A stretch of 64,000 bases of DNA from a virus. How positions within the stretch are numbered: position 1 is the first letter of the stretch; every line of letters begins with the position of its first letter. The notes under the pieces were generated by a model. It did not search any database. It worked only from the letters and a program-made list of their open reading frames with translations, and was not told the origin of the DNA. Below are positions 1 to 64,000 of this stretch, piece by piece. A program made the translations under genes and the position numbers. The stretch covers positions 1-64,000 of the IMG/VR virus record IMGVR_UViG_3300035703_000033. One strand, written 5' to 3'.

Positions 1-98
1 AAGTCAATTTGGAGCGGAACTTTTCTTAAGTAATCTATTGACATAGATCTTATATCTCTGTATACTAGTACAGTAGATACAAATAATAAATTGGAAAA

Positions 99-332
99 AT
101 GTTATATTTGTATGAAAGCGGAGTAGAAATACTCAGAAGAAAGATATCTAATAAAAATATAGATACATATTGGGATAACTATAATTTTATTATATGGGAA
201 AAAAATCAAGGCGGATATTCAGATACAAAGGGTGTATTTAGAAATAATACTTGGGGAATAGCAAAAACTATAAATGTTTCTCCTAGTGGAACTTGGATTC
301 TGCCGATAAAATATGTCAAGTATTTTAAATAA
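99..332 (+). CDS. hypothetical protein
   Basis: ORF downstream of TTGACA-N17-TATACT-like promoter (38-66); overlaps next gene. Confidence 0.7.
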   Translation: MLYLYESGVEILRRKISNKNIDTYWDNYNFIIWEKNQGGYSDTKGVFRNNTWGIAKTINVSPSGTWILPIKYVKYFK

Positions 333-627
333 ATTAGGTGTAGATGAAGATGAATTTGCATGGTGGGATATTGCAGCATGCTCTGGAATGAATACAAATT
401 TATTTTATGATACATATGAATCAGATATTAATATTGCAAAAAATATAGATCAGGCTTGCCTGTCTTGTCCAGTTATAGCTATATGTTATAAAAATGGAAT
501 TAAAAATAATGAATATGGTGTCTGGGGAGGAGTTTACTTAAACTCTGGACAACATGATAAACAAAGAAATATTCATAAAACAAAAGAGATCTGGAAGGAA
601 TTAAAAAAGAAGCATGCACAGATCTAA
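313..627 (+). CDS. whiB: WhiB-family Fe-S transcription factor
   Basis: Four Cys (AAC...ACLSCPVIAIC) and YGVWGG motif. Confidence 0.92.
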   Translation: MSSILNKLGVDEDEFAWWDIAACSGMNTNLFYDTYESDINIAKNIDQACLSCPVIAICYKNGIKNNEYGVWGGVYLNSGQHDKQRNIHKTKEIWKELKKKHAQI

Positions 628-943
628 TATGTACGATAACCATCATTTTAAACATGGAATAAATATGTGGACTGGTGAACCAAAAAAACCAGTTTTTTAT
701 AATGATGAAATGAAAAAAAAGCTTAGAGAAATAAAGAGGCCACACATGTTGCTTATGGATGTGGCAATGTACCCTGATTTTTTAGCTTTGAGATTATATG
801 AAGACAACTTTTTACAATTTAGTGGAACAAAAAAAGAAGAAGTTATTGATTATGTCACAAAAGTTAAAAAAATGATAGAATCTTACGGAGTAAGATGCGA
901 ATTAGAAGGGGTACCAAGTGATAGAACCATCGGAAAAACTTAA
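614..943 (+). CDS. hypothetical protein
   Basis: 109-aa ORF overlapping whiB. Confidence 0.75.
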   Translation: MHRSNMYDNHHFKHGINMWTGEPKKPVFYNDEMKKKLREIKRPHMLLMDVAMYPDFLALRLYEDNFLQFSGTKKEEVIDYVTKVKKMIESYGVRCELEGVPSDRTIGKT

Positions 944-1091
944 TGTATTTATACCTTCAGAAGAAGAATATGGTCATGTTAAATCCCTTGGGGCTTTTGT
1001 TTCGGAAGTCTCATATACAAAAAATGGAGTTATTTACACAGAGATGATGGAAAACGAAGATTTTATAATAATTGATGAGGATATAAATTAA
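918..1091 (+). CDS. small hypothetical protein (57 aa, not in ORF track)
   Basis: GTG start after GAAGGGG; stop overlaps next ATG (TAATG). Confidence 0.6.
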   Translation: MIEPSEKLNVFIPSEEEYGHVKSLGAFVSEVSYTKNGVIYTEMMENEDFIIIDEDIN

Positions 1092-1327
1092 TGGAAAAAA
1101 TATTATGTTATTCATGCAATAAAAGCAAAGCCAATCTTAATCTGGTTAAATCTACCCTACTTGGAATTAATTTGTTTTTATGTGAATCTTGTAAGTCAGA
1201 AAAGCTAGAGCCTAGATGGGTTGTAATAATTGCTGGCAGACAAAATGGTCCAGAATCTGTAAAAGAATTTATTGCAAAGAAAAGATACAACGGCAACGAA
1301 ATTGCAGCTTCAGAATTATTAATTTAA
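1091..1327 (+). CDS. small Zn-finger protein
   Basis: CYSC...CESC pairs. Confidence 0.7.
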   Translation: MEKILCYSCNKSKANLNLVKSTLLGINLFLCESCKSEKLEPRWVVIIAGRQNGPESVKEFIAKKRYNGNEIAASELLI

Positions 1328-1361
1328 TTAATGATATATATTAAGGTATAATATATCTATA

Positions 1362-1679
1362 ATGAAAATAGATATATTTACCTTGCTTATCTCCTTATCT
1401 GCAGCAATTTTAAGCGGTATGGGTACTGCTATAATTGCTGGTATTAAAGATTCAAAAAAAGAAAAAACTAGGCAGCAAGAGCGAGAGCAAGATCATTTAA
1501 AAATGGAAATTAAAGATTTAAAAATTCAATTATATGAGCTTGAAAAACAGTTGACTGAATGGAAAGATAAATATTATAATGCCATACAGCAACTAATTGA
1601 GGTTAAATCTGAGCTAGAGCAAACATTAATTCAATTAGATCATATGAATATTCACGTAGAAGACCCTAGCACACCATAA
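1362..1679 (+). CDS. membrane-anchored coiled-coil protein
   Basis: N-terminal hydrophobic helix then heptad-rich segment. Confidence 0.7.
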   Translation: MKIDIFTLLISLSAAILSGMGTAIIAGIKDSKKEKTRQQEREQDHLKMEIKDLKIQLYELEKQLTEWKDKYYNAIQQLIEVKSELEQTLIQLDHMNIHVEDPSTP

Positions 1680-1702
1680 ATAAAAATAGTATACTGTTAT
1701 AT

Positions 1703-2269
1703 ATGACATGTATAGTAGCCCTAATTCACGAAAATAAAGTCCTCCTAGGGGGAGACTGTGCTGCGTCTGATGATAAATCAGGATTAATTTTTCAAAGAAC
1801 AGATCCTAAAGTTTTTAAAGTAGGACAATTCGGTATTGGGTTTGTTGATAGTTTTAGAATGGGTCAGATACTTCAATATAACTGGACTCCTCCTGTCTAT
1901 AAACCAACTGCAGGCTATAGAAACCTAGATAAGTTTATGAGAACTAAATTTGTTGAATCAATTAAAGATGCTTTTAAAGAACAAGGATATGGAAACTTTA
2001 GTCCAGGAACTGAAGACGGTGATCTTGGAGGCATATTTATAATAGCTGTTCAAGGAGCAGGGAGAATTTTTTCAATGGATTCAGATTTTCATATTGGAGA
2101 AGCTGATGTCATGTATATGGCTGAAGGGGCTGGCCAAGAGTTAGCATTAGGATCACTTTTCTCAACTAGTAATATTAAAACACCACGTAAGCGTGTAAGA
2201 ATGGCTTTAGAGGCTGCAGCAAAGTTTAACATGTCTGTTAGAGCACCCTTTACAATAATAGAGGTTTAG
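1703..2269 (+). CDS. Ntn-hydrolase, HslV/proteasome-beta-like peptidase
   Basis: M-T-C-I-V N-terminus (Thr1 nucleophile after Met removal), GGD..S, PKVF, GAGQELALG. Confidence 0.8.
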   Translation: MTCIVALIHENKVLLGGDCAASDDKSGLIFQRTDPKVFKVGQFGIGFVDSFRMGQILQYNWTPPVYKPTAGYRNLDKFMRTKFVESIKDAFKEQGYGNFSPGTEDGDLGGIFIIAVQGAGRIFSMDSDFHIGEADVMYMAEGAGQELALGSLFSTSNIKTPRKRVRMALEAAAKFNMSVRAPFTIIEV

Positions 2270-2284
2270 GTATATAATTTACTA

Positions 2285-2506
2285 ATGGAAGAGTTTAATG
2301 ACATCAATAATTTAAAACCAAACTATTCAAAAGCAATGGATATCAGAGGTGTTCCAACTCATGTGTGTCCATGCGGATGTCAAGTTTTTAACTTAAAAGT
2401 AATTTTTTATAATTATGAGATAGCCAGTTACTTTATAGATATGGAGTGCGCTGCTTGTGGAACAATTGCTACCGCCCCAACACCTATTGATCGAGATGGA
2501 GAATAA
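2285..2506 (+). CDS. small Zn-ribbon protein
   Basis: CPCGC...CAACG; leaderless-type start 6 nt after TATAAT. Confidence 0.7.
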   Translation: MEEFNDINNLKPNYSKAMDIRGVPTHVCPCGCQVFNLKVIFYNYEIASYFIDMECAACGTIATAPTPIDRDGE

Positions 2507-2676
2507 TGAGAAAGTCTGAAAAAATTTTACAGCTAGAACTTGAAATATATAAGCTTAGAGTTGAATTAGATCTAATTTATGATGTTTTAAATAATTTGAC
2601 TGCTGTAATTGAAGCACAAAACATGGAATCTGGCAAGTGGTATGTAAGAAAACAGCGTCCAGATTTTAACAATTAG
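2506..2676 (+). CDS. small hypothetical protein (56 aa, not in track)
   Basis: TAATG coupling to previous gene; MRKSEKILQLELEIYK. Confidence 0.6.
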   Translation: MRKSEKILQLELEIYKLRVELDLIYDVLNNLTAVIEAQNMESGKWYVRKQRPDFNN

Positions 2677-2714
2677 CTATTGACAACCACCTAACTTTAT
2701 TATATTATTTACTC

Positions 2715-3650
2715 ATGAAAAAAATGCTAACTGCGTTAGTAGTGTTGGTGGTTTCGGCGGGAACTCTACCAGCACAAGCAGCCCTAAAAAACTCAACCGT
2801 CAGCACACCTACACTAGCCATTCTTGACACTGCCCTGGATACCTCTATCCCACAGATTAAAGAAAAGCTTGTCGGAGAAGTTTGTATTTTGGATTGGAAC
2901 TCATGCCCAAATGGTCAAGCTTTTATGGAAGGCGAAGGATCATCAGTGCTTCCAATGAATATTTTATCTAATAATAATTTTAATCATGGAACACAAATGG
3001 TATCAGTAGCAATTAATAATAATCCAAATATGAATATTTTATTTGTTCGTATTATTGGTCATACTACAGATGGTCGTAGACAAATGACTAAGGCTACATT
3101 AGTGCCACGAGTACTTGAGTGGCTGTATGCAAATAAGGATAAGTACAATATCCAAGCAATTTCAATGTCACAGGGGCATCATAATTTATTGAGATCTACT
3201 GATTACTGCCCTGTAAATACAGGGTTAGATGCAGCCTTGTTAAAGCTTAACTCTGTTGATGTTCCAGTGATGTTTTCTGTTGGCAATGATAGAGACTATA
3301 GCAGAATCGATTGGCCTGCATGTAACATGTCTCCAAATGTTTTTGCAATTGCTGGATCCGAAAGCTATAATGCACCAGCAACATATAATAATCATGACTC
3401 AAGTAGAACAGATTTCTTCGATTATGGAAATCAAAAGGTTTTGCGTCCAGGTAACGTAGGTGCTTACGCTGCTGGTTCTTCGGTAGCTACTGCATCTTTT
3501 TCTGCAAAGTGGATTGCTTTAAAGTCAGCAAAAAATACATTAACTATGTCACAGCTATCTGAGGTTATTAAAAATACCTCTATTGCAATTAAGAATTCCA
3601 GGGGTGTCTCAGGAAATCTAATTAATCTAGGTGGTGCTATCAATGGCTAA
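2715..3650 (+). CDS. secreted S8 subtilisin-like serine protease
   Basis: Signal peptide (AQA-A); AILDT (Asp), NHGTQM (His), SVGN (oxyanion Asn), AGSSVAT (Ser). Confidence 0.85.
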   Translation: MKKMLTALVVLVVSAGTLPAQAALKNSTVSTPTLAILDTALDTSIPQIKEKLVGEVCILDWNSCPNGQAFMEGEGSSVLPMNILSNNNFNHGTQMVSVAINNNPNMNILFVRIIGHTTDGRRQMTKATLVPRVLEWLYANKDKYNIQAISMSQGHHNLLRSTDYCPVNTGLDAALLKLNSVDVPVMFSVGNDRDYSRIDWPACNMSPNVFAIAGSESYNAPATYNNHDSSRTDFFDYGNQKVLRPGNVGAYAAGSSVATASFSAKWIALKSAKNTLTMSQLSEVIKNTSIAIKNSRGVSGNLINLGGAING

Positions 3651-3852
3651 AGATCTAACCGTATTAGAAGAAATTATTGGTAAGGTTGCTGAAGATCTAT
3701 ATAATAAATGGGTTGCAGCTTTGCCAGAGGACCAAAAAGATAACGAAGCTTTATCTGCATTAAGTAAAAATGCATATGAGGTAACTGTTCTTATTATTCA
3801 AAACTTCATGAAGAGGTTTAATGATGCTGCAGAGGAACTAAAAGATAAATAG
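3643..3852 (+). CDS. hypothetical protein
   Basis: ATG after AGGTGG RBS. Confidence 0.7.
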   Translation: MAKDLTVLEEIIGKVAEDLYNKWVAALPEDQKDNEALSALSKNAYEVTVLIIQNFMKRFNDAAEELKDK

Positions 3853-3905
3853 GCGGTTTGGGGGAGAGTATTGACTCTCCCCCATTTATTTAGTAGGATA
3901 TAAGT

Positions 3906-4376
3906 ATGCAAACATTTCTTCCACATAAAGACTTTGCTAAAACAGCAAAGCATTTAGATCGTAAGCGATTAATTAAGCAAAGCGTAGAAAACCTTCAGGT
4001 GCTAAAGTCACTGTCTGGCTATTATGACTCTACAGGAGCCTGGGTTAATCACCCAGCAGTTAAAATGTGGAGGGGTCACGAGGACTGGTTATTCTTGTAC
4101 AATGAGGCTATCATTAAAGAGATTATAATGAGGGGATATAAGAATACAACAAGAGACACATTCGACTCAATATATCATGATAATTTCCTTGGATTAGAAT
4201 CAGAATCACCTTGGTGGCTTGGAAATGAGAGTCTACACTACTCTCACAAGGGCAGATTGTATGAAAAAGATAGCGAACTTTACTATTTTTATTCTGAGTT
4301 TGCAGATTACAAGGAGCTGGGGTATACTTGCTGCGTGTCCTGTAACTATTACTGGCCAACACATGTGGAGGCGTAA
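3906..4376 (+). CDS. pyrimidine-dimer DNA glycosylase family (MSMEG_6728-like)
   Basis: MQTFLP...LDRKRL.KQ..E..Q, W.NHPAVKMWRG, PWWLG...H.SH. Confidence 0.85.
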   Translation: MQTFLPHKDFAKTAKHLDRKRLIKQSVENLQVLKSLSGYYDSTGAWVNHPAVKMWRGHEDWLFLYNEAIIKEIIMRGYKNTTRDTFDSIYHDNFLGLESESPWWLGNESLHYSHKGRLYEKDSELYYFYSEFADYKELGYTCCVSCNYYWPTHVEA

Positions 4377-4678
4377 TGATAGTTACTGATGATAATTTTG
4401 ATAGCGTTATTAGTTCTCATAAAACAGTAATGATAGATTTTTGGGCTGAATGGTGTAGACCATGTAAAATATTTAGTCCTATTATTGAAGAAGTTTCTAA
4501 AGAAACTGGAATTTGGTTGGGTAAAATTAACATAGATGATAATAGCGTCCAGCCAGAAAAATACCAAGTGTCTTCTATTCCTACAACAATTTTGTTTAAA
4601 GATGGAAAACCAGTAAAAACTATTATTGGAGCCAAGCCTAAGCATATTATGATGGAGGAGATCAAGGAATGGATCTAA
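4376..4678 (+). CDS. trxA: thioredoxin
   Basis: DFWAEWCRPCK, SIPT, GAKPK. Confidence 0.92.
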   Translation: MIVTDDNFDSVISSHKTVMIDFWAEWCRPCKIFSPIIEEVSKETGIWLGKINIDDNSVQPEKYQVSSIPTTILFKDGKPVKTIIGAKPKHIMMEEIKEWI

Positions 4679-4839
4679 CTTTTGAAGAATGGATGAAGCT
4701 TGGTTATGATAAGGGATGGATTTCTGATGTATTTTGTGATACACATGAAGGCCCTCCACTAACAGATGAAGAATCTGAAGAATGGGAACAAGGCGGAGAT
4801 CCTTGTTCTTTCCATGTAAAAGTCATGGAATTACATTAA
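4669..4839 (+). CDS. small hypothetical protein (56 aa, not in track)
   Basis: MDLTFEEWMKLGYDKGW...C.THEG...GGDPC; RBS upstream. Confidence 0.65.
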   Translation: MDLTFEEWMKLGYDKGWISDVFCDTHEGPPLTDEESEEWEQGGDPCSFHVKVMELH

Positions 4840-4888
4840 GTTTCTGTGCTCAAAAAAGAGGCAGATAAATTAAGGAGAAATAAATTAA

Positions 4889-6007
4889 ATGAAGTCATTT
4901 AAGAAAATCGCTCTAGCCATGGTTGCAGCCATGACTACTGCTACACTCGTAGCAACACCTGCAAGTGCTGCTGTAATGACAGTTGCTGTAGATCTTAACG
5001 GAGTTGCAAATACAACTGCATCCGCTATTGCTACGCCAGCTGCTCTTCCAGTTCCTGCAGACAACACAATTGATGCAACTGATGCATTGAAGTTTGTTGC
5101 AACTGTAGACACAGGAACAGCCGTTACTGTGACAGCTACAAATGCAACTGTTGTTGCTGCTCTACACACAATTGCTGCTCCAGTAACAGCATCGTCAGGA
5201 TCATCATCTTTGACAATCGCAACTGGAACAGGAACAACTGCAACGTTTTATGTATATACTAAAACGACAGCAATCGGTTCAGTTGTCATTAACAACGGTG
5301 GAACCACACTAACATATTATGTACAGGGCACAGCAGGAAAGATCAACAATCTTATTGTTTCTGCCCCAGCTTCAGGTGCTGCTGGAACAAAGCAAGATAT
5401 TCTAGTAACAGCCACAGACGTATTTGGAAACAAGATTTCTGGAAAGTCTTTGACTGCAACAGTATTTGCTGCAACAGCAACTCTTGATTCTGCAACAGCT
5501 ACAACTGGTGCAACGCTTTCAGATTTTGGAGTTGCTACATTTAAGGCAACACTTCCAACAACTGGAAATCGTGCTCTTGTTATGTTTGCTCCAACTACAT
5601 CATCTGATGCAGTTTCTGGAGCAGTTACTGGTCTTGCAGTACCTACATTAGCACCATTTGCTGAAATTACAGTACGTGATCTTGCTGGAGAATTGGCTGC
5701 CGTACAGGCTGCTCTTGCTGCAGAAAAGACAGCACGTGCTGCTGAGGCTGCTGCTGCAGCTCAGGCTGCTGCTACTGCTAAGCTAGCATCAGATGCAGAA
5801 ATTGCTAAGCTTAAGGCTGAGGCTGTAAGCGCAAAGCTTGCTTCTGATTCAGCAACAGCTACTGCTATCGCTGCAAAGGATGCAGAAATTGCTAAGCTTA
5901 AGGCGGATAATGCTAAGGCTCTTGCTGACCTAAAGAAAGCATTCAATGCTCTCGCTAAGAAGTGGAATGCAAAGAATCCAAAGTCAAAGGTTACTTTAGT
6001 AAAGTAA
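4889..6007 (+). CDS. secreted Ala/Thr-rich surface protein (Ig-like body, C-terminal coiled coil)
   Basis: Strong RBS TAAGGAG, signal peptide PASA-A, beta-rich Thr/Val body, AEIAKLKA repeats. Confidence 0.8.
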   Translation: MKSFKKIALAMVAAMTTATLVATPASAAVMTVAVDLNGVANTTASAIATPAALPVPADNTIDATDALKFVATVDTGTAVTVTATNATVVAALHTIAAPVTASSGSSSLTIATGTGTTATFYVYTKTTAIGSVVINNGGTTLTYYVQGTAGKINNLIVSAPASGAAGTKQDILVTATDVFGNKISGKSLTATVFAATATLDSATATTGATLSDFGVATFKATLPTTGNRALVMFAPTTSSDAVSGAVTGLAVPTLAPFAEITVRDLAGELAAVQAALAAEKTARAAEAAAAAQAAATAKLASDAEIAKLKAEAVSAKLASDSATATAIAAKDAEIAKLKADNAKALADLKKAFNALAKKWNAKNPKSKVTLVK

Positions 6008-6020
6008 TTAAATTATAAAT

Positions 6021-6052
6021 ATAAAGGGGCAAGGAAGACCTTGCCCCTTTAT
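6021..6052 (+). terminator. intrinsic terminator hairpin
   Basis: ATAAAGGGGCAAGG-AAGA-CCTTGCCCCTTTAT, 14-bp stem. Confidence 0.8.
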
Positions 6053-6075
6053 CATATAAATGATAGAATATATTA

Positions 6076-6231
6076 ATGGATATGGATAACTTATACGTTT
6101 TTGTAAAAAAACAATGTATAAATGAAATTATTAAAGAAATAGAAAATTTAGAATTTCCACCAGAATGGAGGCCAAGAGACGTACTTGGCTTTATAGTTAA
6201 AAAACTTAAGGAGAAAGAACAAAAATGTTAG
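6076..6231 (+). CDS. small hypothetical protein (51 aa, not in track)
   Basis: ATG 6 nt after TGnTAGAAT (leaderless). Confidence 0.55.
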   Translation: MDMDNLYVFVKKQCINEIIKEIENLEFPPEWRPRDVLGFIVKKLKEKEQKC

Positions 6232-6461
6232 AAGGTTTTAGAACTAAGTTCAAAAGATGGTTTGGTTTTCCAAACTATTTAGATGTAAATACATTTATTG
6301 AAGATATTGATATTGAGAAATCTCAAATCAAGAAGGCACCAGCCAAGAAGGCACCAGCCAAGAAGGCACCAGCCAAGAAGGCGCCAGCCAAGAAGGCGCC
6401 AGCCAAGAAGGCGCCAGCCAAGAAGGCGCCAGCCAAGAAAACTACTGTTAAGAAGAAGTAA
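6225..6461 (+). CDS. histone H1-like PAKK-repeat protein
   Basis: (KKAPA)7 basic tail; AAGGAG RBS. Confidence 0.8.
   Translation: MLEGFRTKFKRWFGFPNYLDVNTFIEDIDIEKSQIKKAPAKKAPAKKAPAKKAPAKKAPAKKAPAKKAPAKKTTVKKK
6330..6434 (+). repeat. 15-bp tandem repeat x7 (AAGAAGGCRCCAGCC)
   Basis: Directly visible; encodes KKAPA. Confidence 0.95.
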
Positions 6462-6462
6462 A

Positions 6463-6663
6463 ATGGACTCTAAAAAGAAAAGTATAATTAAATCAATAAC
6501 CTGGCAATTCGTACACCTTGGCTTTGTAGCTGGGCTGATATACCTTTATACCCGTGAGTGGGAATATGCTTCTTTGGGAGCTTTAGCCTACCTAGCATGG
6601 GAATCAACTGCATATTATTTACATGAAAGAGCTTGGGCAAGATTTGGAAAGCATATAAATTAA
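6463..6663 (+). CDS. DUF2061-like small membrane protein
   Basis: KSIIKSITWQ...YYLHERAWARF; likely true start ATG 6463, not 6298. Confidence 0.8.
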   Translation: MDSKKKSIIKSITWQFVHLGFVAGLIYLYTREWEYASLGALAYLAWESTAYYLHERAWARFGKHIN

Positions 6664-6785
6664 TGGATCTTGTTGATATTTGTGAAATTCAGGGATGTGG
6701 CGGAAATGCAGAAAGAATTACTAGTACTGAAACCAAGATTATACAGGTTTGTGTAGACTGCTATAATCAAAAATATAAGAAATGA
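6663..6785 (+). CDS. small Cys-rich protein (40 aa)
   Basis: CEIQGC...CVDC; TAATG coupling. Confidence 0.55.
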   Translation: MDLVDICEIQGCGGNAERITSTETKIIQVCVDCYNQKYKK

Positions 6786-6845
6786 TATAATTGTAAGATG
6801 GCAGGATTTCTAGACCCTGCTAAATAACCCTATAGGAGAAAAAAT

Positions 6846-7007
6846 ATGTCAGACGGAAAGAATTTAACAGGCTTTAACGAAACAAAGCCAGCTGGTGTTA
6901 CACCATGGAGCAATAATGAGCAGTATGCTCAGGATCCAAAGGCTGCATTTCCTGCAACCGATAAGTCATCACAGGATGGCGCTGGACTAGGCAACGGCGG
7001 TAAGTAA
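6846..7007 (+). CDS. small hypothetical protein (53 aa)
   Basis: TAGGAG RBS; MSDGKNLTGF. Confidence 0.7.
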   Translation: MSDGKNLTGFNETKPAGVTPWSNNEQYAQDPKAAFPATDKSSQDGAGLGNGGK

Positions 7008-7009
7008 TT

Positions 7010-7165
7010 ATGTGCGTTGAATGCGGATGCCAGATGGTAGGCAGCGAAACTGGAATTTCTCAAATTAATGGAGGAATTCTGGATGTCTCAAGAGATGGCG
7101 AAGCTGGATTAACATTAAATATGACAGCATCTCGTGAACAAAGAGAAAGATTTATTAACGAATAA
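7010..7165 (+). CDS. small protein with MCxECGC N-terminus (51 aa)
   Basis: MCVECGCQ; tightly packed between neighbours. Confidence 0.6.
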   Translation: MCVECGCQMVGSETGISQINGGILDVSRDGEAGLTLNMTASREQRERFINE

Positions 7166-7377
7166 TGTCAGAAAATGGATCGCATACTGTTGCAGCGCCA
7201 AATGCGGAAGCGTCTGGCGCTGTAACTTCTAATGAAGCTACAAAGAAACACCCTAAACAGGGTAAGTTTAATTCTGGTATCAATAAAAAAGTCCCAATGA
7301 AAGTGGACGTAAATAAACATGGTATTAGAAGAGAAACTAGTATGCAGCCAAAACGGGTCGGCAGAAAAAAAGTATAG
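7165..7377 (+). CDS. small basic hypothetical protein
   Basis: TAATG coupling; 70 aa. Confidence 0.65.
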   Translation: MSENGSHTVAAPNAEASGAVTSNEATKKHPKQGKFNSGINKKVPMKVDVNKHGIRRETSMQPKRVGRKKV

Positions 7378-7388
7378 GTAAATAAAAC

Positions 7389-8099
7389 GTGTATGTGATA
7401 ACTGGATCCTCTTCTGGAATCGGTAAAGATCTTTATGGTTTGTTTGTTAAAAACAATATACCAGTTCTTGGGGTTGATATAAAACCAGATGCAGATTACG
7501 TTTGTGATGTTTCTTCTAAAAAAGAATTAAAAGATTTAGTTTTATTTTTAAAAGAAAATTATGAAAAAATAGATGGAGTTGTAATTTGTGCGGGAGTTGC
7601 ATCAAACTCAAGACAAATATTAAAGATTAACTATTTTGGAGCAGTTAATTTACTAAATCTAATTTATGACTATTACAATGAAATAAATGCAGTTATGGTT
7701 GGATCTATTATGTCCGTTACATCACATAAAAATTTTATGGTAAGTAAGAAAATATTAGATTCTGAAGAATATGACGACGAACTAGAAGAAATGTTAAACA
7801 ATATCAAATTAACAGATGCTTCTGCTTATTCTACAGCTAAGTTTTCTTTAACAGAATGGATGAAATATTTTGTTAATAAAAATAAATTTGCAAGAATTAA
7901 TATAATTCACCCAGCTTTGGTTGAGACAGGTTTAGTTAAAGACTTTTTAGGTAGCAAGGTTTTAGAGGTTATATACGGCAAGAGGCTAGTACAAGAGATG
8001 ATGCAGCCTATAGATGTAGCTGAAATTTTATACTTTTTGATCACAGGTGCAAAGGTATTAAATAAACAGTCTATACTTGTAGATAGAGGAATAGTCTAA
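7389..8099 (+). CDS. short-chain dehydrogenase/reductase (SDR)
   Basis: TGSSSGIG Rossmann motif, CAG, YSTAK catalytic YxxxK. Confidence 0.9.
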   Translation: MYVITGSSSGIGKDLYGLFVKNNIPVLGVDIKPDADYVCDVSSKKELKDLVLFLKENYEKIDGVVICAGVASNSRQILKINYFGAVNLLNLIYDYYNEINAVMVGSIMSVTSHKNFMVSKKILDSEEYDDELEEMLNNIKLTDASAYSTAKFSLTEWMKYFVNKNKFARINIIHPALVETGLVKDFLGSKVLEVIYGKRLVQEMMQPIDVAEILYFLITGAKVLNKQSILVDRGIV

Positions 8100-8186
8100 T
8101 CTGTATATCTTGTGGAAAATGTACTATTGAACATAATTTTTCAATAGATGATTCTGTTGATTTAGTGGAAGATTTAGGATTTTTAA

Positions 8187-8423
8187 ATGAAACAAAGAAA
8201 ACTTATTAATGGTAAGTCTGTTAATGAACTAGATTTACCCATAGGTATAGTTATATTTACTAAATCTCCTGCAAAGTGGAAAATAGTAGATATGGAGACT
8301 GGTGAAGAGTATGTTGGCTCTGAAACAAAACATCCATTTTTTAATAATTTTTTAAAAGAAAAAATTCAAAGTATGGAAATTGGATCTTTAATGAAAGTAA
8401 AAGGAGTTGCAGATGACAGATAA
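8187..8423 (+). CDS. hypothetical protein
   Basis: 78-aa ORF with RBS. Confidence 0.7.
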   Translation: MKQRKLINGKSVNELDLPIGIVIFTKSPAKWKIVDMETGEEYVGSETKHPFFNNFLKEKIQSMEIGSLMKVKGVADDR

Positions 8424-8523
8424 GTGCGCTTATTGTGATGATGAAGGCAGATATTTAGACTTTCATGAAGATCGATTTGTAAGTGTTTGTAAAAAACATT
8501 TATTTATGGAAATAAGTGGTTGA
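8413..8523 (+). CDS. small Cys/His protein (36 aa)
   Basis: AAGGAG RBS; CAYC...CKKH; stop overlaps P450 ATG. Confidence 0.55.
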   Translation: MTDKCAYCDDEGRYLDFHEDRFVSVCKKHLFMEISG

Positions 8524-9761
8524 TGAATATTCAAAAACAATTAAAGTCAGAAGATCCAAGCTTTTTACTTGATTTAAGAAATCAGTATGGCAATGCATTT
8601 TGGCTAGATTCTTATTTTTTTGCTTTTGATCCTCAATATGTTAATGAAGTTTATGTTAAGCAATACCCTAATTTCATAAAAGCTGGTGGATGGCATAAAA
8701 TAAGAAAGGGTCTTGGAAATGGCCTACTTGTAAACGAAGAACCAGAACACCTCGTACATAGAAGAATATTAAATCCAGCCTTTCATATAAAAAAAATAGA
8801 ATCTCATTTATATAAAATGCATAAAATTATAAATGAAGAAATATCTGCGCTCTCGCAAAAAGATAGTTTTGACTTATCTACATACTTTTTTGACTTAAGC
8901 TATAAAATATTAACAAATACTATTTTTGATGACGAAGAACTGAGCAAGTCAAAAAAACTTCAAGATGTTTTTTATTCAGTAATGAAAAAAGTTGGTAATG
9001 GTGAAGAGAATGAACCAGGATCTCTAGATGAAGACAGAGAGTATTTATACGATTTTATATCACGTGTTATTAAAAAAAGACTAGATAACGATGAATCTCA
9101 CGAAGACTTTTTGGATTTACTTATAGAGGCATCTGTAAGTAATAACTTATCATTAAAAGATATTACAGACGAAGTTTTAAGTATGATGTTAGCTGGTCAT
9201 GAAACTACCGCAAATACTGTTATTTGGGCTATATCAAATTCTTATAATAATCAATCAATAGTAAAAAAAATAAAAGATGAATCTGATATTTTTGTAAACA
9301 AAATAAATAAAGAAAACATATTAAATATTTGCAAAGAATTAAATTATTCAAAAAATGTAATATCAGAATCTTTAAGGCTTTATCCTCCAGTTTGGTTTAG
9401 CCCAAGACAGGCCCTTGAAGACTGCGTAATTGTTAATACAAAAATACCTAAAGATACCAAAATAATTATAAGCTCGTATGTTTCGCATAGAGATGCCAAT
9501 TATTTTGAAGATCCAAATACATTTATCCCCGAAAGGTGGGATGGTGGATTAGAAGAAAGTCTTCCATCAGGAGTATATTTTCCATTTCATATTGGTCCAA
9601 GAACATGTATAGGATATAGATTTGGGTTTTTGCAGGCTCAGATCACAGTACTAGAATTTTTTAATAAAATAAAAGTAGATTTAGTAGATGGTTTTCCAAA
9701 AACCCTGATACTGGCAACATTAAGACCTCAAAGTAAAATCATAGCTAATATAATTAAGTAA
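8523..9761 (+). CDS. cytochrome P450
   Basis: I-helix AGHETT, K-helix ESLR, PERW, heme-binding FHIGPRTCIG. Confidence 0.95.
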   Translation: MNIQKQLKSEDPSFLLDLRNQYGNAFWLDSYFFAFDPQYVNEVYVKQYPNFIKAGGWHKIRKGLGNGLLVNEEPEHLVHRRILNPAFHIKKIESHLYKMHKIINEEISALSQKDSFDLSTYFFDLSYKILTNTIFDDEELSKSKKLQDVFYSVMKKVGNGEENEPGSLDEDREYLYDFISRVIKKRLDNDESHEDFLDLLIEASVSNNLSLKDITDEVLSMMLAGHETTANTVIWAISNSYNNQSIVKKIKDESDIFVNKINKENILNICKELNYSKNVISESLRLYPPVWFSPRQALEDCVIVNTKIPKDTKIIISSYVSHRDANYFEDPNTFIPERWDGGLEESLPSGVYFPFHIGPRTCIGYRFGFLQAQITVLEFFNKIKVDLVDGFPKTLILATLRPQSKIIANIIK

Positions 9762-9799
9762 CCATTGACAAATTCTAATGTTTTTTGTATGATTAGTAA

Positions 9800-10204
9800 A
9801 TGACAGATAGAGAAGATATTTTCATACCAGAACATAAGACAAATATTTTGCCGTTTAGATGGTTTATTAACGGTGTCGTACATAGATTATCTTATTGGTT
9901 TTTTATGCGTGGACTTAAAATTAATTATAAATATGAAGATATTTGGGACAAAGCTCCCGCATTCAAGCCACCATTTTTAGATAATATTAAATTAAAGTTA
10001 TATTTTAAAATTTATCATTATTTAGATAAACCATATATGAGATGGGGAACAACTTACGTAATGTCCACAGAATTTCAGTCTCTAGTTAATATGGAGGGGG
10101 CTGAGTGGAGCGATTATGACGAAGATGGAGTACCGTACTGGGATTTATACTGGCACGAAGATCCAGTAACTGGGGATGCTTGGAGATTAATCAAGAATGG
10201 CTAA
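9800..10204 (+). CDS. hypothetical protein
   Basis: Leaderless after TTGACA-N17-TATGAT-like promoter. Confidence 0.75.
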   Translation: MTDREDIFIPEHKTNILPFRWFINGVVHRLSYWFFMRGLKINYKYEDIWDKAPAFKPPFLDNIKLKLYFKIYHYLDKPYMRWGTTYVMSTEFQSLVNMEGAEWSDYDEDGVPYWDLYWHEDPVTGDAWRLIKNG

Positions 10205-10610
10205 TTTAGAATTAGGACAAATGGTACTAAGTGGCAATGATTGGCATCAGTATGACGCTGATTGGGCTACAGATGGTCTTAATATGATCGCAGAGGTCAT
10301 TTCAGAGCTTCGTGGTAAAGAGCATGGTAGATATGGTTGGGATGCCTTGCTAACCTCAAATTCAGGCGCAGAAGAATATGTAAATGATGTGTTTGAGATG
10401 CGCTGCTACTGCTGGTGCGACGTTGCGTGGGAAGAAAACCCAGATCATCCGCATGCAAATGGATGTCCTCCAAACTTTTTATATAAGCCAACTGAGATGT
10501 TAGTAACTTGGTACAAGCATGCTAATCGTGGGATTACTTCGAATAAAAAATATCCAGGGGCAAGAACTTGGTTTGAGATAATTAAGCATTGTATTGGAAG
10601 TATAGAATGA
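10197..10610 (+). CDS. hypothetical protein
   Basis: Overlapping ORF; PNFLYK...WYKH motif. Confidence 0.75.
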   Translation: MANLELGQMVLSGNDWHQYDADWATDGLNMIAEVISELRGKEHGRYGWDALLTSNSGAEEYVNDVFEMRCYCWCDVAWEENPDHPHANGCPPNFLYKPTEMLVTWYKHANRGITSNKKYPGARTWFEIIKHCIGSIE

Positions 10611-10828
10611 ATGAAGAGTTAATTATTAAAATAACTAAAGCTAAGTACAATGGAGAATTTTCACATTGGGAAGTTGATGTTAATTCAGATACGGCTGATG
10701 TGCTTTTAGCAGGCACTGCCCCAACAATTTGGGGAGTATTAGATATGGCTACAGAATATATCTGTGAGTCAGCAGAACATGAAGAATGGTTAAAAGATGA
10801 CGCAAATAAGCCCAATTATAATATTTAA
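10607..10828 (+). CDS. hypothetical protein
   Basis: ATGA overlap with previous gene. Confidence 0.65.
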   Translation: MNEELIIKITKAKYNGEFSHWEVDVNSDTADVLLAGTAPTIWGVLDMATEYICESAEHEEWLKDDANKPNYNI

Positions 10829-11027
10829 TCCAGAAGGATTAACGCAAGAACAAGTTAATCTAATTAAGCAAGCATTAGATGATGCTTATCGTGCAGGATA
10901 TGAAACGGCTAAAGAGTTCTATCAGTTTAAGCTTAATACAACTACTACGACTAGCCCATCAACACAATGGACTGGCACATATCCGCCTTATACAATCAAT
11001 AACTGCTCATGCAGCAACGATAAGTAA
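10797..11027 (+). CDS. hypothetical protein
   Basis: ORF in tightly packed operon. Confidence 0.65.
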   Translation: MTQISPIIIFNPEGLTQEQVNLIKQALDDAYRAGYETAKEFYQFKLNTTTTTSPSTQWTGTYPPYTINNCSCSNDK

Positions 11028-11242
11028 TGCCAATCCATATACCTATTTACGTCAACGACAAGTTAATTAAAACATATCATATTGGGCGGCTAAAGGGTGA
11101 TACAAATCCTGATTCAATCAATGATTATTTAATTGTAGAAGATGATCAATTATGGACGGTAGGCAAACCATTTACTCATAGATATGGAGATGGCATTGAT
11201 ACTTGTGTAATCAAGGGTATAAATGCTATGATGGAAGAATGA
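11027..11242 (+). CDS. hypothetical protein
   Basis: TAATG coupling; FTHRYGDG motif. Confidence 0.7.
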   Translation: MPIHIPIYVNDKLIKTYHIGRLKGDTNPDSINDYLIVEDDQLWTVGKPFTHRYGDGIDTCVIKGINAMMEE

Positions 11243-11463
11243 TGGAAGATATTAAAACTCAGGCGGGTAAAGAGATGTTTAAATACTTTAATGATAACTA
11301 TGGATCAGCTATCTGGGGCCCTGCTTTAAAAGGCATACAGGCCATAGAGGAAGAAATTATAACTAGATTAGTTCAAGCGTGGCAGAAGACAGACAACCCA
11401 GATCATTTAACATATGCAGACGGTTTAGCAGATGCAGTATCTATTGCAAGGGGAGATAAATGA
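11239..11463 (+). CDS. hypothetical protein
   Basis: ATGA overlap. Confidence 0.65.
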   Translation: MMEDIKTQAGKEMFKYFNDNYGSAIWGPALKGIQAIEEEIITRLVQAWQKTDNPDHLTYADGLADAVSIARGDK

Positions 11464-11828
11464 CATACGAATATTATTATCCACCTATGGGTTATGATGA
11501 GATAGTTGCTACTCAGGGTGAAGTTATTGGACAATGGGTTATGGGAACATGGCAAGGTGATTATATATACTTGCTAAAAAATAAAGACAAATATTCTTTT
11601 TTTGTTATTGGCTACGGGTCATGTTCTGGATGCGATGCATTAGAGAGCTGTGAAAATGATGAAGAGTTTAACGAACTAAAACAAGATATTATTAATAGAA
11701 TTGCTTGGGGAACTAAGCAAGAAATTGTTGATCATATTAATAACGAGGAAGCAAATCGTTGGTATTTCCATGAAGATGGGTGGGAAGAAATTCAAAAAGA
11801 AGCATTGGATCTTTTAAATGGAAACTGA
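11460..11828 (+). CDS. hypothetical protein (YGSCSGCD motif)
   Basis: WQGD...GYGSCSGCDALE. Confidence 0.75.
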   Translation: MTYEYYYPPMGYDEIVATQGEVIGQWVMGTWQGDYIYLLKNKDKYSFFVIGYGSCSGCDALESCENDEEFNELKQDIINRIAWGTKQEIVDHINNEEANRWYFHEDGWEEIQKEALDLLNGN

Positions 11829-11982
11829 ATTAAGTAACCATTGTTGGCATTGGTCAAGACTTTCATATGTATTACCAACGCCCATGGAAGAATGCTGTAA
11901 TTGTGACAAGGTTATAAAAGAAGTAGATAGATGGAATGGAACTGATAATGGTAAATGCGAATGGGAGATTGATGAATGGTAG
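11818..11982 (+). CDS. small Cys/Trp-rich protein (54 aa, not in track)
   Basis: HCWH...CCNC; overlaps previous stop. Confidence 0.5.
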   Translation: METELSNHCWHWSRLSYVLPTPMEECCNCDKVIKEVDRWNGTDNGKCEWEIDEW

Positions 11983-12118
11983 CAATTAATGGCCCTATGC
12001 AGGGTAAGTATTATCATACTTCAGACATTACTCATACAGTTATTGATCATGTAAGAGATAACTTTAATATATTTGAGCTTAGATACTATCGCACCAAAAA
12101 TGGCTGGGCGTTTCATTC

Positions 12119-12397
12119 ATGGAAGAGAATGTATTAATGAAGAAGATGAAAGAGCCACCAATAGGCTCAATTGTTGTTGATATGGGCGGAAGCGCATGGC
12201 AAAGACATCCTGTTGGGTGGGCAGTTGCAGGAAGCGATATGTCGTGGTCATATACTTGGAATCAGCTATTAAAAGAACTTTATCGTCCTATGGACTATCC
12301 AACTCAAGAGTGGGCACCAGTATTGAATGATCCTAGATTACCTATGATTGTATATGTACCACATGAGGAATTAATTACAGGAGAAGAAGATGATTAA
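12119..12397 (+). CDS. hypothetical protein
   Basis: EPPIGSIVVD..G.AWQR motif. Confidence 0.7.
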   Translation: MEENVLMKKMKEPPIGSIVVDMGGSAWQRHPVGWAVAGSDMSWSYTWNQLLKELYRPMDYPTQEWAPVLNDPRLPMIVYVPHEELITGEEDD

Positions 12398-12569
12398 ATC
12401 ATTTATTATGGGTGCAGTACCACTTGCGTTATTTGTTTACTTAATGATGTATCATCCTTATGTAATTATAGTGATAGCCATAGCAGGGGCCTTTGCTATG
12501 GTATCTTGGATGGTTGGTACTACATATAGAGAAGAGTTTGGAGATTTGCGTGACAAAGAAGAATATTGA
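12390..12569 (+). CDS. small membrane protein (59 aa, not in track)
   Basis: AGGAG RBS; two hydrophobic segments. Confidence 0.6.
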   Translation: MIKSFIMGAVPLALFVYLMMYHPYVIIVIAIAGAFAMVSWMVGTTYREEFGDLRDKEEY

Positions 12570-12822
12570 GCAGCGCCCAGCTTATATTATCAAGGTGCAT
12601 CGTGACTGGAAGTACGGTCCAAGAGCTAGATTCTGGGATATTCTAAAGTGGTATGAAGGAAAAGATGGAAGCGGATACTGGTCTACAGCATGCAAAGGCG
12701 GGCTGGCATATACAGAGTTTGGTATGTGGCGGGCTATCAATAAACGTCTAAAGAAGATGCAATTCGGATATCAAACTAATTACTTTAGTTTAGATAAAAC
12801 TCCCATAAAGGAGCCTAAATAA
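12550..12822 (+). CDS. hypothetical protein
   Basis: Probable GTG start after GGAG. Confidence 0.6.
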   Translation: MTKKNIEQRPAYIIKVHRDWKYGPRARFWDILKWYEGKDGSGYWSTACKGGLAYTEFGMWRAINKRLKKMQFGYQTNYFSLDKTPIKEPK

Positions 12823-13109
12823 TGTGGTCATGGATATTAGCAGCAATTGGAGTTACAGGCATATTCTTTGTTGGTCGGAAGACCATATGGGGATGGCTTA
12901 TATTATTATTAAATGAATGTATCTGGATAGCCTATGCATTGGCTACAGATCAGTATGGGTTTATTGTCATGGCTACAGCCTATGCAGCAGTTTATATTAA
13001 ATCATACATAGCGTGGAAGAAAGAAGAGAAAGAAGTATCTGTCTCACAATATGAGATTAATACTCATGGTCAAATAGATCATAGATATATCAATATTGGT
13101 CGCAATTAG
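12822..13109 (+). CDS. PnuC-like small membrane protein
   Basis: WSWILAAIGVTG...KTIWGW...NECIWIAYA...QYGF, three TM helices. Confidence 0.7.
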   Translation: MWSWILAAIGVTGIFFVGRKTIWGWLILLLNECIWIAYALATDQYGFIVMATAYAAVYIKSYIAWKKEEKEVSVSQYEINTHGQIDHRYINIGRN

Positions 13110-13396
13110 TGCAGCGCAAAAGTAGAAGTAGATTTCTCACAATAACAAAGCCGTATAGAGACCAATTCAAGCGGTCTCCGCTTTGGGTCAAGGTTGTGGC
13201 GGTTATGTGTATGTCTTACATAGCTATTCCAATTGATCTTTTTGATATCCTGTTTCCCTGGATGGCATATTCAGATGACTTATTCTTGGCAGGAATCTTG
13301 CTTAAACTATTACATAAATATGGTGGATTACCAGATGAAGATAGAATAACTCCAGTAGAACTAATTAGACAAATATTTGGTAAAGATAAACATTGA
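13109..13396 (+). CDS. YkvA/DUF1232-like membrane protein
   Basis: YIAIPIDLFD..FPW.AYSDD matches Y..SPIDLIPD..P..G..DD pattern. Confidence 0.75.
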   Translation: MQRKSRSRFLTITKPYRDQFKRSPLWVKVVAVMCMSYIAIPIDLFDILFPWMAYSDDLFLAGILLKLLHKYGGLPDEDRITPVELIRQIFGKDKH

Positions 13397-13464
13397 CAAA
13401 AATTATTCTTATTTATAGAATATTGTATAAATAATCGGCGGAAAGTGAAGCGGAAAAGTAGAAG

Positions 13465-13989
13465 ATGATTTGGGAATATGGGCTCACAGCCCAAGAAGAG
13501 GCCATTTGCGTCAAAGTAGGATATCAGCGTCAAGAGCCATATTTTGGCGATCCTAGCAAAAATATAAATTATGCAGAAGGCGATCTCTGGGAAATGTGGC
13601 AACACGCCATATGTGCAGGATCTGAGCTAGCCTTTGCCCGAATGATGGGTAAGAAGGACTTTATTCCTCATGTCAACAAATGGAAGACTGAATTGGATAT
13701 TCCAGGGGTGGGTGAGATAAGGTACTCATTTAATCCTAATGGAGGCATGCGCTTTACAACTAGAGATAATCCTGATCTCAAATATGTCCTAATGATAGAT
13801 GGCATGGCCATCAGAAATCGGACGGGGAAGAACCAGGAGAGAAGAAGTACTCCCTATAAAGCTATAGGATGGCTATATGGATATGAATGTATGAAAGATG
13901 AATATCTATCCCAATATAACAATAAGACATGGATTGTTCCACAGAATAAATTAAAAGCTATGCCTAGCCATATTAAACCAGTTGACTAA
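13465..13989 (+). CDS. hypothetical phage protein
   Basis: 174-aa ORF; ELAFA...D...EIR pattern weakly suggests a PD-(D/E)XK-like fold. Confidence 0.75.
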   Translation: MIWEYGLTAQEEAICVKVGYQRQEPYFGDPSKNINYAEGDLWEMWQHAICAGSELAFARMMGKKDFIPHVNKWKTELDIPGVGEIRYSFNPNGGMRFTTRDNPDLKYVLMIDGMAIRNRTGKNQERRSTPYKAIGWLYGYECMKDEYLSQYNNKTWIVPQNKLKAMPSHIKPVD

Positions 13990-14011
13990 AATATTATAGT
14001 ATAATAATCCT

Positions 14012-14248
14012 ATGGGCATATTAGATAATCTAGAAGCGTATATAGATTTTGATCAAATAGAGAATGCATGGCGGGGTGGACCAAAATGCTATTACTGTAA
14101 CAATAGAGCCATACATATAAAGAGCTATACAGATAGCGTAGATGGAATATCCTATGAATATGAGCATTGCCAAGAGCATGCAGATATAGATGATCATTCT
14201 CAAGAAGCTCTCGATCTCTGGAAATTACATAACAAAGACCAAGAATAA
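14012..14248 (+). CDS. small Cys/His protein
   Basis: Leaderless; CYYC...CQEH. Confidence 0.65.
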   Translation: MGILDNLEAYIDFDQIENAWRGGPKCYYCNNRAIHIKSYTDSVDGISYEYEHCQEHADIDDHSQEALDLWKLHNKDQE

Positions 14249-14249
14249 G

Positions 14250-14795
14250 CTGTAGAAATTTACAGCATTTGGTCCTATCTCCTATATCCCCCTCCCAATT
14301 ATCTCCTCTCTAAGAGCCTCTAGAAGGCTTTTAATGTGGAGTAAAGTGGAGCATTGTGGAGAATATGACTATTAATTCATGTCCAAATACTATTATTATA
14401 TTAGAATAAAGATATATGAGTAATTGAACACCATCTCACAATATGGACGTAATGTCAATTTGAGAAAATTTGCAGCATATTCATCCAATTTTGTCAATAG
14501 TGGCATATTCAGGCAATTTTGTCAAGCCTTCGTAATAGAAAAATTTGGCCCATTTCGCCAAAAATTCTGATCAAATTCTGACAGATATTATATCTATTTT
14601 ATTATATTGTTATAACATTTTGTTATATTCTATATTCATTTTGTCTTATTTTGATCAAAATTTCAGGGACATTTTATAAGCTGTCGTAAACGAATTATTT
14701 GGCCCATAATTTGAACATAGAAAAAGGACCTATATATCCAAAATGTACATTATGTACAAATCGGACATATAGGTCCAGGGGAATTACTTTAACCT
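14250..14795. other. repeat-rich non-coding region between convergent gene blocks
   Basis: No ORF; GTGGAG x3, 28-bp direct repeat, AT-rich core. Confidence 0.6.
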
Positions 14796-14798
14796 ATT

Positions 14799-15050
14799 TT
14801 ACTTTGGTGCTTTATCTAACATCTTCTTTAGGTTATATGCTAGGATAAGTCCTTTACTTGTTGAGTCTTGGGAGTTTTCTACTTCCCGCCGCTCATCAAC
14901 TGATTTGATGATATAACTAACTAGTTCCATTACCTTATCAACTGTATAGATTGGTTGATTAGATAACTGCCGTGCCAATACTGCTGGATTGAAGAAATGG
15001 TCTTCCATAGCATTAGCAATGGTGTCTGCTAATTTGATTTCTTTACTCAT
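14799..15050 (-). CDS. hypothetical protein
   Basis: AAAGGCGG RBS; promoter at 15075-15104. Confidence 0.7.
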   Translation of the reverse strand: MSKEIKLADTIANAMEDHFFNPAVLARQLSNQPIYTVDKVMELVSYIIKSVDERREVENSQDSTSKGLILAYNLKKMLDKAPK

Positions 15051-15125
15051 TGTCCGCCTTTCTTAGAACCGTCGATTATATCAGAAGGGGCTGGATTTTG
15101 TCCAGCCCCTCCAATGCTTGCTGGA

Positions 15126-15272
15126 TTACTTGCTTGTTGCTGGCTTCTCTGCAGAGAACTTGATCCCCTGTTTCTCAGCTTCAGCTAGAGCTACCTTTGC
15201 AGCTCCTGAGAAACGGCCACGGCGGCCAACAGTAATGCCCTTGCTTGCTAGATATTCACGCTTTGTTGTCAT
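15126..15272 (-). CDS. Lsr2-like DNA-binding domain protein (48 aa, not in track)
   Basis: MTTKREYLASKGITVGRRGRFSGAAKVAL resembles the Lsr2 C-terminal RGR AT-hook domain; GAAAGGAG RBS. Confidence 0.75.
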   Translation of the reverse strand: MTTKREYLASKGITVGRRGRFSGAAKVALAEAEKQGIKFSAEKPATSK

Positions 15273-15398
15273 TTGATAATCTCCTTTCAAGAGATGAGTT
15301 GTTATTTATATTATATAGGATATTCACGAATTTGTAAATACCCCCGTAAGTATTTTTTTTTGCTCTTATTTCCTTTATTTAGTTATGTTTAATTAGTT

Positions 15399-15569
15399 TT
15401 AATTAACTAATTCGTAGTCATATGGTTCAATTGAGTTATCGAGCTCCAATTGGATCCATTCTGTTCTATCTGCAGAATCAGCCTTTTCATAGGCCTCCTG
15501 CAAGCTTTCTGCCTCCACCTCCAAGTAGTACTTGTCTACGAGGTCCCCATATATCTTAAACTTCGTCAT
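15399..15569 (-). CDS. small hypothetical protein (56 aa, not in track)
   Basis: GAGGAGG RBS; EVEAESLQEAYEKA motif. Confidence 0.65.
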   Translation of the reverse strand: MTKFKIYGDLVDKYYLEVEAESLQEAYEKADSADRTEWIQLELDNSIEPYDYELVN

Positions 15570-15918
15570 CTTCTTCCTCCTCTATGTTGACCAGGAATTC
15601 ACAATCAATCATCCAGTCACGGATGGCCTCATGGAGGTCCTCTGTGCCGTACTCTAATGTGAATCCATTCTTGTCTGCATCTTCCCAGAACTTATCCCAG
15701 ATTTGTTTTAATGTTGTGCCCTGTGGGATTACATCATAGTCGTTCATAGCAGAATCGTCAAACTGATGATTGTCGTAGATATCTCTTACGATGTCCCAAG
15801 ACCATACCCACACCAATGACGGGAATACAGATAGATTAGATAAACTATCTATAACCTTATTAATCTCTTCATAGTTACGGTCCCTACGTGTTTGTTCAAT
15901 TAGATCTAATTCAGCCAC
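15556..15918 (-). CDS. acidic hypothetical protein
   Basis: 120-aa ORF, overlapping neighbours. Confidence 0.7.
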   Translation of the reverse strand: MAELDLIEQTRRDRNYEEINKVIDSLSNLSVFPSLVWVWSWDIVRDIYDNHQFDDSAMNDYDVIPQGTTLKQIWDKFWEDADKNGFTLEYGTEDLHEAIRDWMIDCEFLVNIEEEEDDEV

Positions 15919-16189
15919 GTGCTTTGGTCCTTTCCTCGATTGCGAATGCTAATGCATATGTCATTGCGTAGATGTCTCCTAGGGCGTCACATTGACCTTC
16001 CCAGTACTTCCGCTCCATGGACTCCATGGCGTCGGAATAGTCGTTCTCTTCCTCCACACGCTGTGCTTCCTCCAGTTGCCGCTCTGCTTCAAACAGCATG
16101 TTCTTTAAGTGCCCATGCAAGATGTCTGTGCCAGGCAGGCCAGCGTCTACCTGCTTCTGCAGATATGGTTCTAGTTCTAGAGTATTCAT
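15911..16189 (-). CDS. hypothetical protein
   Basis: AACGAAGGAGG RBS; own promoter 16211-16232. Confidence 0.75.
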   Translation of the reverse strand: MNTLELEPYLQKQVDAGLPGTDILHGHLKNMLFEAERQLEEAQRVEEENDYSDAMESMERKYWEGQCDALGDIYAMTYALAFAIEERTKARG

Positions 16190-16407
16190 TATGCCTCCTT
16201 CGTTTCGACGAGTATATCATTGGCCACTGACAAAAGGTGGCGGGTAGCAGTAGACTGTCCTGATACATAGTTATATTCATAATCTAATTCTTTACAAGCT
16301 TTAGATTCAGGGTCAAGTTCTTCCATTTCCTGAGATATATTCTCTAGGTCCTGTTCTAAACTAATTAGATGTAATTTCATATATTCAATTAACTGGTTCA
16401 TCAACAT
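16189..16407 (-). CDS. hypothetical protein
   Basis: 72-aa ORF in operon. Confidence 0.65.
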   Translation of the reverse strand: MLMNQLIEYMKLHLISLEQDLENISQEMEELDPESKACKELDYEYNYVSGQSTATRHLLSVANDILVETKEA

Positions 16408-16552
16408 ATCCCTCCGCTAGTAGTCCCTCAAAAAAATTCCATATTTCTAATATGCCTTGTTTGGCCTCAGTATTACTTTCAGGAATATAATGCAATGCCC
16501 AATTCAGAGCACCACCAAACTCTTGTATATCCTGGTATGTATAACCTAACAT
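16385..16552 (-). CDS. hypothetical protein
   Basis: MLGYT...FFEGLLAEGY; GAGGAG RBS. Confidence 0.65.
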   Translation of the reverse strand: MLGYTYQDIQEFGGALNWALHYIPESNTEAKQGILEIWNFFEGLLAEGYVDEPVN

Positions 16553-16782
16553 TATTTCTCCTCGTCCCACTCTAGGTAATATTGGTCATTTGGATTTAAA
16601 TCATAAAACTGATTAAACCTACCTTTGATGTAATTATCATTTGACATTTCTGCAAATCTATAATCTGCATACATTTGACCTTCATCTAAATTAGACTGAA
16701 CCCAGTCTTCAACTAATTGTTCGCCAATCTCTTGATAGATTGCGTCGATAACCATTTGGTTTTCATTTTCTAAGAAACTCAT
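16552..16782 (-). CDS. hypothetical protein
   Basis: ATGA overlap with upstream gene. Confidence 0.65.
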   Translation of the reverse strand: MSFLENENQMVIDAIYQEIGEQLVEDWVQSNLDEGQMYADYRFAEMSNDNYIKGRFNQFYDLNPNDQYYLEWDEEK

Positions 16783-17558
16783 ACTTCCGCCTTTTCTGTA
16801 GATTCCAATAATACCATGTGGGTCTGACATTCTTTCATAGCCTCTTCATCTCGCCATGAACCCTCTTGGCATTCAGAGCAGAATTGACCACAGTCATTCT
16901 CACAATACTCAACACAATCATAAGATTGGCAAGCATAACAACGTGTTTCATATTCTAAGATTTCCTTAACATCACCACGAAGAATCTCTAGTTCTCCACC
17001 CCATCCTTGCTCCTCTTCATACTCTAATGTGAGCAGGCAGTTCGGAACTAGATTAGATAGTTTAGTTAGAATAGTTACAGCAGGAGACCATGCAGTCTCA
17101 TACTTATATACAAGCCAATGGTCATGACCTTCTGACTTATATTCAATTAGTTCTGTATTTGGATATTCATCTCCGTCACGGACGGCTACATCCCATTTGG
17201 TTCCCCAATTAGAATTATTCCATGAATACCAATCCTTCTGAGTTTTAGCAAACTCAACAGATTTGCGGAACCAATCAGGGTCTTTCATATCTACGCTATC
17301 ACGATTTGGTTGGCAGGCATACTCCTCATCAGTAATACCGTCATCCTTATATGAATGAATGTTGAAGAAAGCAAAGACAGGATTAGAATAAGTTACCTGT
17401 TGAATTTTGGTGGGGAAACCTGAAGATGAAATATCACCCATACCAAATGTCTCTTGTGCTAATGTAAATGGCTTATTCAGTCTATCTTTGATATAATCAA
17501 TTTCCTCTTTTGGACCTTGAATAGTCAAAGTGTTATATACCCAATTTGGCATTTGCAT
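16779..17558 (-). CDS. DUF1281/YubB-like protein with C-terminal Cys cluster
   Basis: MPNW..N.L.I.G, WYSWN..NWGTKW, YETAWSP. Confidence 0.8.
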   Translation of the reverse strand: MQMPNWVYNTLTIQGPKEEIDYIKDRLNKPFTLAQETFGMGDISSSGFPTKIQQVTYSNPVFAFFNIHSYKDDGITDEEYACQPNRDSVDMKDPDWFRKSVEFAKTQKDWYSWNNSNWGTKWDVAVRDGDEYPNTELIEYKSEGHDHWLVYKYETAWSPAVTILTKLSNLVPNCLLTLEYEEEQGWGGELEILRGDVKEILEYETRCYACQSYDCVEYCENDCGQFCSECQEGSWRDEEAMKECQTHMVLLESTEKAEV

Positions 17559-17728
17559 ATCCTTTCGTTGATATGGCTTAATTATATATCAGACCACTGA
17601 CAAATATCAATATCAAATTCGTGTGAATCACACCACATTGATCTAAAGCTGTCCCATTATATGGAATTTTCAGGAAATTTACTTGACATACGTAACAGAA
17701 ATATTGTACTCTCCGCTTTTGCGGGCAT

Positions 17729-17880
17729 AAAAAAAGATCCCCCAACTCTATACTATAAGCATTTGAGTGGGGGACTTTAAACAGGCTGCTTGGCCAAACG
17801 AAAGGAATTAAGTAAATGCCAGCATACTTAGCGACTTGGCGAATGCCTCATCAGCCGTACCTATTTTCCTAGTTACCTAG
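17729..17880 (-). ncRNA. candidate antisense sRNA with anti-RBS loop
   Basis: TGnTATAAT at 17886-17894, three-way-junction fold with G-U pairs, hairpin + U-run terminator; loop UUCCUUUCGUUUG. Confidence 0.65.
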
Positions 17881-17891
17881 GATTTATTATA

Positions 17892-18296
17892 TCATACTGG
17901 AAGAAGTTCGTCAGAATACTTCTCGCAGAAGGCGGACAGGTCCATGGTGAATAAAGCCTCATTCTTCATTCCCCTAACCTTGTTTGCCTGGTTTCTAAAA
18001 TCATCTTCCTCGTGAAGACTAAATGTTTGGTCTTTCCAATTAATCACAGGAATCTTATGCTCGTTATCTGAGATAGAATTCACCAGCAGGCCCCAGCCTG
18101 TAGCCATATTCCACTCGTCGCCAATCATCCTTGATGTAGCAATGCGTGTCGCATATGAATCGTCGTTCCACCGTGCACGTGCATGGACCACAGCATCTGC
18201 CAATCGCTTAAGCATGTCATGTCCAGCCCAGTGTCCGTATAGAACAATTGTCTCTCCGCTATCTTGTACAAATACGAAGTTTGCTCTGTCTCCCAT
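17892..18296 (-). CDS. hypothetical phage protein
   Basis: MGDRAN...LYGHWAG motif. Confidence 0.75.
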   Translation of the reverse strand: MGDRANFVFVQDSGETIVLYGHWAGHDMLKRLADAVVHARARWNDDSYATRIATSRMIGDEWNMATGWGLLVNSISDNEHKIPVINWKDQTFSLHEEDDFRNQANKVRGMKNEALFTMDLSAFCEKYSDELLPV

Positions 18297-18297
18297 T

Positions 18298-18504
18298 TTA
18301 TTCCGCCTTTTCTAGTTGAGGTACTTCTTCGGTCTTATTCAATTCTATAATTTCGAAAGCCACTTTGTCAAGGGCCTCTTTATTGTGATTATAGTGGTGG
18401 CCACAAAAAGCTAGCTCGCCTTCTACTAGTTTAACTAAATATAAAGCTTGAGCTGAGCTGCATTGGTCACAACCAATCCATCTATTTAGATCCTCAGAGG
18501 TCAT
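18298..18504 (-). CDS. small Cys/His protein
   Basis: CDQC...LAFCGHHY. Confidence 0.7.
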   Translation of the reverse strand: MTSEDLNRWIGCDQCSSAQALYLVKLVEGELAFCGHHYNHNKEALDKVAFEIIELNKTEEVPQLEKAE

Positions 18505-18649
18505 AGTCTACCGTCCCAAATTCAAGTTGGTCAGCAATTTCATCATATACTTGACCATCGTCAGATGTTTCCGCCCACAAGCGAATATTATTTATAATAA
18601 CTTCACGGGCGAATTTAACTCCGTCCTCGAATCCGTCTTGGTAATCCAT
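18494..18649 (-). CDS. hypothetical protein
   Basis: GGGAG RBS; YQDGFEDG. Confidence 0.6.
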   Translation of the reverse strand: MDYQDGFEDGVKFAREVIINNIRLWAETSDDGQVYDEIADQLEFGTVDYDL

Positions 18650-18650
18650 T

Positions 18651-18863
18651 TTATCTCCCTGTATATCCTGTCGGTTCATATTCTGATGTATAAGTTTCTG
18701 TTAGATTAAACTTATCTCTAATCCGACTTACTTTCTCTATACTACCAGTTCCAATGTTGAATGTCAATGAATCTATTAGTTGAGGATCCAATCCCATTAC
18801 CTCCGCATCCCAGTAAGCCCTTTGTAGGGCCAACTGGTTTGGAGCGGTTAACTCAAAATACAT
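18651..18863 (-). CDS. hypothetical protein
   Basis: TAATG coupling. Confidence 0.7.
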   Translation of the reverse strand: MYFELTAPNQLALQRAYWDAEVMGLDPQLIDSLTFNIGTGSIEKVSRIRDKFNLTETYTSEYEPTGYTGR

Positions 18864-19483
18864 TAGTACTCCACATCTGCATCTTCGACATCATAAGCAT
18901 CAATTACAATGTCACCATGGAATGAATCTAATGAAAGATTATCCTGCATAAAGTAACGAGCATCAAAGTCTTCAATCTCATCAAGAGGGCAGTCATAGCG
19001 AACCTCAAAGTTGATTGTTCCAGTAATTCGGATTTCCTGCTTTGGCTCATGACCAAGGATTTCACATAGGTCGTTAAGAACTTCTGCCTTCTCATAGTTA
19101 GGGTTGTACCAACCATCTGCAGACAAGTTATCTAGAATCTGACGAATCTGTCCGTTAGAAATTTCTAACTGCTGTTCCAGTCTCTTAATTCGTTCTAGTT
19201 TCCACTCAAGTTCATTAACCTTAAGTGTTGGGTATGTTGCTACACCGTCGACAATATCTTTGTATGTGACGAGGATATTGGCATCATAGTTTGTTGTTGT
19301 TTCCATTTGCTCCCTTTCGTTTGTTGGATATATTGTAGCATCAGCCACTGACAATAATACTAAAGTATTAAAACAAGATGGACAAAGCTCCTGGTCTATA
19401 GTACGATATGAATTTATAGTCATTTCAAATGACCCGTCGCAAGTTGGACAGATATATGAATGCTTATTCCATGTTGTTGTCAT
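18863..19483 (-). CDS. hypothetical protein with N-terminal Zn ribbon; nested in-frame start at 19306
   Basis: Leaderless ATG 19483; internal promoter 19332-19353 and AACGAAAGGGAG RBS before ATG 19306. Confidence 0.7.
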   Translation of the reverse strand: MTTTWNKHSYICPTCDGSFEMTINSYRTIDQELCPSCFNTLVLLSVADATIYPTNEREQMETTTNYDANILVTYKDIVDGVATYPTLKVNELEWKLERIKRLEQQLEISNGQIRQILDNLSADGWYNPNYEKAEVLNDLCEILGHEPKQEIRITGTINFEVRYDCPLDEIEDFDARYFMQDNLSLDSFHGDIVIDAYDVEDADVEY

Positions 19484-19613
19484 GCGGAATATTGTACACC
19501 CCACCACTGACAAATGTCCAGGATTTCAGGAAATTAATTTGTGATACGTAACACAATTTTTTGGCCTTTAGGTCTGGGGGCATCTCATTATGTGATACGA
19601 TAAATCTCATCCC

Positions 19614-19690
19614 TGGCGATCCATAACGGACTTGAACCGTCGACCTCTTCCGTGACAGGGAAGCGCTCTAACCAACTGAGCTAATGGACC
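19614..19690 (-). tRNA. tRNA-Asp (GTC)
   Basis: GGTCCAT acceptor, CTTCC-CT-GTC-AC-GGAAG anticodon arm, GGTTCAAGTCC T-arm, encoded CCA. Confidence 0.95.
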
Positions 19691-19695
19691 ATGTG

Positions 19696-19723
19696 GAGCA
19701 GTTTTAAATCTTGCTCAGGATTT
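19696..19723 (-). other. H-type RNA pseudoknot motif, copy 1
   Basis: AAATC-CT-GAGCA-A-GATTT-AAAAC-TGCTC. Confidence 0.6.
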
Positions 19724-19730
19724 TTATTAT

Positions 19731-20738
19731 TTAGAAGGCTTTAACCAACTTCATAATTTTATTTTTTTCTGCAGTTAAGATTGGGTCAAAACCGCTTGCA
19801 CCCGCCATTAGTGATTCAGAATTACCACGTGATGTGCGGTAGTAATCAAGGCGTTCAGTAAGTGCATTAAACGCACCCCATTTTGTGCCCTTGATGTTAG
19901 CATTAGTTGGTGAGTTATGATAAAGGTCATCAAGCAAAACAACCTTGTTTTCCCACTTAGTCAATGCAATTTTAGATGCATCTTCTTTTGGCTTAGGATA
20001 AATTGTTTGAATCAACTTAGAAAATTCTGCATCAGTAATTGCTTGGTTAAACAATTCTTGAGCCTCAATTTCAAATTGGTCAAAATAACCTAGTGCAAGA
20101 CCTAGAGTCTCACGTGCAACTTGAATTCGTCCCTCAACAGATTGAGTATGACGAATCTTGAAAGACTGCTTTGCATTACGCATTGCAAGATTCAATGTAT
20201 TTTGGCAGACAACACGAACAGGAGTAATTGCAGCCTGCACCGCAACTGAGCCGTCATGTGATGTCCAGACAATTAGATAAAGTTTTGTTTGGTCATTAGC
20301 ACCTTGTGGGTCTAATACCATTGTGCGAGGAATATCTACAGTTCCGAACACAACTTTACCTTTTTTAAGTGAGCCTGCAGATTCCCAACGGCAATCTGCG
20401 TTTGCATCATGAATTGCATCAGCAAATGCGAATAATTCTTCATTCTGCACAGGCTTGTAACGCTTTCCAACAGTTGCAAGAACATCAGTTCCGCCATTAA
20501 ATGGATTATCACGAATAACTAATTGAGCATTAGATACATCGTTCCATTCGCTAGAGATATGGTCAGTCAATGGAGACAAGCGAACATTCCAATTAGAGAG
20601 TTTCGCCTCATCAAGCATTGTTTGAGTAGTTACATCTTCATCTTGTGAGAAGATGCGGTTAGCGAGATTATGCCATGCAGGTGCACCACGTAGTGCAAAT
20701 GCAACTTCGCCATTTTCGACTTCGAGATTGTGAGCCAT
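19731..20738 (-). CDS. DUF932 family protein
   Basis: PAWH.L, Y.PVQN, ESAGSL..G, SHDGS, TPVRVVCQNTL, IRHT, GT.WGAFNA.TE. Confidence 0.9.
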   Translation of the reverse strand: MAHNLEVENGEVAFALRGAPAWHNLANRIFSQDEDVTTQTMLDEAKLSNWNVRLSPLTDHISSEWNDVSNAQLVIRDNPFNGGTDVLATVGKRYKPVQNEELFAFADAIHDANADCRWESAGSLKKGKVVFGTVDIPRTMVLDPQGANDQTKLYLIVWTSHDGSVAVQAAITPVRVVCQNTLNLAMRNAKQSFKIRHTQSVEGRIQVARETLGLALGYFDQFEIEAQELFNQAITDAEFSKLIQTIYPKPKEDASKIALTKWENKVVLLDDLYHNSPTNANIKGTKWGAFNALTERLDYYRTSRGNSESLMAGASGFDPILTAEKNKIMKLVKAF

Positions 20739-20854
20739 TTTTTTCCTTTCGATTGATTGATTAACTGAGTATAACATAGGGGTCTGACATTATCAAGAAT
20801 TAATTGTAATATGTCCGCTTTGTCTGATGTGATCAATCTCACAAAATTTGGGAG

Positions 20855-20886
20855 TTATCCACATGTCGTCGTAAGCCTGTGGATAA
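20855..20886. promoter_or_regulatory. inverted pair of consensus DnaA boxes
   Basis: TTATCCACA (20855-63) and TGTGGATAA (20878-86), intergenic. Confidence 0.55.
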
Positions 20887-20943
20887 CCCCTCACGTCTGC
20901 GGGCTTTGGCGGGGCAGGATTGATTAGATCCCGCCCCAGGCTT

Positions 20944-21201
20944 TTAAATTAAGCCGAGTTCTTCGCTTGTTAGTTTATAGTTTGTATATTTATTTACTGT
21001 TTCCATTGGTAGAAAGATTGCAAGAGTTTTCTTTTTCTTTTTACTATCATAAACATATGCACGAACATTTCCACCAAAGCGGCGAAGATTTGAAAAAACC
21101 ATTTCAGATAAGTATTCACGATTTACGCCTTCATCTGAATAAATAGTCAAATCATTTGCCTTGTTCTCATCATAGATTTCAATTCTAAATCTATTTTTCA
21201 T
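20944..21201 (-). CDS. hypothetical protein
   Basis: 85-aa ORF with RBS. Confidence 0.7.
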   Translation of the reverse strand: MKNRFRIEIYDENKANDLTIYSDEGVNREYLSEMVFSNLRRFGGNVRAYVYDSKKKKKTLAIFLPMETVNKYTNYKLTSEELGLI

Positions 21202-21233
21202 TTTGTTGCTTTCTGTTAGTAGGGATTATGGTT

Positions 21234-21264
21234 GAGCAGTTTATCGCTTGACTTGCTCAGGTCA
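21234..21264 (-). other. H-type RNA pseudoknot motif, copy 2
   Basis: TGAC-CT-GAGCA-A-GTCA-AGCGATAAAC-TGCTC. Confidence 0.6.
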
Positions 21265-21326
21265 GGGTTCTTTTCCGTTATCGTATTCTAACATAGGGGG
21301 CTAGATTTTGTCTAGCCCCCATTTCA

Positions 21327-21746
21327 TTAGAGATAACGAGCAATAGCGTTGTAGGTTGAGGTATTGACAGTTTCCTCGTCTGTCATTTTGAGAATACGAA
21401 TTGCGTTCTCAATTTCCTCTACCATCTCTTTATACTGCCAATCGTGGTAGGTATCAAAATCCTTCTTTGGCTCATCAGGCAAGTCTATTGTGCCAGCAGG
21501 TAGATTGAAAGATACTGCGATTTGACCATTGTATCGAGTATGAGCAGACAAGTCGTCAGCCTTAGCAATCTTAGCAAGTGCTAACTTAGCAACTTCCTTG
21601 TTATACTTTTCCTGAGACTTTTGGAACTTCTCCTCATTTACTTTTTGATTAGCCTTATCCTTTTGGAGTTGTGCTAACTTTAGTTCTAGTGCTTTGATTA
21701 CCTTAGTTGTGGCAATCTTTACATTTATTGCTTTTCCTCTACTCAT
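21327..21746 (-). CDS. hypothetical protein
   Basis: AACGAAAGGG RBS; promoter 21777-21798. Confidence 0.8.
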   Translation of the reverse strand: MSRGKAINVKIATTKVIKALELKLAQLQKDKANQKVNEEKFQKSQEKYNKEVAKLALAKIAKADDLSAHTRYNGQIAVSFNLPAGTIDLPDEPKKDFDTYHDWQYKEMVEEIENAIRILKMTDEETVNTSTYNAIARYL

Positions 21747-21815
21747 TTTTTCCCTTTCGTTAGTTTGTTTGAGGTGATTATAGCAGGGGCTACTGACATA
21801 ACCCCTGCCAATCAT

Positions 21816-21962
21816 TTAGTTAGCAGGAACGCTTGTCCAACGCTCTGAGCCATTTACATCAAGAAGCACACGGGCAACACCTGAAGGGTGGTTGTCAATA
21901 GCCTTGATAATTCCAACGATACCACTTTGTGTCGTTGTGTATGTCTGTCCGATTTCTAGCAT
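21816..21962 (-). CDS. small beta-rich protein (48 aa, not in track)
   Basis: AACGAAAAGGAG RBS; MLEIGQTYTT...RWTSV. Confidence 0.7.
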   Translation of the reverse strand: MLEIGQTYTTTQSGIVGIIKAIDNHPSGVARVLLDVNGSERWTSVPAN

Positions 21963-22045
21963 TTATTTCTCCTTTTCGTTATGGTGAGTATTATACACGA
22001 CCCCACCGACATTTATCGTGTTTGTTTAGTTTTTATTTTGTGAGG

Positions 22046-22321
22046 TTAGTCACACTCTGGAAGCCATGCGTCTAGGTGGTGAGCCTCTACGATAGCGTGA
22101 GCGGGAGCCTCTGTTTCTCCTCGCCAAGTAATTGGGTCTGGTAAAGAAATTAATCTACTATAATCCTCGTCATGGTATGCATCAATAGCATCTATGCAAG
22201 GTTGCACCATTGATCGTGGGACGGGTGGATAGTGATTAGCAGATAAGTGAATAGCAATACTATCCTCTAAAGATAAACCTAAATCCATTTCAGCTAAATC
22301 TGTTGCGAAGTTATTACCCAT
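22046..22321 (-). CDS. hypothetical protein
   Basis: HL..NHYPPVP...HHLDAWL. Confidence 0.75.
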   Translation of the reverse strand: MGNNFATDLAEMDLGLSLEDSIAIHLSANHYPPVPRSMVQPCIDAIDAYHDEDYSRLISLPDPITWRGETEAPAHAIVEAHHLDAWLPECD

Positions 22322-22583
22322 TTAGCACCTCATTTCTCATTGTTTCCATTTCGTCAATTGTTAGCATGAGTTCTCTAAGTTGTGTTTCATTTAGCAAAAC
22401 CTTAGTAACTTTGTCTGCGGTTGCAGAAGCAAGAATACCTGAATACATATAGATAGCCTTAGCAAAATCATGTTCAGACATTTCGTTGCGTGAGTGCATA
22501 ATTATTCGAGCGAAGTCCATAACTTCATCTTCCATAATGCTATCCCCTACTGCGGAGATAAGAGCGGTTGCTGTTGATAGCAT
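22314..22583 (-). CDS. hypothetical protein
   Basis: AACGAAAGGA RBS; promoter 22614-22635. Confidence 0.7.
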   Translation of the reverse strand: MLSTATALISAVGDSIMEDEVMDFARIIMHSRNEMSEHDFAKAIYMYSGILASATADKVTKVLLNETQLRELMLTIDEMETMRNEVLNG

Positions 22584-22638
22584 TTGTTTCCTTTCGTTTG
22601 TGTGGTGGGCTAGATTATACACTAGCCCACCGACATCT

Positions 22639-22890
22639 TTAGGCTAGGGCTAGGTAAGCCTGCCCGTAGCCTTCGTTAACACGGTCTAACTCTGCCTGAA
22701 TTTCAGGCTTAGACATTAGAGATACTTTTCCGATAAGTTCACGGATAGCAGATTGGTTCATCATAGTAAATACCTGAGTAGGCATTGTTTGTACCTGTTG
22801 ATACATAGTACCTTCAGGGTTAAGTAGTGATACGAATTCTACTCCGTCTACTGTGAACGGATAAGACTTCCAGTTTGTAAAGTCGGACAT
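22639..22890 (-). CDS. hypothetical protein
   Basis: AACGAAAGGT RBS; promoter 22922-22943. Confidence 0.7.
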   Translation of the reverse strand: MSDFTNWKSYPFTVDGVEFVSLLNPEGTMYQQVQTMPTQVFTMMNQSAIRELIGKVSLMSKPEIQAELDRVNEGYGQAYLALA

Positions 22891-23160
22891 ATTTTTTACC
22901 TTTCGTTTGTTGTATGCAGATATTATAGCGTAACCCACCGACAAATATCTTTATTTAGGGCTATATGTCGTGTGATAAACCTCACAATTTTCAGGGTGTG
23001 TCGTAACTTGACGTAACAGGAGCCAGGCCCCCACAGTCTTTTGCGGGCAGCTTAGTCGTTTGTCAAATCGACACGCCGTTTATGTTTAACTTTTCTAGAA
23101 TATTTTTTCTTGGAGGGAATGGGTTGCGCCGCATTTGATCGACGCAACTCCAAAACCTTT

Positions 23161-23352
23161 TTAATGCGAGGTAAATTTTGGAACATTATAACCACTCGCC
23201 TCATGAAATCTCGTTACATCAAAACGAGGATTATCTTTTGCAAACATTTCCGCAAAATCATTTACAATTTTAGAAAATAAAGCGGGGTGAGTTTTGTTGC
23301 TTGCATACTTTAGAATTTCTGCGGTTGCTACATAGTCTTTACGAGTCATCAT
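23161..23352 (-). CDS. small phage protein (MTRKDY...DNPRFD motif)
   Basis: Recognisable short-protein motif; overlaps upstream gene. Confidence 0.75.
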   Translation of the reverse strand: MMTRKDYVATAEILKYASNKTHPALFSKIVNDFAEMFAKDNPRFDVTRFHEASGYNVPKFTSH

Positions 23353-23555
23353 TTTGTTACGACCTTTCTTCCTTCACGATAGAAAATTTTTGTATAGCAT
23401 TTCAATGCTGGTGTGTGGATATTTACAGTTGAGTATTCGTTAGCAAATCCCCAATCGGTAAAGGCAAAGAAATCTTTCCATGCCTCGAATTCATTTTGGT
23501 ATTCTTGTTCCCAATGAATTGGGTTTTCATCATAAGCAACAGTAATTTTATACAT
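23349..23555 (-). CDS. hypothetical protein
   Basis: TAATG coupling. Confidence 0.7.
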   Translation of the reverse strand: MYKITVAYDENPIHWEQEYQNEFEAWKDFFAFTDWGFANEYSTVNIHTPALKCYTKIFYREGRKVVTK

Positions 23556-23701
23556 TACGCACCCACAATAAAATCGGTGAAATCAACATCATCAGCAACG
23601 CAAGAGCAAGGCTCCACATCATAGTCGTTTTCATTTCCCCAAAATAGGAAACCAGCACCATTACACTCATCACAAGCAACTGCGATTATTTCATTTATCA
23701 T
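23555..23701 (-). CDS. small Cys protein (48 aa, not in track)
   Basis: AACGAAAGGA RBS; CDECNGAG...CSC. Confidence 0.65.
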   Translation of the reverse strand: MINEIIAVACDECNGAGFLFWGNENDYDVEPCSCVADDVDFTDFIVGA

Positions 23702-23820
23702 TTTTAGTTTTCCTTTCGTTCGTTGTTGTTGCTAATTGTAGCAGAGAGGACTGACAAAGCCTCGGATTTACTTGCTTGGCGTGTCGCTAAAACATGCGCC
23801 TTGAATTCTTCTAGGTTCAT

Positions 23821-23943
23821 TTATAGAGCCCCTTCCTGAAATAAGCCGATTTCTAAATCTAGGATTTCTTCTGGAGTGGCTTCGGATAAATCTACCCAGC
23901 CAGCACCATCTTCATTTATTCTAAAAATTTCAATGTATCCCAT
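23821..23943 (-). CDS. small acidic protein (40 aa, not in track)
   Basis: MGYIEIFRINEDGAGWVDL; AGGTG RBS. Confidence 0.6.
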   Translation of the reverse strand: MGYIEIFRINEDGAGWVDLSEATPEEILDLEIGLFQEGAL

Positions 23944-23945
23944 TA

Positions 23946-24149
23946 TTAGTCACCTACCTTTACGGCAACTGTGCGGAATTTTGTGGAGATACCACGAGTT
24001 GGCTGAACCTCTACTAAATAAGAGTCGCAACCTTCATACCACACCGCTTTTGGGTGAGGTTCTGCGTTGATAATAATTCCCTCTAGGGTTTTTGAGAAGT
24101 ATTGCTTACCTACTAAGAGGTTTTGGACAGAGTAGACATTTGCTGACAT
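23946..24149 (-). CDS. hypothetical protein
   Basis: AACGAAAGAAAGGT RBS; promoter 24185-24206. Confidence 0.7.
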   Translation of the reverse strand: MSANVYSVQNLLVGKQYFSKTLEGIIINAEPHPKAVWYEGCDSYLVEVQPTRGISTKFRTVAVKVGD

Positions 24150-24401
24150 AAGTTGTCACCTTTCTTTCGTTTTGTTATGCTGAAATTATAGCCTAACGGA
24201 CTGACATTTTCAAATCCAAAATGCTACCAATTCGGACATTTTGAAAAAAATCTTTTGTGAATCACATCACACCGAAATGTCCGTTTTGTCTGTCAAATCG
24301 ACACGCCGTAAAATTCGGGACTTTTTATAACAGTCTCGTAACGACACGCCCGACGCCGCTGCTTTTGCGGGCCAGCTTGATTTTGTCAAGCCGACACGCC
24401 G

Positions 24402-24533
24402 TTATTTTCTAAAATCTTTTATGGTGTCTATCACATCTTGTTTTAGATCCGCCCACATGAGGCGGAATAGATAGACGGCGGAAATAACTAACCCTAGTTG
24501 TACAATGCTAGTTAGTAGTCTATTCATAGTCAT
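24402..24533 (-). CDS. small membrane peptide (43 aa, not in track)
   Basis: One hydrophobic helix; GGAG RBS. Confidence 0.55.
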   Translation of the reverse strand: MTMNRLLTSIVQLGLVISAVYLFRLMWADLKQDVIDTIKDFRK

Positions 24534-24716
24534 TTATTTATCTCCAAACATGTTAAAGATTTCTTCTACTTCATCATCTGTTAGATGGTCAATTTCAATA
24601 GCCTTAGAGAAACCGAAAATGTCTTCGTCTTCTTCTACTTCTAAATCTTCGTAGTCATCTAGGTGAGCGTATTGGTCTTTTATGTCTTCTTGAATTGTAT
24701 CCCATTTAGTCATCAT
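24534..24716 (-). CDS. highly acidic small protein
   Basis: Asp/Glu-rich 60 aa. Confidence 0.7.
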   Translation of the reverse strand: MMTKWDTIQEDIKDQYAHLDDYEDLEVEEDEDIFGFSKAIEIDHLTDDEVEEIFNMFGDK

Positions 24717-24871
24717 TAGTTATTTACCTCTACTTCTCTAACGATAAAGGAAAACCCTTTACCTAGTTTATTTAATTCTTCCATTACGGCTAAAATTTCT
24801 TCAGGCTTATTAGCGGTGTTACCTGTGCTTAGTAATTGGCTACCTTGCCATAGTGAGTAAGTGATTTTCAT
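24716..24871 (-). CDS. small hypothetical protein (51 aa, not in track)
   Basis: AACGAATAGGA RBS; MKITYSLWQG. Confidence 0.65.
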   Translation of the reverse strand: MKITYSLWQGSQLLSTGNTANKPEEILAVMEELNKLGKGFSFIVREVEVNN

Positions 24872-25034
24872 TTATTTATTTCCTATTCGTTTAGTAGTTA
24901 GTGGGTCTTATTTGCTAGGCTCACCCGCTAGGCGGTTTATTTGCTAGGCTCATACCCTTATTTAATTGTTATGCCTTTAGGCTATCAGATAGCACCGACA
25001 TTTTCAAGCCGACACGCTACCTATTTGGTGTGAG

Positions 25035-25154
25035 TTACCTCACACCCTTTTCCTTAGCCAATTGCTCGGCATAGGTAGGGTCTGTAACGCTATCAGCGCC
25101 AAACTCTAGGTAAATATCTAGATAGATATCGTCATAGTAATCGTTATAATCCAT
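25035..25154 (-). CDS. small acidic protein (39 aa, not in track)
   Basis: AAAGGA RBS; MDYNDYYDDIYLD. Confidence 0.55.
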   Translation of the reverse strand: MDYNDYYDDIYLDIYLEFGADSVTDPTYAEQLAKEKGVR

Positions 25155-25171
25155 TTTTAGTTATCCTTTCT

Positions 25172-25369
25172 TTAGTAACCTAAAACTTCTGTTCCGTATT
25201 GTGATACGGCGTCATAGAGGCTCATCATACCTTTATGGTCTTTACATCTAGGGCAGAAAGCGTTCCACCCGTCTGTTAGTGATGAGCAGAATACGCAAAC
25301 CTTATCGGTTACGCAAAAATTGTTATCTACTAAGTATTCGATTATTTCATTTTTATTTAGTGTAGTCAT
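25172..25369 (-). CDS. small Zn-ribbon protein
   Basis: CVFC...CPRC. Confidence 0.7.
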   Translation of the reverse strand: MTTLNKNEIIEYLVDNNFCVTDKVCVFCSSLTDGWNAFCPRCKDHKGMMSLYDAVSQYGTEVLGY

Positions 25370-25665
25370 TTTATGACCTACCTTTCTTTAACTTTCTTTA
25401 TACTATAATCATATAACGGGGGTCTGACATTTTTCAAGTCGCAAAACGGACATTAGAGACATTTTAAAAAATAATTTAGAAAAATCATATGAGATACATC
25501 ACATTATGGGCGCACTATCGGACAAATCGGACATTTATAGATGTATGTATCATACAAATTAAAAATATATTAACATTTTTCAAAATCTGATTTTTTAGTT
25601 GATCGCAAAATCGCCAAATTCAAAAAAATATTTTTATTAACATTTTATAAATCTGAAAATAGTAG

Positions 25666-25695
25666 TTGACTAGAATATATGAACTATGTTATAAT
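25666..25695 (+). promoter_or_regulatory. sigmaA-type promoter
   Basis: TTGACT-N18-TATAAT with extended TG. Confidence 0.75.
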
Positions 25696-25701
25696 TTACT
25701 T

Positions 25702-25914
25702 AACAGCAATTCGACGGAAGAGCTGGAGTATGGCAGAAATTTCTCGTTGTCAACAAGGGGGAATTGCATAAGAGGCCTTAACAGGTAAAGATAGTAACTT
25801 AAACTCTTAGTAGAACTAAAGCGGATCTAATTGAGCTGTTGACTTGTTCTTGATGGTAAAAAGCAATCCATCTACTCACAATTAATCTCAAAGAGAAATC
25901 TTTGGGATTTTTTT
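25702..25914 (+). ncRNA. candidate structured ncRNA 1 (~210 nt)
   Basis: Own promoter and terminator, no ORF, closing stem AACAGCAATT/AATT(GA)GCTGTT and nested stems. Confidence 0.65.
25884..25914 (+). terminator. intrinsic terminator
   Basis: AATCTCAAAGA-GAAA-TCTTTGGGATT then T-run. Confidence 0.8.
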
Positions 25915-25961
25915 GTTTTTACCTATTGACTCTAGAATTTTTGTAATGTTATACTTTAGTT

Positions 25962-26081
25962 CGGTTTGTGGGGGCTTACACTGGGAACTCAGTTATACCA
26001 AGTGTCTGCTTCTCTATCTCGTCAAAGTTTTTAACTTTGGGGGGTAGGGGGGCTTTCCTAAAAATCATAGTTTCCCAAGTA
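25962..26081 (+). ncRNA. candidate structured ncRNA 2 (~120 nt)
   Basis: Promoter TTGACT-N18-TATACT (25926-25955); two G-U-rich hairpins and possible long-range pairing. Confidence 0.55.
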
Positions 26082-26106
26082 TCATATATATTATATAATA
26101 TGTTAT

Positions 26107-26835
26107 ATGAATAATAAATACAAAGATTTCTATTTTTTACATATCAGAAAAACTGGCGGTAGATATGTAAAACTATTTATCTTGAAAAATCTAAAAAACA
26201 GTATTAATGTCATAGACACTGGAGAAAAACACTCTGGTTGGATAGATAAGATAACTCCAGAAACATATGTATTTACAGTATTTAGAGATCCAGTAAAACA
26301 AATTTGCAGTTTGTATGCTCATGCAGTTTCTCAAAAAGCTAATCTGCTTGAAATTTCTAAAAATTCTGAAGATCACTTAGATAATTTAAATAAAAATATT
26401 AAAGATATACATTTAGACAAAAAGTATCTTTTTGCTTGGCTAGAAAGAAATAAATGGGTATATAACATTCAAAGCAAAGAAATATTGCGTGGCTCTACTG
26501 AAAGTAAAAATGTAATAGATCAAATTATACAAAAATATACTTTTAATAATAATATAGATAAAGATTTGTTATATACAAGATTAAGAAGAATAAATCTCTT
26601 AGTGAGACAGACTAGCTTATATGATCCAGAACCAATAGTCAAAAAAATATGTTCTGACTTAGGAATTGATTTTATTGGCGGGGTTGAAAAAGATCAATTG
26701 ACTTTCTATAATATGGCATCATCTAATCTATATAAAAGCTTAACTGAAGAAGAAAAAGCTGAGATAGAAAAGTTGTTTGACGTAGATTGTGAAGTATATA
26801 ATAATGATGATTTATTCTATAGAGTAGTCGACTAG
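26107..26835 (+). CDS. sulfotransferase-family protein
   Basis: FYFLHIRKTGG (5'-PSB-like), FTVFRDP...SLY (3'-PB-like), C-terminal D..VY. Confidence 0.85.
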   Translation: MNNKYKDFYFLHIRKTGGRYVKLFILKNLKNSINVIDTGEKHSGWIDKITPETYVFTVFRDPVKQICSLYAHAVSQKANLLEISKNSEDHLDNLNKNIKDIHLDKKYLFAWLERNKWVYNIQSKEILRGSTESKNVIDQIIQKYTFNNNIDKDLLYTRLRRINLLVRQTSLYDPEPIVKKICSDLGIDFIGGVEKDQLTFYNMASSNLYKSLTEEEKAEIEKLFDVDCEVYNNDDLFYRVVD

Positions 26836-26859
26836 AATATTAAATGATATACTAATACT

Positions 26860-26946
26860 ATGAAACTCATAATCGCAGTAGCTGTCATAGCTATCATGGT
26901 ACATATATGTGGAATACTATTCCAAATCTATGGGCCTATAGCTTAA
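26860..26946 (+). CDS. possible leaderless hydrophobic peptide (28 aa) overlapping tRNA 5' end
   Basis: ATG 6 nt after TGnTATACT; MKLIIAVAVIAIMVHICGILFQIYGPIA. Confidence 0.4.
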   Translation: MKLIIAVAVIAIMVHICGILFQIYGPIA

Positions 26947-27006
26947 TCTGGTGAAAGCAATTGTCTTATATACAATCGAGTTTCGGTTCAAATCCGAATA
27001 GGCCTA
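26932..27006 (+). tRNA. tRNA-Ile (TAT anticodon)
   Basis: GGGCCTA/TAGGCCT acceptor, ATTGT-CT-TAT-AT-ACAAT anticodon arm, GGTTCAAATCC T-arm; followed by CAA, CCA not encoded. Confidence 0.9.
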
Positions 27007-27055
27007 CAAATAAAACAGGGGGAATCAGAGACCTACTCTCTGGTCTAAATATCCC

Positions 27056-27319
27056 ATGCTAGAGAAAAGGCTTCTAATGGGGTTTCTAGACCTTAGTACC
27101 AATAAGTCCACATATGGAATGCCAAATGAGATTCTTCTAGTCCAAGAGGCCATCAAAGCCTTTATTGACTATATTGAATCTAAATTGTCAGAATGTGACC
27201 AAGTGGAGTATAATGAAGATAGAATATGTGACCTAACTTGGAAACATGATGATTGTAGAGTATTGATGGATATTCTATTTGATCTAACATTGGAAGAGAA
27301 ATATAGGAGTAAATGGTAA
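27056..27319 (+). CDS. hypothetical protein (start uncertain)
   Basis: ORF with C...CDLTWKHDDC. Confidence 0.55.
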   Translation: MLEKRLLMGFLDLSTNKSTYGMPNEILLVQEAIKAFIDYIESKLSECDQVEYNEDRICDLTWKHDDCRVLMDILFDLTLEEKYRSKW

Positions 27320-27415
27320 ATGGTCTCTTCTACTTCCGCCGCACTTTTTTCGCACTTTTTTGTTATAAATGCTACTATATAGTAGTTATAGATAATTTAT
27401 TGAGATAGAGGTATT

Positions 27416-28006
27416 ATGTTTTATAATGATGACAAAGTTACAGCTATAAGAGATGGTGTATGGTTGTATAGAAATTTTATTTCAAAAGAAGAATGTGATG
27501 CTATTGTTAGTAAAGTAGAACAGTTGACTGAAAAAGATTGGCAAGACGGTTGGACAAGGCATCAAGGCACTTTATTTTATACTAATAATCCAGAATCAGA
27601 AAAAGCAATAGCTGAATGGTGGAGCGATAAAGTAAGTCCTCCCATACTTATTCCAGAAGTTACAAAGGTTAACAAACAGCTAAAAGAATTATTTTCTCCA
27701 GACCTATTCTTTTTGCCAGAATATAAGGTTGTACGATTAAAGCCAGGACAAAATATGAAGTCACATAGAGATAATAGGTCAGAGAATGCAGCGGTAGAGG
27801 TTAAACAAGAATTTACAATTAACTGTGCTTATACGCTATACTTAAGTGAATTTTCTGGAGGAGAAATTAATTATCCAGAGCTTGACTATAAGCATATACC
27901 TAAACAGGGAGACCTTATAATACATTCTGGATTAGTCCTGCATGAAGTTTTTGATGTAATTGATGGATTAAGATATACAATAACAGGATGGCTTTTAAAT
28001 AAATAA
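27416..28006 (+). CDS. 2OG-Fe(II) oxygenase, prolyl-4-hydroxylase-like
   Basis: HRD...YLS.FSGGE..Y...P..GD...H.V...G.RY. Confidence 0.9.
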   Translation: MFYNDDKVTAIRDGVWLYRNFISKEECDAIVSKVEQLTEKDWQDGWTRHQGTLFYTNNPESEKAIAEWWSDKVSPPILIPEVTKVNKQLKELFSPDLFFLPEYKVVRLKPGQNMKSHRDNRSENAAVEVKQEFTINCAYTLYLSEFSGGEINYPELDYKHIPKQGDLIIHSGLVLHEVFDVIDGLRYTITGWLLNK

Positions 28007-28039
28007 GCCATACGTAAGGCGGATTACGTATGGCTTATT
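28002..28039. terminator. terminator-like hairpin between convergent genes
   Basis: AATAAGCCATACGTAA...TTACGTATGGCTTATT. Confidence 0.7.
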
Positions 28040-28091
28040 GCACATATAGTGCTACAGGGAGTAAAAACTCTACCTGCTGAATAATTATAAA

Positions 28092-28247
28092 TTATCTTTT
28101 AAACAAAGTCAATATCTTATATTTTATTTTAAAAAATTTTTGGTATATCTTCTCTTCTAGAATTCCGCCCTTTGTTTCTTCTCTGTAGTGGTCAGTCTGA
28201 AAGTAAGGACTGTGCATATGTTGAGAAAAGTGATTCCTTGGGCTCAT
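28092..28247 (-). CDS. small hypothetical protein (51 aa, not in track)
   Basis: MSPRNHFSQHMHSPYF. Confidence 0.5.
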   Translation of the reverse strand: MSPRNHFSQHMHSPYFQTDHYREETKGGILEEKIYQKFFKIKYKILTLFKR

Positions 28248-28255
28248 ATATAATA

Positions 28256-28455
28256 TTATACATCATCCCCAGACCTAAATGATGGTGATGGGCCAAGAAG
28301 ATACCCATCTTCGTGATACTTAGACATTTTTTCTGTTTCTTCTGGACCTACAAGATTGTTAGACAAAAGAAGAAGTACATCATAAATTCTATGTAGCATT
28401 ATGTAGTTAACCATTTCTAGATTATCTTCTAGAGGTTTTGGATCATTTTCCTGCA
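28256..28455 (-). CDS. hypothetical protein
   Basis: LEDNL.MVNYIMLHRIYD; start approximate. Confidence 0.65.
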
Positions 28456-28637
28456 TACTTTTCCAACTGATTTTCAATATCAACAATCATATCGCTTAGT
28501 GTTAGATTTGATTCTTGAAATGTTAAAGCGTATTTCTTAAACTCGTTTACAGCCTTCATAGCCATAGGTAATGCTGGCATATGCATACATGGTATGCCCA
28601 TGCCTACTGATTTTACAAGATCTTGATTATAAGACAT
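28443..28637 (-). CDS. hypothetical protein
   Basis: Overlapping operon gene. Confidence 0.6.
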   Translation of the reverse strand: MSYNQDLVKSVGMGIPCMHMPALPMAMKAVNEFKKYALTFQESNLTLSDMIVDIENQLEKYAGK

Positions 28638-28836
28638 TATCTACCAACTTTTTTAATTTATCATACAATAATAATCCAATATTATTTTTGTATTCACATG
28701 ATAAACAATATAAATATATTGTGTCGTCATGAGTTTGATTAACAGAAAGAGGGCCTTGATCTAAAGGACAATTAATCCTTTCAACAAGACCCTCTTCAGC
28801 TAAAGCTAAGTATTTTGATACATATTGTATCTTCAA
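28627..28836 (-). CDS. small Zn-ribbon protein
   Basis: CP.D...YCLSC. Confidence 0.65.
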   Translation of the reverse strand: MKIQYVSKYLALAEEGLVERINCPLDQGPLSVNQTHDDTIYLYCLSCEYKNNIGLLLYDKLKKLVDNVL

Positions 28837-28851
28837 TTACTTCTCCACCCT

Positions 28852-29433
28852 TTATTGATTAGGGAAGTCAGATAGCCATTTGCTAGCTGCCCCACTTCTC
28901 ATGGATGACCATGAGCTCCAGTCATTTCCGCCCTGGGTCATGTGGTACGTTATCTCTGCGTTAATTACAGGATCAAACAAAAGTACGTTTGATCTTAGTT
29001 CGAATTTCTCTTTACGATCAATGCCGAGATTTCCCAACATATTAATCTGAAAAATTCCATAGGAACTGTCTCCAGTTTTCCTGTTACCGTTGTAAGCCAT
29101 AGGCCTTCCATTGGACTCTGACTTAGCAACAGCCCAAGCCGTTTTAAGGGCTTTTCCTTCAAAGCCAACAGCCCAGAGTAATTCTTTTAACTCTTTGTCT
29201 GTAAGCATCTCAGAAGGCTTGTAAACAGCGTTGCTGTATCGTTCTAAGGTTTCTTTCTTCAGTTGTTTTTCATCTTTAGCAACTAGCATTTTCTCTCTAT
29301 GAGATTCGCCATTTGCTTCCAAAGCAAGAGATGTATCAGGCCCTGGCTGAACTCCAAATAAAAACAGTAATGCAACTGCTATTGATGTCCAGCTATGAGC
29401 AACATCGCTCAATCTTTGTTTTATTTTCTCCAT
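28852..29433 (-). CDS. lytic transglycosylase (SLT/lysozyme-like) with N-terminal membrane segment
   Basis: AVAKSESNG catalytic Glu, SYGIFQIN, LFDP..NA, W..W; AGGAGG RBS before ATG 29433. Confidence 0.85.
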   Translation of the reverse strand: MEKIKQRLSDVAHSWTSIAVALLFLFGVQPGPDTSLALEANGESHREKMLVAKDEKQLKKETLERYSNAVYKPSEMLTDKELKELLWAVGFEGKALKTAWAVAKSESNGRPMAYNGNRKTGDSSYGIFQINMLGNLGIDRKEKFELRSNVLLFDPVINAEITYHMTQGGNDWSSWSSMRSGAASKWLSDFPNQ

Positions 29434-29593
29434 AGGCATTTCCTCCTCTAGAGATAACGTTATATAATAATAACATTGATACTCTAAATATGTCAAGTTA
29501 GTCAACTAAAAAAAATATTTTAAAAGTCTTTTTTTTATAATTTTCTTTTGGTAGAATTGTGTTCTTATTAATTTAAAGGAGAGGCGGAATTAA

Positions 29594-31528
29594 ATGTCCA
29601 GTACAATCGAAAACCCATATGAAAATTTCATTGCTCTATCTAGATATGCTAGATGGATGCCAGAAGAAAATAGAAGAGAAACTTGGAAAGAAACTGTAGA
29701 TCGTTATTTTGATTTTATGCTAAATCATCTTAACGAAAATTATAATTATATTCCAGAAAATAGTTTAGTAGAAGAAATTAAAAATTCTGTATACAATAGA
29801 AATGTAATGCCATCAATGAGAGCAGTCATGACTGCAGGACCTGCTCTTGATAGAGACCATGTTGCAGGATATAACTGTTCATTTGTTCCAGTAGATTCTC
29901 CACGTTCATTTGATGAAACCATGTACATTCTTATGTGTGGAACTGGTGTTGGGTTCTCTGTAGAATATAAGTATGTTAATAAGCTTCCTGCTGTCCCAGA
30001 ATCATTTGAAAAGTCTACAACAGTAATTGTTGTTGAAGACTCAAAGACTGGTTGGGCAAAGGCTTATCGTGAACTTCTTGCAATGCTTTGGGCTGGACAA
30101 GTTCCTTCAGTTGATGTTTCTAAGTTACGTCCAGCTGGAGCAAGACTTAAGACAATGGGTGGGCGTTCTTCTGGACCACAGCCACTAATTAATCTTTTTG
30201 ATTTTACAATTGCAAAGTTTAAAGGCGCAGCTGGTCGTCAACTAAAGCCAATTGAAGCACATGATATTATGTGTAAGATTGGAGAGGTAGTTGTAGTTGG
30301 AGGAGTTCGTCGTTCCGCAATGATCTCTCTTTCTAATATCAATGATATTGAAATGGCAGCAGCAAAGTCTGGTAACTGGTGGGAGAATAATACCCAACGT
30401 GCATTATCAAATAACTCAGTAGCATATTCTCGCAAACCAGAAATGGAGCAGTTTATTGCGGAATGGAAAAACTTATATGACTCAAAATCAGGTGAGCGTG
30501 GCATATACAATGTTGCAGCAGCTCAAAAACAAGCAGCAAGATGGGGACGTAGAGATCCTGAAATTCATTATGGAACCAACCCATGCTCAGAAATTATCCT
30601 TAGACCTTATCAGTTCTGTAATTTATCCGAAGTGGTAATTCGTGAAGAAGATACAACTACAACTGTAGCAGAAAAGGTCAGACTAGCAACTATTCTAGGA
30701 ACATGGCAATCTACTTTAACAGATTTTAAATATTTGCGTAAAATCTGGAAAGATAATACAGAAGAAGAGCGTTTATTAGGTGTCTCGTTAACTGGTCAAT
30801 TTGGAAATAAATTCTTTTCTGGCAAAGAAGACCTATCAAAGCTTTCAGATGCATTGGAACGTCTTCGTGAATATGCTCGTGAAACAAATAAGCAAGAAGC
30901 TGAAAGAATTGGAATAAATGAATCAGCAGCAATTACATGTGTAAAGCCTTCAGGAACTGTTTCACAGCTTGTAGGAGTTTCTTCTGGAATGCATGCGTGG
31001 CATTCAGACTACTACATACGCACTGTTCGTGGAGATAAAAAGGATCCACTCTCTACATTCTTAAAAGAGGTTGGAATTCCAGTAGAAGATGATTTTATGA
31101 AGCCAAACGATACATATGTATTTTCATTCCCAGTAAAAGCTCCTAAAGGCGCAATCACTAGAAATCAATTAACAGCAATTGATCATTTAAATACATGGCT
31201 TGTTTATCAGAGGGCATGGTGTGAGCATAAGCCATCAATTACTGTTTCTGTAAAAGAAGATGAATGGATGGAAGTAGGGGCGTGGGTGTACAAGCATTTC
31301 GATGAAGTATCTGGAATTTCTTTTTTGCCACACTCAGACCACTCTTATAAGCAGGCGCCATATCAAGAGGTTACAGAAGAAGAGTACTTAGATCTATTGT
31401 CTAAGATGCCATCAAATATTCGTTGGGAAGATTTATCTTTCTACGAAACTGAAGACGGGACCAGTGGAACTCAAACACTGGCCTGTACTTCTGATGGAAA
31501 TTGTGAGATTGTGGATATTTCGGCATAG
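29594..31528 (+). CDS. nrdJ: class II (B12-dependent) ribonucleotide reductase
   Basis: PSMR, YNCSF, GGVRRSA, TNPCSEI, CNLSE, CVKPSGTVS, C-terminal C..(G)..C; no nrdB nearby. Confidence 0.93.
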   Translation: MSSTIENPYENFIALSRYARWMPEENRRETWKETVDRYFDFMLNHLNENYNYIPENSLVEEIKNSVYNRNVMPSMRAVMTAGPALDRDHVAGYNCSFVPVDSPRSFDETMYILMCGTGVGFSVEYKYVNKLPAVPESFEKSTTVIVVEDSKTGWAKAYRELLAMLWAGQVPSVDVSKLRPAGARLKTMGGRSSGPQPLINLFDFTIAKFKGAAGRQLKPIEAHDIMCKIGEVVVVGGVRRSAMISLSNINDIEMAAAKSGNWWENNTQRALSNNSVAYSRKPEMEQFIAEWKNLYDSKSGERGIYNVAAAQKQAARWGRRDPEIHYGTNPCSEIILRPYQFCNLSEVVIREEDTTTTVAEKVRLATILGTWQSTLTDFKYLRKIWKDNTEEERLLGVSLTGQFGNKFFSGKEDLSKLSDALERLREYARETNKQEAERIGINESAAITCVKPSGTVSQLVGVSSGMHAWHSDYYIRTVRGDKKDPLSTFLKEVGIPVEDDFMKPNDTYVFSFPVKAPKGAITRNQLTAIDHLNTWLVYQRAWCEHKPSITVSVKEDEWMEVGAWVYKHFDEVSGISFLPHSDHSYKQAPYQEVTEEEYLDLLSKMPSNIRWEDLSFYETEDGTSGTQTLACTSDGNCEIVDISA

Positions 31529-31594
31529 TAGTATAATATAATTTAGGGGAAACCCTAATTCCTGGGCAAAGTGCCCAGAAACAGGAGGATCTTA

Positions 31595-31822
31595 ATGAAT
31601 CAAGATCTAAATAACGATGGAAAGGTAACAATGCAAGAGAAAATTCTAGCAGCGTTAGCAAGCTATGGTCGTCACTTTTTAGGTGCCGCTATTGCTTTGT
31701 ACATGACTGGTAACACTGACCCAGGAGATTTAATTAAGGGTGGAATTGCAGCAGTATTGCCAGTAATTTTAAAGGCTCTTAATACAAATGAGCCAGCATT
31801 TGGGTTTACCAAGAAGCAGTAA
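31595..31822 (+). CDS. holin-like membrane protein
   Basis: AGGAGG RBS; two hydrophobic helices; LN..EPAFG tail. Confidence 0.7.
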   Translation: MNQDLNNDGKVTMQEKILAALASYGRHFLGAAIALYMTGNTDPGDLIKGGIAAVLPVILKALNTNEPAFGFTKKQ

Positions 31823-31895
31823 TTAGTTAGTCGATTAGGATAGCTCCTATGCTAAAATGAGCATAGGAGTTTTCCTATTTAGGAGATTTTTGCAA

Positions 31896-32246
31896 ATGGC
31901 AGTACAAAAGAATTTTGAAGTAGATCAAAATGCTACTTTTACCTTTGAGGTTGATTATACCGAAGAGGATGAAGTCACGCCTATCGATCTTACTGGAGCA
32001 TCCGCTAAAATGCAGGTGCGTGATACCAAGGGCGGAAGTAAATTAGCTTTTACTCTAACATCCCCTTCTGGTGGAATTACTATTGACGAGCCAAATGGAA
32101 AATTGACTATTAAGATCACTCCTACTCAAACCAATAAAATGTTTTATCCTAAATCAGCATATGACATAATGGTAGTAGACTCAAACGGCAATAAAATAAA
32201 ATTGCTTGAGGGTTTTATGACACTGAGTAGGAGTGTGACTATTTAA
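31896..32246 (+). CDS. virion structural protein, BppU-N-like baseplate/fibre adaptor
   Basis: VDQNATF...PIDLTGASAKMQVR...YDI...LLEG. Confidence 0.75.
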   Translation: MAVQKNFEVDQNATFTFEVDYTEEDEVTPIDLTGASAKMQVRDTKGGSKLAFTLTSPSGGITIDEPNGKLTIKITPTQTNKMFYPKSAYDIMVVDSNGNKIKLLEGFMTLSRSVTI

Positions 32247-32695
32247 TGGCAGATATAGTAAAAGTAATAGAGCAAAAAAATAAAGTAATTGTTTCTTCTC
32301 CAGGACCTCAAGGGCCAAGGGGTAAAACCATTCTTAGTGGAAATGGTTTACCTGCCTCAAATTTAGGTTTAGAAGGAGATTTTTATTACGATAAAGATTC
32401 TGCTGCATTTTATGGACCAAAGCTTTCAGACTTAAGTTGGTCAGATGCAACAGTAATTGAATTTGCTACAACAGAAAATGTATCTTATTCAACTTCGTGG
32501 GAGCTTTCTCAAGTTGTTGGCCCAATAAATGGTGAATACTCTATACAAATAACACATAACTTAGGATACAGTCCAAGCGTTACGATTAAGTCAAGCTCTG
32601 GAGATATTGTTGAAACTGGTATCAACTACGACTCACTTAATTCACTAACACTTGTAATGGCACAACCATTTTCTGGAACAGTATACCTATCATAA
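32246..32695 (+). CDS. virion structural protein
   Basis: GPQGPRG, G..GDFY.D, ITHNLGY.PSV, FSG..YLS. Confidence 0.75.
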   Translation: MADIVKVIEQKNKVIVSSPGPQGPRGKTILSGNGLPASNLGLEGDFYYDKDSAAFYGPKLSDLSWSDATVIEFATTENVSYSTSWELSQVVGPINGEYSIQITHNLGYSPSVTIKSSSGDIVETGINYDSLNSLTLVMAQPFSGTVYLS

Positions 32696-32706
32696 GGAGA
32701 TAAAAA

Positions 32707-33774
32707 ATGGCAAGAAAATTTTTGGTAAGCGTCGACCTAAATAAAAATGAACTTCTCAATGCCAGAATTCAGAATTTAGGTAGTGCCCCATCCAGCCCAG
32801 TAACTGGTCAAATTTATTACAATACTGGAGATAATACACTTTACTTCTGGAATGGATCAGACTGGATTCCAACATCTGGTTCTCAAGAAGTAATTCAAGA
32901 TTTAATAGGCTCTTCTATAGAGGGTGGAACTGGGTTAACAAAAACCTATAATGATTCCACTGGAGTAACAACTTTAGATTTAGACAATACTGCAGTAACC
33001 CCAGGAAGTTATGGATCTTCAAATGCAATTCCAACATTTACCGTTGACGCACAGGGTAGATTAACTTCTGCAGGAGAGACAGATCTTCCAGATCCAGTAA
33101 TAACACTCTCTGGAGATGTAACTGGTTCTGCTACGATGACAGATCTTGGCGATGTTACTATAACAACTACCATACAGCCAAATTCTGTTGCGCTAGGTAC
33201 AGATACTACAGGAAATTACATTGCAACAATTTCTGGAACAGCAAATGAAATTGTTGTAAGCGGTTCTGGCTCTGAATCAGCTGCAGTTACAATTGGACTT
33301 CCAGATGACGTAGAGATAGCTGGCAATTTAACTGTAAATGGAAATTTAGATGTAGCAGGCTCAATTAATTCAGTAAATACAACAGAAGTCAATATACTTG
33401 ATAATAAGGTTGTATTGAATTCAAATGTAACTGGAGCTCCATCAGCTAATGCTGGATTAAAAGTAGAACGTGGAACATCTTCTGATGTTGAGTTATTATG
33501 GAATGAGACAGCAGATCAGTGGCAATTAACAAATGATGGAACCAACTATCATGAGGTTACTAGAAAGTATAAGCAAACACTTTCTACTTCTGCAACATCT
33601 TATACTGTCACACATAATTTAAATACTCAAGATGTTGTGGTTCAAATTTATGAAGTTGCTTCACCTTATCAGCAGGTATTTACAGATGTTGAGCATACAA
33701 GTGCAAATGTTGTAACAATCAAGTTTGCCGCAGCACCAACAGCTGGAGAATATAGAGTAGTAGTAATAGGATAA
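32707..33774 (+). CDS. tail fibre/structural protein
   Basis: Fibre motifs GQIYYNT, TPGSYG...TVDAQGR, ERGT, VTHNLNT. Confidence 0.8.
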   Translation: MARKFLVSVDLNKNELLNARIQNLGSAPSSPVTGQIYYNTGDNTLYFWNGSDWIPTSGSQEVIQDLIGSSIEGGTGLTKTYNDSTGVTTLDLDNTAVTPGSYGSSNAIPTFTVDAQGRLTSAGETDLPDPVITLSGDVTGSATMTDLGDVTITTTIQPNSVALGTDTTGNYIATISGTANEIVVSGSGSESAAVTIGLPDDVEIAGNLTVNGNLDVAGSINSVNTTEVNILDNKVVLNSNVTGAPSANAGLKVERGTSSDVELLWNETADQWQLTNDGTNYHEVTRKYKQTLSTSATSYTVTHNLNTQDVVVQIYEVASPYQQVFTDVEHTSANVVTIKFAAAPTAGEYRVVVIG

Positions 33775-33781
33775 AATAATA

Positions 33782-34156
33782 ATGGCCAAGTTTAAATCAT
33801 TATTAAATTTAGTAACACTCCAAGCAGATCCAAATTCTGGTTCTGCTGGAGATGTTTACTTTAATACTGTATCAAAAAATTTAAAGATACATAATGGTTT
33901 ATCTTGGGTTGACTTAACACCAGGTTCTTCCGATCCAGCTCCTTTTTATATGCATACACATACTTATGATGGAGATGTTCATACCATTACAATTGATAAC
34001 ATGGTAACTTTTGATGATGACATTAACAATATTGCATCAACAGAAGAACAAATTCCTGCTATAATTGGATTTGACGGCGGAAGTCCAAATTCAATATATG
34101 ACAATGTATCTTATAAAGAACTAACATTGTTAGACGGAGGCGAAATTGGCAACTAA
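33782..34156 (+). CDS. virion structural protein
   Basis: GDVYFNT...IHNG.SW; DGG motifs. Confidence 0.7.
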   Translation: MAKFKSLLNLVTLQADPNSGSAGDVYFNTVSKNLKIHNGLSWVDLTPGSSDPAPFYMHTHTYDGDVHTITIDNMVTFDDDINNIASTEEQIPAIIGFDGGSPNSIYDNVSYKELTLLDGGEIGN

Positions 34157-35240
34157 TTTCCCAGAAGAATTAGACAATTTATCTAATCCATCATCTACAG
34201 ATTCAATGCAGGGACATGCAGACCTTCACACAAATGTAAATGACGCTTTAGAGGCATTACAAACAAAAGTAGGTATAGACGGTTCAACAGACGCAACCTC
34301 TCTAGATTATAGAGTAACAGCGCTTGAGGTTGCTCCTCCAAGCACAGAAGCAAAGCTAATATATGAAACAGTAAGTAACAATACTGGTAGCGAAATAGCT
34401 AAAGGTAAAGCTGTTTACGTTAGCGGAGCAGTTGGCGCATCTGGTAAATTAAGAGTATCATTAGCATCTAATGCAGCAGAATCAACATCAACAAAAACTT
34501 TTGGAATAACTAGAGCTGCAATTGCAAATGGCTCTGAAGGAGAAGTTGTTTCAGAAGGATTGCTTCAAGGTATTAATACTGTTGGAGCAAATGACGGTGA
34601 TCCAGTCTGGCTTGGAACAGGCGGAAGCCTATTATTTGGTTTAGCAAATAAGCCATCAGCTCCATCGCACCTAGTATTTCTTGGTATAGTAATTAGAGGC
34701 GGTCAATCAAACACTGGCTCTATGTTTGTAAAAGTTCAAAATGGTTTTGAGCTAGAAGAACTTCATAATATACAATTAACAAACGTTCAAGACGGAGATG
34801 TATTAAAATATGATTCGTCATTGGGCTTATGGATAAACTCAAATGAGTTTGCAACAACATCTTATGTAGATGATGCAATATCTACTATTGGAAACTCAGT
34901 AGATTCAGTCACTACATTACTTGGTTTAGAGGGTAATAATGACCTGGTGATTTCTGGAATAGAAAATCAAACCCAAGTAGATCAGTTTGCTATATCAGAT
35001 TATAGAACAGTTAAATATCATCTACAGATATCAAGGGGAACAGATTTTTATGTTTCTGACTTTTTGTTGTTAGCAGATGGTACCAATATAAATGTAGTAG
35101 AATCAAATGTAATATCAAACACTTCAAATGCTCTTGCAAATATTAGTTTTGAAGAAAATTCAGGTATAATTAGTCTATATGTGACACCTACTGGATCTGC
35201 TGTAACAGCAAGATTTGTTAGAACGTCATTAAAGGCTTAA
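34146..35240 (+). CDS. tail fibre/structural protein
   Basis: MATNFP..LD, VQNGFELEELH, YRTVKY C-terminal domain. Confidence 0.75.
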   Translation: MATNFPEELDNLSNPSSTDSMQGHADLHTNVNDALEALQTKVGIDGSTDATSLDYRVTALEVAPPSTEAKLIYETVSNNTGSEIAKGKAVYVSGAVGASGKLRVSLASNAAESTSTKTFGITRAAIANGSEGEVVSEGLLQGINTVGANDGDPVWLGTGGSLLFGLANKPSAPSHLVFLGIVIRGGQSNTGSMFVKVQNGFELEELHNIQLTNVQDGDVLKYDSSLGLWINSNEFATTSYVDDAISTIGNSVDSVTTLLGLEGNNDLVISGIENQTQVDQFAISDYRTVKYHLQISRGTDFYVSDFLLLADGTNINVVESNVISNTSNALANISFEENSGIISLYVTPTGSAVTARFVRTSLKA

Positions 35241-35255
35241 TAAGGGGGTTGCAAT

Positions 35256-36800
35256 ATGGCAACAGTAAACAAAAACTTTAGAATTAAAAATGGTTTGGTT
35301 GTTGAGGGATCAACAGCTACCGTAAACGGCGAGGATATCTTAACCAGATCCCAAGCCGATCAATCTTATATAGTCAATTTAATTGGCGGTACAGCAACTT
35401 CACAAAATACACCAGATACTGTTGTTAAAAGAGACGGATCTGGCAACTTTGCTGCAGGAACAATTACAGCAAACCTTACAGGTGATGTAACTGGTACAGT
35501 TTCAAGCATTTCTAACCACGATTCAGATGATTTATCAGAAGGTTCTTTAAACCTATATTTCACAGATGCTCGTGCAAGAGCTGCTCTATCAAGCGGAACA
35601 GGTATAGATTATAACTCATCAACAGGTGTAATAGCTGTTGATAACACAATTGCGACAAAGACATACGCAGATAATGCAGCAGAGTCAGCAGTAAATGCTC
35701 TCGATACAGATGATATCGAAGAGGGAGCATCTAATTTATACTTTACAAATCAGAGAGCGCTTGATGCAACAGCGGCTGCTTATGACGCAGCAGGTTCTGC
35801 TTCAACAGCACAGACTGCAGCACAAGGCTATACAGATTCTCAGCTAGAAGATTATACAACAACAGCACAGCTAGATACAGTTATTGATAATCTAGGATAT
35901 TTAAAGTCAGCAGACCTTACAGGATATGCAACAGAAGGATATGCCGATGGCGCAGCATCTAATGCACAATCAGCAGCAGAAGCAAATGCATCTACATATA
36001 CAGATAATGCCATAAATGCTTTAGATACAGACGATATTGAAGAGGGTACAGTAAATAAGTACTACACAGACACTAGAGTTTTATCATGGCTTTCTGATAA
36101 AGGTGGAACTGGAATTGATATTGACTCTGTAAGTGGTCAAATATCTATAGATAATACAGTTGCAACAACATCTTATGTCGATACAGCAATTAATAATCTT
36201 GTTGATGGAGCTCCAGGACTCCTAGATACTCTAAATGAGATTGCAGCAGCAATTAATGATGATGCAAATTACTTTACAACAGTAACAAATGCAATTAATG
36301 CTAAGCAGAACAACTTAACAGCTGGCGCAAATATTGATATCACAAACGATACAATATCTGTAACTGGTTTAGATACAGATGACGTTGCAGAAGGCACAAA
36401 CCTATATTTCACAGATGCCCGTGCTCGTGATGCAGTAGATGGAACAGACCGCTCATTTACATCTGTAGCAATTAATGAAGTTTCAAAGGAAGTTGCTGCA
36501 ACTACTGGTAATATTGCAACAGCAGCAGCCACAACAGCATATTCTTGGCTAAAGACAGATTATAGAAGCGCCAAGTTTATGGTTAAAATTAAGAATGGCA
36601 CACATACAGAGGTTTCTGAAATTCTCGTAACTCTTGATACTTCTGATAATGTTTATCTAACAGAATACGGAATGTCTTCAACTAGCGGAACATCTCTTGG
36701 AACAATTTCAGCAGATGTCAGCTCAAATGATGTAAGAATCCGTGTAACACCAGCAAACAACAACTCAGAAGTTATTGTAGCTGGAACACTATTAATATAA
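35256..36800 (+). CDS. tail fibre protein with TDD..EG..NLYFT repeats
   Basis: Four (T/S)DD.(E)EG..N.Y(F/Y)T repeats; AP..LDTLNEIA motif; YRSAKF C-terminal domain. Confidence 0.85.
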   Translation: MATVNKNFRIKNGLVVEGSTATVNGEDILTRSQADQSYIVNLIGGTATSQNTPDTVVKRDGSGNFAAGTITANLTGDVTGTVSSISNHDSDDLSEGSLNLYFTDARARAALSSGTGIDYNSSTGVIAVDNTIATKTYADNAAESAVNALDTDDIEEGASNLYFTNQRALDATAAAYDAAGSASTAQTAAQGYTDSQLEDYTTTAQLDTVIDNLGYLKSADLTGYATEGYADGAASNAQSAAEANASTYTDNAINALDTDDIEEGTVNKYYTDTRVLSWLSDKGGTGIDIDSVSGQISIDNTVATTSYVDTAINNLVDGAPGLLDTLNEIAAAINDDANYFTTVTNAINAKQNNLTAGANIDITNDTISVTGLDTDDVAEGTNLYFTDARARDAVDGTDRSFTSVAINEVSKEVAATTGNIATAAATTAYSWLKTDYRSAKFMVKIKNGTHTEVSEILVTLDTSDNVYLTEYGMSSTSGTSLGTISADVSSNDVRIRVTPANNNSEVIVAGTLLI

Positions 36801-36865
36801 TTAAATAAAAGGCTAGGGGAGAGCCAGAAATCTCCCCAAAATCAAATTCGGGGGATAGGGAACTC

Positions 36866-37204
36866 GTGACAACAAACAATAAAGATTTTAAAGTTAAGAA
36901 TGGCCTTGTAGTTGAGGGTAATCAAATAACACTAGGAGATACTCCAGTGGCCTTCAATACCTCCACAAGCAAATTAGAGATTTATATAAATGGCGCTTGG
37001 CAGCCAATAGCATTTACTTCAGATATTCCAGATGTACCAGAAATTACATTTATGGATATTGGATTAGCTATTGACTATAATGGTGATCCAATATATACAG
37101 TTCAGGCTAACGGTGTAGTAACCTCAGCCACAAAATTCGCAGATGGGGGAACTCCATCAACATCTTCTTTTGGTATGACCTTTGACTCAGGTTCTATCAA
37201 TTAA
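36866..37204 (+). CDS. virion structural protein
   Basis: KDFKVKNGL N-terminus shared with 35256 gene. Confidence 0.7.
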   Translation: MTTNNKDFKVKNGLVVEGNQITLGDTPVAFNTSTSKLEIYINGAWQPIAFTSDIPDVPEITFMDIGLAIDYNGDPIYTVQANGVVTSATKFADGGTPSTSSFGMTFDSGSIN

Positions 37205-37234
37205 GAAGACAAAATGATATAATAAGGAGTAATT

Positions 37235-39598
37235 ATGGCAACAGTAAGAATTCAACTAAGAAGAGGCACAGCCGCTGAATGGACAGCCACAAACCCTGTC
37301 TTGGCCGCTGGCGAAATGGGTCTGGAGACAGACACTGGCGATTTTAAATTTGGTAATGGTACAGACACATGGAGCAACCTTGCATATTCATTAGGTAATG
37401 CAATAGATGACTACATTCCTTTATCTGAAAAGGGTGTAGCTGACGGAGTTGCTACCCTAGATTCATCAGGTTTAGTACCACTAGCACAGCTTCCAGGGGC
37501 AGCAGCTTTGGATGCAGAGGTAAGCTCAGCAATTTCTGATCATAATTCAGATACCACAAATGTACATGGTATAGCTGACACATCGATATTAGTAACAACA
37601 TCAGGAACACAAACATTAACTTCAAAGAGCTTAACTTCACCAGCTCTTACTGGAACACCTACCGCTCCAACAGCAGTAGTAGGAACAGATACAACTCAAA
37701 TTGCTACAACTGCATTCGTACAAGATGCAATCGAAGCAGTTGTAGGTGCAGCTCCAGCAGCATTAGATACATTGGCTGAAATTGCAACATCTTTAAATGA
37801 TGATGCGGATTTGGCTGGAACATTAACAACATCAATTTCAGAGAAGGTAGCCAAGTCTGGCGATACAATGTCTGGAGCTCTTGATATGGGGTCTAACAAG
37901 GTTACAAATCTTGCAAGTCCTACAACAATTTATGATGCAGCAAATAAGTTTTATGTAGATTCTAGATCAGCAGCAGATGTCGGAGGACACGCAAGCACCA
38001 CAACAAATGTTCATGGAATCGCAGATACTACACAATTAGTAGTGCAGTCTGATGAAAGATTAACAAACGAAAGATATCCTGTTCCTTTATCTGTTACAGA
38101 AGGCAAGATTGCTAATGCTGCTGTTACAGAATCAAAGATTGCAGATAGCTCAGTATCTAATTCAAAGCTTGCAGATGGATCAGTTACTACTGTAAAGATT
38201 GCAGATGATTCTGTTAGCACAGCAAAAATTGCTGATAATGCAATTTCTACAGATAAAATTGCTGATGCTGCTATAACAAATGCTAAAATAGCAGGAAACT
38301 CTATAACTGCTTCTTTAATGCAGGACAATTCAATAGATACAGCTGCAATAGTTGACAGTGCTGTAACTTCAGCTAAAATTGCAATTTCAGCAGTTGAGGA
38401 ATCAAAAATTGCAGATGATGCAGTTTCTACTTCTAAGATTCTTAATTTAGCTGTCACAGAAGATAAAATTAACACATCAGCTGTTACAGAAGGCAAGATT
38501 GCTAATGCTGCTGTTACAGAAAATAAAATCGCAGATGGTTCTGTAACTTCAGCTAAGATTGCAAATGGATCTATAGTTAATGAAGATATTTCAACTACTG
38601 CAGCAATTGCTCAGTCTAAAATTGCAGATTTAACAACAGATCTTGCAGCCAAAGCACTTGATTCAGATCTTGATGCACATATAAATGCAACTACTTCGGT
38701 ACATGGAATTGCAGACACATCTGTGCTTGCAACAGATTCTGATGTAAGTGCTGCACAGACAGCTGCAGAGGCGCATGCAGATTCTGCAGTATCTACACAC
38801 AATTCTGATACAACTTCTGTACATGGAATTTCTGATACTTCTCAGCTAGCATATAAGAATGCTGCAAATCAGACATTTACAGGAAATATGGAAGTTGATG
38901 GAAATCTTGTAGTAGATGGAGACTTTACTGTAAATGGAACAAACTTCTCTGCTTCAGCAACATCAATTGTCATCGAGGACAACATGGTTCAGCTTGCACA
39001 TCAAAATGCTGCAAATACAGTAGACCTTGGTCTTGTAGTTGCATATAATGATGGTTCAGCAAAGCACTCTGGTATTGTAAGAGATGTTTCTGCAGATAAG
39101 TGGAAGCTATTTAAGGGTGTAACAACAGAGCCAACAACCACAGTTGACTTTACACAGGGATCCCTAGATGATCTTCAGGTGAAGAACCTAGATGCTGTTG
39201 CAATTACAGCTACTGGAGCAATTACAGCATCTTCTTCTGGAGTAGTCTTTACAGATGGCACTCAGACAAAAGCTGGAGTTCCGTCTATCACACCAATTGC
39301 AGAAAAGACTGCAAACTATACACTTTCAAGCTTAACAGAAAGAGATACTCTTATTGAGGTAAATCATACAGGAGGAACTGCAGTTACAATTACTGTACCT
39401 TCAGATGCTACTGTAAACTTCCCAGTAGGAACATCAATCGATATTTTAAGAACAAATACTGGAGAAGTAACAATTGCTGGCTCAGGCGCTACAGTGAATG
39501 CTACACCAGGATTAAAGTTAAGAGCTCAGTGGTCAAGCGCAACTCTATTTAAGAGAGCGGCAAACACATGGGTACTATTCGGAGACCTAAAGGCATAA
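37235..39598 (+). CDS. long tail fibre with Mtd-N-like head and 10-aa VTxxKIAxxA repeats
   Basis: IQLRRGTAAEW...NPVLAAGE.G.ETDT; 10-aa repeats; LRAQWSSATL...W...GDL C-terminus. Confidence 0.85.
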   Translation: MATVRIQLRRGTAAEWTATNPVLAAGEMGLETDTGDFKFGNGTDTWSNLAYSLGNAIDDYIPLSEKGVADGVATLDSSGLVPLAQLPGAAALDAEVSSAISDHNSDTTNVHGIADTSILVTTSGTQTLTSKSLTSPALTGTPTAPTAVVGTDTTQIATTAFVQDAIEAVVGAAPAALDTLAEIATSLNDDADLAGTLTTSISEKVAKSGDTMSGALDMGSNKVTNLASPTTIYDAANKFYVDSRSAADVGGHASTTTNVHGIADTTQLVVQSDERLTNERYPVPLSVTEGKIANAAVTESKIADSSVSNSKLADGSVTTVKIADDSVSTAKIADNAISTDKIADAAITNAKIAGNSITASLMQDNSIDTAAIVDSAVTSAKIAISAVEESKIADDAVSTSKILNLAVTEDKINTSAVTEGKIANAAVTENKIADGSVTSAKIANGSIVNEDISTTAAIAQSKIADLTTDLAAKALDSDLDAHINATTSVHGIADTSVLATDSDVSAAQTAAEAHADSAVSTHNSDTTSVHGISDTSQLAYKNAANQTFTGNMEVDGNLVVDGDFTVNGTNFSASATSIVIEDNMVQLAHQNAANTVDLGLVVAYNDGSAKHSGIVRDVSADKWKLFKGVTTEPTTTVDFTQGSLDDLQVKNLDAVAITATGAITASSSGVVFTDGTQTKAGVPSITPIAEKTANYTLSSLTERDTLIEVNHTGGTAVTITVPSDATVNFPVGTSIDILRTNTGEVTIAGSGATVNATPGLKLRAQWSSATLFKRAANTWVLFGDLKA

Positions 39599-39608
39599 GG
39601 AGCAAATA

Positions 39609-40946
39609 ATGGCAATTAATAAAAGATCAGGAACAGGTTCTTCCGCACAGGATAACTTTATCGGACCAAATCCAGTTACTGGATTAACAGCAACAGATGT
39701 TGGTTCTGGAAGAGCATACAACGATGGTAGAATTGATTTGTCTTGGACAAACCCGTCTACTGGAAATACTCCAACAGGGTATAGAATTATTCGTGGTGGA
39801 ACTGAAATAGCAACAGTAGCTCATCCTAATAATACATACTCAAATACTGGGCTTTCTTCAGCCACTTCATATTCGTATGTAGTTCGTGCATATGATGATT
39901 ATGCTACAGCAGCAGATTCAAATACTGCTAGTGCTACAGCAACAACAGTTCCAGCTACAATGAGTGCTCCAAGTGCTACAGCTGGAGTTGATAAGGACAC
40001 ATTGTCTTGGACAGCACCAGCAAATGGTGGTTCAGCAATTACACTATATAGATGGACATCAAGCGACGGAAAGACTGGAACATCTACTGGAACATCAGTT
40101 GATATTTCTCAAGAAGCAAACACTGCACAAACATATCAAGTTAGAGCAGAGAATGCTAACGGAGCAGGAGTGTATTCTGGAAATTCAAATCAGGTTACAA
40201 CCCAGGCCCCAAGCTTCTTCGGTCCTCCAAGCTTCTTCGCCCCTCCAGGGTTCTTTGCCCCTCCAGGGTTCTTCGCCCCTCCAGGGTTCTTCGCCCCTCC
40301 AGGGTTCTTTGCCCCTCCAGGGTTCTTCGCCCCTCCAGGGTTCTTCGCCCCTCCAGGGTTCTTCGCCCCTCCAGGGTTCTTTTCTCCACCAAGCTTTTGG
40401 AAGTCTGTTGGAATTAACACTTTGATTAGAACACCTGGCGGAATGGTTTCTGCAGGACAGTTGGAAATTGGAGATGAGGTAATTGGTTTACGTATACCAG
40501 GTATACCAGATAACTATTGGTTACTTGATGACGGTTCATATGGCTCATACTCAGATTTTGTAATATCAGAAGAGCAATTAAATAATGCAGAAGAGACAAT
40601 TGTAACTGTTACAGGTAAGAGACTTCATGAGAATGCTGGAGCTGCAGCTGTTAATGGTGATATTTATACTATTAACCACTACATTCTAGCCAAGAGAAAT
40701 GGTGAAATTAAGTCTTTGAATGTTAAGGATTTATTGTCAGATGATCTTATATATAACTATCAGACAAAAGATTTTGTTCCAATAGAATCTCTTGAGATAA
40801 ATGAAGAAATTACAATTCAATCATATTCTATAAACGTAGAGCCATGGGACTTCTACTTTACAGAAAACGGTTTAACCTTTGATATGCAGGCGCTATCAGA
40901 GTCTCTGTCTGGATCTGATGATCCAGATGGTTCTGGCCCCCTATAA
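39609..40946 (+). CDS. FN3-domain protein with (FFAPPG)n repeat and C-terminal Hint-like domain
   Basis: Two FN3-like units (LSWTNP...Y.VRA; LSWTAPANGGSAIT...VRAENANG); 10 hexapeptides; Hint blocks SVGINTLIRTPGG...LEIGDEV, TINH, SINVEP.D.YF. Confidence 0.85.
   Translation: MAINKRSGTGSSAQDNFIGPNPVTGLTATDVGSGRAYNDGRIDLSWTNPSTGNTPTGYRIIRGGTEIATVAHPNNTYSNTGLSSATSYSYVVRAYDDYATAADSNTASATATTVPATMSAPSATAGVDKDTLSWTAPANGGSAITLYRWTSSDGKTGTSTGTSVDISQEANTAQTYQVRAENANGAGVYSGNSNQVTTQAPSFFGPPSFFAPPGFFAPPGFFAPPGFFAPPGFFAPPGFFAPPGFFAPPGFFAPPGFFSPPSFWKSVGINTLIRTPGGMVSAGQLEIGDEVIGLRIPGIPDNYWLLDDGSYGSYSDFVISEEQLNNAEETIVTVTGKRLHENAGAAAVNGDIYTINHYILAKRNGEIKSLNVKDLLSDDLIYNYQTKDFVPIESLEINEEITIQSYSINVEPWDFYFTENGLTFDMQALSESLSGSDDPDGSGPL
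40215..40394 (+). repeat. 18-bp tandem repeat x10 encoding FFGPPS-(FFAPPG)8-FFSPPS
   Basis: TTCTTYGCCCCTCCAGGG units directly visible. Confidence 0.97.
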
Positions 40947-40953
40947 AATATAG

Positions 40954-41493
40954 GTGAAATTTAAAGTAACAAGTACTGGTCAGGAGATAGAGAAATCTAT
41001 CTCCTATCAGTCTTTCCCAGAAGAGTTATATAATGAGGGTATATGGGGTCATTTTGCATTTATAGAAGATAAAGAAATGAATATTCGTGTTATATGTTCT
41101 GCTTATAACAATGATAGATATTCTCCAGGTACTGTTGTCGTATCGAATAAAATATTTAATGATTTTCCAATTGCTCAAAGTGCATGGAATATAAGTAATA
41201 AAATTAGTAGAATGTATGTTGATCCGTTTTATAGAAATAAAAAGGTTGCAACTTATAGTGTTATAACAAATGATATGTTAGCTAGAAAAATGGGTTATGA
41301 AATATGGTCTAATATATACGGAGAAAAAGGCGGTACTATAGCAGGCGACCAACTTTATAATAAAATATACGATTTAGGTTTTGAGGTAAAGAAAGCACAG
41401 ATAGACCTAAACGATATTTTTCAATATAGAAATTTTTCACACCCAATACATTACATAGATAAGAGACCAGTTTATGATGAATCAAGTCTATAG
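40954..41493 (+). CDS. GNAT-like acetyltransferase
   Basis: RMYVDPFYRNKKVAT resembles GNAT motif A; T.AG..L. Confidence 0.6.
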   Translation: MKFKVTSTGQEIEKSISYQSFPEELYNEGIWGHFAFIEDKEMNIRVICSAYNNDRYSPGTVVVSNKIFNDFPIAQSAWNISNKISRMYVDPFYRNKKVATYSVITNDMLARKMGYEIWSNIYGEKGGTIAGDQLYNKIYDLGFEVKKAQIDLNDIFQYRNFSHPIHYIDKRPVYDESSL

Positions 41494-42049
41494 CAAAACC
41501 AAATTTTTAAAGAAAGAAGTCAATTTTGACTTTGATATAAAAAATATAAAAGATATGTCTTTTAAAAAAGATGAGTTATTTTTTGTTGATAATGGAAATC
41601 TTAATAAAAATAACGAAATTGTTTATAAATCAAAAAATATATTTACTATATACAGCAGAGACATCCACAGCCTATATAAAAGTATATCTAGTCTATTAGA
41701 TGAATCTTGTGATTTATATGAAATAAAAAAAGATATACAGAACTATATGATTTATGGCAAAATTTCAGAGTATGGTGAACATAATAGAGGAATATGGTAT
41801 GATTTTCCAGGAATAAATATTCCATACTTACACGGGTTTTTCTTCTTTGACTCCAGCTATGAGGTTAACTTTAAAAATCAAAATAATTTAGTTAAAGAAT
41901 TAATAAATACCAATACAATTATTATCAATAAGCCGACAGATTTAATAAACATTAAATCAGAAAAAGAGTCAGAGGTAATTGAATTCTATATAGTCCCTAT
42001 TGATATGTTAAAACATAATGAACCAGGCGTATGGGTTCCAATATTATAA
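41474..42049 (+). CDS. hypothetical protein, possible degenerate DSBH/2OG fold
   Basis: LHGFFFFD spacing similar to 2OG oxygenases but no HxD. Confidence 0.6.
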   Translation: MMNQVYSKTKFLKKEVNFDFDIKNIKDMSFKKDELFFVDNGNLNKNNEIVYKSKNIFTIYSRDIHSLYKSISSLLDESCDLYEIKKDIQNYMIYGKISEYGEHNRGIWYDFPGINIPYLHGFFFFDSSYEVNFKNQNNLVKELINTNTIIINKPTDLINIKSEKESEVIEFYIVPIDMLKHNEPGVWVPIL

Positions 42050-42084
42050 AACAAATGATATAATCATATCCAAGAGAAAGAGGC

Positions 42085-42786
42085 GTGATGTTAGAAAATG
42101 CAGAGTACCTAGCAACTGGAATAGTTGTATATAGAGATGTTTTTAAAAAGGAACATAACTATGTAGAGAGATTAGAAAAGGCTTTAGGGTCAGTAGAAGA
42201 AAATAGATACGGTTGGAAGCCAGGGTATACTGGCTACGGAGCAAAAAATCTTAATTATAGAGATTGTTTTGATTTTAAGATTAAGCATAATGAAGACGGC
42301 TCTCTAAGCGCACATATGGACTGTATTAAAAAAGAAGATCAAAACGAAACAGACAAAGATTTAATTAGAATTTGGGATGATGCATATTATGCACAGGTTC
42401 CACCAGTTGACGACTATAGAAGTATGTTTAGCCTGGCACCATTAAAATATTGGGAATCTTTTAATTTTATTAAGTATGGACCAGGACAGCATTTCCAGGT
42501 ACATTCAGATCATGGATATTCTTATACGTGTGTTCTTTCTTCAGTTGGGTATTTAAATGATGATTATGAAGGCGGAGAGCTTTATTTTGATAAGCTTAAC
42601 CTAAAGATTAAGCCAAAAGCAGGAGATCTTTATCTATTCCCATCTTCATATGTATACTCTCATGCTGCAATGCCAGTCACCTCTGGTACTAAGTACTCTA
42701 TAGTTACAATGTTAGATTATTTAGAAACAGCACATACTCCAGAATATAGAAACCTGGAAGCAAGATACTCTAAAAGCCTTCTTTAA
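42085..42786 (+). CDS. 2OG-Fe(II) oxygenase, P4H-like
   Basis: HSD...YLNDDYEGGEL...PKAGD...H...K. Confidence 0.92.
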   Translation: MMLENAEYLATGIVVYRDVFKKEHNYVERLEKALGSVEENRYGWKPGYTGYGAKNLNYRDCFDFKIKHNEDGSLSAHMDCIKKEDQNETDKDLIRIWDDAYYAQVPPVDDYRSMFSLAPLKYWESFNFIKYGPGQHFQVHSDHGYSYTCVLSSVGYLNDDYEGGELYFDKLNLKIKPKAGDLYLFPSSYVYSHAAMPVTSGTKYSIVTMLDYLETAHTPEYRNLEARYSKSLL

Positions 42787-43481
42787 TGTATTCTATAACA
42801 GCCTATAATATAGGAGGTTTAGCTACCATTAGTCAGTCTCCAGTAAAAAGAGATTGGATGGAAGATACATATGATAAGCATGCCTATAATTGTTTCCCAG
42901 TAACAATTACAAATTCATTAGGGTGGAGCATATCTTTTCCAGAAGAAATTTCTTTTATTTGGGATGGCATATCAGATAGTTCAGCAGACCACGTTAAAGT
43001 TTTAAGTGGAGAAAAGTATGTTTCAACTAGAAGAGCTAATGGAACCATAAGCTTTAATTCTGGATTTGGTTTTAAAACACAAAATGACTTAAGCTTGTTA
43101 TGCATGCCAACACCAAACCAGTTTATAAGGGGTGCTCAATGTTTTACTACTTTAATATCAACATCTTTTTTTAATGGAGACTTCCCTATAGTTTGGAAAA
43201 TTACTGAGCCTATGATAAAAATAGTAATTCCTGCAAACACGCCAGTTGCTAATATTATTCCTATATCTTTAACAGAATTACAAAATTCTGAAATAAATTT
43301 TGAACCAGTAAGCAATATGCCATCCAGTAAATGTCCACCAGAATTTGCTATAAAAGCTGTTGAGAAAGCATACCAGACTGGCGGATGGACAAATTTTTAT
43401 AGAGATGCAGTAGATGCATGCGGGAACAGTATTGGGTCGCATGAAATAAAATCAATAAGATTGAAGGTAAATAATGCCTAA
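42786..43481 (+). CDS. DUF6065-like protein
   Basis: RDWM...AY.C.PV...N..GW; WK.T; P..TPV..IIP. Confidence 0.7.
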   Translation: MYSITAYNIGGLATISQSPVKRDWMEDTYDKHAYNCFPVTITNSLGWSISFPEEISFIWDGISDSSADHVKVLSGEKYVSTRRANGTISFNSGFGFKTQNDLSLLCMPTPNQFIRGAQCFTTLISTSFFNGDFPIVWKITEPMIKIVIPANTPVANIIPISLTELQNSEINFEPVSNMPSSKCPPEFAIKAVEKAYQTGGWTNFYRDAVDACGNSIGSHEIKSIRLKVNNA

Positions 43482-44187
43482 AATAACATTTCATTCAAAT
43501 AAAACTTATAATCAACCAGGACATGAATTAAATCCTAAACCAGCAAAGAAGAGCGTTCCTCAATGGTTTTCCGAATCAAGCAGGTACTGGTTTCCAGAAG
43601 TAAAAGACTCTCTTTCATTTAAAGCTTGCCCAGCATTAGTAGATGCATTTCTTGCAGGTTATGTTTTAAAAACTCCATGCGACATATATTTCCAAAAAGA
43701 GTCTAGCTCTGATGTTTTTAAGCACACTGATATATTTAAAGTTTATAAAGAACCAGGATATGATGATTTTTGTTGTTCAAGACCAGATATGCCAGGGTTT
43801 CCCAAGCCACACGGATTTGATAAACATTTTCATTGGTTTCCTAATTGGATGCCAGGGCTTGAGCCAGGCTACAGCGCTTTATATGTTCATCCATTAAATC
43901 GTTTTGATCTACCGTTCATCACCGTCTCTGGTATAATTGATAACGATAAGATGAATACCCCTGGTTTAATGCCTTTCTTCCTTAAAGAAGGTTTTGAAGG
44001 TCTGATTCCAAAGGGAACTCCATTTGTTCAGATAATTCCATTTAAAAGAGAAGATTGGGAATCAGAAGAGCAGATGTATTCCATAGAAGAGATATTTGAA
44101 AGACATAATTATCAAGCAAATAAGTTTAGAGTTCCAGAGGGCGGGGCTTATAAGAAAAAAGTTTGGTCAAGAAAGAGGTATGATTAA
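43474..44187 (+). CDS. DUF6065-like protein (second copy)
   Basis: P.PAK..VP.WF, K.CP...D....GY, HPLNR, SGIID.D, KGTP..Q.IPFKR. Confidence 0.65.
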   Translation: MPKITFHSNKTYNQPGHELNPKPAKKSVPQWFSESSRYWFPEVKDSLSFKACPALVDAFLAGYVLKTPCDIYFQKESSSDVFKHTDIFKVYKEPGYDDFCCSRPDMPGFPKPHGFDKHFHWFPNWMPGLEPGYSALYVHPLNRFDLPFITVSGIIDNDKMNTPGLMPFFLKEGFEGLIPKGTPFVQIIPFKREDWESEEQMYSIEEIFERHNYQANKFRVPEGGAYKKKVWSRKRYD

Positions 44188-44906
44188 TGAATATGAAACG
44201 TTGGGACACTAGCGGTAATTTAGCTAACTTTAATGCTAAGTCTATAACTCCATCTGGATTTTTTGGAGATTCAGATAAAAATATAGTTGAGGTTGAAGAT
44301 TTTATTACAGAAGAAGAAAATAATATATTTTTAGAGTTTGCAAGAAAAAATTCTTCTTTTGATGAAACACCAACAGAGTTTAATGAAAATGGCAATCTTA
44401 TTTATGACGAAAGACCGTGGGTAAATAGAGTAGCAACTGGAGAGACTCTATTGAAGAGTGGACCACACGTGATACCAGTTCTTACACATATGGTTACAAG
44501 ATTTCAAAAAATAATTGAAGATTTTTTTGATGTAGAAGTTACTCCTACAGGACCAGCAATTGTTAGGTGGCCAGTTGGAGCAAGACAAGAGCCACATGCA
44601 GATAAAGAGTTGCATGAGGGCCCAGATGCAGGAAAACCAAATTCTTTCCCGTGGTATGATATTGGAACTGTTTTTTATTTTAATGATGATTATGAGGGTG
44701 GAGAATTATATTTTCCAAAACAAGGTGTTGAGTTTAAGCCAAAAGCACGAGCTGCATATTTTTTCCCAGGCGATATGAACTATATTCATGGAGTAAGGCC
44801 AATAACAAAGGGATGTAGATACACTGCTCCATATTTTTGGACAATAAATAAGTTACCAGAAAAATATAATGGCCCAAAGGAGTTTAATTATGTGCCACAT
44901 AACTAA
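44187..44906 (+). CDS. 2OG-Fe(II) oxygenase, P4H-like
   Basis: HAD...YFNDDYEGGELYF...HGV...RY. Confidence 0.92.
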   Translation: MNMKRWDTSGNLANFNAKSITPSGFFGDSDKNIVEVEDFITEEENNIFLEFARKNSSFDETPTEFNENGNLIYDERPWVNRVATGETLLKSGPHVIPVLTHMVTRFQKIIEDFFDVEVTPTGPAIVRWPVGARQEPHADKELHEGPDAGKPNSFPWYDIGTVFYFNDDYEGGELYFPKQGVEFKPKARAAYFFPGDMNYIHGVRPITKGCRYTAPYFWTINKLPEKYNGPKEFNYVPHN

Positions 44907-45615
44907 ACATAAGGAAGAATGTTTTACAATTGAGCATTTTTTAACAGAAGAAGAATGTAAAGCTATTATTTCGTATACGGAGTGGTTAGCTAGCAATAAC
45001 ATTTTAGAGTGGAATCAAATATCGTTTTATGATTCATTTGCAATGGGCTTTTGGGAAGAGGATCCAACTGGTGGCTGTGAGTTATTTGGACTTCCCAAAA
45101 ATTATTTTCATGGTGTTTTAAAACAAAAAATAAAAGATGCTTGTGAAAATGCTTTAGGAAAAGATTTAGCTGAGGTTAGTTATCATGCTCAAAAATGGAA
45201 AGATGGAGCATATGCATCATTTCATTCCGATAACTCTGACGAGCATGGAAACCCTTCAGAGTTTGAAAGAAGTAAGTATGCTGCATTTATCTATCTTAAT
45301 GAAGACTTTAAAGGTGGAAATTTAAATTTTAAACATCACGATGTAAACATAAAACCAAAAGCTGGTATGCTTGCAGTTTTTGCAGGCGGGTATACAAATG
45401 AACATGAAGTTACAAAAGTTCATGGAGGTACTCGTTATACCGTAGGATCATTTTGGGATAACGCAGATGCTGTTTATACTGAAGAGCAAATTAAAGAAAG
45501 AGAAGAAAGATTAAAGAAAACTAGAGCTGAGCAAGATTTAACTTATCAGCAGTGGGCAAAGCAAAAAGAATTGGGAATAACTCAAGACTATGTTGGAAAA
45601 TACGGTGAAGTATGA
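44890..45615 (+). CDS. 2OG-Fe(II) oxygenase, P4H-like
   Basis: HSD...YLNEDFKGG...HEV...RY; AAGGAG RBS before ATG 44890. Confidence 0.92.
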   Translation: MCHITKHKEECFTIEHFLTEEECKAIISYTEWLASNNILEWNQISFYDSFAMGFWEEDPTGGCELFGLPKNYFHGVLKQKIKDACENALGKDLAEVSYHAQKWKDGAYASFHSDNSDEHGNPSEFERSKYAAFIYLNEDFKGGNLNFKHHDVNIKPKAGMLAVFAGGYTNEHEVTKVHGGTRYTVGSFWDNADAVYTEEQIKEREERLKKTRAEQDLTYQQWAKQKELGITQDYVGKYGEV

Positions 45616-46469
45616 ATAGAATAGAAATTTATCCAAGAGTAGTTGTGTATAAAAATACGCTACCTAGATGGAAAGAGTATGTAGATCTTTTAAAAAAGTC
45701 TGAATCAGAGCCACCAAGATACTACTTCAAGGATTGGGAAGATTGGTATGGTTTTGGAAAAATGATGAATCTATCAATGAATAATCCAAATGTTTCATAC
45801 AATATTGATTCTGATGATGAATATGCAAAACTACAGCAAGATTTTTTACAAGATGTAACAGATGCCTATTATAATGTTACAGCAGATTATGTAAAAACAT
45901 ACGGCATCTCTTTACCAAATTGGGTCAATAATGGTATATCGATTTGCAAATATTGGGAAAGCCCTAAGCAAAATGAAATGGCAATGCACTATCATACAGA
46001 TTATGTTGGCGCAAATGCAGATGCCCCAGGTAAAAAATTTGCTATTACTTGTACAATTTATATTAATGACGATTATGATGGCGGAGGACTATCATTTCTA
46101 AGGGAGGATACTGGTGATGTTATTGACTATAAGCCAGAGGCTGGAGATATAGTTGTATTCCCATCAGGAGATCCTATTACTGGAGCTTCTCATTATTTCC
46201 ACGGCGTAGATAGAGTCGATAATGGAGAAAAGTATTTTATAAGATGTTTTTGGTCATATGAGTTTGAAGGTACAAAAGAGTGGCATGAAGGTGTTGAAAA
46301 GTATGGAAAAGATATATGGGAAGATATGCAGCTTGAAAAAATGAAAGAGGATATAAAGTCTGGTAAATGGCATAGATATCTTGTCATGCCTGGTGAGGAA
46401 GACCCAAAGAAAGAAAGGTCTACCCCATTCTTTTTAAGGGATAAAGATGCTTATAAAAAAATTAGATGA
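45612..46469 (+). CDS. 2OG-Fe(II) oxygenase, P4H-like
   Basis: HTD...YINDDYDGG...FPS...HGV...KY. Confidence 0.92.
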   Translation: MNRIEIYPRVVVYKNTLPRWKEYVDLLKKSESEPPRYYFKDWEDWYGFGKMMNLSMNNPNVSYNIDSDDEYAKLQQDFLQDVTDAYYNVTADYVKTYGISLPNWVNNGISICKYWESPKQNEMAMHYHTDYVGANADAPGKKFAITCTIYINDDYDGGGLSFLREDTGDVIDYKPEAGDIVVFPSGDPITGASHYFHGVDRVDNGEKYFIRCFWSYEFEGTKEWHEGVEKYGKDIWEDMQLEKMKEDIKSGKWHRYLVMPGEEDPKKERSTPFFLRDKDAYKKIR

Positions 46470-47061
46470 GAATATTATCTATTATGAAAATGTATTAGAT
46501 AACCCATATGAATTTATTGAAAAAATAGAAAGTTTAGATATATCTAATAATAATTCAAGCCATATTAGCAAGTGGGAAAAGTGGAGTGCAAGTAATGCTG
46601 ATCAGCAGTACGGCATTTCTAAAAATGGTAGATTTTCTAATATGCATTACAGCACTGCGGAAGATATAGAAACCTCATTAATTTCGTATAAAATTAAAGC
46701 AATATCTGATTTATGTTTTGCTAACTATAAAGCTAACACTGGAGTGGATATGCTTAAGTTACCAGATTACTTTAGTATTAGGAAGTATGATACTGGAGCA
46801 GACATGGGAAAGCACGTGGATTCAGAGGATCCAACAGATAAGTCTCACCCAGTAGTTTCTGGAGTTCTTTATTTAAATGATAATTACGAGGGTGGAGAAA
46901 TTTACTTTCCAGAACAAGAAATTAAAATAAAGCCAAAAGCTGGAAGTATGATCATGTTTCCATCCTATAGACCATACTTTCATCACCCATTAGCAATTAC
47001 TAAAGGAAATAAATACATGATTCCATTTTTCTGGTATCCATTAGAAACGGTTTGGGAATAA
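46447..47061 (+). CDS. 2OG-Fe(II) oxygenase, P4H-like
   Basis: HVD...YLNDNYEGGEI...PKAGS...HH...KY. Confidence 0.92.
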   Translation: MLIKKLDENIIYYENVLDNPYEFIEKIESLDISNNNSSHISKWEKWSASNADQQYGISKNGRFSNMHYSTAEDIETSLISYKIKAISDLCFANYKANTGVDMLKLPDYFSIRKYDTGADMGKHVDSEDPTDKSHPVVSGVLYLNDNYEGGEIYFPEQEIKIKPKAGSMIMFPSYRPYFHHPLAITKGNKYMIPFFWYPLETVWE

Positions 47062-47068
47062 ATGTATA

Positions 47069-47728
47069 ATGAAAGCAAAACAAAATTTTTGGTCAACTCT
47101 ATATGAAAGGTCACAAACAAAAATGATGTACTTACCCAATGTTCTTGGAGATAGCTGTGTTTATTTTAGAAATACTATCTCTGAACCACAAAAATTAATA
47201 GAATTTATTGAAGAGTGCGAAAAAGATCAATCAACACATAAGTACCTAACCAGCTGGTCAGAGATGACTGACTCTATTATGTTTAAAAAGTTTTTGCTTG
47301 AAGAAAGCGATATATCAAAAAGGAATAAACAAAAGCTTCTTTATATATATAATAGCTTTAAGGCTGGGATAGACTATTGTAAAGAACATTATTCTAATTT
47401 TGCTAAACAAGAAACATCAGATATAAAGCCTTTATATCTATTTAAGTCTAAGCCACTATCAGAAGGAGAAAGAGATCAGGAGTACTCTTTGCCAGATAGC
47501 TCACAATCTATTTCTGTTTATTTGATGATGAATACAGAAGCTGAAGGTAAGGCATTCTGTTTAAATAAAGAAAAGTCTATATATATCTACCCAGAGCCAT
47601 GGAGTATTGTTATGGTTCCAGATAATCTTTCACACTCAGAAGGCATCAATGCTAATAGTGAGTTGTATTATTTAAAGACAAAGTTTGAGCTAGGGGCAGA
47701 AAAGCTGCAATGCAGTAATCTGCTATAA
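47069..47728 (+). CDS. degenerate 2OG-Fe(II) oxygenase-like protein
   Basis: Same architecture (YF.N....P..LIEFIE, Y..MN...EG, PEPWS....P....H) but no HxD. Confidence 0.6.
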   Translation: MKAKQNFWSTLYERSQTKMMYLPNVLGDSCVYFRNTISEPQKLIEFIEECEKDQSTHKYLTSWSEMTDSIMFKKFLLEESDISKRNKQKLLYIYNSFKAGIDYCKEHYSNFAKQETSDIKPLYLFKSKPLSEGERDQEYSLPDSSQSISVYLMMNTEAEGKAFCLNKEKSIYIYPEPWSIVMVPDNLSHSEGINANSELYYLKTKFELGAEKLQCSNLL

Positions 47729-47735
47729 TTAAATA

Positions 47736-49421
47736 ATGTCATATTTAGCATCAGTACTCAAAGACTACCCAGTGGGATTCTGGCCACTTTCTTCAAGTGC
47801 AGAGGATAAGTCTGGATGCGGAAATGACGGGGTTGTAAGTGGCACACATCAGTTCGGCAAAAATTCTTTAATACCGTACTCTGGTGAATCAACAAGAATA
47901 GCTGGATCATCGTATATATCAATACCGCTAGATAAAGATTATTATTCTTCTTCTGTTTTGCCAGCAATTGCAAATAGCTCAAGTTCAACAAAAGAGTTTA
48001 CTATAGAGCTATGGTTTAAGCCAGAGTCTGATTTCTTACAAGAGTCTCCTTTGTTTGCTGACGTACTAAACGGCACTGGAATTTTTTATCAAAACGGTAA
48101 TATAATATTTAAAATAGAAGACGTTTCGTTAGAGTATACATTAAGCAATATAAATAAATCTTTATATATCGCATGTATTTATGGTGTTAATAGTATGTCA
48201 ATATATGTTGACGGAGAAATTGTTGCTACAAAAAATACAGACGGTTTTAAATTTGAGGCAGAGGGTGTAGATTTTCAGGTTGGCCCAGTCGTTGGACCGT
48301 CGGATTCATTTTTAATTAATGGAATTTCTGTTTACAGGTATGCATTAAGCTCAGATCAAATATATGGAAGATTTTCTAACTTATATAATATACCTCCAAT
48401 ACAAATAGCAGATCCAAATAATGGTTCATTATTTGAGATTAAAAATAAGGCATATGGTAGAAAATTTACATTTAGTTATCCAATCGATAAAGACTGGTCA
48501 GAAATAGCAGAAAGCCCTGTAAGGCGCAATGAAGGTTACGGGTACATAGAACTAAGCCAAACTGATGGCGAGGTCTCTAAAGAGCTTATAGACGTTCTAT
48601 CAATACCATCTATGGAAGAGTACAACCACTCAGTAATAGAATGGGAGGGAGACAATGGAGTATCAATCTATATATCTCAAGATAACTCTACTTTCAATGA
48701 ATGCAAAAATGGTCTTCCTCTTCCAATATCTGATTTTACAAAAAGTGTTATTTATTTAAAGATAAAATTTACTTCAAGTAATGCTCAGCGCTTTAATCCA
48801 AGATTACATAAATTAAATATATCTTTCTTTAAAGATGTAAGAATTTATTCAGAAAATAGCGCCAGCTATATTGCAAAGTCAACGGGCGGAAGCCATGATT
48901 TTGGTTTCACGTGGAACAATAAGCCAATACTCTCACAGTCTAAATATAACGGTCTACGGGCAGAGGCTAAATTCAGTTTATACACAGACAGAGATGTCCA
49001 TACCCTAGAAACCTTTTATACACCAGATTCTCTTGAGGCAGGATCATTATTTGATCAGCTTTCATGGAATGGGGCGGGAACACTAAGTAATCCCAATATC
49101 CTAGCCCTATATATCAACGGAGAAGACAAGACATCAGAAACATCAGTCTCTGGCTTATTTGAGGTAGGACAATTACACCATGTTGTAGTAGTCCTATCAG
49201 ACTCAATTACTGAAGAAATAGTATTTAATGATGGATCAAATGAGGCCCTATATCAGTATATAACCATATATGAGAGCCAAATGGATGCAGTTACTGCACA
49301 GGCTCATTATGAGATGTATGTGGATAGTGTCTCTACTATTGCCGTCGGCGGGTCACTGTCAATGACAGAAAATTCAATAAACTACTATGATAATGATTGG
49401 GTAGTGATACAAAATATTTAA
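47736..49421 (+). CDS. LamG/concanavalin-like virion protein
   Basis: MSY...VL.D.P.GFWPL...D.SG.GN.G, FTIELWFK, IYVDG, Y.YALS. Confidence 0.8.
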   Translation: MSYLASVLKDYPVGFWPLSSSAEDKSGCGNDGVVSGTHQFGKNSLIPYSGESTRIAGSSYISIPLDKDYYSSSVLPAIANSSSSTKEFTIELWFKPESDFLQESPLFADVLNGTGIFYQNGNIIFKIEDVSLEYTLSNINKSLYIACIYGVNSMSIYVDGEIVATKNTDGFKFEAEGVDFQVGPVVGPSDSFLINGISVYRYALSSDQIYGRFSNLYNIPPIQIADPNNGSLFEIKNKAYGRKFTFSYPIDKDWSEIAESPVRRNEGYGYIELSQTDGEVSKELIDVLSIPSMEEYNHSVIEWEGDNGVSIYISQDNSTFNECKNGLPLPISDFTKSVIYLKIKFTSSNAQRFNPRLHKLNISFFKDVRIYSENSASYIAKSTGGSHDFGFTWNNKPILSQSKYNGLRAEAKFSLYTDRDVHTLETFYTPDSLEAGSLFDQLSWNGAGTLSNPNILALYINGEDKTSETSVSGLFEVGQLHHVVVVLSDSITEEIVFNDGSNEALYQYITIYESQMDAVTAQAHYEMYVDSVSTIAVGGSLSMTENSINYYDNDWVVIQNI

Positions 49422-49484
49422 TTTTGTCATATAGCATGACAAGATATGGACTTTGGCACTATAAAGTGGTAGAATAGTCAACAT

Positions 49485-49826
49485 ATGGATATCAAAAGAA
49501 CTGGATTTAAAGTTAATGACCACGAGTCAACGCTTGGCATATACGTTTGGAAAATGCCAGATGGAAGATGGATTGGCGACGACGATGGAAATTTTCTTTC
49601 TATAACCTCAAAAGAAGGTAATAGAGAAAGAATGAACTTGCTTGCTGACGCAGTTAGATCATACGGTATTTATGAAGGACAACCTCACTTTTTATCTGGT
49701 CGTAGAAAGATTGATGACGAAGAATTTGAGTATCAACAGCAGAGATTGAAATGGGGTCTAACTCCAGATCCTCTTGATATTGGTGTATACAAGGATAGTC
49801 TTAAGGAGTTAAACGGTGGCAAATAA
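49485..49826 (+). CDS. hypothetical protein upstream of portal
   Basis: GIYVW.MPDG...DDGNFL. Confidence 0.75.
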   Translation: MDIKRTGFKVNDHESTLGIYVWKMPDGRWIGDDDGNFLSITSKEGNRERMNLLADAVRSYGIYEGQPHFLSGRRKIDDEEFEYQQQRLKWGLTPDPLDIGVYKDSLKELNGGK

Positions 49827-51411
49827 TATGATGGAATTTGAAGATGAAAACAACTCTGTCGAAGAGATTGAGATTTCAAATACAGCAGACTGGATGAAGT
49901 TCTCTTCTCCAGTTGTGCAAACAAGCAATGATCCATTTAAGATTGAAAATGAAGAAATTTTAAAGGTATCAGGAATGTCTCCTACTTTCAGAAGAAAAGT
50001 AAGTAGAGATTTGCAAAAACGTTTTACTGGAATTGATGGAGCACAGACACAGCAAAATCTTTTACAGCAGGCAGTCACTGGCTATGCAATGTTTGATTTG
50101 GTTGAGCCACCATATAACCTTGAATACCTATCTTCTATTTATGAAATATCTCCATATAACTACGCAGCTATTAATGCGAAGGTGGCAAATATTGTAGGAT
50201 TAGGTTTTGATTTTATTGAAACAAGAAAAACAAATGATGCTCTTGATGAAATTGCAGATGAGAAGCAATTAGAAAGAGCACGACGAAAGCTAAGCAGAAT
50301 TAGACAAGATCTACATGAGTGGCTTGAAGATTGCAATGATGAAGAAACATTTAAAGAAACATTAATTAAGTTTTATACCGACGTTGAGTCTACAGGAAAT
50401 GGATATCTTGAAATCGGAAGAACTACATCTGGAAAGATTGGATATATTGGACATATCCCATCCAAGACAATGCGTGTAAGAAGATTACGTGATGGTTTTA
50501 TTCAGTTGCTTTATGGCAAGGCTGTGTACTTTAGAAACTTTGGCGATCAGGAAACACCAAATCCTATAGCTGGTGGACTTGATAGACCAAATGAAATTAT
50601 TCATTTGAAGAAGTATACCCCTAAGAATAACTACTATGGAATTCCAGATATTATTGCTGCTCAAAATGCAATGGCTGGAAATGAGTTTGCAGGAAAGTAC
50701 AACCTAGATTATTTTGAAAATAAGGCAGTTCCAAGATATATTATTACTGTTAAGGGTGCAAAGCTTTCATCAGAGTCAGAGCGTAAGTTGCTTGAATTTT
50801 TCCAAGTAGGATTGAAGGGTAAAAACCACAGATCTCTGTACATACCTCTTCCAGCAGATTCTCCAGACTCAAAGGTTGAATTTAAAATGGACCCAATTGA
50901 GGCGGGGTCTCAAGAGTCATCATTTAATATTTATCGTACATCAAATAGAGATGAAATATTAATGGCTCATAGAACTCCTATTAATAAGATAGGAACACCA
51001 GCTGGTGTTAATTTGGCAGCAGCTAGAGATGCCGATAAAACATTTAAAGAGCAGGTTTGCAGACCAGCTCAAGAAAATTTAGAAAAGAAATTAAATAAAA
51101 TTATTGAAGAAATGACTGATGCCTTGAAATTAAAATTCAATGAATTAACCTTGACAGATGAGGATACTCAGTCAAAAATTGATGAAAGATATTTAAGATT
51201 CCAGGTAATGACACCTAATGAAATTAGATTAAGAATGGGTCTTGTGCCAAGAGAAGGCGGAGATAAACCAGTAGATTTAGCAGCCCAGGCTGCTGAGGTT
51301 AAAGCTCAGGCACTTCAGACCAGAACTAGAGACCAGGAAAGATCCTCTAACTCCCCAGATATTTCGGGGGATGGTAGAAATGCAAAGGGAGATGGAAGAC
51401 AAGTTGAGTAG
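49816..51411 (+). CDS. portal protein
   Basis: TGNGYLE, EIIH.K, YYG.PD, YFEN.AVP, TPNE.R..GL.P..GGD; position before protease and capsid. Confidence 0.9.
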   Translation: MANNMMEFEDENNSVEEIEISNTADWMKFSSPVVQTSNDPFKIENEEILKVSGMSPTFRRKVSRDLQKRFTGIDGAQTQQNLLQQAVTGYAMFDLVEPPYNLEYLSSIYEISPYNYAAINAKVANIVGLGFDFIETRKTNDALDEIADEKQLERARRKLSRIRQDLHEWLEDCNDEETFKETLIKFYTDVESTGNGYLEIGRTTSGKIGYIGHIPSKTMRVRRLRDGFIQLLYGKAVYFRNFGDQETPNPIAGGLDRPNEIIHLKKYTPKNNYYGIPDIIAAQNAMAGNEFAGKYNLDYFENKAVPRYIITVKGAKLSSESERKLLEFFQVGLKGKNHRSLYIPLPADSPDSKVEFKMDPIEAGSQESSFNIYRTSNRDEILMAHRTPINKIGTPAGVNLAAARDADKTFKEQVCRPAQENLEKKLNKIIEEMTDALKLKFNELTLTDEDTQSKIDERYLRFQVMTPNEIRLRMGLVPREGGDKPVDLAAQAAEVKAQALQTRTRDQERSSNSPDISGDGRNAKGDGRQVE

Positions 51412-51464
51412 TCCTGCTCAACCATTATTTGCCTTTTTATATATAGCATATTAAAATTAACTAT

Positions 51465-52823
51465 ATGAATATCGAAAAATCCTATTGGTCTTCTAATGGC
51501 GATGCCATTAATTTATCAGTTCCTTTCACTAAAGTCAACCGTGAAAGACGAACTGTATCTGGCTTTGCAACGCTAGATAACATAGATCAAACTGGTGATT
51601 TGGTTACAGCAGAAGCAAGCCTAGAAGCATTTGAAAAGTTCCGTGGAAACATTCGTGAGATGCATGGATCAAATGCAGTTGGCAAAATGTTATCCTTTAG
51701 ACCAGAAACATTTTATAATCCAGAAACACAAGAGATGCACACTGGTGTATATGTAGATGCATATGTTTCAAAGGGCGCACAAGATACCTGGGAGAAAGTT
51801 CTAGATGGAACTCTTTCAGGTTTTTCTATTGGCGGAAAGATTATTGAATCAGATAATGAAGTAAATAAGTCTACAGGAAAGTCTGTGCGATTTATTAAGA
51901 AGTATGCTTTACTTGAGTTGTCCCTTGTCGACTCACCAGCAAATGAATTATGTAATGTTCTTTCTATCTCAAAGTCAAACGGACAAATGGTATATAAAGG
52001 AATTGCAGTAGAAACAGAAACAGAAAATATTTTTTATTGTGAAGAAAGCGATTCAGTTTTTCTATCGCCAGAAGAAACATATGTCTCACCAGTAAGTGGA
52101 AAGAATGCAACACTAATTGGATGGGTAGAAAAGAATGATAGCAATAAGGCTAAAGAAATAAATAAGATTCTTGATTCGTTTAAGAATTCAAGATTACCGT
52201 TGCCTGATACACATATCGCAAAACAGGCAATTGGAGAAGGAGGTAATGAAGTGGAAAACGTAGAGAATACAGAAATTGTAGAAAAGCTACGGGCACCAGA
52301 AGCTCCAGCAGTGGAGCCAGCAGCAGAAGTTGTTGCTGAGCCAGTTGTTGAAGCGACTCCAGATTCTCCTGCATCTGATGAAGATGCCGCAGAAGAAGAA
52401 GTAGCTACAGAAGACACTTCTGCCGAAACTCTCGAAAAGGCAGCCGACGTATCAGAAGTTGAGGTTGATGAACCTGATTTTGCAAAGATGCTCGGTGATC
52501 TTAAGGGATTCTTTGCGGAAACCCTTAATAAGGCGTCGGAAAACAATGCTGCACAGGTTACAGAGATTAAGTCTACTGTTGAATCTTTCAGCAAGAGTGT
52601 CGACACAAGAATTTCGGAGTTAGCAGAACAACATACTGCTTTATCAAAAGCAGTTGAAGAAATAAAGAACACAATCTCTACAGTAGAGAAGCGTGTTGAC
52701 GCAGTAGAATCAGATACTGCAATTAAGAAGTCCTCAGACCTCGGCGGGTCTCAGGAGATTACAATCAAAAAGTCAAGATGGAACGGTTCTTTCCTCGGTT
52801 CTGTCAATGAACTATTTAACTAA
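51465..52823 (+). CDS. prohead protease fused to scaffold
   Basis: HK97-type motifs V.GFA...D..GD, REMH, GFSIGG, ELSLVD.PAN; acidic coiled-coil C-terminus. Confidence 0.9.
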   Translation: MNIEKSYWSSNGDAINLSVPFTKVNRERRTVSGFATLDNIDQTGDLVTAEASLEAFEKFRGNIREMHGSNAVGKMLSFRPETFYNPETQEMHTGVYVDAYVSKGAQDTWEKVLDGTLSGFSIGGKIIESDNEVNKSTGKSVRFIKKYALLELSLVDSPANELCNVLSISKSNGQMVYKGIAVETETENIFYCEESDSVFLSPEETYVSPVSGKNATLIGWVEKNDSNKAKEINKILDSFKNSRLPLPDTHIAKQAIGEGGNEVENVENTEIVEKLRAPEAPAVEPAAEVVAEPVVEATPDSPASDEDAAEEEVATEDTSAETLEKAADVSEVEVDEPDFAKMLGDLKGFFAETLNKASENNAAQVTEIKSTVESFSKSVDTRISELAEQHTALSKAVEEIKNTISTVEKRVDAVESDTAIKKSSDLGGSQEITIKKSRWNGSFLGSVNELFN

Positions 52824-52841
52824 AGGTAGGTGAAAAAAATA

Positions 52842-53897
52842 ATGAGCAATGAACTATTAGAAAAAGCAGTTGCAGCTGATACTACCGTAACAGGTACTAT
52901 GGAAGGCGCTCTCTCAGGTTCTGGCATCCACGTTGGTGCTACATCTAAGGGTGGTCTTTTGAATCCAGAGCAGTCTGCTCGTTTTCTCGATTACATGTTC
53001 GATGCAACAGTAATCGGTAAGGTGGCTCGTACAGTTCGAATGAGAGCTGACACCACCGAGATAGATCGTATTGGTGTTGGTGAAAAGCTAATGAAGCTTG
53101 CTACTGAAGCAGATAATACTGCATCAAATTCAGCAGTTACTTTCTCCAAGATCTCTCTCACAACAAAGAAGCTTCGCCTAGATTGGGAACTTTCGACTGA
53201 ATCTCTTGAAGACAATATCGAAGGTGCTGATCTCGAAGATCATATTGCCAGAATGATGGCAACACAGGCAGGTAACGACATTGAGGATGTTCTCCTTAAT
53301 GGTGATACCTCTCTAACAGGAGATGCACTTTATAAGTCTTTCGATGGTGCTGTTAAGCTTTCAAAGGCTAACGGTCACGTCGTTGACGCAGAGGGTGCTG
53401 CAATTTCACGTGCTGTATTCAACAGCGCATTGAAGGCACTTCCACGTAAGTACAAGCAGCGTCGTGCAGACCTTAGATTCCTTTCAGGTTCAAACTTGAT
53501 CCAGGATTATCTATACTCTGCATCACTACTTGGAGATTACGGCTCAAACAACCCACAGGATATCGCTTCAAGCGTAATCCGTGGAGCTGGCGTACAGCCA
53601 CTAGGTGGCCCAGCAGGATATGTCGCACCATTTGCGTTCGGCATTCCAGTAGTTGAAGTTCCACTTCTTCCAGAAGCACAGGACGGAGACTACTCTGGCG
53701 CAACAGGAAACCACGGTGATATTCACTTGACATTCCCAAATAACGTTGTTATTGGTATCAAGCGTGATGTTACTGTATATCGTTTCTTCTGGCCACGTAA
53801 GGACTCTATCGAGTACACAATGTATACTCGTGTAGGTGTTCAAATCGAGCAGGCAGACGCTTGGGTCGTTGTTAAGAACGTAAAGGTTGCTTCCTAA
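52842..53897 (+). CDS. major capsid protein
   Basis: GGLL.PEQ..RF, E.LEDNIEG, NGD, G.P...VP; follows protease; strong terminator after. Confidence 0.9.
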   Translation: MSNELLEKAVAADTTVTGTMEGALSGSGIHVGATSKGGLLNPEQSARFLDYMFDATVIGKVARTVRMRADTTEIDRIGVGEKLMKLATEADNTASNSAVTFSKISLTTKKLRLDWELSTESLEDNIEGADLEDHIARMMATQAGNDIEDVLLNGDTSLTGDALYKSFDGAVKLSKANGHVVDAEGAAISRAVFNSALKALPRKYKQRRADLRFLSGSNLIQDYLYSASLLGDYGSNNPQDIASSVIRGAGVQPLGGPAGYVAPFAFGIPVVEVPLLPEAQDGDYSGATGNHGDIHLTFPNNVVIGIKRDVTVYRFFWPRKDSIEYTMYTRVGVQIEQADAWVVVKNVKVAS

Positions 53898-53919
53898 TTT
53901 TTAGGAATTAAACTGCCGA

Positions 53920-53954
53920 AAAGCCCCTAATTAAATTTAGGGGCTTTTCCTTTT
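53920..53954 (+). terminator. intrinsic terminator
   Basis: AAAAGCCCCTAA...TTAGGGGCTTTT. Confidence 0.8.
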
Positions 53955-53998
53955 AATTGACTAATGCTATAATTTATTTAAGTAGAATAGGAGATTTT

Positions 53999-54400
53999 AT
54001 GTCATTTGAGACATTAAAAGTATCTGAGTTAAAGAAGGTAGCCGAAGAATTCGGTGTAGATACAGAAGGACTAAAAAATAAGTCTGATATTGTGGCCGCA
54101 TTGGCTGAAGAGGGAATTACCTGGAATCTATATCAGGATACAATAAAGAAAATTGAGGAAGAATCAGTGCCAGTAGAACAAGAAGTTTTACCAAAGTTTG
54201 ATGCAACTAAAGAGATTGCTGAAGATCAAGTATTGGTTAGAATGACACGAGCTAATTTTAGATACGATATAATGGGTAAGACATTTACAAAAGAGCACCC
54301 ATTTGTTGCTATGACAAAAGATGATGCTCAGAAAATTTTTGATAAGGAGGAGGGCTTTAGACTAGCAACTCCAGCGGAAGTTAGAGAGTTCTATAACTAA
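53999..54400 (+). CDS. protein with Rho-N/SAP-like helix-extension-helix domain
   Basis: LKVSELKKVAEEFGV...K.DIV.AL. Confidence 0.7.
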   Translation: MSFETLKVSELKKVAEEFGVDTEGLKNKSDIVAALAEEGITWNLYQDTIKKIEEESVPVEQEVLPKFDATKEIAEDQVLVRMTRANFRYDIMGKTFTKEHPFVAMTKDDAQKIFDKEEGFRLATPAEVREFYN

Positions 54401-54409
54401 GCCTATAAA

Positions 54410-55393
54410 ATGGCAGAGGTATTAAAAAATACAAACGCTCCAGTTTACCATCAGGTATTCTGGAAAGGCGGTGTACAGGATGCAGATGATCTACCAGTAG
54501 TTAAGGTATATGATATTTCTGAAGATCCATTTACCGACTCTCCTTCTGAATCATACTATCTTTTAGATATAACTGCTGAAAAGGATGAAACAAACATAGG
54601 GCTGTATGCAGTTTATATACCAGTGCTATACACATCAAGTAATGCTACTCTTAGATTAATGTGGCAGTATGAAGTTGAGTCACAAGAAATGGAATACAGC
54701 CATGATTTATTTGTGGTTACTCCGTATGCAGATTTATATCAAGCATCCAATATGCTTGGCATAAATACAGATCCATCAGACCCAAACTATAGGTCATATA
54801 AAGAACTAGCAGCGGCTGAAAGATATGCAAGAAAAAGAATTGAAAACGCTACTGGGCAAAAATTTTATCTATATAATGATGTTGCCAGAGTAATTGGCTA
54901 TGGTTCAGATATTTTACCATTACCAGAAAAAATATTTAGGTTAAGAAAATTATATATGAACGATATTCTAATGGTTGATAATGTTACATATCCAAATGTA
55001 AATAATTTTGGGTTCGATGTAGAAATTTCAGAGACTGGTTTTGGCTTAAGGATAAATAAATCCAGCTTACTTGATAACACGGTATATGTAGCAAATGGTA
55101 TGGTTCCACCAACAATACATGACTCAAGTGGTGTGTTTAAGAATAATGTTGAGTACGAGATACAGGCTACATTTGGATGGAAGAAGGTTCCAGACGAAAT
55201 AGAATTAGCTGCTATAGAGTTAATGAAAGACTTTTTCTCTAAAGACACTGTTTGGAAAAATCAATATATTAAAAATATACAGACATTTGACTGGCAGTTT
55301 GAGTATAACTCTGATGTATTGAGTGGAACTGGAAATGCATATGCAGATAAGTTAATTTCTGGATATGTAATGGACAAGGTTGAAATAATATAA
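54410..55393 (+). CDS. head-tail connector
   Basis: AR..IE..TGQ.F; FGW..VP..I..AA..L; position. Confidence 0.75.
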   Translation: MAEVLKNTNAPVYHQVFWKGGVQDADDLPVVKVYDISEDPFTDSPSESYYLLDITAEKDETNIGLYAVYIPVLYTSSNATLRLMWQYEVESQEMEYSHDLFVVTPYADLYQASNMLGINTDPSDPNYRSYKELAAAERYARKRIENATGQKFYLYNDVARVIGYGSDILPLPEKIFRLRKLYMNDILMVDNVTYPNVNNFGFDVEISETGFGLRINKSSLLDNTVYVANGMVPPTIHDSSGVFKNNVEYEIQATFGWKKVPDEIELAAIELMKDFFSKDTVWKNQYIKNIQTFDWQFEYNSDVLSGTGNAYADKLISGYVMDKVEII

Positions 55394-55821
55394 TGTCATC
55401 CGTAATAGATGCCGTTTTATCCATGAGAATGGATGTATATAAACAAGTTGATTTGCAAGATCCAAATACTGGAGCATTAAAAAAAGAGTGGATGTTTGAC
55501 AGAACAGTAGATTGTCACGCAAAAGGGGTTATAAGTAATTCCGCTACCTCAAGATCTAGCGATAAGCAAACCTTTGATAATAGATATTCTAATGATCAGG
55601 TTATACAGGTCAGAACATCTGGTAGGATTACAGCAAGAGAAAAGATAACAAATATACAAAATAGAGAAGGTGTTTGTATATGGACAGAAATAAATTTTCC
55701 TAGCGACACTCCAACAGTTTTTGAAGTAGTAGGAACAACTCCTATTACAGACCCCTTTGGCAGAGTTGTAGGATATAACTCTACAATGAAGAGGTCGGAG
55801 AATCAGCAAATTGGCATCTAA
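55393..55821 (+). CDS. head-closure/stopper protein
   Basis: Position and size in neck module. Confidence 0.65.
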   Translation: MSSVIDAVLSMRMDVYKQVDLQDPNTGALKKEWMFDRTVDCHAKGVISNSATSRSSDKQTFDNRYSNDQVIQVRTSGRITAREKITNIQNREGVCIWTEINFPSDTPTVFEVVGTTPITDPFGRVVGYNSTMKRSENQQIGI

Positions 55822-56593
55822 TTTTTTATTTGTAAATGTTGCTAGCGGTTTAGAGCCATTAATGCAGTCACCGCAGCATAGCCATATTAAGCAATCAATG
55901 GTTGCTCAAATTTCTGCTGCAGTCTATTATCAAGCTAAAGTATTAGAAAAATTAGAAGACAGCGAAAGCTTTAAAAGACAATTTAGAACTGTTATATTTA
56001 ATCAGATTGAAAAAGAGTTTGGTCAGTATATAGATGCAAAAGCTAGAACAAGTCCAAAATCACTACATCACGTATATGAATGGAAGAAAATTGGACAGCC
56101 AGAGGCTAGGTTATTTAAATTAAATCAGCTAGAAGGGCAAGGCATATCATTTAAAATATCTACAGAACTTCTACCATCAACATCTTTTGTACCAACTGGG
56201 AAGGGAAGACATAGACATGTTTTCTCAAATAAGGCAGAGGTTATGGAAGCTGGAAAACCAGTTATAATTTCACCTAAGTATTCAGAAAGATTAGTTTTTG
56301 AAATAGATGGAAATACTGTTTATATGCCTAAAGGTGCATCTGTAACTGTTAATAGACCTGGAGGACCAGGAGCTACAAATCAATTCTACCTAGCAACTAA
56401 TCAATATTTCAAAAGTAATATGGTAAACTTAGCTATAAAGAACTCTGGTTTTCAAAGATTATTTACTGCATCTTTAAAGAAAGCAATGTCTGTTCCATCA
56501 GATATTAGAACTGTGAAATATAAGTTTAGTCCAAATATGATTAAAAGCCAGGCTGACTTTGCAGTAAATGCAGCATTCGGAGGTGTAATGTGA
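55811..56593 (+). CDS. neck/tail-completion protein
   Basis: Position; LHHVYEW motif. Confidence 0.6.
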   Translation: MASNFLFVNVASGLEPLMQSPQHSHIKQSMVAQISAAVYYQAKVLEKLEDSESFKRQFRTVIFNQIEKEFGQYIDAKARTSPKSLHHVYEWKKIGQPEARLFKLNQLEGQGISFKISTELLPSTSFVPTGKGRHRHVFSNKAEVMEAGKPVIISPKYSERLVFEIDGNTVYMPKGASVTVNRPGGPGATNQFYLATNQYFKSNMVNLAIKNSGFQRLFTASLKKAMSVPSDIRTVKYKFSPNMIKSQADFAVNAAFGGVM

Positions 56594-57102
56594 GTCCAAA
56601 TTATAATATAGACTCAATGTATGAGATTAGAAAGTTCTTGTGGCAAGGGCTGCAAGATGCTAATTTAATAGATGCCGATGACTACTATAGCGATAACCTT
56701 GGCGAGGCTATAAACCCAATTATTCCAGTACAACAGCTTGCAGAAATGAATCAGTTTTTGAGCGGGAAAACTCATATTGTTTATGACAAAATAGGAATGT
56801 CTTATGAGCAAAATTGGTTGATATGCTGCGAGCAATTATTATTTACGATATATTCTACAGATTTTGCAGAGATAAATAGAATTAGAAATTACATGCTGGA
56901 CCAGTTCAGACGCATGGATGAGTCGGCAAGAGATCTTAATTATTGGGAAGATGTTTCAGATATGGTTAAATTCCATAGCATATTTGTTGCAGACATATCT
57001 CCTACAGCCCCTTCAGAGGAGCTACAAGGCTTTCTGGCAGCCGATGTCATACTTGAGGTCAAATACTCTAGGATAACAGACCTAAACGGCAGATTTGCTT
57101 AA
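56590..57102 (+). CDS. tail terminator protein
   Basis: Position immediately before tail tube gene. Confidence 0.6.
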   Translation: MSPNYNIDSMYEIRKFLWQGLQDANLIDADDYYSDNLGEAINPIIPVQQLAEMNQFLSGKTHIVYDKIGMSYEQNWLICCEQLLFTIYSTDFAEINRIRNYMLDQFRRMDESARDLNYWEDVSDMVKFHSIFVADISPTAPSEELQGFLAADVILEVKYSRITDLNGRFA

Positions 57103-57205
57103 ATTGCTTTAGGCAACTGAATATTGTAAAATTATCTATAGAGGAAAGGGCCTAGCCAGCCACTTTATATATATATAAATAATTTCATGAAATAGGAGGA
57201 AACTC

Positions 57206-57931
57206 ATGGCACAAGCAGTAGGTAATGCAAGAAATATTCTTGTTGGTGCTTCACCATTGTTCCTATCAACACTAGATTCCACAGCAGCAGGTTATGATGC
57301 AGACATGGAAGCTGGAGTTGCTAAAGCAGGCACAGTTGGTGGAAATAATAAGGTCCCAGCATTTGCTTCAGGTGTATCTTATACAGATACACTAAACGCA
57401 CAGGATGCTAGATTTGGCGATGACGGAGCATACCGTAACGTTGGTTACACAAATAACGGTCTTCAGATCACCTATAACCCAACATATGATTCTGTAACTG
57501 TTGACCAGCTTCTTGATACAGCTAAGCTGTTCAAGTCTGCGATGGAAGTTATGATTGCAACAGAAATGTCCGAAGGTACTCTAGAGAACGTTCTAGTCGT
57601 TTTCGGTCAAGGAAGAAGCACTCTAGACGAGTCAGATGGAACAAAGGATGTTTTAGGTTTGGAAGCAGGTGCACTAGGTGCAGCTCCAACAGAGCGTCAA
57701 TTAATTGCAGTTGGACAAGCTCCAGGAACTGACGTTGAAGGTAATACAATTACAAGAACAGAGCGTGTATATTATGCACGTCGTGTTCTTTCAGTACAGC
57801 AGTCACAGTTCTCTTTGGCTCGTACAGCTCCAACTACATTCCCAGTAACATTCCGTCTTCTACCATCTGGTGACGCAGCTCACGCAGGTAAGGAATACGG
57901 TTTAATTATTGACCGTGTAGTTACAGCTTAA
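57206..57931 (+). CDS. major tail (tube) protein
   Basis: NILVGA, VGYT..G....Y.P...V.VDQ, E.TLEN, FPV.FR.LP. Confidence 0.85.
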   Translation: MAQAVGNARNILVGASPLFLSTLDSTAAGYDADMEAGVAKAGTVGGNNKVPAFASGVSYTDTLNAQDARFGDDGAYRNVGYTNNGLQITYNPTYDSVTVDQLLDTAKLFKSAMEVMIATEMSEGTLENVLVVFGQGRSTLDESDGTKDVLGLEAGALGAAPTERQLIAVGQAPGTDVEGNTITRTERVYYARRVLSVQQSQFSLARTAPTTFPVTFRLLPSGDAAHAGKEYGLIIDRVVTA

Positions 57932-57952
57932 TAATTAATTTTAATTATTAAA

Positions 57953-57979
57953 TAAAGCCCCCAGAAATGGGGGCTTTAT
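57953..57979 (+). terminator. intrinsic terminator
   Basis: TAAAGCCCCCA-GAAA-TGGGGGCTTTA. Confidence 0.8.
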
Positions 57980-58036
57980 ACTTGTAACCGTATAATCCTT
58001 ATGTTATAATAATTGAGACAGCCAAAGGAGGATAAA

Positions 58037-58363
58037 TTGGCAACTACGGTATATAATACAGAAGAAATTGTATTACAAAATGGAAATAAGGTAACACTTA
58101 AGCCATTAACTATTAAGCAGTTAAGAAAGTTTATGGTGGTAGTAAATAAGCTATCAGAAACAACTACAGAAGATGAAAGCCTCAGTACATTATTAGAGGC
58201 ATGTTCAATTGCATTAGAAAAGCAATTAGATGATGTTTCGACTGAAACATTAGAAGACATTTTGGACGTTCCAACTATTAACCGCATCCTAGAAGTATGT
58301 GGAGGAATTAAGATGGACGACCCAAACCTTCTAGCGGCGGCGGTTCTGGCTGGTCAGAACTAG
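58037..58363 (+). CDS. tail assembly chaperone (G-like)
   Basis: AAGGAGG RBS + TTG; between tail tube and tape measure. Confidence 0.8.
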   Translation: MATTVYNTEEIVLQNGNKVTLKPLTIKQLRKFMVVVNKLSETTTEDESLSTLLEACSIALEKQLDDVSTETLEDILDVPTINRILEVCGGIKMDDPNLLAAAVLAGQN

Positions 58364-58692
58364 ACCTTGCCGCATTGGAAGGAGAGATCTTTCTTCTCGG
58401 ACATTGGAAAAATTACGAGGAGCTAGAAGAAAATCTCTCAATGCCAGAGTTAATACAAACAATTAAGTCTATGCAAAAAACTGAAGAAGAAAAAAGAAAA
58501 TTCTTAGCTTCGCTTCAAGGTATAAACTTAAATGAAGAAGAAAATAAAGATGCTTTAACTTTTGAAGATGTCAAAAGAAGAGCTCTTGGAATAAATGCTT
58601 CAGGAGATGACGTAGTTTCACTTCAAGGAAGTTTTGCACAAGAGTCTGGTTTTGGAATTGGTATGGGGTTAGGGTATAGTAGGAGTAATTAG
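58321..58692 (+). CDS. tail assembly chaperone extension (GT-like) reached by -1 frameshift
   Basis: C-CCA-AAC slippery heptamer at 58321-58327; -1 frame open 58312-58692. Confidence 0.75.
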   Translation, partial: PKPSSGGGSGWSELDLAALEGEIFLLGHWKNYEELEENLSMPELIQTIKSMQKTEEEKRKFLASLQGINLNEEENKDALTFEDVKRRALGINASGDDVVSLQGSFAQESGFGIGMGLGYSRSN

Positions 58693-61600
58693 TGGCTGAA
58701 GAAAATATTATCACTAATATTACGGCAAGGGCTGACTTCTCAAGTCTTATAAAAGATTTGAATAGGGTAACGGCCTCATTGTCGTCCCTACAGCAAACAG
58801 TTGGCGCAACTAATAAAGCAATCTCTAGTCAAATAGATGCAATCAATAGAGGATTTGCAAATACAGTTAGAAGTACAGGACAGTTTTCTTCACACTATGT
58901 TTCTTTATCTTCAGATGTTGAAAAGTTTGGTAGAAGCCTAGACTCTGGAAGATTAAAACTAAAGGATTATTTTAGAACCTGGCAGGATCATACCAGAACC
59001 TCTGGCGGATTAATTAGAGATCTTGCAAAACAGCAAGTACAATTACAAAATGCAATCCTCCAGCCATTGGGACGAAATGCCCAAGGCTTAATGCAATTTA
59101 ATGTCCATGTTCCAAGAGGGCTTGATGTAATTAAAAATAAAACAGCTCTAACAACACAAGAGCTGAAGATTATGAATAAAGTTGTACAGGATGGAGCAGT
59201 ACAACTTATCAACTGGGGTAAGAATACTCAGTGGGCAGGACGTCAGCTTACAGTAGGTTTAACTCTTCCATTAGCAGCATTTGGTAAAGCTGCAGCAGAT
59301 GCATTTAGAAGTGCAGATCAAGAGTTAACAAGACTAACAAAGGTTTATGGCGATATAGCTGGTGCAACTTCAGCAGAGCTTGGGCAGATTAGAAATGATG
59401 TATCTAAGACTGCAAAAGAACTCGCTTCTAGCATGGGAGTTAATTTTCAAGAAACTATAGCGTTAGCAGCAGACATTGCGGCAACTGGAAAAACTGGAAA
59501 TGAATTATTATCTTCAGTTTCTGAAACAACTAGATTGGCAGTTCTTGGTGAAGTAGATAGACAAGAAGCTATGAAAGCAACTCTTGCAATACAGTCAGCT
59601 TTCAAGTCAAATACAGAAGAGCTTAGCCAGTCAATTAACTTTTTAAACGCAGTAGAAAACCAAACATCAACTACTCTTAATGACCTTGTAGAGGCTATTC
59701 CAAAGGCTGGCCCAGTTATTAAGGGTCTTGGTGGAAGTGTTCAAGATTTAGCTTTATATCTTACAGCAATGCGTGAGGGTGGAGTTTCTGCATCTGAAGG
59801 TGCAAATGCCCTTAAGTCAGCATTAGCTTCTTTAATTAACCCAACTGATGTTGCTGTTGCAAAATTTGAAGGGTTCGGTATAGATCTACTTGGTATTGTA
59901 AATAATAATGCAGGTAATGTAACACAAACTTTGATGTCATTACAAGGTGCATTAGATAAACTTGATCCATTGCAAAAGCAACAGGCAATTGAGCAGTTAT
60001 TTGGTAAGTTCCAATTCTCAAGACTTAATGCATTATTTGAAAACCTAGGAAGACAAGGAAGTCAGACGCTGCAGGTTCTTGATCTTATGAAGGCAAGCGC
60101 AGGAGATTTGGAAAATGTTGCAAGTCGAGAATTAGCAATGGTTACTGAATCAGCAGCAGGTAAATATAAGAGAGCAATAGAATCTCTAAAGGCTGACCTG
60201 GCTGGTGTTGGAGAGCAGTTCCTAAATATAGGAACAACAATAGTAACTGTATTAGATAATATTATTGATTTTGGTAAAAAGCTTCCAGAGCCACTTAAAA
60301 AGATATTAGCTTTTGGAACAGCATTCACTGCTATGGTAGGGCCAGTAATTATGTTAACTGGTTTGCTTGCAAACTTCTTTGGATACATAGTTAAGGGTGT
60401 TTTCCACTTTAAGTCGCTATTTAAGGGTGGAGAGGGATGGAGACTTCTAACTCCAGAAATTTTAGCTGCAGAAAAAGCAGGCTCTTTAGCAGAGCAAACA
60501 TTTTATAGTGATGCACAAGCCGCTACAATATTAAAGAAAGCATTAGCTGATTTATCAATGGAGTATGATGCTCTAGCAGCACGTCTTGCTTCTGGAAAAA
60601 TTTCAGTATCTCCAGCACTAACAACGATGGCTGGCTCAATAATTCAACCAGGATCTCCTGGGTATAGACCAGTAAATCCAAACCATCCTCTTGTTGGCGG
60701 AATGTCAAGCTCTCACTTAAATCCAAGAGACCCAAATAATCCAGCAACCCTATTTGGCCTAGTTCCAGGAGCCACTGGCGTAAATCAGAAAATCGGTAGA
60801 AATCCACAAATTATGATGGAGGAGAGGCTTCCAAATATTGAAGGCTTAACTTCTGTAGGTGGAGTTTCAACTGGAGTTGTAGCATCAGAGGCTGCTAGAT
60901 ATCAGGCACTTATGGCAACACTTGGAATGCAGTCTCAAAAAGAAATTGAAGATTTAAAGAAAACTATTAGAATGGGTGGAGCAGTAAGCTCTCAATTTAT
61001 TCAAACATTTGATGATATTTTGCCTTTAACAACTCAAATAACTCAAAATGTTGCAGCACAGTCAGCAGCAGTAATTGCAGAGCTAAGAGCTGGTAAGTTA
61101 ACTGTTGATCAAGCTAAGGCTCAAATTATTGCATTGAATGCACAACTTGAAGCAGATCTAGGTAGAACAGTAAGCGCATATGCTAGTTCAACTGGAAGAA
61201 GCATAGATTTAACTAGAGTGCCACTAATAGATCAGCCAGTAGTTGATGCAACTGGAAAGTCAAATATGAGAGCATTATTTAGAAAGGGCAGAATGCGTGA
61301 TATCATGCAAGCCCTTGGAAGAGCTACCAGAACAAGAACTATGGGTGCTCCATACAGCATAGAGACTACTAATCTGCCTAAGTTTAATACTGGTGGTCAA
61401 GTTTATGTGTCACCAGGAAGCGTTGTTCCTGGCCCTAACGTTAATGCGGATGTCGTACCAGCAATGCTTACTGCTGGAGAGTTTGTTGTTAATAGAGAAG
61501 CTACAGCAGCTAATTTACCATTACTACAAGCAATTAATGGTCAAGGTTCAAGGGGCCCAGGGTTTAATTTAGGATCTTCAAGAGAAATTAGAAACAGATA

Positions 61601-64000
61601 TTCTGGAAGACAACTGGCACATTTAACAGATGCAATTACTGGAGACACTCTTTCTGTAGATGCAAAAGCTAGACTTATGAGGCAGTTTGGTTTAACTTAT
61701 GATCAAGTTTCTGCACCAAGTACTAGAGTTAATAGCTCTTTATTTGCAGCATATGATAAGTTCTTTAATCAGGGTACAAATGATGGGAATTTAAGTATAA
61801 GTAAAGCAATAGATTATTTAAGTGGTAAGCCAGTATTTGATCCAAAATTTGCAAAAGGTCCAGTGGTTCATAACCCGCTAATAGCATATGAAGGAATGAT
61901 GGCAGACCTTGGAATACCAGTCAAAGACAGACCAGCATTTGCAAGATCGCTAGATGCAGCAATTGTTTCAAGGTTAAAAACTTTAGCAACATCTGGAGCA
62001 GATACTCTTTCAGATTCACCAACAAGACCTGGACAAGTTAAAGCATCCATAATTGGAGATGCCATAACAGATCAGATAGTTAGTTCAAAAGATCCAAGAA
62101 TTATTAAAGCATTAGAAAGATTAAAAACCCCTGGAGAAGTTAGAGTTTATAATCCAAGACGTGGAACAAGTGATAGGTTTTTCCCTAAAGCTACAAGTAG
62201 AATTAGTACGCTTCTTGCATCAATAGTTGCAAAAAGAAGAATGCCTTCAGTATCTGCAGCAGTTGCTGCGGCATTTCCATCAATAAGAACTAAGATTGCA
62301 GATCAGCCAGCAGCGCCAACAAGAAGCACACTACCTAGAGGAACGTTTACCCCTGGAGCATACAGAGGATATTTCCCAAGAAGAAATCGTGGCGGAGTTA
62401 TTGGATATAATTCTGGAGGTTATGTACAAGCATTGAATAATGGCGGAATAAAAACTGATCTTGGAATGCCAACAATGGGTCCTACTGCTCAATGGAGGGG
62501 AGACCATGTTTCTCCTATGCAAAGATTTAAGGGTCAAGGCGGACCAATGATGGCTGGATTCGGATTGCAGATGGCAGGACAAATGATAGGTGGTCAAGCT
62601 GGAAATGCAATGATGTTTGGCGGACTTGCAATGCAACTTTCTCCTTTGTTAGGAATGATGAAGGGTCTCAGCGCTTCAATGATTTCATTTAAGTCTATAG
62701 GAACAGTAGCAATGAGTGCGGTTACTAAGACTGTTGGTGTTCTAAGAGCTGCTCTTGTATTCTTAACGGGACCAGTTGGAGCAACAATTGCAGCATTGAC
62801 AGCAGTATCTATAGTTTTATTAAATATGAAGAAGAATGCAGAAGCAGCTGGAAAAGCAAATAGATTAGCTTTAGGCGGAACTTCTGAATCATTCTCTTCT
62901 GTTGGAATTAAAAATTATAAAACTGTTTCTGACAGACTTAAAGAAATTAATGACCAGATGGAGCTTAATAGGGCAAAGGCAAAATCTATTGCAGATTCAT
63001 ATAATCAAGCAGGCCCTACAGGTGTTACTTTATCAATCAAGCAATTAAATGAAGCAATTAAAAATGCTAAAGCAAATCAAAAAGATTACGTGGACGCATT
63101 TAACTCAATTGATCCTTCTAAGGTAGTATCTTATGCTGCACAGATTAAAGCACAGTTTGTAGCTATGGGAATGAGTGCTGAGCAGGCATCTAATCAAATA
63201 TTTGCAATAATTAAAGCTTCTGAAAAAGCATCTCAAGCATTTTCTGCTGTATCATCTTCAGAATTTAGAAATATTACAAGTCAGGTTACAGCACTTAAAT
63301 CATTATTTACCACAATGGCAAAAGCATCTAGCTCATCTCTATTTAACGCAGAAGAGTTCACACAAGGCTTAGATACGCTAGTATCTTCAGTTCTTGCATA
63401 TAGAGATTCATTAATTGGAACTAAGGATGCTGCACAAAATATATTAGATGAGTCTGATGCAACCAAGAAGGTAATGGATGAGATCAGCAAGGTAAAGAAT
63501 GCCGATGCCCAGCTAGACCAAAAGGTAATTCAAGGACTCAAGGAGCAAAGCTTAACTTATGCAACAATTTTAAATTCAGCAGAAAGCTTAGAGAGTATAA
63601 CTGCAAAAATATTACTATACCAGTCAGGATTATCAAATATAGTTGATTTAGCTGCAATGGGAGCACAGGCTGCAGTTACAATGGCAAAGAATTTATCAGT
63701 AATACAAGGTGGAATTAATAATATTACTGAAAGCACAGATCCAAAACTTAACCCATTATCAGGCTTAGCTGTTTCCATTAATGCAGCTGATAAAGCTCAA
63801 AATGCATTTAATAATAAAATTAAAGCTGCAAAAAAGATGGATGAAGATTATTATAAGAACAAAATCAAGGCAATAGATAAGGTTATAGATAAGCTTCAAG
63901 AAGAAGCAGACGAAAGAATTAAGGCAATTCGTGCAGAACAAGATGCAAGAAATGTAGCCACCGATATACAGCAAGAGCAGCTTAAGTATCAGCAAGCCCT
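58692..64000 (+). CDS. tape measure protein (partial, runs off window; absent from ORF track)
   Basis: GTG after AGGAG; helical Ala/Gly-rich reading frame with WAGRQLTVG and D.VPAMLT.GEFVV motifs. Confidence 0.88.
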   Translation, partial: MAEENIITNITARADFSSLIKDLNRVTASLSSLQQTVGATNKAISSQIDAINRGFANTVRSTGQFSSHYVSLSSDVEKFGRSLDSGRLKLKDYFRTWQDHTRTSGGLIRDLAKQQVQLQNAILQPLGRNAQGLMQFNVHVPRGLDVIKNKTALTTQELKIMNKVVQDGAVQLINWGKNTQWAGRQLTVGLTLPLAAFGKAAADAFRSADQELTRLTKVYGDIAGATSAELGQIRNDVSKTAKELASSMGVNFQETIALAADIAATGKTGNELLSSVSETTRLAVLGEVDRQEAMKATLAIQSAFKSNTEELSQSINFLNAVENQTSTTLNDLVEAIPKAGPVIKGLGGSVQDLALYLTAMREGGVSASEGANALKSALASLINPTDVAVAKFEGFGIDLLGIVNNNAGNVTQTLMSLQGALDKLDPLQKQQAIEQLFGKFQFSRLNALFENLGRQGSQTLQVLDLMKASAGDLENVASRELAMVTESAAGKYKRAIESLKADLAGVGEQFLNIGTTIVTVLDNIIDFGKKLPEPLKKILAFGTAFTAMVGPVIMLTGLLANFFGYIVKGVFHFKSLFKGGEGWRLLTPEILAAEKAGSLAEQTFYSDAQAATILKKALADLSMEYDALAARLASGKISVSPALTTMAGSIIQPGSPGYRPVNPNHPLVGGMSSSHLNPRDPNNPATLFGLVPGATGVNQKIGRNPQIMMEERLPNIEGLTSVGGVSTGVVASEAARYQALMATLGMQSQKEIEDLKKTIRMGGAVSSQFIQTFDDILPLTTQITQNVAAQSAAVIAELRAGKLTVDQAKAQIIALNAQLEADLGRTVSAYASSTGRSIDLTRVPLIDQPVVDATGKSNMRALFRKGRMRDIMQALGRATRTRTMGAPYSIETTNLPKFNTGGQVYVSPGSVVPGPNVNADVVPAMLTAGEFVVNREATAANLPLLQAINGQGSRGPGFNLGSSREIRNRYSGRQLAHLTDAITGDTLSVDAKARLMRQFGLTYDQVSAPSTRVNSSLFAAYDKFFNQGTNDGNLSISKAIDYLSGKPVFDPKFAKGPVVHNPLIAYEGMMADLGIPVKDRPAFARSLDAAIVSRLKTLATSGADTLSDSPTRPGQVKASIIGDAITDQIVSSKDPRIIKALERLKTPGEVRVYNPRRGTSDRFFPKATSRISTLLASIVAKRRMPSVSAAVAAAFPSIRTKIADQPAAPTRSTLPRGTFTPGAYRGYFPRRNRGGVIGYNSGGYVQALNNGGIKTDLGMPTMGPTAQWRGDHVSPMQRFKGQGGPMMAGFGLQMAGQMIGGQAGNAMMFGGLAMQLSPLLGMMKGLSASMISFKSIGTVAMSAVTKTVGVLRAALVFLTGPVGATIAALTAVSIVLLNMKKNAEAAGKANRLALGGTSESFSSVGIKNYKTVSDRLKEINDQMELNRAKAKSIADSYNQAGPTGVTLSIKQLNEAIKNAKANQKDYVDAFNSIDPSKVVSYAAQIKAQFVAMGMSAEQASNQIFAIIKASEKASQAFSAVSSSEFRNITSQVTALKSLFTTMAKASSSSLFNAEEFTQGLDTLVSSVLAYRDSLIGTKDAAQNILDESDATKKVMDEISKVKNADAQLDQKVIQGLKEQSLTYATILNSAESLESITAKILLYQSGLSNIVDLAAMGAQAAVTMAKNLSVIQGGINNITESTDPKLNPLSGLAVSINAADKAQNAFNNKIKAAKKMDEDYYKNKIKAIDKVIDKLQEEADERIKAIRAEQDARNVATDIQQEQLKYQQA

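What the first reader, a model, noticed from the sequence alone, without database searches (positions are those of the whole stretch)
17729..17880. sRNA whose loop is antisense to the translation-initiation region of the downstream gene and to the island's shared RBS
Seen: a ~150-nt - strand unit with TGnTATAAT (17886-94) and a hairpin/U-run terminator (17729-75). It folds as a three-way junction (AGGU/GCCU, CGGCU/AGUCG, UGCUGGC/GCCA-A-GCA); the G-U pairs favour the - strand. It carries UGGCAUUU-ACUUAAU-UCCUUUCGUU, whose two blocks are exactly complementary to the RBS (AACGAAAGGA, 17560-69) and AUG region (AAAUGCCA, 17547-54) of the DUF1281-like mRNA. The CCUUUCGUU seed also matches the leaders of many other island genes. 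Established: phage antisense RNAs (P1 C4, P4 CI) act through exposed loops. Inference: a trans-acting translational switch that shuts off early genes, or an antitoxin-like control of the DUF1281-like gene.
Basis: partly seen in the sequence, partly recalled or inferred. Interest (0 to 1): 0.85.

Follow-up and report, generated by a model that had tools for sequence, protein, structure and literature searches.

The report
Actinophage small RNA mirroring early-gene leaders
An uncultured freshwater phage of actinobacteria carries a conserved, folded small-RNA gene whose exposed loop is the exact mirror of an 8-letter tag next to the ribosome-binding site of most of its early-block genes, so it probably turns their translation down as a group, though this has not been tested.

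Summary
On the - strand, 17914-17729 contains an extended -10 promoter, a 5' hairpin, a three-way-junction core and an intrinsic terminator. Homologues occur once per contig in at least 120 IMG/VR phage contigs. Covariation supports the junction: 95% of cells are paired, against 27-48% when partners are slid. Invariant G.U pairs fix the RNA to the - strand. No Rfam family matches.

The P3 loop carries CUUUCGUU in all 51 distinct homologues found without requiring that motif. Its complement, AACGAAAG, is the commonest 8-mer in 640 leaders behind TGTCRG-box promoters in relatives. Conservation in those leaders stops at the same borders. In this genome, 7 of 9 AACGAAAG copies are such leaders and one is the sRNA gene itself. 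Related phages whose scaffold has a different P3, or that lack the RNA, mostly have AAAGAAAGG leaders instead (15% AAC against 74%).

Most likely this is a trans-acting anti-leader sRNA that blocks translation initiation on one promoter class. This is inferred; no strand-specific transcript or repression data exist.

The scan has already followed up this RNA family on other genomes (e1-6025874, e1-6025894), with the same reading.

The parts
17886..17914 (-). Promoter of the sRNA: CTGACG, a 17-nt spacer, and the extended -10 TGATATAAT (17894-17886), which overlaps the stop codon of the upstream ORF. It has no TGTCRG box.
   Evidence: Sequence. A TGnTAnnnT element lies 23-36 nt upstream of the core in 59 of 78 distinct homologous flanks. 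None has a TGTCRG box.
17729..17880 (-). Predicted sRNA of about 150 nt (5' end inferred from the -10 element, 3' end from the terminator U-run).
   Evidence: Fold z = -3.99. Single copy in the genome by covariance model, 67.8 bits. No Rfam match.
17869..17880 (-). 5'-terminal hairpin CUAG-GUAA-CUAG.
   Evidence: A variable hairpin occupies the same position in relatives.
17777..17868 (-). Three-way-junction core: P1 (17866-17859 with 17786-17779), P2 (17857-17853 with 17836-17832), P2a (17847-17845 with 17840-17838) and P3 (17824-17818 with 17794-17787, A17790 bulged). The junction letters are conserved.
   Evidence: Covariation: 92.5% of cells paired on a plain MAFFT alignment of 51 sequences, against 28-46% when slid. 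95.1% paired on 70 distinct sequences, with 263 double changes against 7-62 when slid. The U.G pair is invariant and G.U pairs are frequent.
17795..17817 (-). P3 apical loop of 23 nt. The seed half UUCCUUUCGUUU is 17807-17796 and the invariant CUUUCGUU is 17804-17797.
   Evidence: CUUUCGUU is present in all 51 distinct homologues found by nhmmer without requiring it. Opening energy of the seed is 1.4 kcal/mol.
17729..17776 (-). Intrinsic terminator: GC-rich hairpin 17776-17736 and U-run 17735-17729.
   Evidence: A hairpin plus U-run starts 0-10 nt after the core in 58 of 78 distinct flanks.
17560..17569 (-). Predicted target 1: leader AACGAAAGGA of the DUF1281-like gene (ATG 17552-17550; gene 16779-17552), behind the TGTCAG-box promoter at 17602.
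   Evidence: Duplex -14.7 to -16.6 kcal/mol.
19314..19321 (-). Predicted target 2: AACGAAAG in the leader of the 147-aa ORF (start 19306), behind the promoter at 19353.
   Evidence: -19.0 kcal/mol.
20745..20751 (-). Predicted target 3: AUCGAAAGGAA leader of the DUF932 gene (start 20738), behind the promoter at 20789. One mismatch in the 8-mer.
   Evidence: -15.2 kcal/mol.
21754..21761 (-). Predicted target 4: AACGAAAG in the leader of the 139-aa ORF (start 21746), behind the promoter at 21798.
   Evidence: -18.5 kcal/mol.
22591..22598 (-). Predicted target 5: AACGAAAG in the leader of the 89-aa ORF (start 22583), behind the promoter at 22635. 13 contiguous complementary letters.
   Evidence: -19.2 kcal/mol.
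22900..22907 (-). Predicted target 6: AACGAAAG in the leader of the 83-aa ORF (start 22890), behind the promoter at 22943.
   Evidence: -16.3 kcal/mol.
23713..23720 (-). Predicted target 7: AACGAAAG in the leader of the 48-aa ORF (start 23701), behind the promoter at 23756.
   Evidence: -18.9 kcal/mol.
24164..24171 (-). Predicted target 8: AACGAAAG, followed by AAAGG, in the leader of the 67-aa ORF (start 24149), behind the promoter at 24206.
   Evidence: -12.3 kcal/mol.
17892..18296 (-). Upstream 134-aa ORF (phrog_31860, function unknown). Its stop codon lies inside the sRNA's -10 element, and the sRNA terminator is the first terminator after it.
   Evidence: RNA-library contigs bridge its 3' end into the sRNA.

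Best explanation
This is a phage-encoded trans-acting small RNA of about 150 nt. It belongs to a large, undescribed family in ~105-116-kb freshwater phages of Actinobacteria.

It is made from its own extended -10 promoter, of the host housekeeping type, and ends at an intrinsic terminator. It may also arise by read-through from the upstream gene.

A 5' hairpin and a three-way-junction scaffold hold out the P3 loop. The loop's invariant CUUUCGUU, which contains a YUNR-like UUCG, pairs with the 8-letter tag AACGAAAG. That tag overlaps the Shine-Dalgarno GAAAGG in the short leaders of most genes driven by the phage's TGTCRG-box promoters, at least 8 in this genome. Flanking letters extend the duplex to 9-13 bp.

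The pairing would occlude the 30S binding site, and might expose the mRNA to decay. One RNA would thus turn down translation of a whole promoter class, as a delayed shut-off or a throttle.

Shown: the gene anatomy, the structure, the strand, the conservation, the complementarity and its co-occurrence with the tag.
Inferred: that the RNA is made, that it pairs, the direction of the effect, and the timing.
For: 1. Independent gene. TGnTAnnnT is present in 59/78 distinct flanks and a terminator in 58/78; none has a TGTCRG box. It is single copy per genome.

2. Real RNA on the - strand. 95.1% of cells are paired and there are 263 double changes, against 7-62 for slid controls. One U.G pair is invariant and G.U pairs are many.

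3. Seed. CUUUCGUU is in 51/51 distinct homologues found without requiring it. In loop classes B, B1 and C its flanks form a covarying closing stem, which leaves UUUCGUUG as the apical loop. The seed opens for 1.4 kcal/mol.

4. Targets in this genome. Of 9 non-self sites with at least 9 letters complementary to the seed half, 8 are leaders behind TGTCRG promoters, 5-10 nt before an ATG. AACGAAAG occurs 9 times against 2.4 expected. Duplexes are -12 to -19 kcal/mol, against a genome mean of -5.2 +/- 2.7.

5. Matching borders. In 640 unique leaders from relatives, AACGAAAG is the top 8-mer (355 leaders). Conservation falls to background just outside AAC+GAAAG(G). The AAC lies beyond what the actinobacterial 16S 3' tail ...CCUCCUUUCU can pair with (my knowledge; the same argument is made for SAS in PMC3203893).

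6. Co-occurrence. 74% of GAAAGG leaders are AAC-preceded where the loop is CUUUCGUU. The figure is 15% where the scaffold has another P3 or is absent (Fisher 4e-10, not phylogeny-corrected). Leaders read CGAAAG-GA in 69% of phages whose loop reads UC-CUUUCG, against 22-28% in the other classes.

7. Precedent. Actinobacterial 6C sRNA binds several mRNAs through loops without a chaperone (PMC6486639).
Against: - No strand-specific transcript, ends or timing are known. RNA-library contigs only show that the 5' two-thirds is present, contiguous with the upstream gene.
- Genome-wide duplex energies of the best leaders are matched by several coding sites, so energy alone does not single the leaders out.
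- The leader position that pairs with the base after CGUU does not co-vary with it (p = 0.67).
- The scaffold (junction letters) is more widely conserved than the loop. It survives with a tiny or unrelated P3, so it has some function that does not need this seed.
- About a quarter of homologues lack a recognisable promoter or terminator. In G001 the scaffold sits directly before an ORF.
- The co-occurrence rests on only 3-4 independent lineages.
- The direction of the effect (repression or activation) is not addressed by any data.
Confidence: 0.6

Rival explanations
1. The RNA's main job lies in its conserved three-way-junction scaffold. It would bind or titrate a protein or a small ligand (a 6S-like, sponge-like or riboswitch-like sensor). 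The loop's match to the leaders would then be secondary, a by-product of an anti-Shine-Dalgarno-like sequence, or a regulated add-on.
For: The junction letters GGUGC..CU, UAAnUAAnGC and GCAGCC are invariant or nearly so. They persist in lineages whose P3 is a 7-8-nt stub or carries CUGGGGGUGUU. Base-pairing sRNAs seldom need so conserved a scaffold.
Against: This does not explain why an unpaired 8-mer is invariant. It does not explain why that 8-mer is the exact complement of the leader tag with the same borders, nor why the tag fades where the loop differs. A decoy for a leader-binding protein would carry the tag itself, not its complement. No Rfam aptamer or ribozyme matches.
Confidence: 0.17
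2. It is a cis-acting element rather than a free sRNA. One option is the structured 3' end and terminator of the upstream operon. Another is a leader that controls read-through into the DUF1281-like gene, or masks that gene's ribosome site within one long transcript.
For: RNA-library contigs identical to the window run from the upstream ORF across its stop into the element. The terminator is the first one after that ORF. In G001 the scaffold lies about 15 nt before an ORF and has no terminator. Some relatives lack the terminator.
Against: A conserved extended -10 lies just upstream of the element in 76% of flanks. The DUF1281-like gene has its own conserved promoter about 125 nt further on. 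The closest relative keeps the RNA although its DUF1281-like leader lacks the tag. The tag sits on 7-8 dispersed leaders, each with its own promoter.
Confidence: 0.1
3. It is a dedicated, antitoxin-like antisense controller of the DUF1281-like gene only, using the two blocks (ribosome-binding site plus AUG) that the first reader noted.
For: Both blocks are exact in this phage. The element lies next to that gene in 59 of 73 distinct upstream regions. In G001 the altered loop UGGGGG is complementary to the CCCCCA abutting that gene's AUG (roughly 2% by chance on my estimate).
Against: The AUG block is absent from most relatives and half of it is in the P3 stem. The duplex with this leader is among the weaker ones (-14.7 to -16.6). 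L002/L047 has the sRNA but no tag on this gene. No toxin-like property of the Api92/DUF1281-like protein was seen.
Confidence: 0.05
4. It is not an RNA feature. Either the + strand 18-codon ORF behind the inverted AACGAAAGGA is translated, or the inverted copy is a DNA-level site (stoperator-like).
For: On the + strand AACGAAAGGA is followed 8 nt later by an ATG. Asymmetric DNA sites are known from Cluster A mycobacteriophages (mentioned in PMC3203893).
Against: That ATG exists in only a few class-A relatives and in none of classes B, B1 or C. Covariation with G.U pairs fits only the - strand RNA. The + strand folds less well.
Confidence: 0.03

Closest known systems
Start-Associated Sequences (SAS) of Cluster K mycobacteriophages (PMC3203893; function still open in PMC12699233)
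   Same: In both cases an actinobacteriophage puts one asymmetric short motif over the Shine-Dalgarno region of a subset of non-structural genes, with conserved letters that 16S rRNA cannot pair with. Almost all copies share one orientation, with a single copy in reverse. The authors proposed a binding site for a phage or host RNA or protein. In Anaya I found the reverse copy in the apical loop of a GC hairpin within a conserved 385-nt non-coding gap.
   Different: The motif differs (GGGATAGGAGCCC against AACGAAAGG), as do the phage lineage and genome size. No sRNA has been described for Cluster K. There the anti-motif loop is not always kept: the Amohnition variant is not compensated in its SAS copies, and SirPhilip lacks it. 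This is a functional analogy, not membership.
c4 antisense RNA of phages P1/P7 and CI RNA of P4 (Rfam C4; review PMC12197685)
   Same: A phage-encoded structured RNA whose loops pair around a ribosome-binding site of a phage mRNA and block translation.
   Different: No sequence or structure similarity (no Rfam hit). c4 is processed from the same operon that it controls and serves immunity of a temperate phage. This RNA has its own promoter and terminator, has one conserved seed, and faces 7-8 or more dispersed leaders of a large phage. No integrase or repressor was looked for.
Cellular sRNAs with anti-Shine-Dalgarno-like loops: 6C/B11 of Actinobacteria (PMC6486639) and cuckoo/CcsR RNAs of Alphaproteobacteria (PMC4615179)
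   Same: Hairpin loops display a conserved pyrimidine-rich motif that pairs with ribosome-binding regions of several mRNAs. For 6C this works without an RNA chaperone and in the same host phylum.
   Different: Those are chromosomal genes with C-rich loops (CCUCCUCCC-type) on simple hairpins. This one is phage-borne, has a three-way junction, and its seed includes GUU, which reads a private tag beyond the Shine-Dalgarno core.
T4 RegB endoribonuclease and RegA repressor (reviews PMC3014915, PMC9409239; my knowledge)
   Same: A phage-encoded post-transcriptional shut-off aimed at the ribosome-binding regions of many early mRNAs.
   Different: Those are proteins (cleavage within GGAG; binding near the AUG), not a base-pairing RNA.

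Membership tests
Any Rfam 15 family | Match to a curated covariance model | tested here: not met
   No hit at gathering score in the window apart from two tRNAs. At E up to 10 the only hit was a terminator-like match to NsiR1 (16.9 bits against a gathering score of 39).
Trans-encoded base-pairing sRNA (functional class) | Own promoter and Rho-independent terminator, outside coding sequence | tested here: met
   Extended -10 at 17894-17886 and terminator at 17776-17729. These are kept in 59/78 and 58/78 distinct flanks. No conserved ORF on either strand.
Trans-encoded base-pairing sRNA (functional class) | Conserved structure with an accessible, conserved seed | tested here: met
   (covariation). 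CUUUCGUU is in 51/51 unbiased homologues. Opening energy is 1.4 kcal/mol.
Trans-encoded base-pairing sRNA (functional class) | Complementary sites at translation-initiation regions of several mRNAs, above chance | tested here: met
Trans-encoded base-pairing sRNA (functional class) | The RNA is expressed as a discrete species and changes target expression | tested here: inconclusive
   Contigs from four river metatranscriptome libraries, identical to the window, cover 17781-18114. Contigs give no strand, ends or level. Regulation is not testable with these tools.
c4/CI-type phage antisense RNA | Homology to the C4 model, and two loop segments that both pair with the target leader | tested here: not met
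   No Rfam hit. The second complementary block is not conserved.
Riboswitch or other cis-regulatory leader | Aptamer in the 5' UTR of the regulated gene, with an expression platform that competes with it | tested here: inconclusive
   The junction is conserved like an aptamer and the terminator follows P1 directly. However, the next gene has its own promoter about 125 nt downstream, and I did not look for an antiterminator. In G001 the scaffold does precede an ORF directly.
Hammerhead ribozyme | Conserved CUGAUGA and GAAA core around three helices | tested here: not met
   CUGAUGAG occurs in this phage (17854-17847), but relatives read CUA-CCAG and the like. No Rfam hit.
Cluster K SAS system | 13-bp GGGATAGGAGCCC at gene starts | tested here: not met
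   The tag here is AACGAAAG(G). This is an analogy in logic only.
Small protein gene on the + strand | Start codon and reading frame conserved in relatives | tested here: not met
   The CAU that gives the ATG is present in about 5 class-A sequences and in no other class.

The most novel reading that the evidence does not exclude
The RNA is a modular guide. An ancient three-way-junction scaffold would be held by an unknown phage or host partner, and the exchangeable P3 loop would read a private start-associated tag on one promoter class of phage mRNAs.

The same logic, one reverse-oriented copy of the tag displayed on an RNA loop, would then explain the start-associated sequences of Cluster K mycobacteriophages, whose role has been open since 2011. 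It would make tag-plus-anti-tag RNA a general way for actinobacteriophages to schedule translation.
Probability: 0.22. Interest if true: 0.85.

Novelty: new variant of a known kind. Interest (0 to 1): 0.7.

Why it matters
Lytic-phage gene timing is usually explained by transcription factors and a few proteins, such as T4 RegA and RegB. Here one small RNA would read a short tag that the phage writes beside the ribosome-binding site of a whole promoter class. This would be an RNA-level regulon inside a virus, in a host phylum that lacks Hfq.

The family is abundant in freshwater viromes (at least 120 contigs) and is absent from Rfam.

It also gives a concrete, testable hypothesis for start-associated sequences in actinobacteriophages, which are still unexplained (PMC3203893, PMC12699233). 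A compact tag and anti-tag pair of this kind could also serve as a tool for translational control in Actinobacteria.

Tried and rejected
- Similar DNA in GenBank phages: blastn found nothing.
- Rfam, at gathering score and at E up to 10: nothing relevant.
- Genome-wide RNAduplex ranking. Leaders are enriched among the top sites, but several coding sites score as well. I therefore dropped energy alone as an argument and used seed k-mers instead.
- Co-variation between the loop base after CGUU and leader position -3: none (p = 0.67).
- Metatranscriptomes. Four river RNA libraries hold contigs identical to 17781-18114 and others on the DUF1281-like gene, and none over 17633-17780. Contigs give no strand, ends or level, and their 3' limits differ (17781-17824). 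I take this as presence only. The uncovered stretch is not evidence.
- 16S rRNA 3'-end mimicry. GGUGCGGCU and AAGUCG resemble helix 45 and its flank from memory, but those letters vary in the family and no SSU model matched. Rejected.
- Hammerhead-like CUGAUGAG: not conserved.
- Cluster K test of compensatory change. Amohnition's loop variant is not mirrored in its SAS copies, and SirPhilip lacks the anti-SAS. The generalisation therefore stays a lead.
- The excess of CCCCCA on the gene strand of G001/G004 is mostly terminator hairpins, not a new leader tag.
- Not run: complex prediction, protein structure tools, and the homologous-protein and representative-protein database searches. No claim depends on them.

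Full report
**Where we are.** The window is the first 64 kb of a 109.6-kb IMG/VR virus record with 36% G+C. The phage encodes a WhiB-family protein at 361-534. It also encodes a class II ribonucleotide reductase 68% identical to those of Streptomyces phages. One gene appears leaderless: its ATG lies 7 nt after a -10 element (promoter 19512, start 19483). Together these point to an actinobacterial host. Relatives come from freshwater and river samples.

**The observation.**
- TGATATAAT lies at 17894-17886 on the - strand and overlaps the stop of a 134-aa ORF. CTGACG sits 17 nt upstream of the -10 hexamer.
- A 5' hairpin occupies 17880-17869.
- The three-way junction spans 17868-17777.
- The terminator is a hairpin at 17776-17736 with a U-run at 17735-17729.
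- The - strand folds with z = -3.99 and the + strand with z = -2.70.
- UCCUUUCGUU (17806-17797) is the exact complement of AACGAAAGGA (17569-17560). UGGCAUUU (17821-17814) is the exact complement of AAAUGCCA (17554-17547).

Two corrections apply. The DUF1281-like gene (Pfam DUF1281_C) starts at the ATG at 17552 (MPNW..., conserved in 73 relatives). The UGGC of the second block is part of the P3 stem.

**It is a conserved RNA gene.**
- Protein-anchored searches gave 98 related loci. nhmmer found the element upstream of the DUF1281-like gene in 59 of 73 distinct upstream regions.
The covariance model finds one copy in the home genome.
- On a plain MAFFT alignment of 51 distinct cores, the proposed 22 pairs are 92.5% paired, against 28-46% when partners are slid. 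There are 180 double-change cells against 21-64.
- On 70 distinct model-aligned sequences the figures are 95.1%, against 27-48%, and 263, against 7-62. That alignment leans towards the model, but the MAFFT result does not.
- One U.G pair is invariant and several positions alternate G.U, U.G and G-C. These would be A-C mismatches on the other strand, so the RNA is read from the window's - strand.
- Of 78 distinct flanks, 59 have TGnTAnnnT 23-36 nt before the core, none has the TGTCRG box, and 58 have a hairpin plus U-run starting 0-10 nt after it.
- The + strand 18-codon ORF is not conserved. Its ATG exists in about five class-A sequences only.
- Rfam has nothing.

**The loop and the leaders.** All 51 unbiased homologues carry CUUUCGUU in P3. 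Four loop classes exist: A, B, B1 and C. In B, B1 and C the letters flanking the 8-mer form a small closing stem that covaries (UAC/GUA, UUUC/GAAA, CCU/AGG). This leaves UUUCGUUG, with a YUNR-like UUCG, as the apical loop. In the window's RNA the seed costs only 1.4 kcal/mol to open.

On the target side, the genome has 14 - strand promoters of the form TGTCRG-N10-TAnnnT between 16.2 and 25.4 kb. The scan noted these separately (e1-6050202).
- Eight of their short leaders contain at least 9 letters complementary to the seed half of the loop, 5-10 nt before an ATG.
- Of the nine non-self genomic sites with such a match, eight are these leaders.
- AACGAAAG occurs nine times, against 2.4 +/- 1.6 expected. 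Seven copies are leaders, one is the sRNA gene in reverse, and one is intragenic.
- Duplex energies are -12 to -19 kcal/mol, against a genome-wide mean of -5.2 +/- 2.7. Several coding sites score similarly, so I do not rest on energy.

**Matching borders.** In 640 unique promoter-leader units from the relatives, AACGAAAG is the commonest 8-mer (355 leaders). When leaders are anchored on GAAAG, the three upstream letters are A 94%, A 85% and C 85%. Conservation then drops to background on both sides. The conserved block of the leaders is therefore exactly the complement of the invariant block of the loop. The AAC cannot be explained by pairing with the 16S 3' tail, which would prefer AGAAAGG. 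The actinobacterial tail ...CCUCCUUUCU is from my own knowledge. The Cluster K paper uses the same argument for SAS.

**Co-occurrence across lineages.** A loop-agnostic scaffold pattern and the model found more distant homologues whose P3 differs. P3 is CUGGGGGUGUU in G001 and G004. It is a 7-8-nt stub in G002 and L237. It is CCUCGAAAA in L240. One complete relative (G003) has no detectable copy.
- In these phages the TGTCRG leaders read mostly AAAGAAAGG, with 4 of 27 preceded by AAC.
- In loci with a CUUUCGUU loop, 588 of 793 are AAC-preceded (Fisher 4e-10; sequences).
- This rests on three or four independent lineages and is not corrected for phylogeny.
- Within the main clade, phages whose loop reads UC-CUUUCG have CGAAAG-GA leaders in 69% of cases, against 22-28% for the other classes. 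The position pairing with the base after CGUU shows no association.

**Mechanism.** The simplest reading is a trans-acting antisense RNA that nucleates at the loop, zips 9-13 bp over the tag and the Shine-Dalgarno core, and keeps 30S subunits off. Its promoter lacks the TGTCRG box. The RNA and its targets are therefore under different transcriptional control, which fits a delayed shut-off or a throttle. I rate this at 0.6.

What I cannot explain is the scaffold. Its junction letters are more conserved than the seed and outlive it, which suggests a protein or ligand partner. In G001 the scaffold directly precedes an ORF. A cis role, as a 3' UTR or through read-through, remains possible. Contigs from four river RNA libraries, identical to the window, run from the upstream ORF into the element. 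They give no strand, ends or abundance.

**The DUF1281-specific idea.** The AUG block is not conserved. The closest relative (L002/L047, neighbour gene 93% identical) keeps the sRNA while its DUF1281-like leader lacks both the promoter box and the tag. One curiosity points the other way. In G001 the altered loop UGGGGG is complementary to the CCCCCA that abuts that gene's AUG. I estimate the chance probability at about 2%.

**Comparison with the known.** Functionally this resembles P1/P7 c4 and P4 CI, the actinobacterial 6C sRNA (PMC6486639), cuckoo RNAs (PMC4615179), and, in purpose, T4 RegB and RegA. It is a member of none of these.

The closest parallel for the targets is the start-associated sequence of Cluster K mycobacteriophages. 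Its authors left open whether RNA or protein binds it, and they noted a single reverse copy per genome. Its role was still open in 2025.

I looked at Anaya.
- Its one reverse copy lies in the loop of a GCGCGG/CCGCGC hairpin inside a longer covarying stem.
- This sits in a 385-nt gene-free gap that is conserved in 135 Cluster K records and folds with z = -4.0.
- Amohnition's loop variant is not matched by its SAS copies, and SirPhilip lacks the anti-SAS. The generalisation is a lead, not a result.

**Earlier notes of this scan.** The same RNA family was already followed up on other genomes, with the same conclusion (e1-6025874, e1-6025894). Analogous anti-RBS RNAs were noted in some 33 genomes. 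These are unverified AI notes. I reached my reading before seeing them and do not count them as evidence.

**Verdict.** This is a new RNA family and a new variant of a known regulatory kind. Interest 0.7.

Noticed in passing
window 16232-25429, - strand: Fourteen promoters of the form TGTCRG-N10-TAnnnT, each with a 15-32-nt leader. The box lies about 10 bp upstream of the -10 element, not at -35. The same architecture gives 640 unique units in relatives. The sRNA's own promoter lacks the box.
   Followed up: partly
window 17665-17725, - strand: Directly after the sRNA terminator lies a block that is conserved in relatives: GCCCGC, then AAAAG, then GAG(G)GTA, then TTTACG, then GTCAA. The first part sometimes forms a covarying hairpin (for example CCCUC/GAGGG). 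It matches the dispersed ~60-bp element that the scan noted at eight places in this block.
   Followed up: partly
window 19483-19512, - strand: A TGTCAG-box promoter whose -10 element (TACAAT) is followed after 7 nt by an ATG that opens a 206-aa frame. This is an apparently leaderless mRNA, as is common in Actinobacteria.
   Followed up: no
window 361-534 (+) and 29594-31528 (+): A WhiB-family gene (Pfam PF02467, 40 bits), and a 644-aa ribonucleotide reductase about 68% identical to those of Streptomyces phages. Both point to an actinobacterial host.
   Followed up: partly
L221:39683-40067 (Mycobacterium phage Anaya, record 59682-60066): The single reverse-oriented SAS copy of this Cluster K phage sits in the apical loop (CCUCCUAUCC) of a GC hairpin. 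The hairpin lies in a gene-free gap that follows a conserved TAGACT -10-like element. The region is conserved in 135 Cluster K records and is mostly unannotated. Amohnition and SirPhilip deviate without compensation.
   Followed up: partly
L229:1501-1585 (G001) and L230:1501-1573 (G002): Distant homologues keep the junction scaffold but have another P3. G001 has the loop CUGGGGGUGUU, no terminator, and an ORF starting about 15 nt downstream. G002 has a 7-nt stub. In G001 the UGGGGG is complementary to the CCCCCA at the AUG of its DUF1281-like gene.
   Followed up: partly
window 17847-17854, - strand: CUGAUGAG, the hammerhead core heptamer, occurs in P2 and J of this phage's RNA. It is not conserved in relatives and no ribozyme model matches.
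   Followed up: yes
window 17781-18114: Contigs from four river metatranscriptome libraries (2018) are identical to the window here and bridge the stop of the 134-aa ORF. Other contigs, 90-99% identical, lie on the DUF1281-like gene. So this phage or a near-identical one was present, and possibly active, in a river.
   Followed up: partly

Follow-up and report, generated by a model that had tools for sequence, protein, structure and literature searches.

A divergent manA-family RNA encoded as a self-contained transcription unit in an aquatic phage related to Streptomyces phages

Introduction

The manA motif was described by Weinberg et al. (2010) as an element in the 5' UTR of a metabolic gene, with one loop pairing, that of L3, marked 'pseudoknot?' (PMC2864571). 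In the literature manA is treated as a cis-regulatory element or a 5'-UTR riboswitch candidate (PMC2864571, PMC9964418, PMC7657543), and the Rfam type of the family (RF01745) is 'Cis-reg'. The manA RNA of the marine cyanophage P-SSM2, which scores 181.6 bits against RF01745, is located between regA and purL, 15 nt before purL. A recent preprint reports that manA RNAs form RNA-only cages in vitro, namely pentamer-based closed oligomers, with a 60-mer, among five constructs (10.64898/2026.07.01.735769). The manA assemblies resolved there by cryo-EM are octamers or decamers and a 60-mer, with contacts L5-L7', L3-L8' or L8-L9', and L1-L1', the L3-L8' contact being intermolecular in the Photobacterium manA structures; most members have a four-way junction of P4, P5, P6 and P7, whereas the 6FAB RNA lacks one (Fig. 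S13 legend, 10.64898/2026.07.01.735769). The manA family has been known since 2010 and its cage-forming property since 2026, and the RNA class considered here is accordingly not new.

Here we analyze a manA-like locus in the first 64,000 nucleotides (hereinafter, the window, to which all positions refer) of the IMG/VR virus record IMGVR_UViG_3300035703_000033. The record is 109.6 kb long, 92% complete according to CheckV, and has a GC content of about 36%. Its major capsid, portal and RNR proteins are 58-68% identical to those of Streptomyces phages of the Stanwilliamsviridae; together with a WhiB-family gene (Table 1), this similarity suggests an actinobacterial host in spite of the 36% GC, and we infer from these sequences that the phage is of siphovirus type and infects a low-GC actinobacterium of aquatic habitats. 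Relatives of the capsid protein occur on more than 599 IMG/VR contigs, the best 80 of them at 83-94% identity, and a search of IMG/VR with the neighboring 242-aa protein as bait returned no relatives. DNA runs from nine or more studies, whose metagenome labels are freshwater, aquatic, estuary, sediment and subsurface, contain the segment 25500-26200.

A divergent member of the manA family

A first-pass annotation made from the letters of the window had proposed a stand-alone multibranched phage ncRNA at this locus and considered it novel. The stand-alone RNA turned out to be a genuine, independently transcribed unit (see below), but the novelty did not withstand comparison with Rfam. In a sensitive cmscan of the region 25300-26200, manA was the sole strong match, at 25707-25882 with 45.2 bits; the match includes every consensus helix and spans model positions 1-192 of 192, and the E-value, on the order of 1e-10 over the full model, is 3.1e-10 for the 901-nt region and 8.8e-12 for the whole record. 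The gathering score of RF01745 is 55.2 bits, so that the Rfam search at the gathering threshold does not find this RNA. At gathering thresholds, ARAGORN and Rfam together detect two tRNAs in the window and nothing else; in line with the annotation, which had judged the RNA to be unlike tRNA, tmRNA or RNase P, neither program recognized any of these in it, the sensitive scan included. The phage genome contains a single manA copy.

Sequences scoring above the gathering threshold serve as intermediates that link the window RNA to the manA family. An exact 17-mer from its last hairpin retrieved 19 loci from IMG/VR, three of which (G001-G003) are true manA RNAs that score 61.8-82.4 bits against RF01745 and align with the window RNA over the full length at 58-66% identity. 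A degenerate two-block pattern applied to a metagenome collection yielded 38 loci that fall into two clades: the ~200-nt marine cyanophage type, including P-SSM2, and a group of RNAs of ~177-192 nt, hereinafter subgroup B, with 13 distinct sequences including the window RNA, whose nearest member is 66% identical to it. A covariance model built from the 12 other subgroup-B sequences, with the window RNA left out (R1), matched the latter with 122.8 bits (E 2.8e-34) over positions 1-187 of 187, compared with 38-58 bits for the cyanophage-type RNAs; the window RNA has the lowest R1 score within subgroup B. Judged by sequence, the ~182-nt segment is a divergent member of the manA family that belongs to subgroup B of aquatic phages. 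The AA/GA mismatch in its first hairpin, the lost adenines of the M1 module, the altered loops (all described below) and the low GC content (39%, against 45-53% in the other members of subgroup B) account for the sub-threshold Rfam score. Such a copy would escape standard Rfam annotation, and the phage lineage that carries it is absent from those listed for manA.

Searches beyond these sets were negative. The two-block pattern returned nothing new from IMG/VR and 12 chance matches in 185,579 prokaryote genomes, that is, no subgroup-B copy in cellular genomes at the stringency of this pattern. A blastn search in distant mode with the region and with the manA of a relative produced no match among 50,697 cultured phage records, and no manA was found at E <= 0.01 in Streptomyces phage Paradiddles or in the cyanophages syn9, S-PM2 and S-RSM4.

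Comparison with the cyanophage type (P-SSM2) shows the same order of helices, the GACG-capped P1, the closing helix, P3 with its GAA internal loop, an L3 loop complementary to the 3' side of the penultimate domain, the last hairpin (GGUA...AG.AAUCC) and the CAC tail. The window RNA differs from this type in being about 20 nt shorter, in having two rather than three hairpins in the middle domain, in its signature blocks GGAGUAUGGC.GAA and AAAGCGG, and in possessing its own promoter and terminator instead of just preceding a metabolic gene; its host is probably an actinobacterium rather than a cyanobacterium or a Photobacterium, and its score lies below the Rfam gathering cut-off. The resemblance to subgroup B is closer. 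Compared with IMG/VR G001-G003 and the metagenome loci L130, L162, L156, L141, L128, L151, L132, L137 and L133, the window RNA shows 51-66% identity over the full length, the same 5' AACA, the same blocks, the three-way middle domain, the L3 pairing and a stand-alone or tRNA-flanked context; it is the most divergent of the set, with a shortened 3' strand of M1 and an internal mismatch in P1.

Fold and covariation

The 213-nt stretch 25702-25914 has a minimum free energy (MFE) of -56.7 kcal/mol (z = -3.2; none of 200 shuffled sequences folds as well), and the MFE structure of the sequence alone has the same manA architecture, with all manA helices and the terminator coexisting. The search for homologues and covariation that the annotation had proposed as a check came out in favor of this fold: in a model-guided alignment of the 13 sequences, which is fitted to the structure and thus favors the covariation result, standard pairs occupy 93.7% of the cells and 36 of the 53 pairs are changed on both sides. 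On each of five measures, all 500 column shuffles fall short of the observed value, and when the partners are slid by 1-3 columns, 34-47% of the cells are paired. An independent MAFFT/RNAalifold run found compensatory changes in 27 of 38 pairs. The covariation supports all helices as well as the L3 loop pairing. As aligned, 47 of the 53 pairs are retained in the window RNA; of the six that are not, one is a mere alignment gap at the L3 pairing.

Table 1 Positions of the features of the manA locus and of other genes mentioned in the text
Feature	Position	Strand	Description or basis
WhiB-family gene	361-534		PF02467, 40 bits
tRNA-Asp	19614-90	-	ARAGORN/Rfam
Promoter	25666-25695	+	-35 TTGACT (25666-71), 18-nt spacer, extended -10 TG-n-TATAAT (-10 at 25690-95)
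manA-family RNA	25702-25883	+	RF01745, R1, RNA-library contigs
P1 hairpin	25704-25725	+	9 positions; AA/GA internal mismatch in the window; invariant GACG loop (25713-16)
P2, 5' strand (GGAGU)	25726-25730	+	Closes the multibranch core; pairs with 25873-25877; 100% paired, 2 pairs covary
P3a/P3b	25733-25767	+	With internal loop (module M1 of the preprint); alignment and preprint Fig. S13 legend
L3 loop (GUCAA)	25749-25753	+	Pairs with UUGAC 25839-25843; pseudoknot or intermolecular kissing contact
P4 domain	25769-25809	+	Three-way junction with two hairpins (25775-86, 25789-99); family alignment
Next domain (P8 of the preprint)	25812-25850	+	Outer helix AGAAC/GUUCU, conserved AAAGCGG, inner helix, variable loop, L3 partner UUGAC
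Last hairpin (P9 of the preprint)	25852-25872	+	GAUGG/CCAUC, invariant 11-nt loop UAAAAAGCAAU
P2, 3' strand (ACUCC side)	25873-25877	+	Followed by a near-conserved AC tail
Intrinsic terminator	25884-25916	+	11-bp stem, GAAA loop, U-run; no overlap with the manA fold
RNA-library contigs	25723-25867; 25715-25865; 25723-25871; 25721-25873		Mapped to 25400-26300
tRNA-Ile(UAU)	26932-27007		ARAGORN/Rfam

Most of the stems that had been picked out by inspection of the window correspond to elements of the family structure (Table 1). The stem AATTTCTC/GGGGAATT is P3, TAAGAG/CTCTTA is P4 with GCCT-TAAC-AGGT as one of the hairpins inside it, and GATGG/CCATC is the last hairpin; all of these are supported by covariation, and the second pair of the last hairpin, A-U in the window, is itself a compensatory change. 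The exception is the pairing suggested between the 5' end AACAGCAATT and 25829-40: the two segments are complementary here, but 42.5% of the cells pair in the 12 homologues, which is the background level. The family structure has a local pairing of the 5' CAGC (25704-07) with 25722-25 as part of P1, where eight of the nine pairs covary and seven of the nine are kept in the window. The last C of P2 and the AC tail form the sequence CAC, replaced by CAA in one of the 13 sequences. In the M1 module the invariant GAA is present (25736-38), and the AA on the 3' side in the family is deleted, with an extended pairing instead. The segment AUUUCUC (25739-45) is complementary to GAGAAAU in the terminator, a feature specific to the window sequence.

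The L3 pairing covaries across subgroup B (GUCAA/UUGAC, GCUAU/AUAGC, GCCAG/CUGGC), with the partner on the 3' side of the penultimate domain; covariation cannot tell an intramolecular from an intermolecular pairing. The window RNA and all other members of subgroup B lack the four-way junction and have two hairpins inside P4, which results in a three-way junction. The loops of these hairpins are UUAGCG twice in subgroup B, and UUAAC(A) and AUAGUAA in the window. By eye, we found no convincing Watson-Crick kissing complementarity of the two UUAGCG loops, either to each other or to other loops. The window RNA retains the GACG of L1, the complementarity of L3 and the last loop, which is invariant, and has changed the two middle-domain loops; because both UUAGCG loops are changed, it may be unable to make contacts observed in other manA RNAs. 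Among the cryo-EM constructs, manA_6FAB (octamer/decamer) shares UAUGGC.GAAUAA and UAAGGCAC with subgroup B as compared by eye (Table S3 of the preprint) and, like subgroup B, is without the four-way junction (Fig. S13 legend, 10.64898/2026.07.01.735769); by the same visual comparison, its other domains differ from those of the window RNA. The loop of P3b in manA_6FAB has 3 nt, which implies that there is no L3 pairing in that RNA.

A self-contained transcription unit

The promoter TTGACT-N18-TATAAT named in the first-pass annotation is indeed located immediately upstream of the RNA (25666-25695), with 11 of 12 consensus matches and the TG of an extended -10 element, and the conserved 5' AACA of the family begins 6 nt past the -10 box. 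It is among the best consensus promoters of the genome. The GAAA-capped terminator is likewise present, with its 11-bp stem and U-run (25884-25909); it begins 6 nt after the fold, with which it has no strand in common. As also noted from the sequence, there is no ORF between the two, other than mechanical ones of 26-40 aa, none of which is conserved. Promoter, RNA and terminator form one self-contained unit. A second promoter, TTGACT-N18-TATACT, closely similar to that of manA, lies at 25926-25955. These two are the only forward-strand sites in the first 64 kb with TTGAC(A/T) and an extended TG-n-TA(T/A)A(A/C/T)T -10 element, and the same regular expression also matches at 76934 (+) and 51510 (-). 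The two promoters resemble a duplicated strong promoter cassette. Beyond the terminator, the second unit (25926-26106) comprises a G-run-rich leader or RNA of ~145 nt (MFE z = -2.8) that matches no Rfam family and is 80% conserved in G009, a close relative of this phage (L167 9178-9322), where it lies 3' of a tRNA-Ile.

Metatranscriptomes, the other check that had been suggested, contain the RNA. Four runs from four studies (three riverine, one lake), chosen for containing words of this stretch, each yielded one contig of 151-160 nt (Table 1). When mapped to 25400-26300, these contigs lie exclusively on 25715-25873, and 25400-25714 and 25874-26300 are uncovered in the same runs, which provides an internal control and no proof that the flanks are silent. 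None of the four contigs has joints or loose ends. The evidence consists of assembled contigs with a depth of 3-7, from which no ends, strand or level can be derived. Given that four independent libraries contain only the RNA part of a 701-nt query, an abundant stable RNA of ~180 nt fits better than DNA carry-over. That the contigs end before the terminator hairpin gives, at best, a slight hint of 3' trimming.

Genomic context of the homologues

The phages that carry the subgroup-B loci share genes with this phage at 35-66% amino acid identity. Every subgroup-B RNA has AAC as its first conserved bases, and the next base is A, or G in two sequences; this 5' end is found in two kinds of surroundings. 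In six contexts, including the window, a TANNNT box ends 6-7 nt upstream of it: TATAAT in the window, TAGGAT in L130, TATAGT in L162, TAGAAT in L151, TACTAT in L134 and, with a -35 element, TTGACA-N18-TAGGAT in L132. In at least three others the RNA starts 1-2 bases past a tRNA, namely tRNA-Asp in L156, tRNA-Gly in L022 and tRNA-Thr in L021, and in L141 it starts after a tRNA-like 3' end. On the 3' side, L130, L141, L132, L128 and the window have a terminator, L023 has a terminator-like hairpin ahead of a tRNA, and L156 and L021 have a tRNA immediately; L137 and L133 are the only loci with a ribosome-binding site and an ORF close downstream (~20 nt). Altogether, 8 of the 13 distinct subgroup-B sequences are located in or beside tRNA clusters, and several abut tRNAs to the nucleotide. 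The same 5' end reached by two biogenesis routes argues for a discrete stable RNA, and the recurrent placement in phage tRNA loci suggests that it is handled like a stable RNA of the tRNA type.

A similar relation to tRNA genes emerges from the close relatives of this phage. The interval that separates the phrog_1221 gene from the RNR gene is spanned by four IMG/VR contigs whose RNR is 87-92% identical to that of this phage; the homology of these contigs to the window extends to ~25680, in the -35 region, beyond which the sequences diverge. The homologous promoter region is followed by tRNA-Ile(UAU) and then a homologue of window 25923-26063 in G009, by tRNA-Asn in G012, and by tRNA-Asn and tRNA-Thr in G007; the stretch fetched from G021 contains no tRNA. 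RF01745 and R1 detected no manA on 30 contigs of close relatives, most of which are fragments and four of which cover the syntenic interval. It follows that the window manA takes a slot that tRNA genes fill in G009, G012 and G007, and that the RNA is dispensable for this phage lineage. The tRNA-Ile(UAU) of the window is conserved in G009 (L167 9081-9156) at 83% identity, and in that relative it comes directly after the counterpart of the manA promoter region. Between the sister phages, this locus of small RNAs is rearranged.

Proposed role and alternative explanations

The own promoter, the non-competing terminator and the contexts of the homologues argue for a stand-alone RNA gene and against a 5'-UTR switch. 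We therefore favor, as the probable explanation with appreciable room for others, that this divergent manA RNA is an independently expressed small RNA that acts in trans as a folded particle and does not switch a downstream gene. In this scheme, transcription would start ~6-7 nt past the consensus sigma-70/sigmaA-type promoter, at the conserved AACA, and would stop at the intrinsic terminator without competition with the fold. The RNA would then fold into the manA core, with the GACG-capped P1, the closing P2, P3 with its internal module and the P4 junction domain, followed by a further domain whose 3' side pairs with L3 and by the hairpin with the invariant 11-nt loop; the resulting stable particle would act in trans and would not control the next gene. 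The RNA probably acts as a folded particle and, by analogy with other members of the family studied by cryo-EM in vitro in one preprint, may associate with its own copies via loop-loop contacts. A function as a sponge or particle in trans is possible, and the role may be related to translation or to counter-defense; a link to tRNA biology is suggested by gene position alone. A bolder version, tentative and unlikely in our estimate, is that manA-type RNAs are in general stable RNA particles of phages, produced from tRNA-type slots and operons and not switches, that form RNA-only oligomers or cages in infected cells. Here, one such RNA would have replaced a tRNA at the head of a small-RNA locus, the L3 pairing would be an intermolecular building contact, and the particle would serve to sequester, or as a scaffold for, a factor of the host or the phage.

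A closer tie to the tRNA system, with the RNA serving, for example, as a decoy or substrate mimic for host enzymes that process or target tRNAs and with RNase P and 3' processing freeing it from tRNA operons, appears unlikely. Such a tie would explain the tRNA-adjacent positions of most subgroup-B sequences and the occupation of a tRNA slot in the window, but ARAGORN and Rfam see no tRNA-like fold, the cyanophage copies lie outside tRNA arrays, and the linkage may merely reflect shared strong promoters and stable-RNA processing. A cis-regulatory riboswitch or attenuator, in which a ligand-sensing fold would control terminator read-through into the sulfotransferase-like gene at 26107-26835, is what the literature on manA as a 5'-UTR element and riboswitch candidate would predict, and the position of the P-SSM2 copy before purL, the copies in L137 and L133 and the terminator directly 3' of the window fold are compatible with it. 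However, the terminator and the fold share no strand and are both present in the MFE structure, the downstream gene is served by the separate promoter and a 150-nt leader, homologues have tRNAs on both sides and the RNA contigs end before the terminator, so that we regard such a switch as improbable. It is quite improbable, too, that the locus is a decaying manA relic, no longer functional after the loss of conserved loops and modules. The lowest score in the subgroup, the altered M1 module and UUAGCG loops and the absence from close relatives would fit decay; against it, all helices are kept by compensatory changes in P1, P4, AGAAC/GUUCU and GAUGG/CCAUC, neither the L3 pairing nor the invariant 11-nt loop is disrupted, the promoter is one of the genome's best, and the RNA is found in four RNA libraries. 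Finally, an RNA class unrelated to known families, of which the first-pass annotation had named a 6S/Ms1-like RNAP decoy and a packaging RNA as examples, is highly improbable. The stand-alone unit at the edge of the early region and the failure to reach the Rfam gathering threshold are what one would expect of it, yet two independent models and the direct alignment to above-gathering members (58-66% identity) establish full-length homology to manA, no 6S or Ms1 family matches at E <= 10, the fold is a multibranch junction, and nothing was found in support of a packaging RNA.

With these alternatives weighed, the favored reading of an independently expressed particle makes this locus a clean natural example that speaks against the switch model: a manA RNA of classic size with its own consensus promoter and a non-competing terminator, with tRNAs at the same position in sister phages and a short RNA in river and lake metatranscriptomes. 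The 5'-UTR placement of the original description does not apply to the window RNA, which has its own terminator with a second promoter beyond it, and whose homologues have tRNAs as neighbors; the reading as a stand-alone gene is in contradiction to the 'cis-regulatory' label in the literature (PMC2864571, PMC9964418, PMC7657543). The locus adds to the family a WhiB-encoding freshwater phage, common in that habitat and related to Streptomyces phages, and it defines a subgroup of ~180 nt in which two biogenesis routes lead to one fixed 5' end. The gain is modest in that the family was already known.

Other RNA features of the subgroup-B loci

Several loci of subgroup B contain additional RNA features. 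In L128, L142, L153 and L159, the sequence directly preceding the AACA, in the ~60 nt upstream of manA, resembles the 3' half of a tRNA, with a T-arm-like GGUUCACGACC and an acceptor-like end; ARAGORN makes no tRNA call for these segments, which may be a degenerate tRNA or a processing signal. In L021 (IMG/VR G003), a stretch of ~140 nt between tRNA-Asn and a thioredoxin-like gene (~1290-1430, minus strand) is closed by a 12-bp helix, GAAAGGGUAGAC ... GUCUACCCUUUC, and may be another structured RNA of the operon that contains the tRNA and manA genes. Phage tmRNA genes are present in two of the small-RNA loci, L021 (2748-3006) and L149 (8699-9027), with the tags GVTQNALALAA and ANSRSAFALAA, respectively.

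What the first reader, a model, noticed from the sequence alone, without database searches (positions are those of the whole stretch)
39609..47728. Candidate phage protein-modification or RiPP-like system: FN3-(FFAPPG)n-Hint precursor plus ten-gene tailoring cluster
Seen: the last gene of the fibre block encodes two FN3-like domains, then ten tandem hexapeptides FFGPPS-(FFAPPG)8-FFSPPS, then a Hint-like domain. It is followed by closely packed co-oriented genes: a GNAT-like protein, five intact P4H-type 2OG-Fe(II) oxygenases, two degenerate oxygenase-like genes and two DUF6065-like genes. Established: P4H enzymes hydroxylate Pro in Pro-rich repeats such as X-Pro-Gly; Hint domains self-cleave via an ester intermediate; multi-core repeat precursors with adjacent tailoring enzymes are the layout of RiPP loci; Phe-Phe/Pro-Pro-rich cores occur in cyclic peptides such as antamanide. 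Inference: the repeat is the substrate of the cluster. The product is either a hydroxylated/acylated Pro-Phe filament displayed on the virion via FN3 domains, or released (possibly cyclic) hexapeptides.
Basis: partly seen in the sequence, partly recalled or inferred. Interest (0 to 1): 0.92.

Follow-up and report, generated by a model that had tools for sequence, protein, structure and literature searches.

The report
Phage Phe-Pro repeat protein with hydroxylases
An uncultured 110-kb freshwater phage ends its tail-fibre genes with a protein carrying ten Phe-Phe-x-Pro-Pro-x units and a self-cleaving Hint cap, followed by five collagen-hydroxylase-type enzymes; repeat and enzymes go together in about a hundred related phage fragments, so the repeat is a testable candidate substrate, not a RiPP precursor.

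Summary
Gene 39609-40946 encodes FN3, a weaker FN3-like domain, FFGPPS-(FFAPPG)8-FFSPPS (nt 40215-40394), then a true Hint domain (AF2 pLDDT 89; best PDB matches BIL domains, inteins, Hedgehog) with Ser1 and TxxH but no terminal His-Asn. Five PF13640 oxygenases follow, each with HxD...H, closest to P3H1/P4H. One dead oxygenase copy (g11) and two DUF6065 genes (dUTPase-like fold) are confirmed. The GNAT-like gene is a lead only; g3 is not shown to be oxygenase-like.

In about 100 related viral contigs an aromatic/Pro repeat protein always precedes the cassette. Pro-Pro-rich repeats come with a median of 5 oxygenases, FGFTP repeats with 0. In at least nine loci a second repeat protein elsewhere is also followed directly by an oxygenase.

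Best reading (0.45): a virion appendage protein whose repeat prolines are hydroxylated and whose Hint cap cuts itself off at K265|S266. All loci belong to one phage lineage, and no chemistry is shown. The RiPP or cyclic-peptide reading is not supported.

Known relatives are PBCV-1 P4H, the Syn9 dioxygenase array with its dUTPase-fold protein (Iyer 2010), and BIL/Hedgehog Hint domains. This scan had already noted the same system on other DNA (at least 79 genomes).

The parts
35256..39598 (+). Tail-fibre block upstream (three genes: 35256-36800, 36866-37204, 37235-39598); context only
   Evidence: PHROG tail-fibre families and Pfam Mtd_N
39609..40946 (+). Repeat protein 'pre', 445 aa: conserved N-terminus, FN3, FN3-like, Phe/Pro repeat, Hint domain, acidic tail
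   Evidence: homologues in 79+19 viral loci
39720..39902 (+). FN3 domain 1 (aa 38-98)
   Evidence: Pfam PF00041 E 2e-7
39999..40202 (+). Second Ig-like (FN3/PKD-like) domain, weak
   Evidence: Pfam fn3 E 0.005, below cut-off
40215..40394 (+). Ten hexapeptide units FFGPPS-(FFAPPG)8-FFSPPS, 18-bp tandem repeat, 62% GC
   Evidence: contigs of other runs break here
40401..40406 (+). Predicted autocleavage junction Lys265|Ser266
   Evidence: Ser266 aligns with residue 1 (Ser or Cys) of the Hint family; inference from the Hint mechanism
40404..40883 (+). Hint (BIL/Hog-type) domain: Ser1, block B TINH (40668-40679), block F VEPWDFYF (40836-40859), ends GLTFD instead of HN
   Evidence: AF2 pLDDT 89; Foldseek 2lwy, 6y75, inteins, 1at0; 92 relatives; Pfam on relatives
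40954..41493 (+). g2, 179 aa, possible GNAT-fold protein; present only in the Ser1-Hint sub-clade (L009-L024) and L042
   Evidence: no Pfam or PDB hit
41474..42049 (+). g3, 191 aa, unknown family; up to three copies in FGFTP-repeat loci
42085..42786 (+). g4, P4H-type 2OG-Fe(II) oxygenase (H140-S-D142...H193); the type always nearest to repeat proteins
   Evidence: Pfam PF13640 1.2e-15
42786..43481 (+). g5, DUF6065, dUTPase-like fold with invariant Cys36
   Evidence: Pfam 5.8e-28; AF2 pLDDT 88; VIA Z 8-10 to dUTPases
43474..44187 (+). g6, second DUF6065-like paralogue
   Evidence: PHROG 7084 4.6e-31; HMM 1.3e-70
44187..44906 (+). g7, P4H-type oxygenase (HAD at 137)
   Evidence: Pfam 1e-6
44869..45615 (+). 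g8, P4H-type oxygenase (HSD at 119)
   Evidence: Pfam 3.7e-11
45612..46469 (+). g9, P4H-type oxygenase (HTD at 128)
   Evidence: Pfam 1.9e-10
46447..47061 (+). g10, P4H-type oxygenase (HVD at 123)
   Evidence: Pfam 2.1e-11
47069..47728 (+). g11, oxygenase homologue without HxD and without the basic 2OG-binding residue (pseudo-enzyme)
   Evidence: hhalign 96.8% to the oxygenase profile; no HxD; no invariant His
47736..49421 (+). g12, Laminin_G_3 (concanavalin-like) protein that closes the block before the portal gene (49816-51411); context only
   Evidence: Pfam 1.6e-12; conserved position

Best explanation
The gene at 39609-40946 encodes a virion appendage or decoration protein of a large siphovirus-like phage related to Stanwilliamsviridae. 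It is built from five pieces:
- a conserved N-terminus that probably anchors it to the particle;
- two Ig-like domains;
- a hydrophobic, polyproline-like stalk of Phe-Phe-x-Pro-Pro-x units, whose length varies between relatives;
- a C-terminal Hint domain of the Hedgehog/BIL type;
- a short acidic tail.

Proposed steps:
1. (Inferred from fold and motifs.) The Hint domain carries out an N-to-O acyl shift at Lys265|Ser266, and the ester is resolved. The 20-kDa cap is removed and the repeat becomes the C-terminal tail. That is the state encoded directly in most relatives, which lack the Hint.
2. (Inferred from gene linkage and enzyme family.) The co-transcribed late genes encode five anciently diverged P3H/P4H-like 2OG-Fe(II) oxygenases. 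They hydroxylate prolines, and possibly other residues, of the repeat. The g4 type is the core enzyme.
3. The two dUTPase-fold DUF6065 proteins, the dead oxygenase copy g11, g3 and the GNAT-like g2 are accessory factors of unknown role.

Hydroxylation would make a very hydrophobic Phe/Pro polymer more soluble and stiffer, or change its stickiness.
For: Structural context:
- The fibre genes, pre, the cassette, the LamG gene and the portal gene are all on one strand, with gaps of -38 to +35 nt and no convincing terminator.

Hint domain:
- The fold is confirmed, with Ser1 and TINH present and HN absent.
- 92 relatives among 1.84 billion proteins match the domain, nearly always at or near the C-terminus; in the 17 read in full it always follows a low-complexity, mostly Pro/aromatic, repeat.
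- BIL domains mainly cleave, and Hedgehog HhC uses only the first acyl shift (PMC7664689).

Oxygenases:
- PF13640 with an invariant HxD...H.
- The profile hits P3H1 (1.7e-13), Bacillus P4H, PBCV-1 P4H, EGLN1 and LH3.
- Five starred orthologous clades each hold one window paralogue.

Linkage:
- In 79+19 related loci the gene before the cassette always carries an F/Y+P repeat, although unit and C-terminal module vary.
- Among 58 non-identical homologues with at least 8 kb downstream, Pro-Pro-rich repeats (n=51) have a median of 5 oxygenases and 2 DUF6065. FGFTP repeats (n=5) have a median of 0 oxygenases.
- In at least nine loci a second, different repeat-bearing protein elsewhere is directly followed by one or two oxygenases; four of the five placed in the tree lie beside the g4 clade, with weak support.
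- This protein is the only F/P-repeat protein in the 109.6-kb genome.
Against: - No chemistry: nothing shows hydroxylation, cleavage or presence in the virion.
- All loci share the same portal family and gene order, so the co-occurrence may reflect one ancestral arrangement. The repeat-type/enzyme covariation rests on few independent transitions.
- The genome has four more PF13640 genes and a third DUF6065 away from the repeat protein (27416; genome 89919+91071, 102859, 106504).
- DUF6065 with dioxygenase arrays exists in cyanophage Syn9 without any Phe/Pro repeat.
- DUF6065 is a stand-alone gene in 32 of 301 alphaproteobacterial genomes.
- Most relatives have Gly-free repeats, so the classical X-Pro-Gly rule does not explain the link.
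- For PBCV-1, the viral P4H precedent, no Hyp was found in virion proteins (PMC7019647).
Confidence: 0.45

Rival explanations
1. The oxygenase/DUF6065 cassette acts on something other than the repeat. Candidates are other fibre or capsid proteins, host proteins (as bacterial PHD enzymes act on EF-Tu), or a small molecule or peptide metabolite, as Iyer et al. proposed for cyanophage arrays. In this reading the repeat is an unmodified sticky linker or stalk, and its adjacency is inherited gene order.
For: - There are extra oxygenases and a DUF6065 elsewhere in the genome.
- The Syn9 array with a DUF6065 homologue (gp43, 5e-16) follows tail-fibre genes but has no F/P repeat.
- Iyer et al. 2010 read such arrays as secondary-metabolite machinery.
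- All loci belong to one lineage.
- Of the 17 Hint-family members read in full, those outside this protein family have poly-Pro or other low-complexity linkers, so a low-complexity repeat before the Hint is a family trait in itself.
Against: - Oxygenase number follows the Pro-Pro content of the repeat.
- A second repeat protein at another position is again followed directly by an oxygenase in at least nine loci.
- The enzymes are closest to protein prolyl/lysyl hydroxylases, not to small-molecule or nucleic-acid oxygenases.
- My P4H-type profile hits none of the Syn9 array genes, so that array is built from other families.
Confidence: 0.33
2. Hedgehog/BUBL-like ligation. The ester formed at Lys265|Ser266 is not hydrolysed but attacked by a specific nucleophile (an amine or hydroxyl of another virion protein, a lipid or a cell-envelope component). 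The Phe/Pro tail then becomes covalently anchored. The GNAT-like g2 might assist the transfer.
For: - The domain is of the cleavage-only type (Ser1, TxxH, no terminal Asn) and is the last domain of the protein, followed only by a 20-residue acidic tail, as in Hedgehog.
- The top fold matches include the Tetrahymena BUBL BIL2 domain.
- g2 is found only in loci with a Ser1-type Hint (L009-L024, L042).
Against: - Most relatives have no Hint at all and end in short tails or Cys-rich knots, which argues that the cap is dispensable and simply removed.
- Some Ser1-Hint loci lack g2 (L033, L089-L091).
- No acceptor is identifiable.
Confidence: 0.12
3. RiPP-like system: the ten hexapeptides are cores that are modified, excised and released, possibly as cyclic peptides.
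For: - Multi-copy identical units lie next to tailoring-type enzymes.
Against: - The carrier is a 445-aa protein with two Ig-like domains in the late structural operon.
- Relatives carry the same repeat at the end of 790-960-aa proteins.
- Pfam or PHROGs find no peptidase, cyclase, transporter or recognition domain in the ten genes.
- Units abut without spacer or cleavage motifs.
- Repeat units drift freely (FFxPPx, FFPP, FFP, YFPP, FGFTP) while the architecture stays.
Confidence: 0.03

Closest known systems
Chlorovirus PBCV-1 prolyl 4-hydroxylase (A085R, PDB 5c5t) and that virus's Pro-rich repeats
   Same: A virus-encoded P4H-family enzyme together with virus-encoded Pro-rich repeat sequences. 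The window's oxygenase profile hits 5c5t at 2.3e-9. [quoted passage not shown]
   Different: PBCV-1 has one enzyme that is not linked to a substrate gene; its role is unknown and no Hyp was found in virions. Here five to ten diverged paralogues sit directly behind the candidate substrate, in a tailed phage. They come with DUF6065 partners and a Hint cap, and the repeat is Phe/Pro-rich rather than PAPK-like.
Tandem dioxygenase array of Synechococcus phage Syn9 (gp41-gp54; Iyer, Abhiman, de Souza, Aravind 2010, PMC2938197)
   Same: [quoted passage not shown] Syn9 gp43 matches my DUF6065 profile (5e-16), and that array also follows the tail-fibre genes.
   Different: Syn9 has tryptophan halogenases and a JmjC/MINA member. 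Its dioxygenases are not hit by the P4H-type profile, and no Phe/Pro repeat protein lies nearby. The authors proposed secondary-metabolite synthesis, not virion modification.
Hedgehog/Hog C-terminal autoprocessing domains and bacterial intein-like (BIL) domains
   Same: Hint fold (2lwy, 6y75, 1at0). The Hint is the protein's last domain. It has an N-terminal nucleophile and TxxH, and lacks the elements needed for splicing, so cleavage or transfer is expected.
   Different: Ser instead of Cys at position 1, terminal TFD instead of HN, no sterol-recognition region, and fusion to a Phe/Pro repeat of a phage structural-module protein. Sister proteins use Cys1 with ...VHNK-stop and lack the block-B His.
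Collagen P4H/P3H and plant hydroxyproline-rich glycoproteins or mussel foot proteins (analogy)
   Same: Batteries of P4H/P3H enzymes that modify Pro in repetitive structural proteins. P3H1 is the best PDB sequence match (1.7e-13).
   Different: The repeat is not Gly-X-Y collagen. No glycosyltransferase lies in this cassette. The analogy is from general knowledge and was not tested.

Membership tests
HINT superfamily (Hedgehog/intein fold) | Hint beta-fold | tested here: met
   AF2 model pLDDT 89, pTM 0.83. Foldseek PDB: BIL 2lwy E 1.9e-7, BIL2 6y75, many inteins, Hedgehog 1at0, all prob 1.0.
HINT superfamily (Hedgehog/intein fold) | Nucleophile (Cys/Ser) as first residue, and block B TxxH | tested here: met
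   Ser266 aligns with Ser/Cys of 31 relatives. TINH lies at aa 354-357.
HINT superfamily (Hedgehog/intein fold) | Sequence match to a curated Hint model | tested here: inconclusive
   The window's domain has no Pfam hit. Nine of 32 relatives hit Intein_splicing (best 2.2e-6), 6 hit Hint_2 and 2 hit PT-HINT.
Intein (protein splicing element) | Terminal His-Asn followed by a +1 Cys/Ser/Thr of a C-extein | tested here: not met
   The domain ends GLTFD followed by a 20-aa acidic tail and the stop codon. There is no HN and no downstream host domain.
Hedgehog/BIL-type autoprocessing domain | Self-cleavage at its N-terminal junction | not testable with these tools
   Needs expression of wild type against S266A/H357A.
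P4H-type 2OG-Fe(II) oxygenase (PF13640) | Pfam match above the gathering score | tested here: met
   g4 58.7 bits, g7 30.0, g8 44.3, g9 42.0, g10 45.0; cut-off 27.
P4H-type 2OG-Fe(II) oxygenase (PF13640) | HxD...H iron triad and a basic residue for the 2OG C5 carboxylate | tested here: met
   H140, D142 and H193 are invariant in 25 sequences including all five paralogues. HxD is present in each. K or R in the G-x-(K/R)-Y motif was read from the translations. g11 lacks all of these.
P4H-type 2OG-Fe(II) oxygenase (PF13640) | Prolyl hydroxylase activity on a peptide substrate | not testable with these tools
   Only family resemblance is available: P3H1 1.7e-13, Bacillus P4H 5e-13, PBCV-1 P4H 2e-9.
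RiPP biosynthetic locus | Short precursor with leader/core, plus a maturation protease, cyclase or exporter | tested here: not met
   The carrier is a 445-aa protein with Ig-like domains. No peptidase, transporter or RRE family appears in the ten genes.
DUF6065 (PF19541) | Pfam match above the gathering score | tested here: met
   g5 scores 98.4 bits against a cut-off of 26.6. g6 matches only through PHROG 7084 and the family HMM.
Trimeric dUTPase | dUTPase fold | tested here: met
   The top 14 VIA matches include dUTPases of cells and viruses plus one herpesvirus dUTPase-related tegument protein, Z 7.8-10.1. Foldseek E 2e-3, prob 1.0.
Trimeric dUTPase | Conserved catalytic motifs (motif III Asp, Gly-rich motif V) | tested here: not met
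   The only invariant residues in 38 family members are C36, G46 and W201, with no invariant Asp. No sequence match to any dUTPase in the PDB better than E 0.8.
GNAT acetyltransferase (for g2) | Pfam Acetyltransf match | tested here: inconclusive
   No hit for the window protein. The orthologue in L042 scores E 1.2e-3, 19.5 bits, below the cut-off of 20.7. ESM Atlas neighbours are GNAT clusters at 0.95.
Syn9-type phage dioxygenase array (Iyer 2010) | Several diverged tandem dioxygenases plus a dUTPase-fold protein with a conserved Cys | tested here: met
   Five oxygenases in five clades. DUF6065 has an invariant Cys36. Syn9 gp43 hits the DUF6065 HMM at 5e-16.
Syn9-type phage dioxygenase array (Iyer 2010) | Tryptophan halogenases and a JmjC/MINA member in the array | tested here: not met
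   Pfam finds none in 40954-47728.
Collagen-like substrate | Gly-X-Y triplet repeat | tested here: not met
   There is one Gly per six residues, and most relatives have none.

The most novel reading that the evidence does not exclude
The cassette is a dedicated virion-protein tailoring system of a new kind. A battery of distinct hydroxylases rewrites a Phe/Pro polymer on a phage appendage. The Hint cap does not merely fall off: it uses its ester to ligate the modified tail covalently to a partner (another virion protein or a host envelope component), as in Hedgehog or BUBL. This would give orphan phage 2OG oxygenases and DUF6065 their first function, and phages a new way to attach proteins.
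Probability: 0.1. Interest if true: 0.9.

Novelty: new variant of a known kind. Interest (0 to 1): 0.64.

Why it matters
Tandem 2OG-oxygenase genes are among the commonest unexplained 'auxiliary' genes of aquatic phages. They were described in 2010 and attributed to metabolite synthesis. Here a candidate substrate lies right next to them. It is conserved over about a hundred phage fragments and varies together with the enzymes. That turns an open question into a simple experiment: co-express the genes and look for +16 Da. If the reading is right, these genes decorate the virus particle rather than reprogramme host metabolism. Tailed phages would then join chloroviruses and mimiviruses in making hydroxylated structural proteins. 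The cleavage-only Ser1 Hint domain fused to a structural-module protein is also an undescribed use of that fold in phages, and a compact self-cleaving tag candidate.

Tried and rejected
- Complex prediction of g4 (alignment A7) + Fe + the 66-aa repeat segment gave no answer (score 0.00, controls not run). This counts neither for nor against binding.
The neighbourhoods of the Hint-family proteins from outside this protein family (P0006, P0017, P0033 and others) could therefore not be read.
- The search for related loci with P0006 found nothing. Alignment queries A6 and A4 had no usable conserved stretch.
- Phage isolate collection: there was no DNA or protein match for the region, for the repeat protein or for DUF6065. 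Only the portal protein found relatives.
- Bacterial genomes: the DUF6065 protein query found nothing. The alignment query returned six short MAG contigs that look like the same phage group binned into MAGs, so they are not independent.
- Sequence searches of the PDB with profiles of g2, g3, g11 and DUF6065 gave nothing.
- hhalign of g3 or DUF6065 against the oxygenases gave no similarity.
- No RNA holder was listed among public runs.
- Laying contigs of four runs could not give the repeat copy number, because all contigs break inside the array.
- The promoter/terminator scan was at background level.
- Literature: 'DUF6065' gave 0 papers. I found no paper on hydroxyproline in tailed-phage virions or on Hint domains capping phage structural proteins.
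- The antamanide resemblance was considered and set aside as compositional only; no prolyl-oligopeptidase-type gene is present.
- A nucleotide/DNA-modification reading (dUTPase fold plus oxygenases) was considered. It is weakened by the lack of dUTPase motifs and by the protein-hydroxylase affinity of the enzymes.

Full report
WHAT IS THERE

The window is the first 64 kb of a 109.6-kb IMG/VR virus record estimated 92% complete. Its portal protein is 59% identical to those of about 127-kb Streptomyces phages of the Stanwilliamsviridae. Portal, prohead protease and major capsid protein lie just downstream of the finding. Near-identical DNA is held by 20 public runs of 8 studies, from freshwater, aquatic, subsurface, sediment and soil metagenomes.

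The genes from 35256 to 51411 are all on the + strand. From the repeat gene to the LamG gene, neighbours overlap by up to 38 nt or are at most 35 nt apart. The terminator scan is at background level. This looks like a late structural operon.

THE REPEAT PROTEIN (39609-40946, 445 aa)

FFGPPS-(FFAPPG)8-FFSPPS is aa 203-262 (nt 40215-40394), followed by FWK and Ser266.
- The DNA is an 18-bp tandem array: 9.3 copies, 94% matches, 62% GC in a 42% GC gene.
- Pfam confirms one FN3 domain (E 2e-7). The second Ig-like domain is only weakly FN3/PKD-like (E 0.005).
- Contigs of four other runs all stop inside the array. The unit count of a short-read assembly should therefore not be taken as exact.

THE C-TERMINAL DOMAIN IS A REAL HINT DOMAIN

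- It has no Pfam hit of its own.
- A search of 1.84 billion representative proteins finds 92 relatives. The domain matches nearly always at or near the C-terminus of proteins of 150-1100 aa; in the 17 read in full it always follows a low-complexity repeat, mostly Pro- and aromatic-rich (FGFTP, YFPP, poly-Pro).
- Nine of 32 aligned members hit Pfam Intein_splicing and six hit Hint_2.
- The AlphaFold model (pLDDT 89, pTM 0.83) matches the Clostridium BIL domain 2lwy, the Tetrahymena BIL2 domain 6y75, many inteins and the Hedgehog domain 1at0, all at probability 1.0.
- Ser266 occupies position 1. Block B is TINH (aa 354-357). The domain ends GLTFD instead of His-Asn, followed by a 20-residue acidic tail.
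- Such domains cannot splice. BIL domains mainly cleave, and Hedgehog uses only the first acyl shift (PMC7664689).
- Cleavage at Lys265|Ser266 is therefore the likely event. This is an inference, at roughly 0.7.
- Sister phages carry a second variant with Cys1, no block-B His and ...VHNK-stop.

THE GENES BEHIND IT

- Five genes are PF13640 oxygenases above the Pfam cut-off. H, D and H are invariant, an HxD is present in each, and each has K or R in the 2OG-binding position.
- Their joint profile hits prolyl 3-hydroxylase 1 (1.7e-13), Bacillus P4H, PBCV-1 P4H, PiuC, EGLN1 and lysyl hydroxylases.
- They are only 19-28% identical to each other. A quick tree puts each in its own well-supported clade together with orthologues from distant loci. 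They are old, separately retained paralogues, not recent duplicates.
- g11 is a homologue (hhalign 96.8%) that has lost HxD and the basic residue: a pseudo-enzyme.
- g3 is not detectably related to the oxygenases (probability 2.6%) and has only one nearly invariant His. Calling it a degenerate oxygenase is not justified; there is only a weak language-model lead.
- g2 is a GNAT lead only.
- g5 and g6 are DUF6065. The model (pLDDT 88) has a dUTPase-like fold: the top VIA matches are almost all dUTPases of cells and viruses (one is a herpesvirus dUTPase-related tegument protein), Z 7.8-10.1. The family keeps an invariant Cys and no dUTPase catalytic Asp.

COMPARATIVE EVIDENCE FOR A LINK

Two scans of viral contigs gave 79 and 19 related loci.

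- In nearly all loci with enough flanking DNA the order is fibre gene, repeat protein, oxygenase/DUF6065 cassette, LamG gene, portal.
- The repeat protein always keeps its N-terminus, its Ig-like domains and an aromatic/Pro repeat. The unit drifts: FFxPPx, FFPP/FFP, YFPP, FGFTP.
- The C-terminal end is interchangeable: Ser1-Hint, Cys1-Hint, short tails such as TFGSRFIRSY, or Cys-rich tails such as CSGCIRSYCWQACPSCCGSCGC.
- Among 58 non-identical homologues with at least 8 kb of downstream DNA, Pro-Pro-rich repeats (n=51) are followed by a median of 5 oxygenases (range 0-9) and 2 DUF6065. FGFTP repeats (n=5) are followed by a median of 0 oxygenases and 3 g3-like genes. Spearman rho between PP count and oxygenase count is 0.36, not corrected for relatedness.
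- The oxygenase nearest the repeat protein is of the g4 type in nearly all loci that have oxygenases.
- In at least nine loci a second, different repeat-bearing protein about 9 kb upstream is itself directly followed by one or two oxygenases; of the five placed in the tree, four lie beside the g4 clade and one near g8 (L038, L040, L050, L055, L057, L071, L090, L094, L105).
- In this genome the protein is the only Phe/Pro-repeat protein.

LIMITS

- All these loci share one portal family and one gene order, so the co-occurrence is not a set of independent events. I could not confirm earlier notes of this scan that the set travels between unrelated phages.
- The genome carries four more PF13640 genes and a third DUF6065 away from the repeat protein.
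- One of them (genome 106504-107067) sits next to a PA14 protein with a long PEPSPEPT-type Pro-rich linker. That is either a second candidate substrate or a coincidence.
[quoted passage not shown] Syn9 gp43 matches my DUF6065 profile at 5e-16, and that array also follows the tail-fibre genes. However, no Phe/Pro repeat is nearby, and none of its dioxygenases matches the P4H-type profile.
- DUF6065 is also a stand-alone chromosomal gene in 32 of 301 sampled alphaproteobacterial genomes. In 12 loci it has no P4H-like neighbour within 8 kb, and the few neighbours scanned in four of them are unrelated to each other. The tally includes one unpublished genome, G035; no specific claim rests on it.
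- For PBCV-1, the one characterised viral P4H, no hydroxyproline was found in virion proteins (PMC7019647).

READING

The best-supported model is a virion appendage protein with three properties:
- its Phe/Pro stalk is the substrate of at least the g4-type hydroxylase, and probably of the other paralogues;
- its Hint cap removes itself;
- its mature form resembles the Hint-less proteins of most relatives.

I give this 0.45 as a whole. The main rival (0.33) is that the cassette acts on other targets and the adjacency is inherited. A Hedgehog-like ligation variant gets 0.12.

The RiPP or cyclic-peptide idea gets 0.03. The carrier is a large protein with Ig-like domains in the structural operon. 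Proteins of 790-960 aa carry the same repeat in relatives. No peptidase, cyclase or exporter is present.

NOVELTY

The parts are known kinds:
- a viral P4H with Pro-rich viral sequences (PBCV-1);
- phage dioxygenase arrays with a dUTPase-fold protein (Iyer 2010);
- cleavage-only Hint domains (BIL, Hedgehog).

I found no paper describing their combination. The new elements are a Phe/Pro repeat protein of the fibre module, often Hint-capped, placed directly before a P4H-type battery. This scan had already noted the same system on other DNA: 112 notes in at least 79 genomes. My results agree with those notes on most points.

Noticed in passing
genome beyond the window: G000 106504-107067 and 107304-109340 (L003:1198-1758 and L003:1998-3245): A further PF13640 oxygenase (E 1.7e-11) lies directly upstream of a 678-aa protein. 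That protein has a signal-like N-terminus, a PA14 domain, a long PEPSPEPT-type Pro-rich linker and a hydrophobic C-terminus. It is a second oxygenase / Pro-rich-protein pair in the same genome.
   Followed up: partly
genome beyond the window: G000 89919-90779 and 91071-91763 (L006): Another oxygenase (PF13640, 5e-8) plus DUF6065 (1.8e-9) pair lies far from the repeat protein, in a stretch with no Phe/Pro-repeat protein nearby. The oxygenase falls in the g9 clade.
   Followed up: partly
window 27416-28006 (+): A sixth intact-looking PF13640 oxygenase in the window (E 5e-8), outside the cassette. The gene upstream (26107-26835) has no Pfam family and no Pro-rich repeat.
   Followed up: partly
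L071:22-969 with L071:1256-1927; L055:1433-2029 with 2481-3086; L038:496-858, 867-1427 and 1430-2029; L050:1024-3702 with 4210-4911; L094:2-712 with 718-1206: In relatives, a second locus about 9 kb upstream of the main cassette holds another Pro-rich or Phe/Pro-repeat protein. Some have (PTPVA)n tracts and Cys-rich ends, some have a Hint. Each is directly followed by one or two oxygenases, some of them near the g4 clade in the tree.
   Followed up: partly
L063:645-1583, L026:10001-10834, L037:4774-5754 and many others: The C-terminal end after the repeat is a swappable module: Ser1-Hint, Cys1-Hint ending VHNK-stop, short tails, or about 22-aa Cys-rich tails. The short and Cys-rich tails share an I/L-R-(S/F/A)-Y motif (…RFIRSY, …GGIRFY, …CIRSYCW…). 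This may be a docking motif.
   Followed up: no
L029:3064-5056, L036:11269-13261, L038:10824-12109, L042:9222-10474: Loci whose repeat is FGFTP-type lack the PF13640 battery. They carry two or three copies of the unassigned g3 family right after the repeat protein, followed by a B12-dependent ribonucleotide reductase.
   Followed up: partly
L108 (Synechococcus phage Syn9, NC_008296: 27931-43144): The Syn9 dioxygenase array (gp41-gp54) begins right after the tail-fibre and fibre-assembly genes gp32-gp39. gp43 is a DUF6065 homologue (5e-16). gp36 just upstream has a Gly/Cys-rich low-complexity stretch. GenBank product names in the array ('DNA endonuclease V', 'ferrochelatase', 'minor coat protein') look like mis-annotations of oxygenases.
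   Followed up: partly
L144-L155 (alphaproteobacterial genomes): DUF6065 is a strongly conserved stand-alone chromosomal gene in 32 of 301 sampled Alphaproteobacteria (E about 1e-95). In the four loci whose neighbours were scanned, the neighbours differ. Two loci have long (Thr-Pro)n proteins nearby.
   Followed up: partly
window 40262-40353: Contigs from four independent public runs all end or start inside the 18-bp array. The array is a general assembly breakpoint, and its copy number in any short-read record is unreliable.
   Followed up: yes
window 29594-31528 (+); L036:16138-16653: A class II (B12-dependent) ribonucleotide reductase lies next to the structural block. In a relative a cobalamin adenosyltransferase (PF01923, 4e-47) sits beside the RNR gene.
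   Followed up: no
L009-L024, L042 against L033, L089-L091: The GNAT-like g2 occurs only in loci whose repeat protein has a Ser1-type Hint. Not all Ser1-Hint loci have it.
   Followed up: partly
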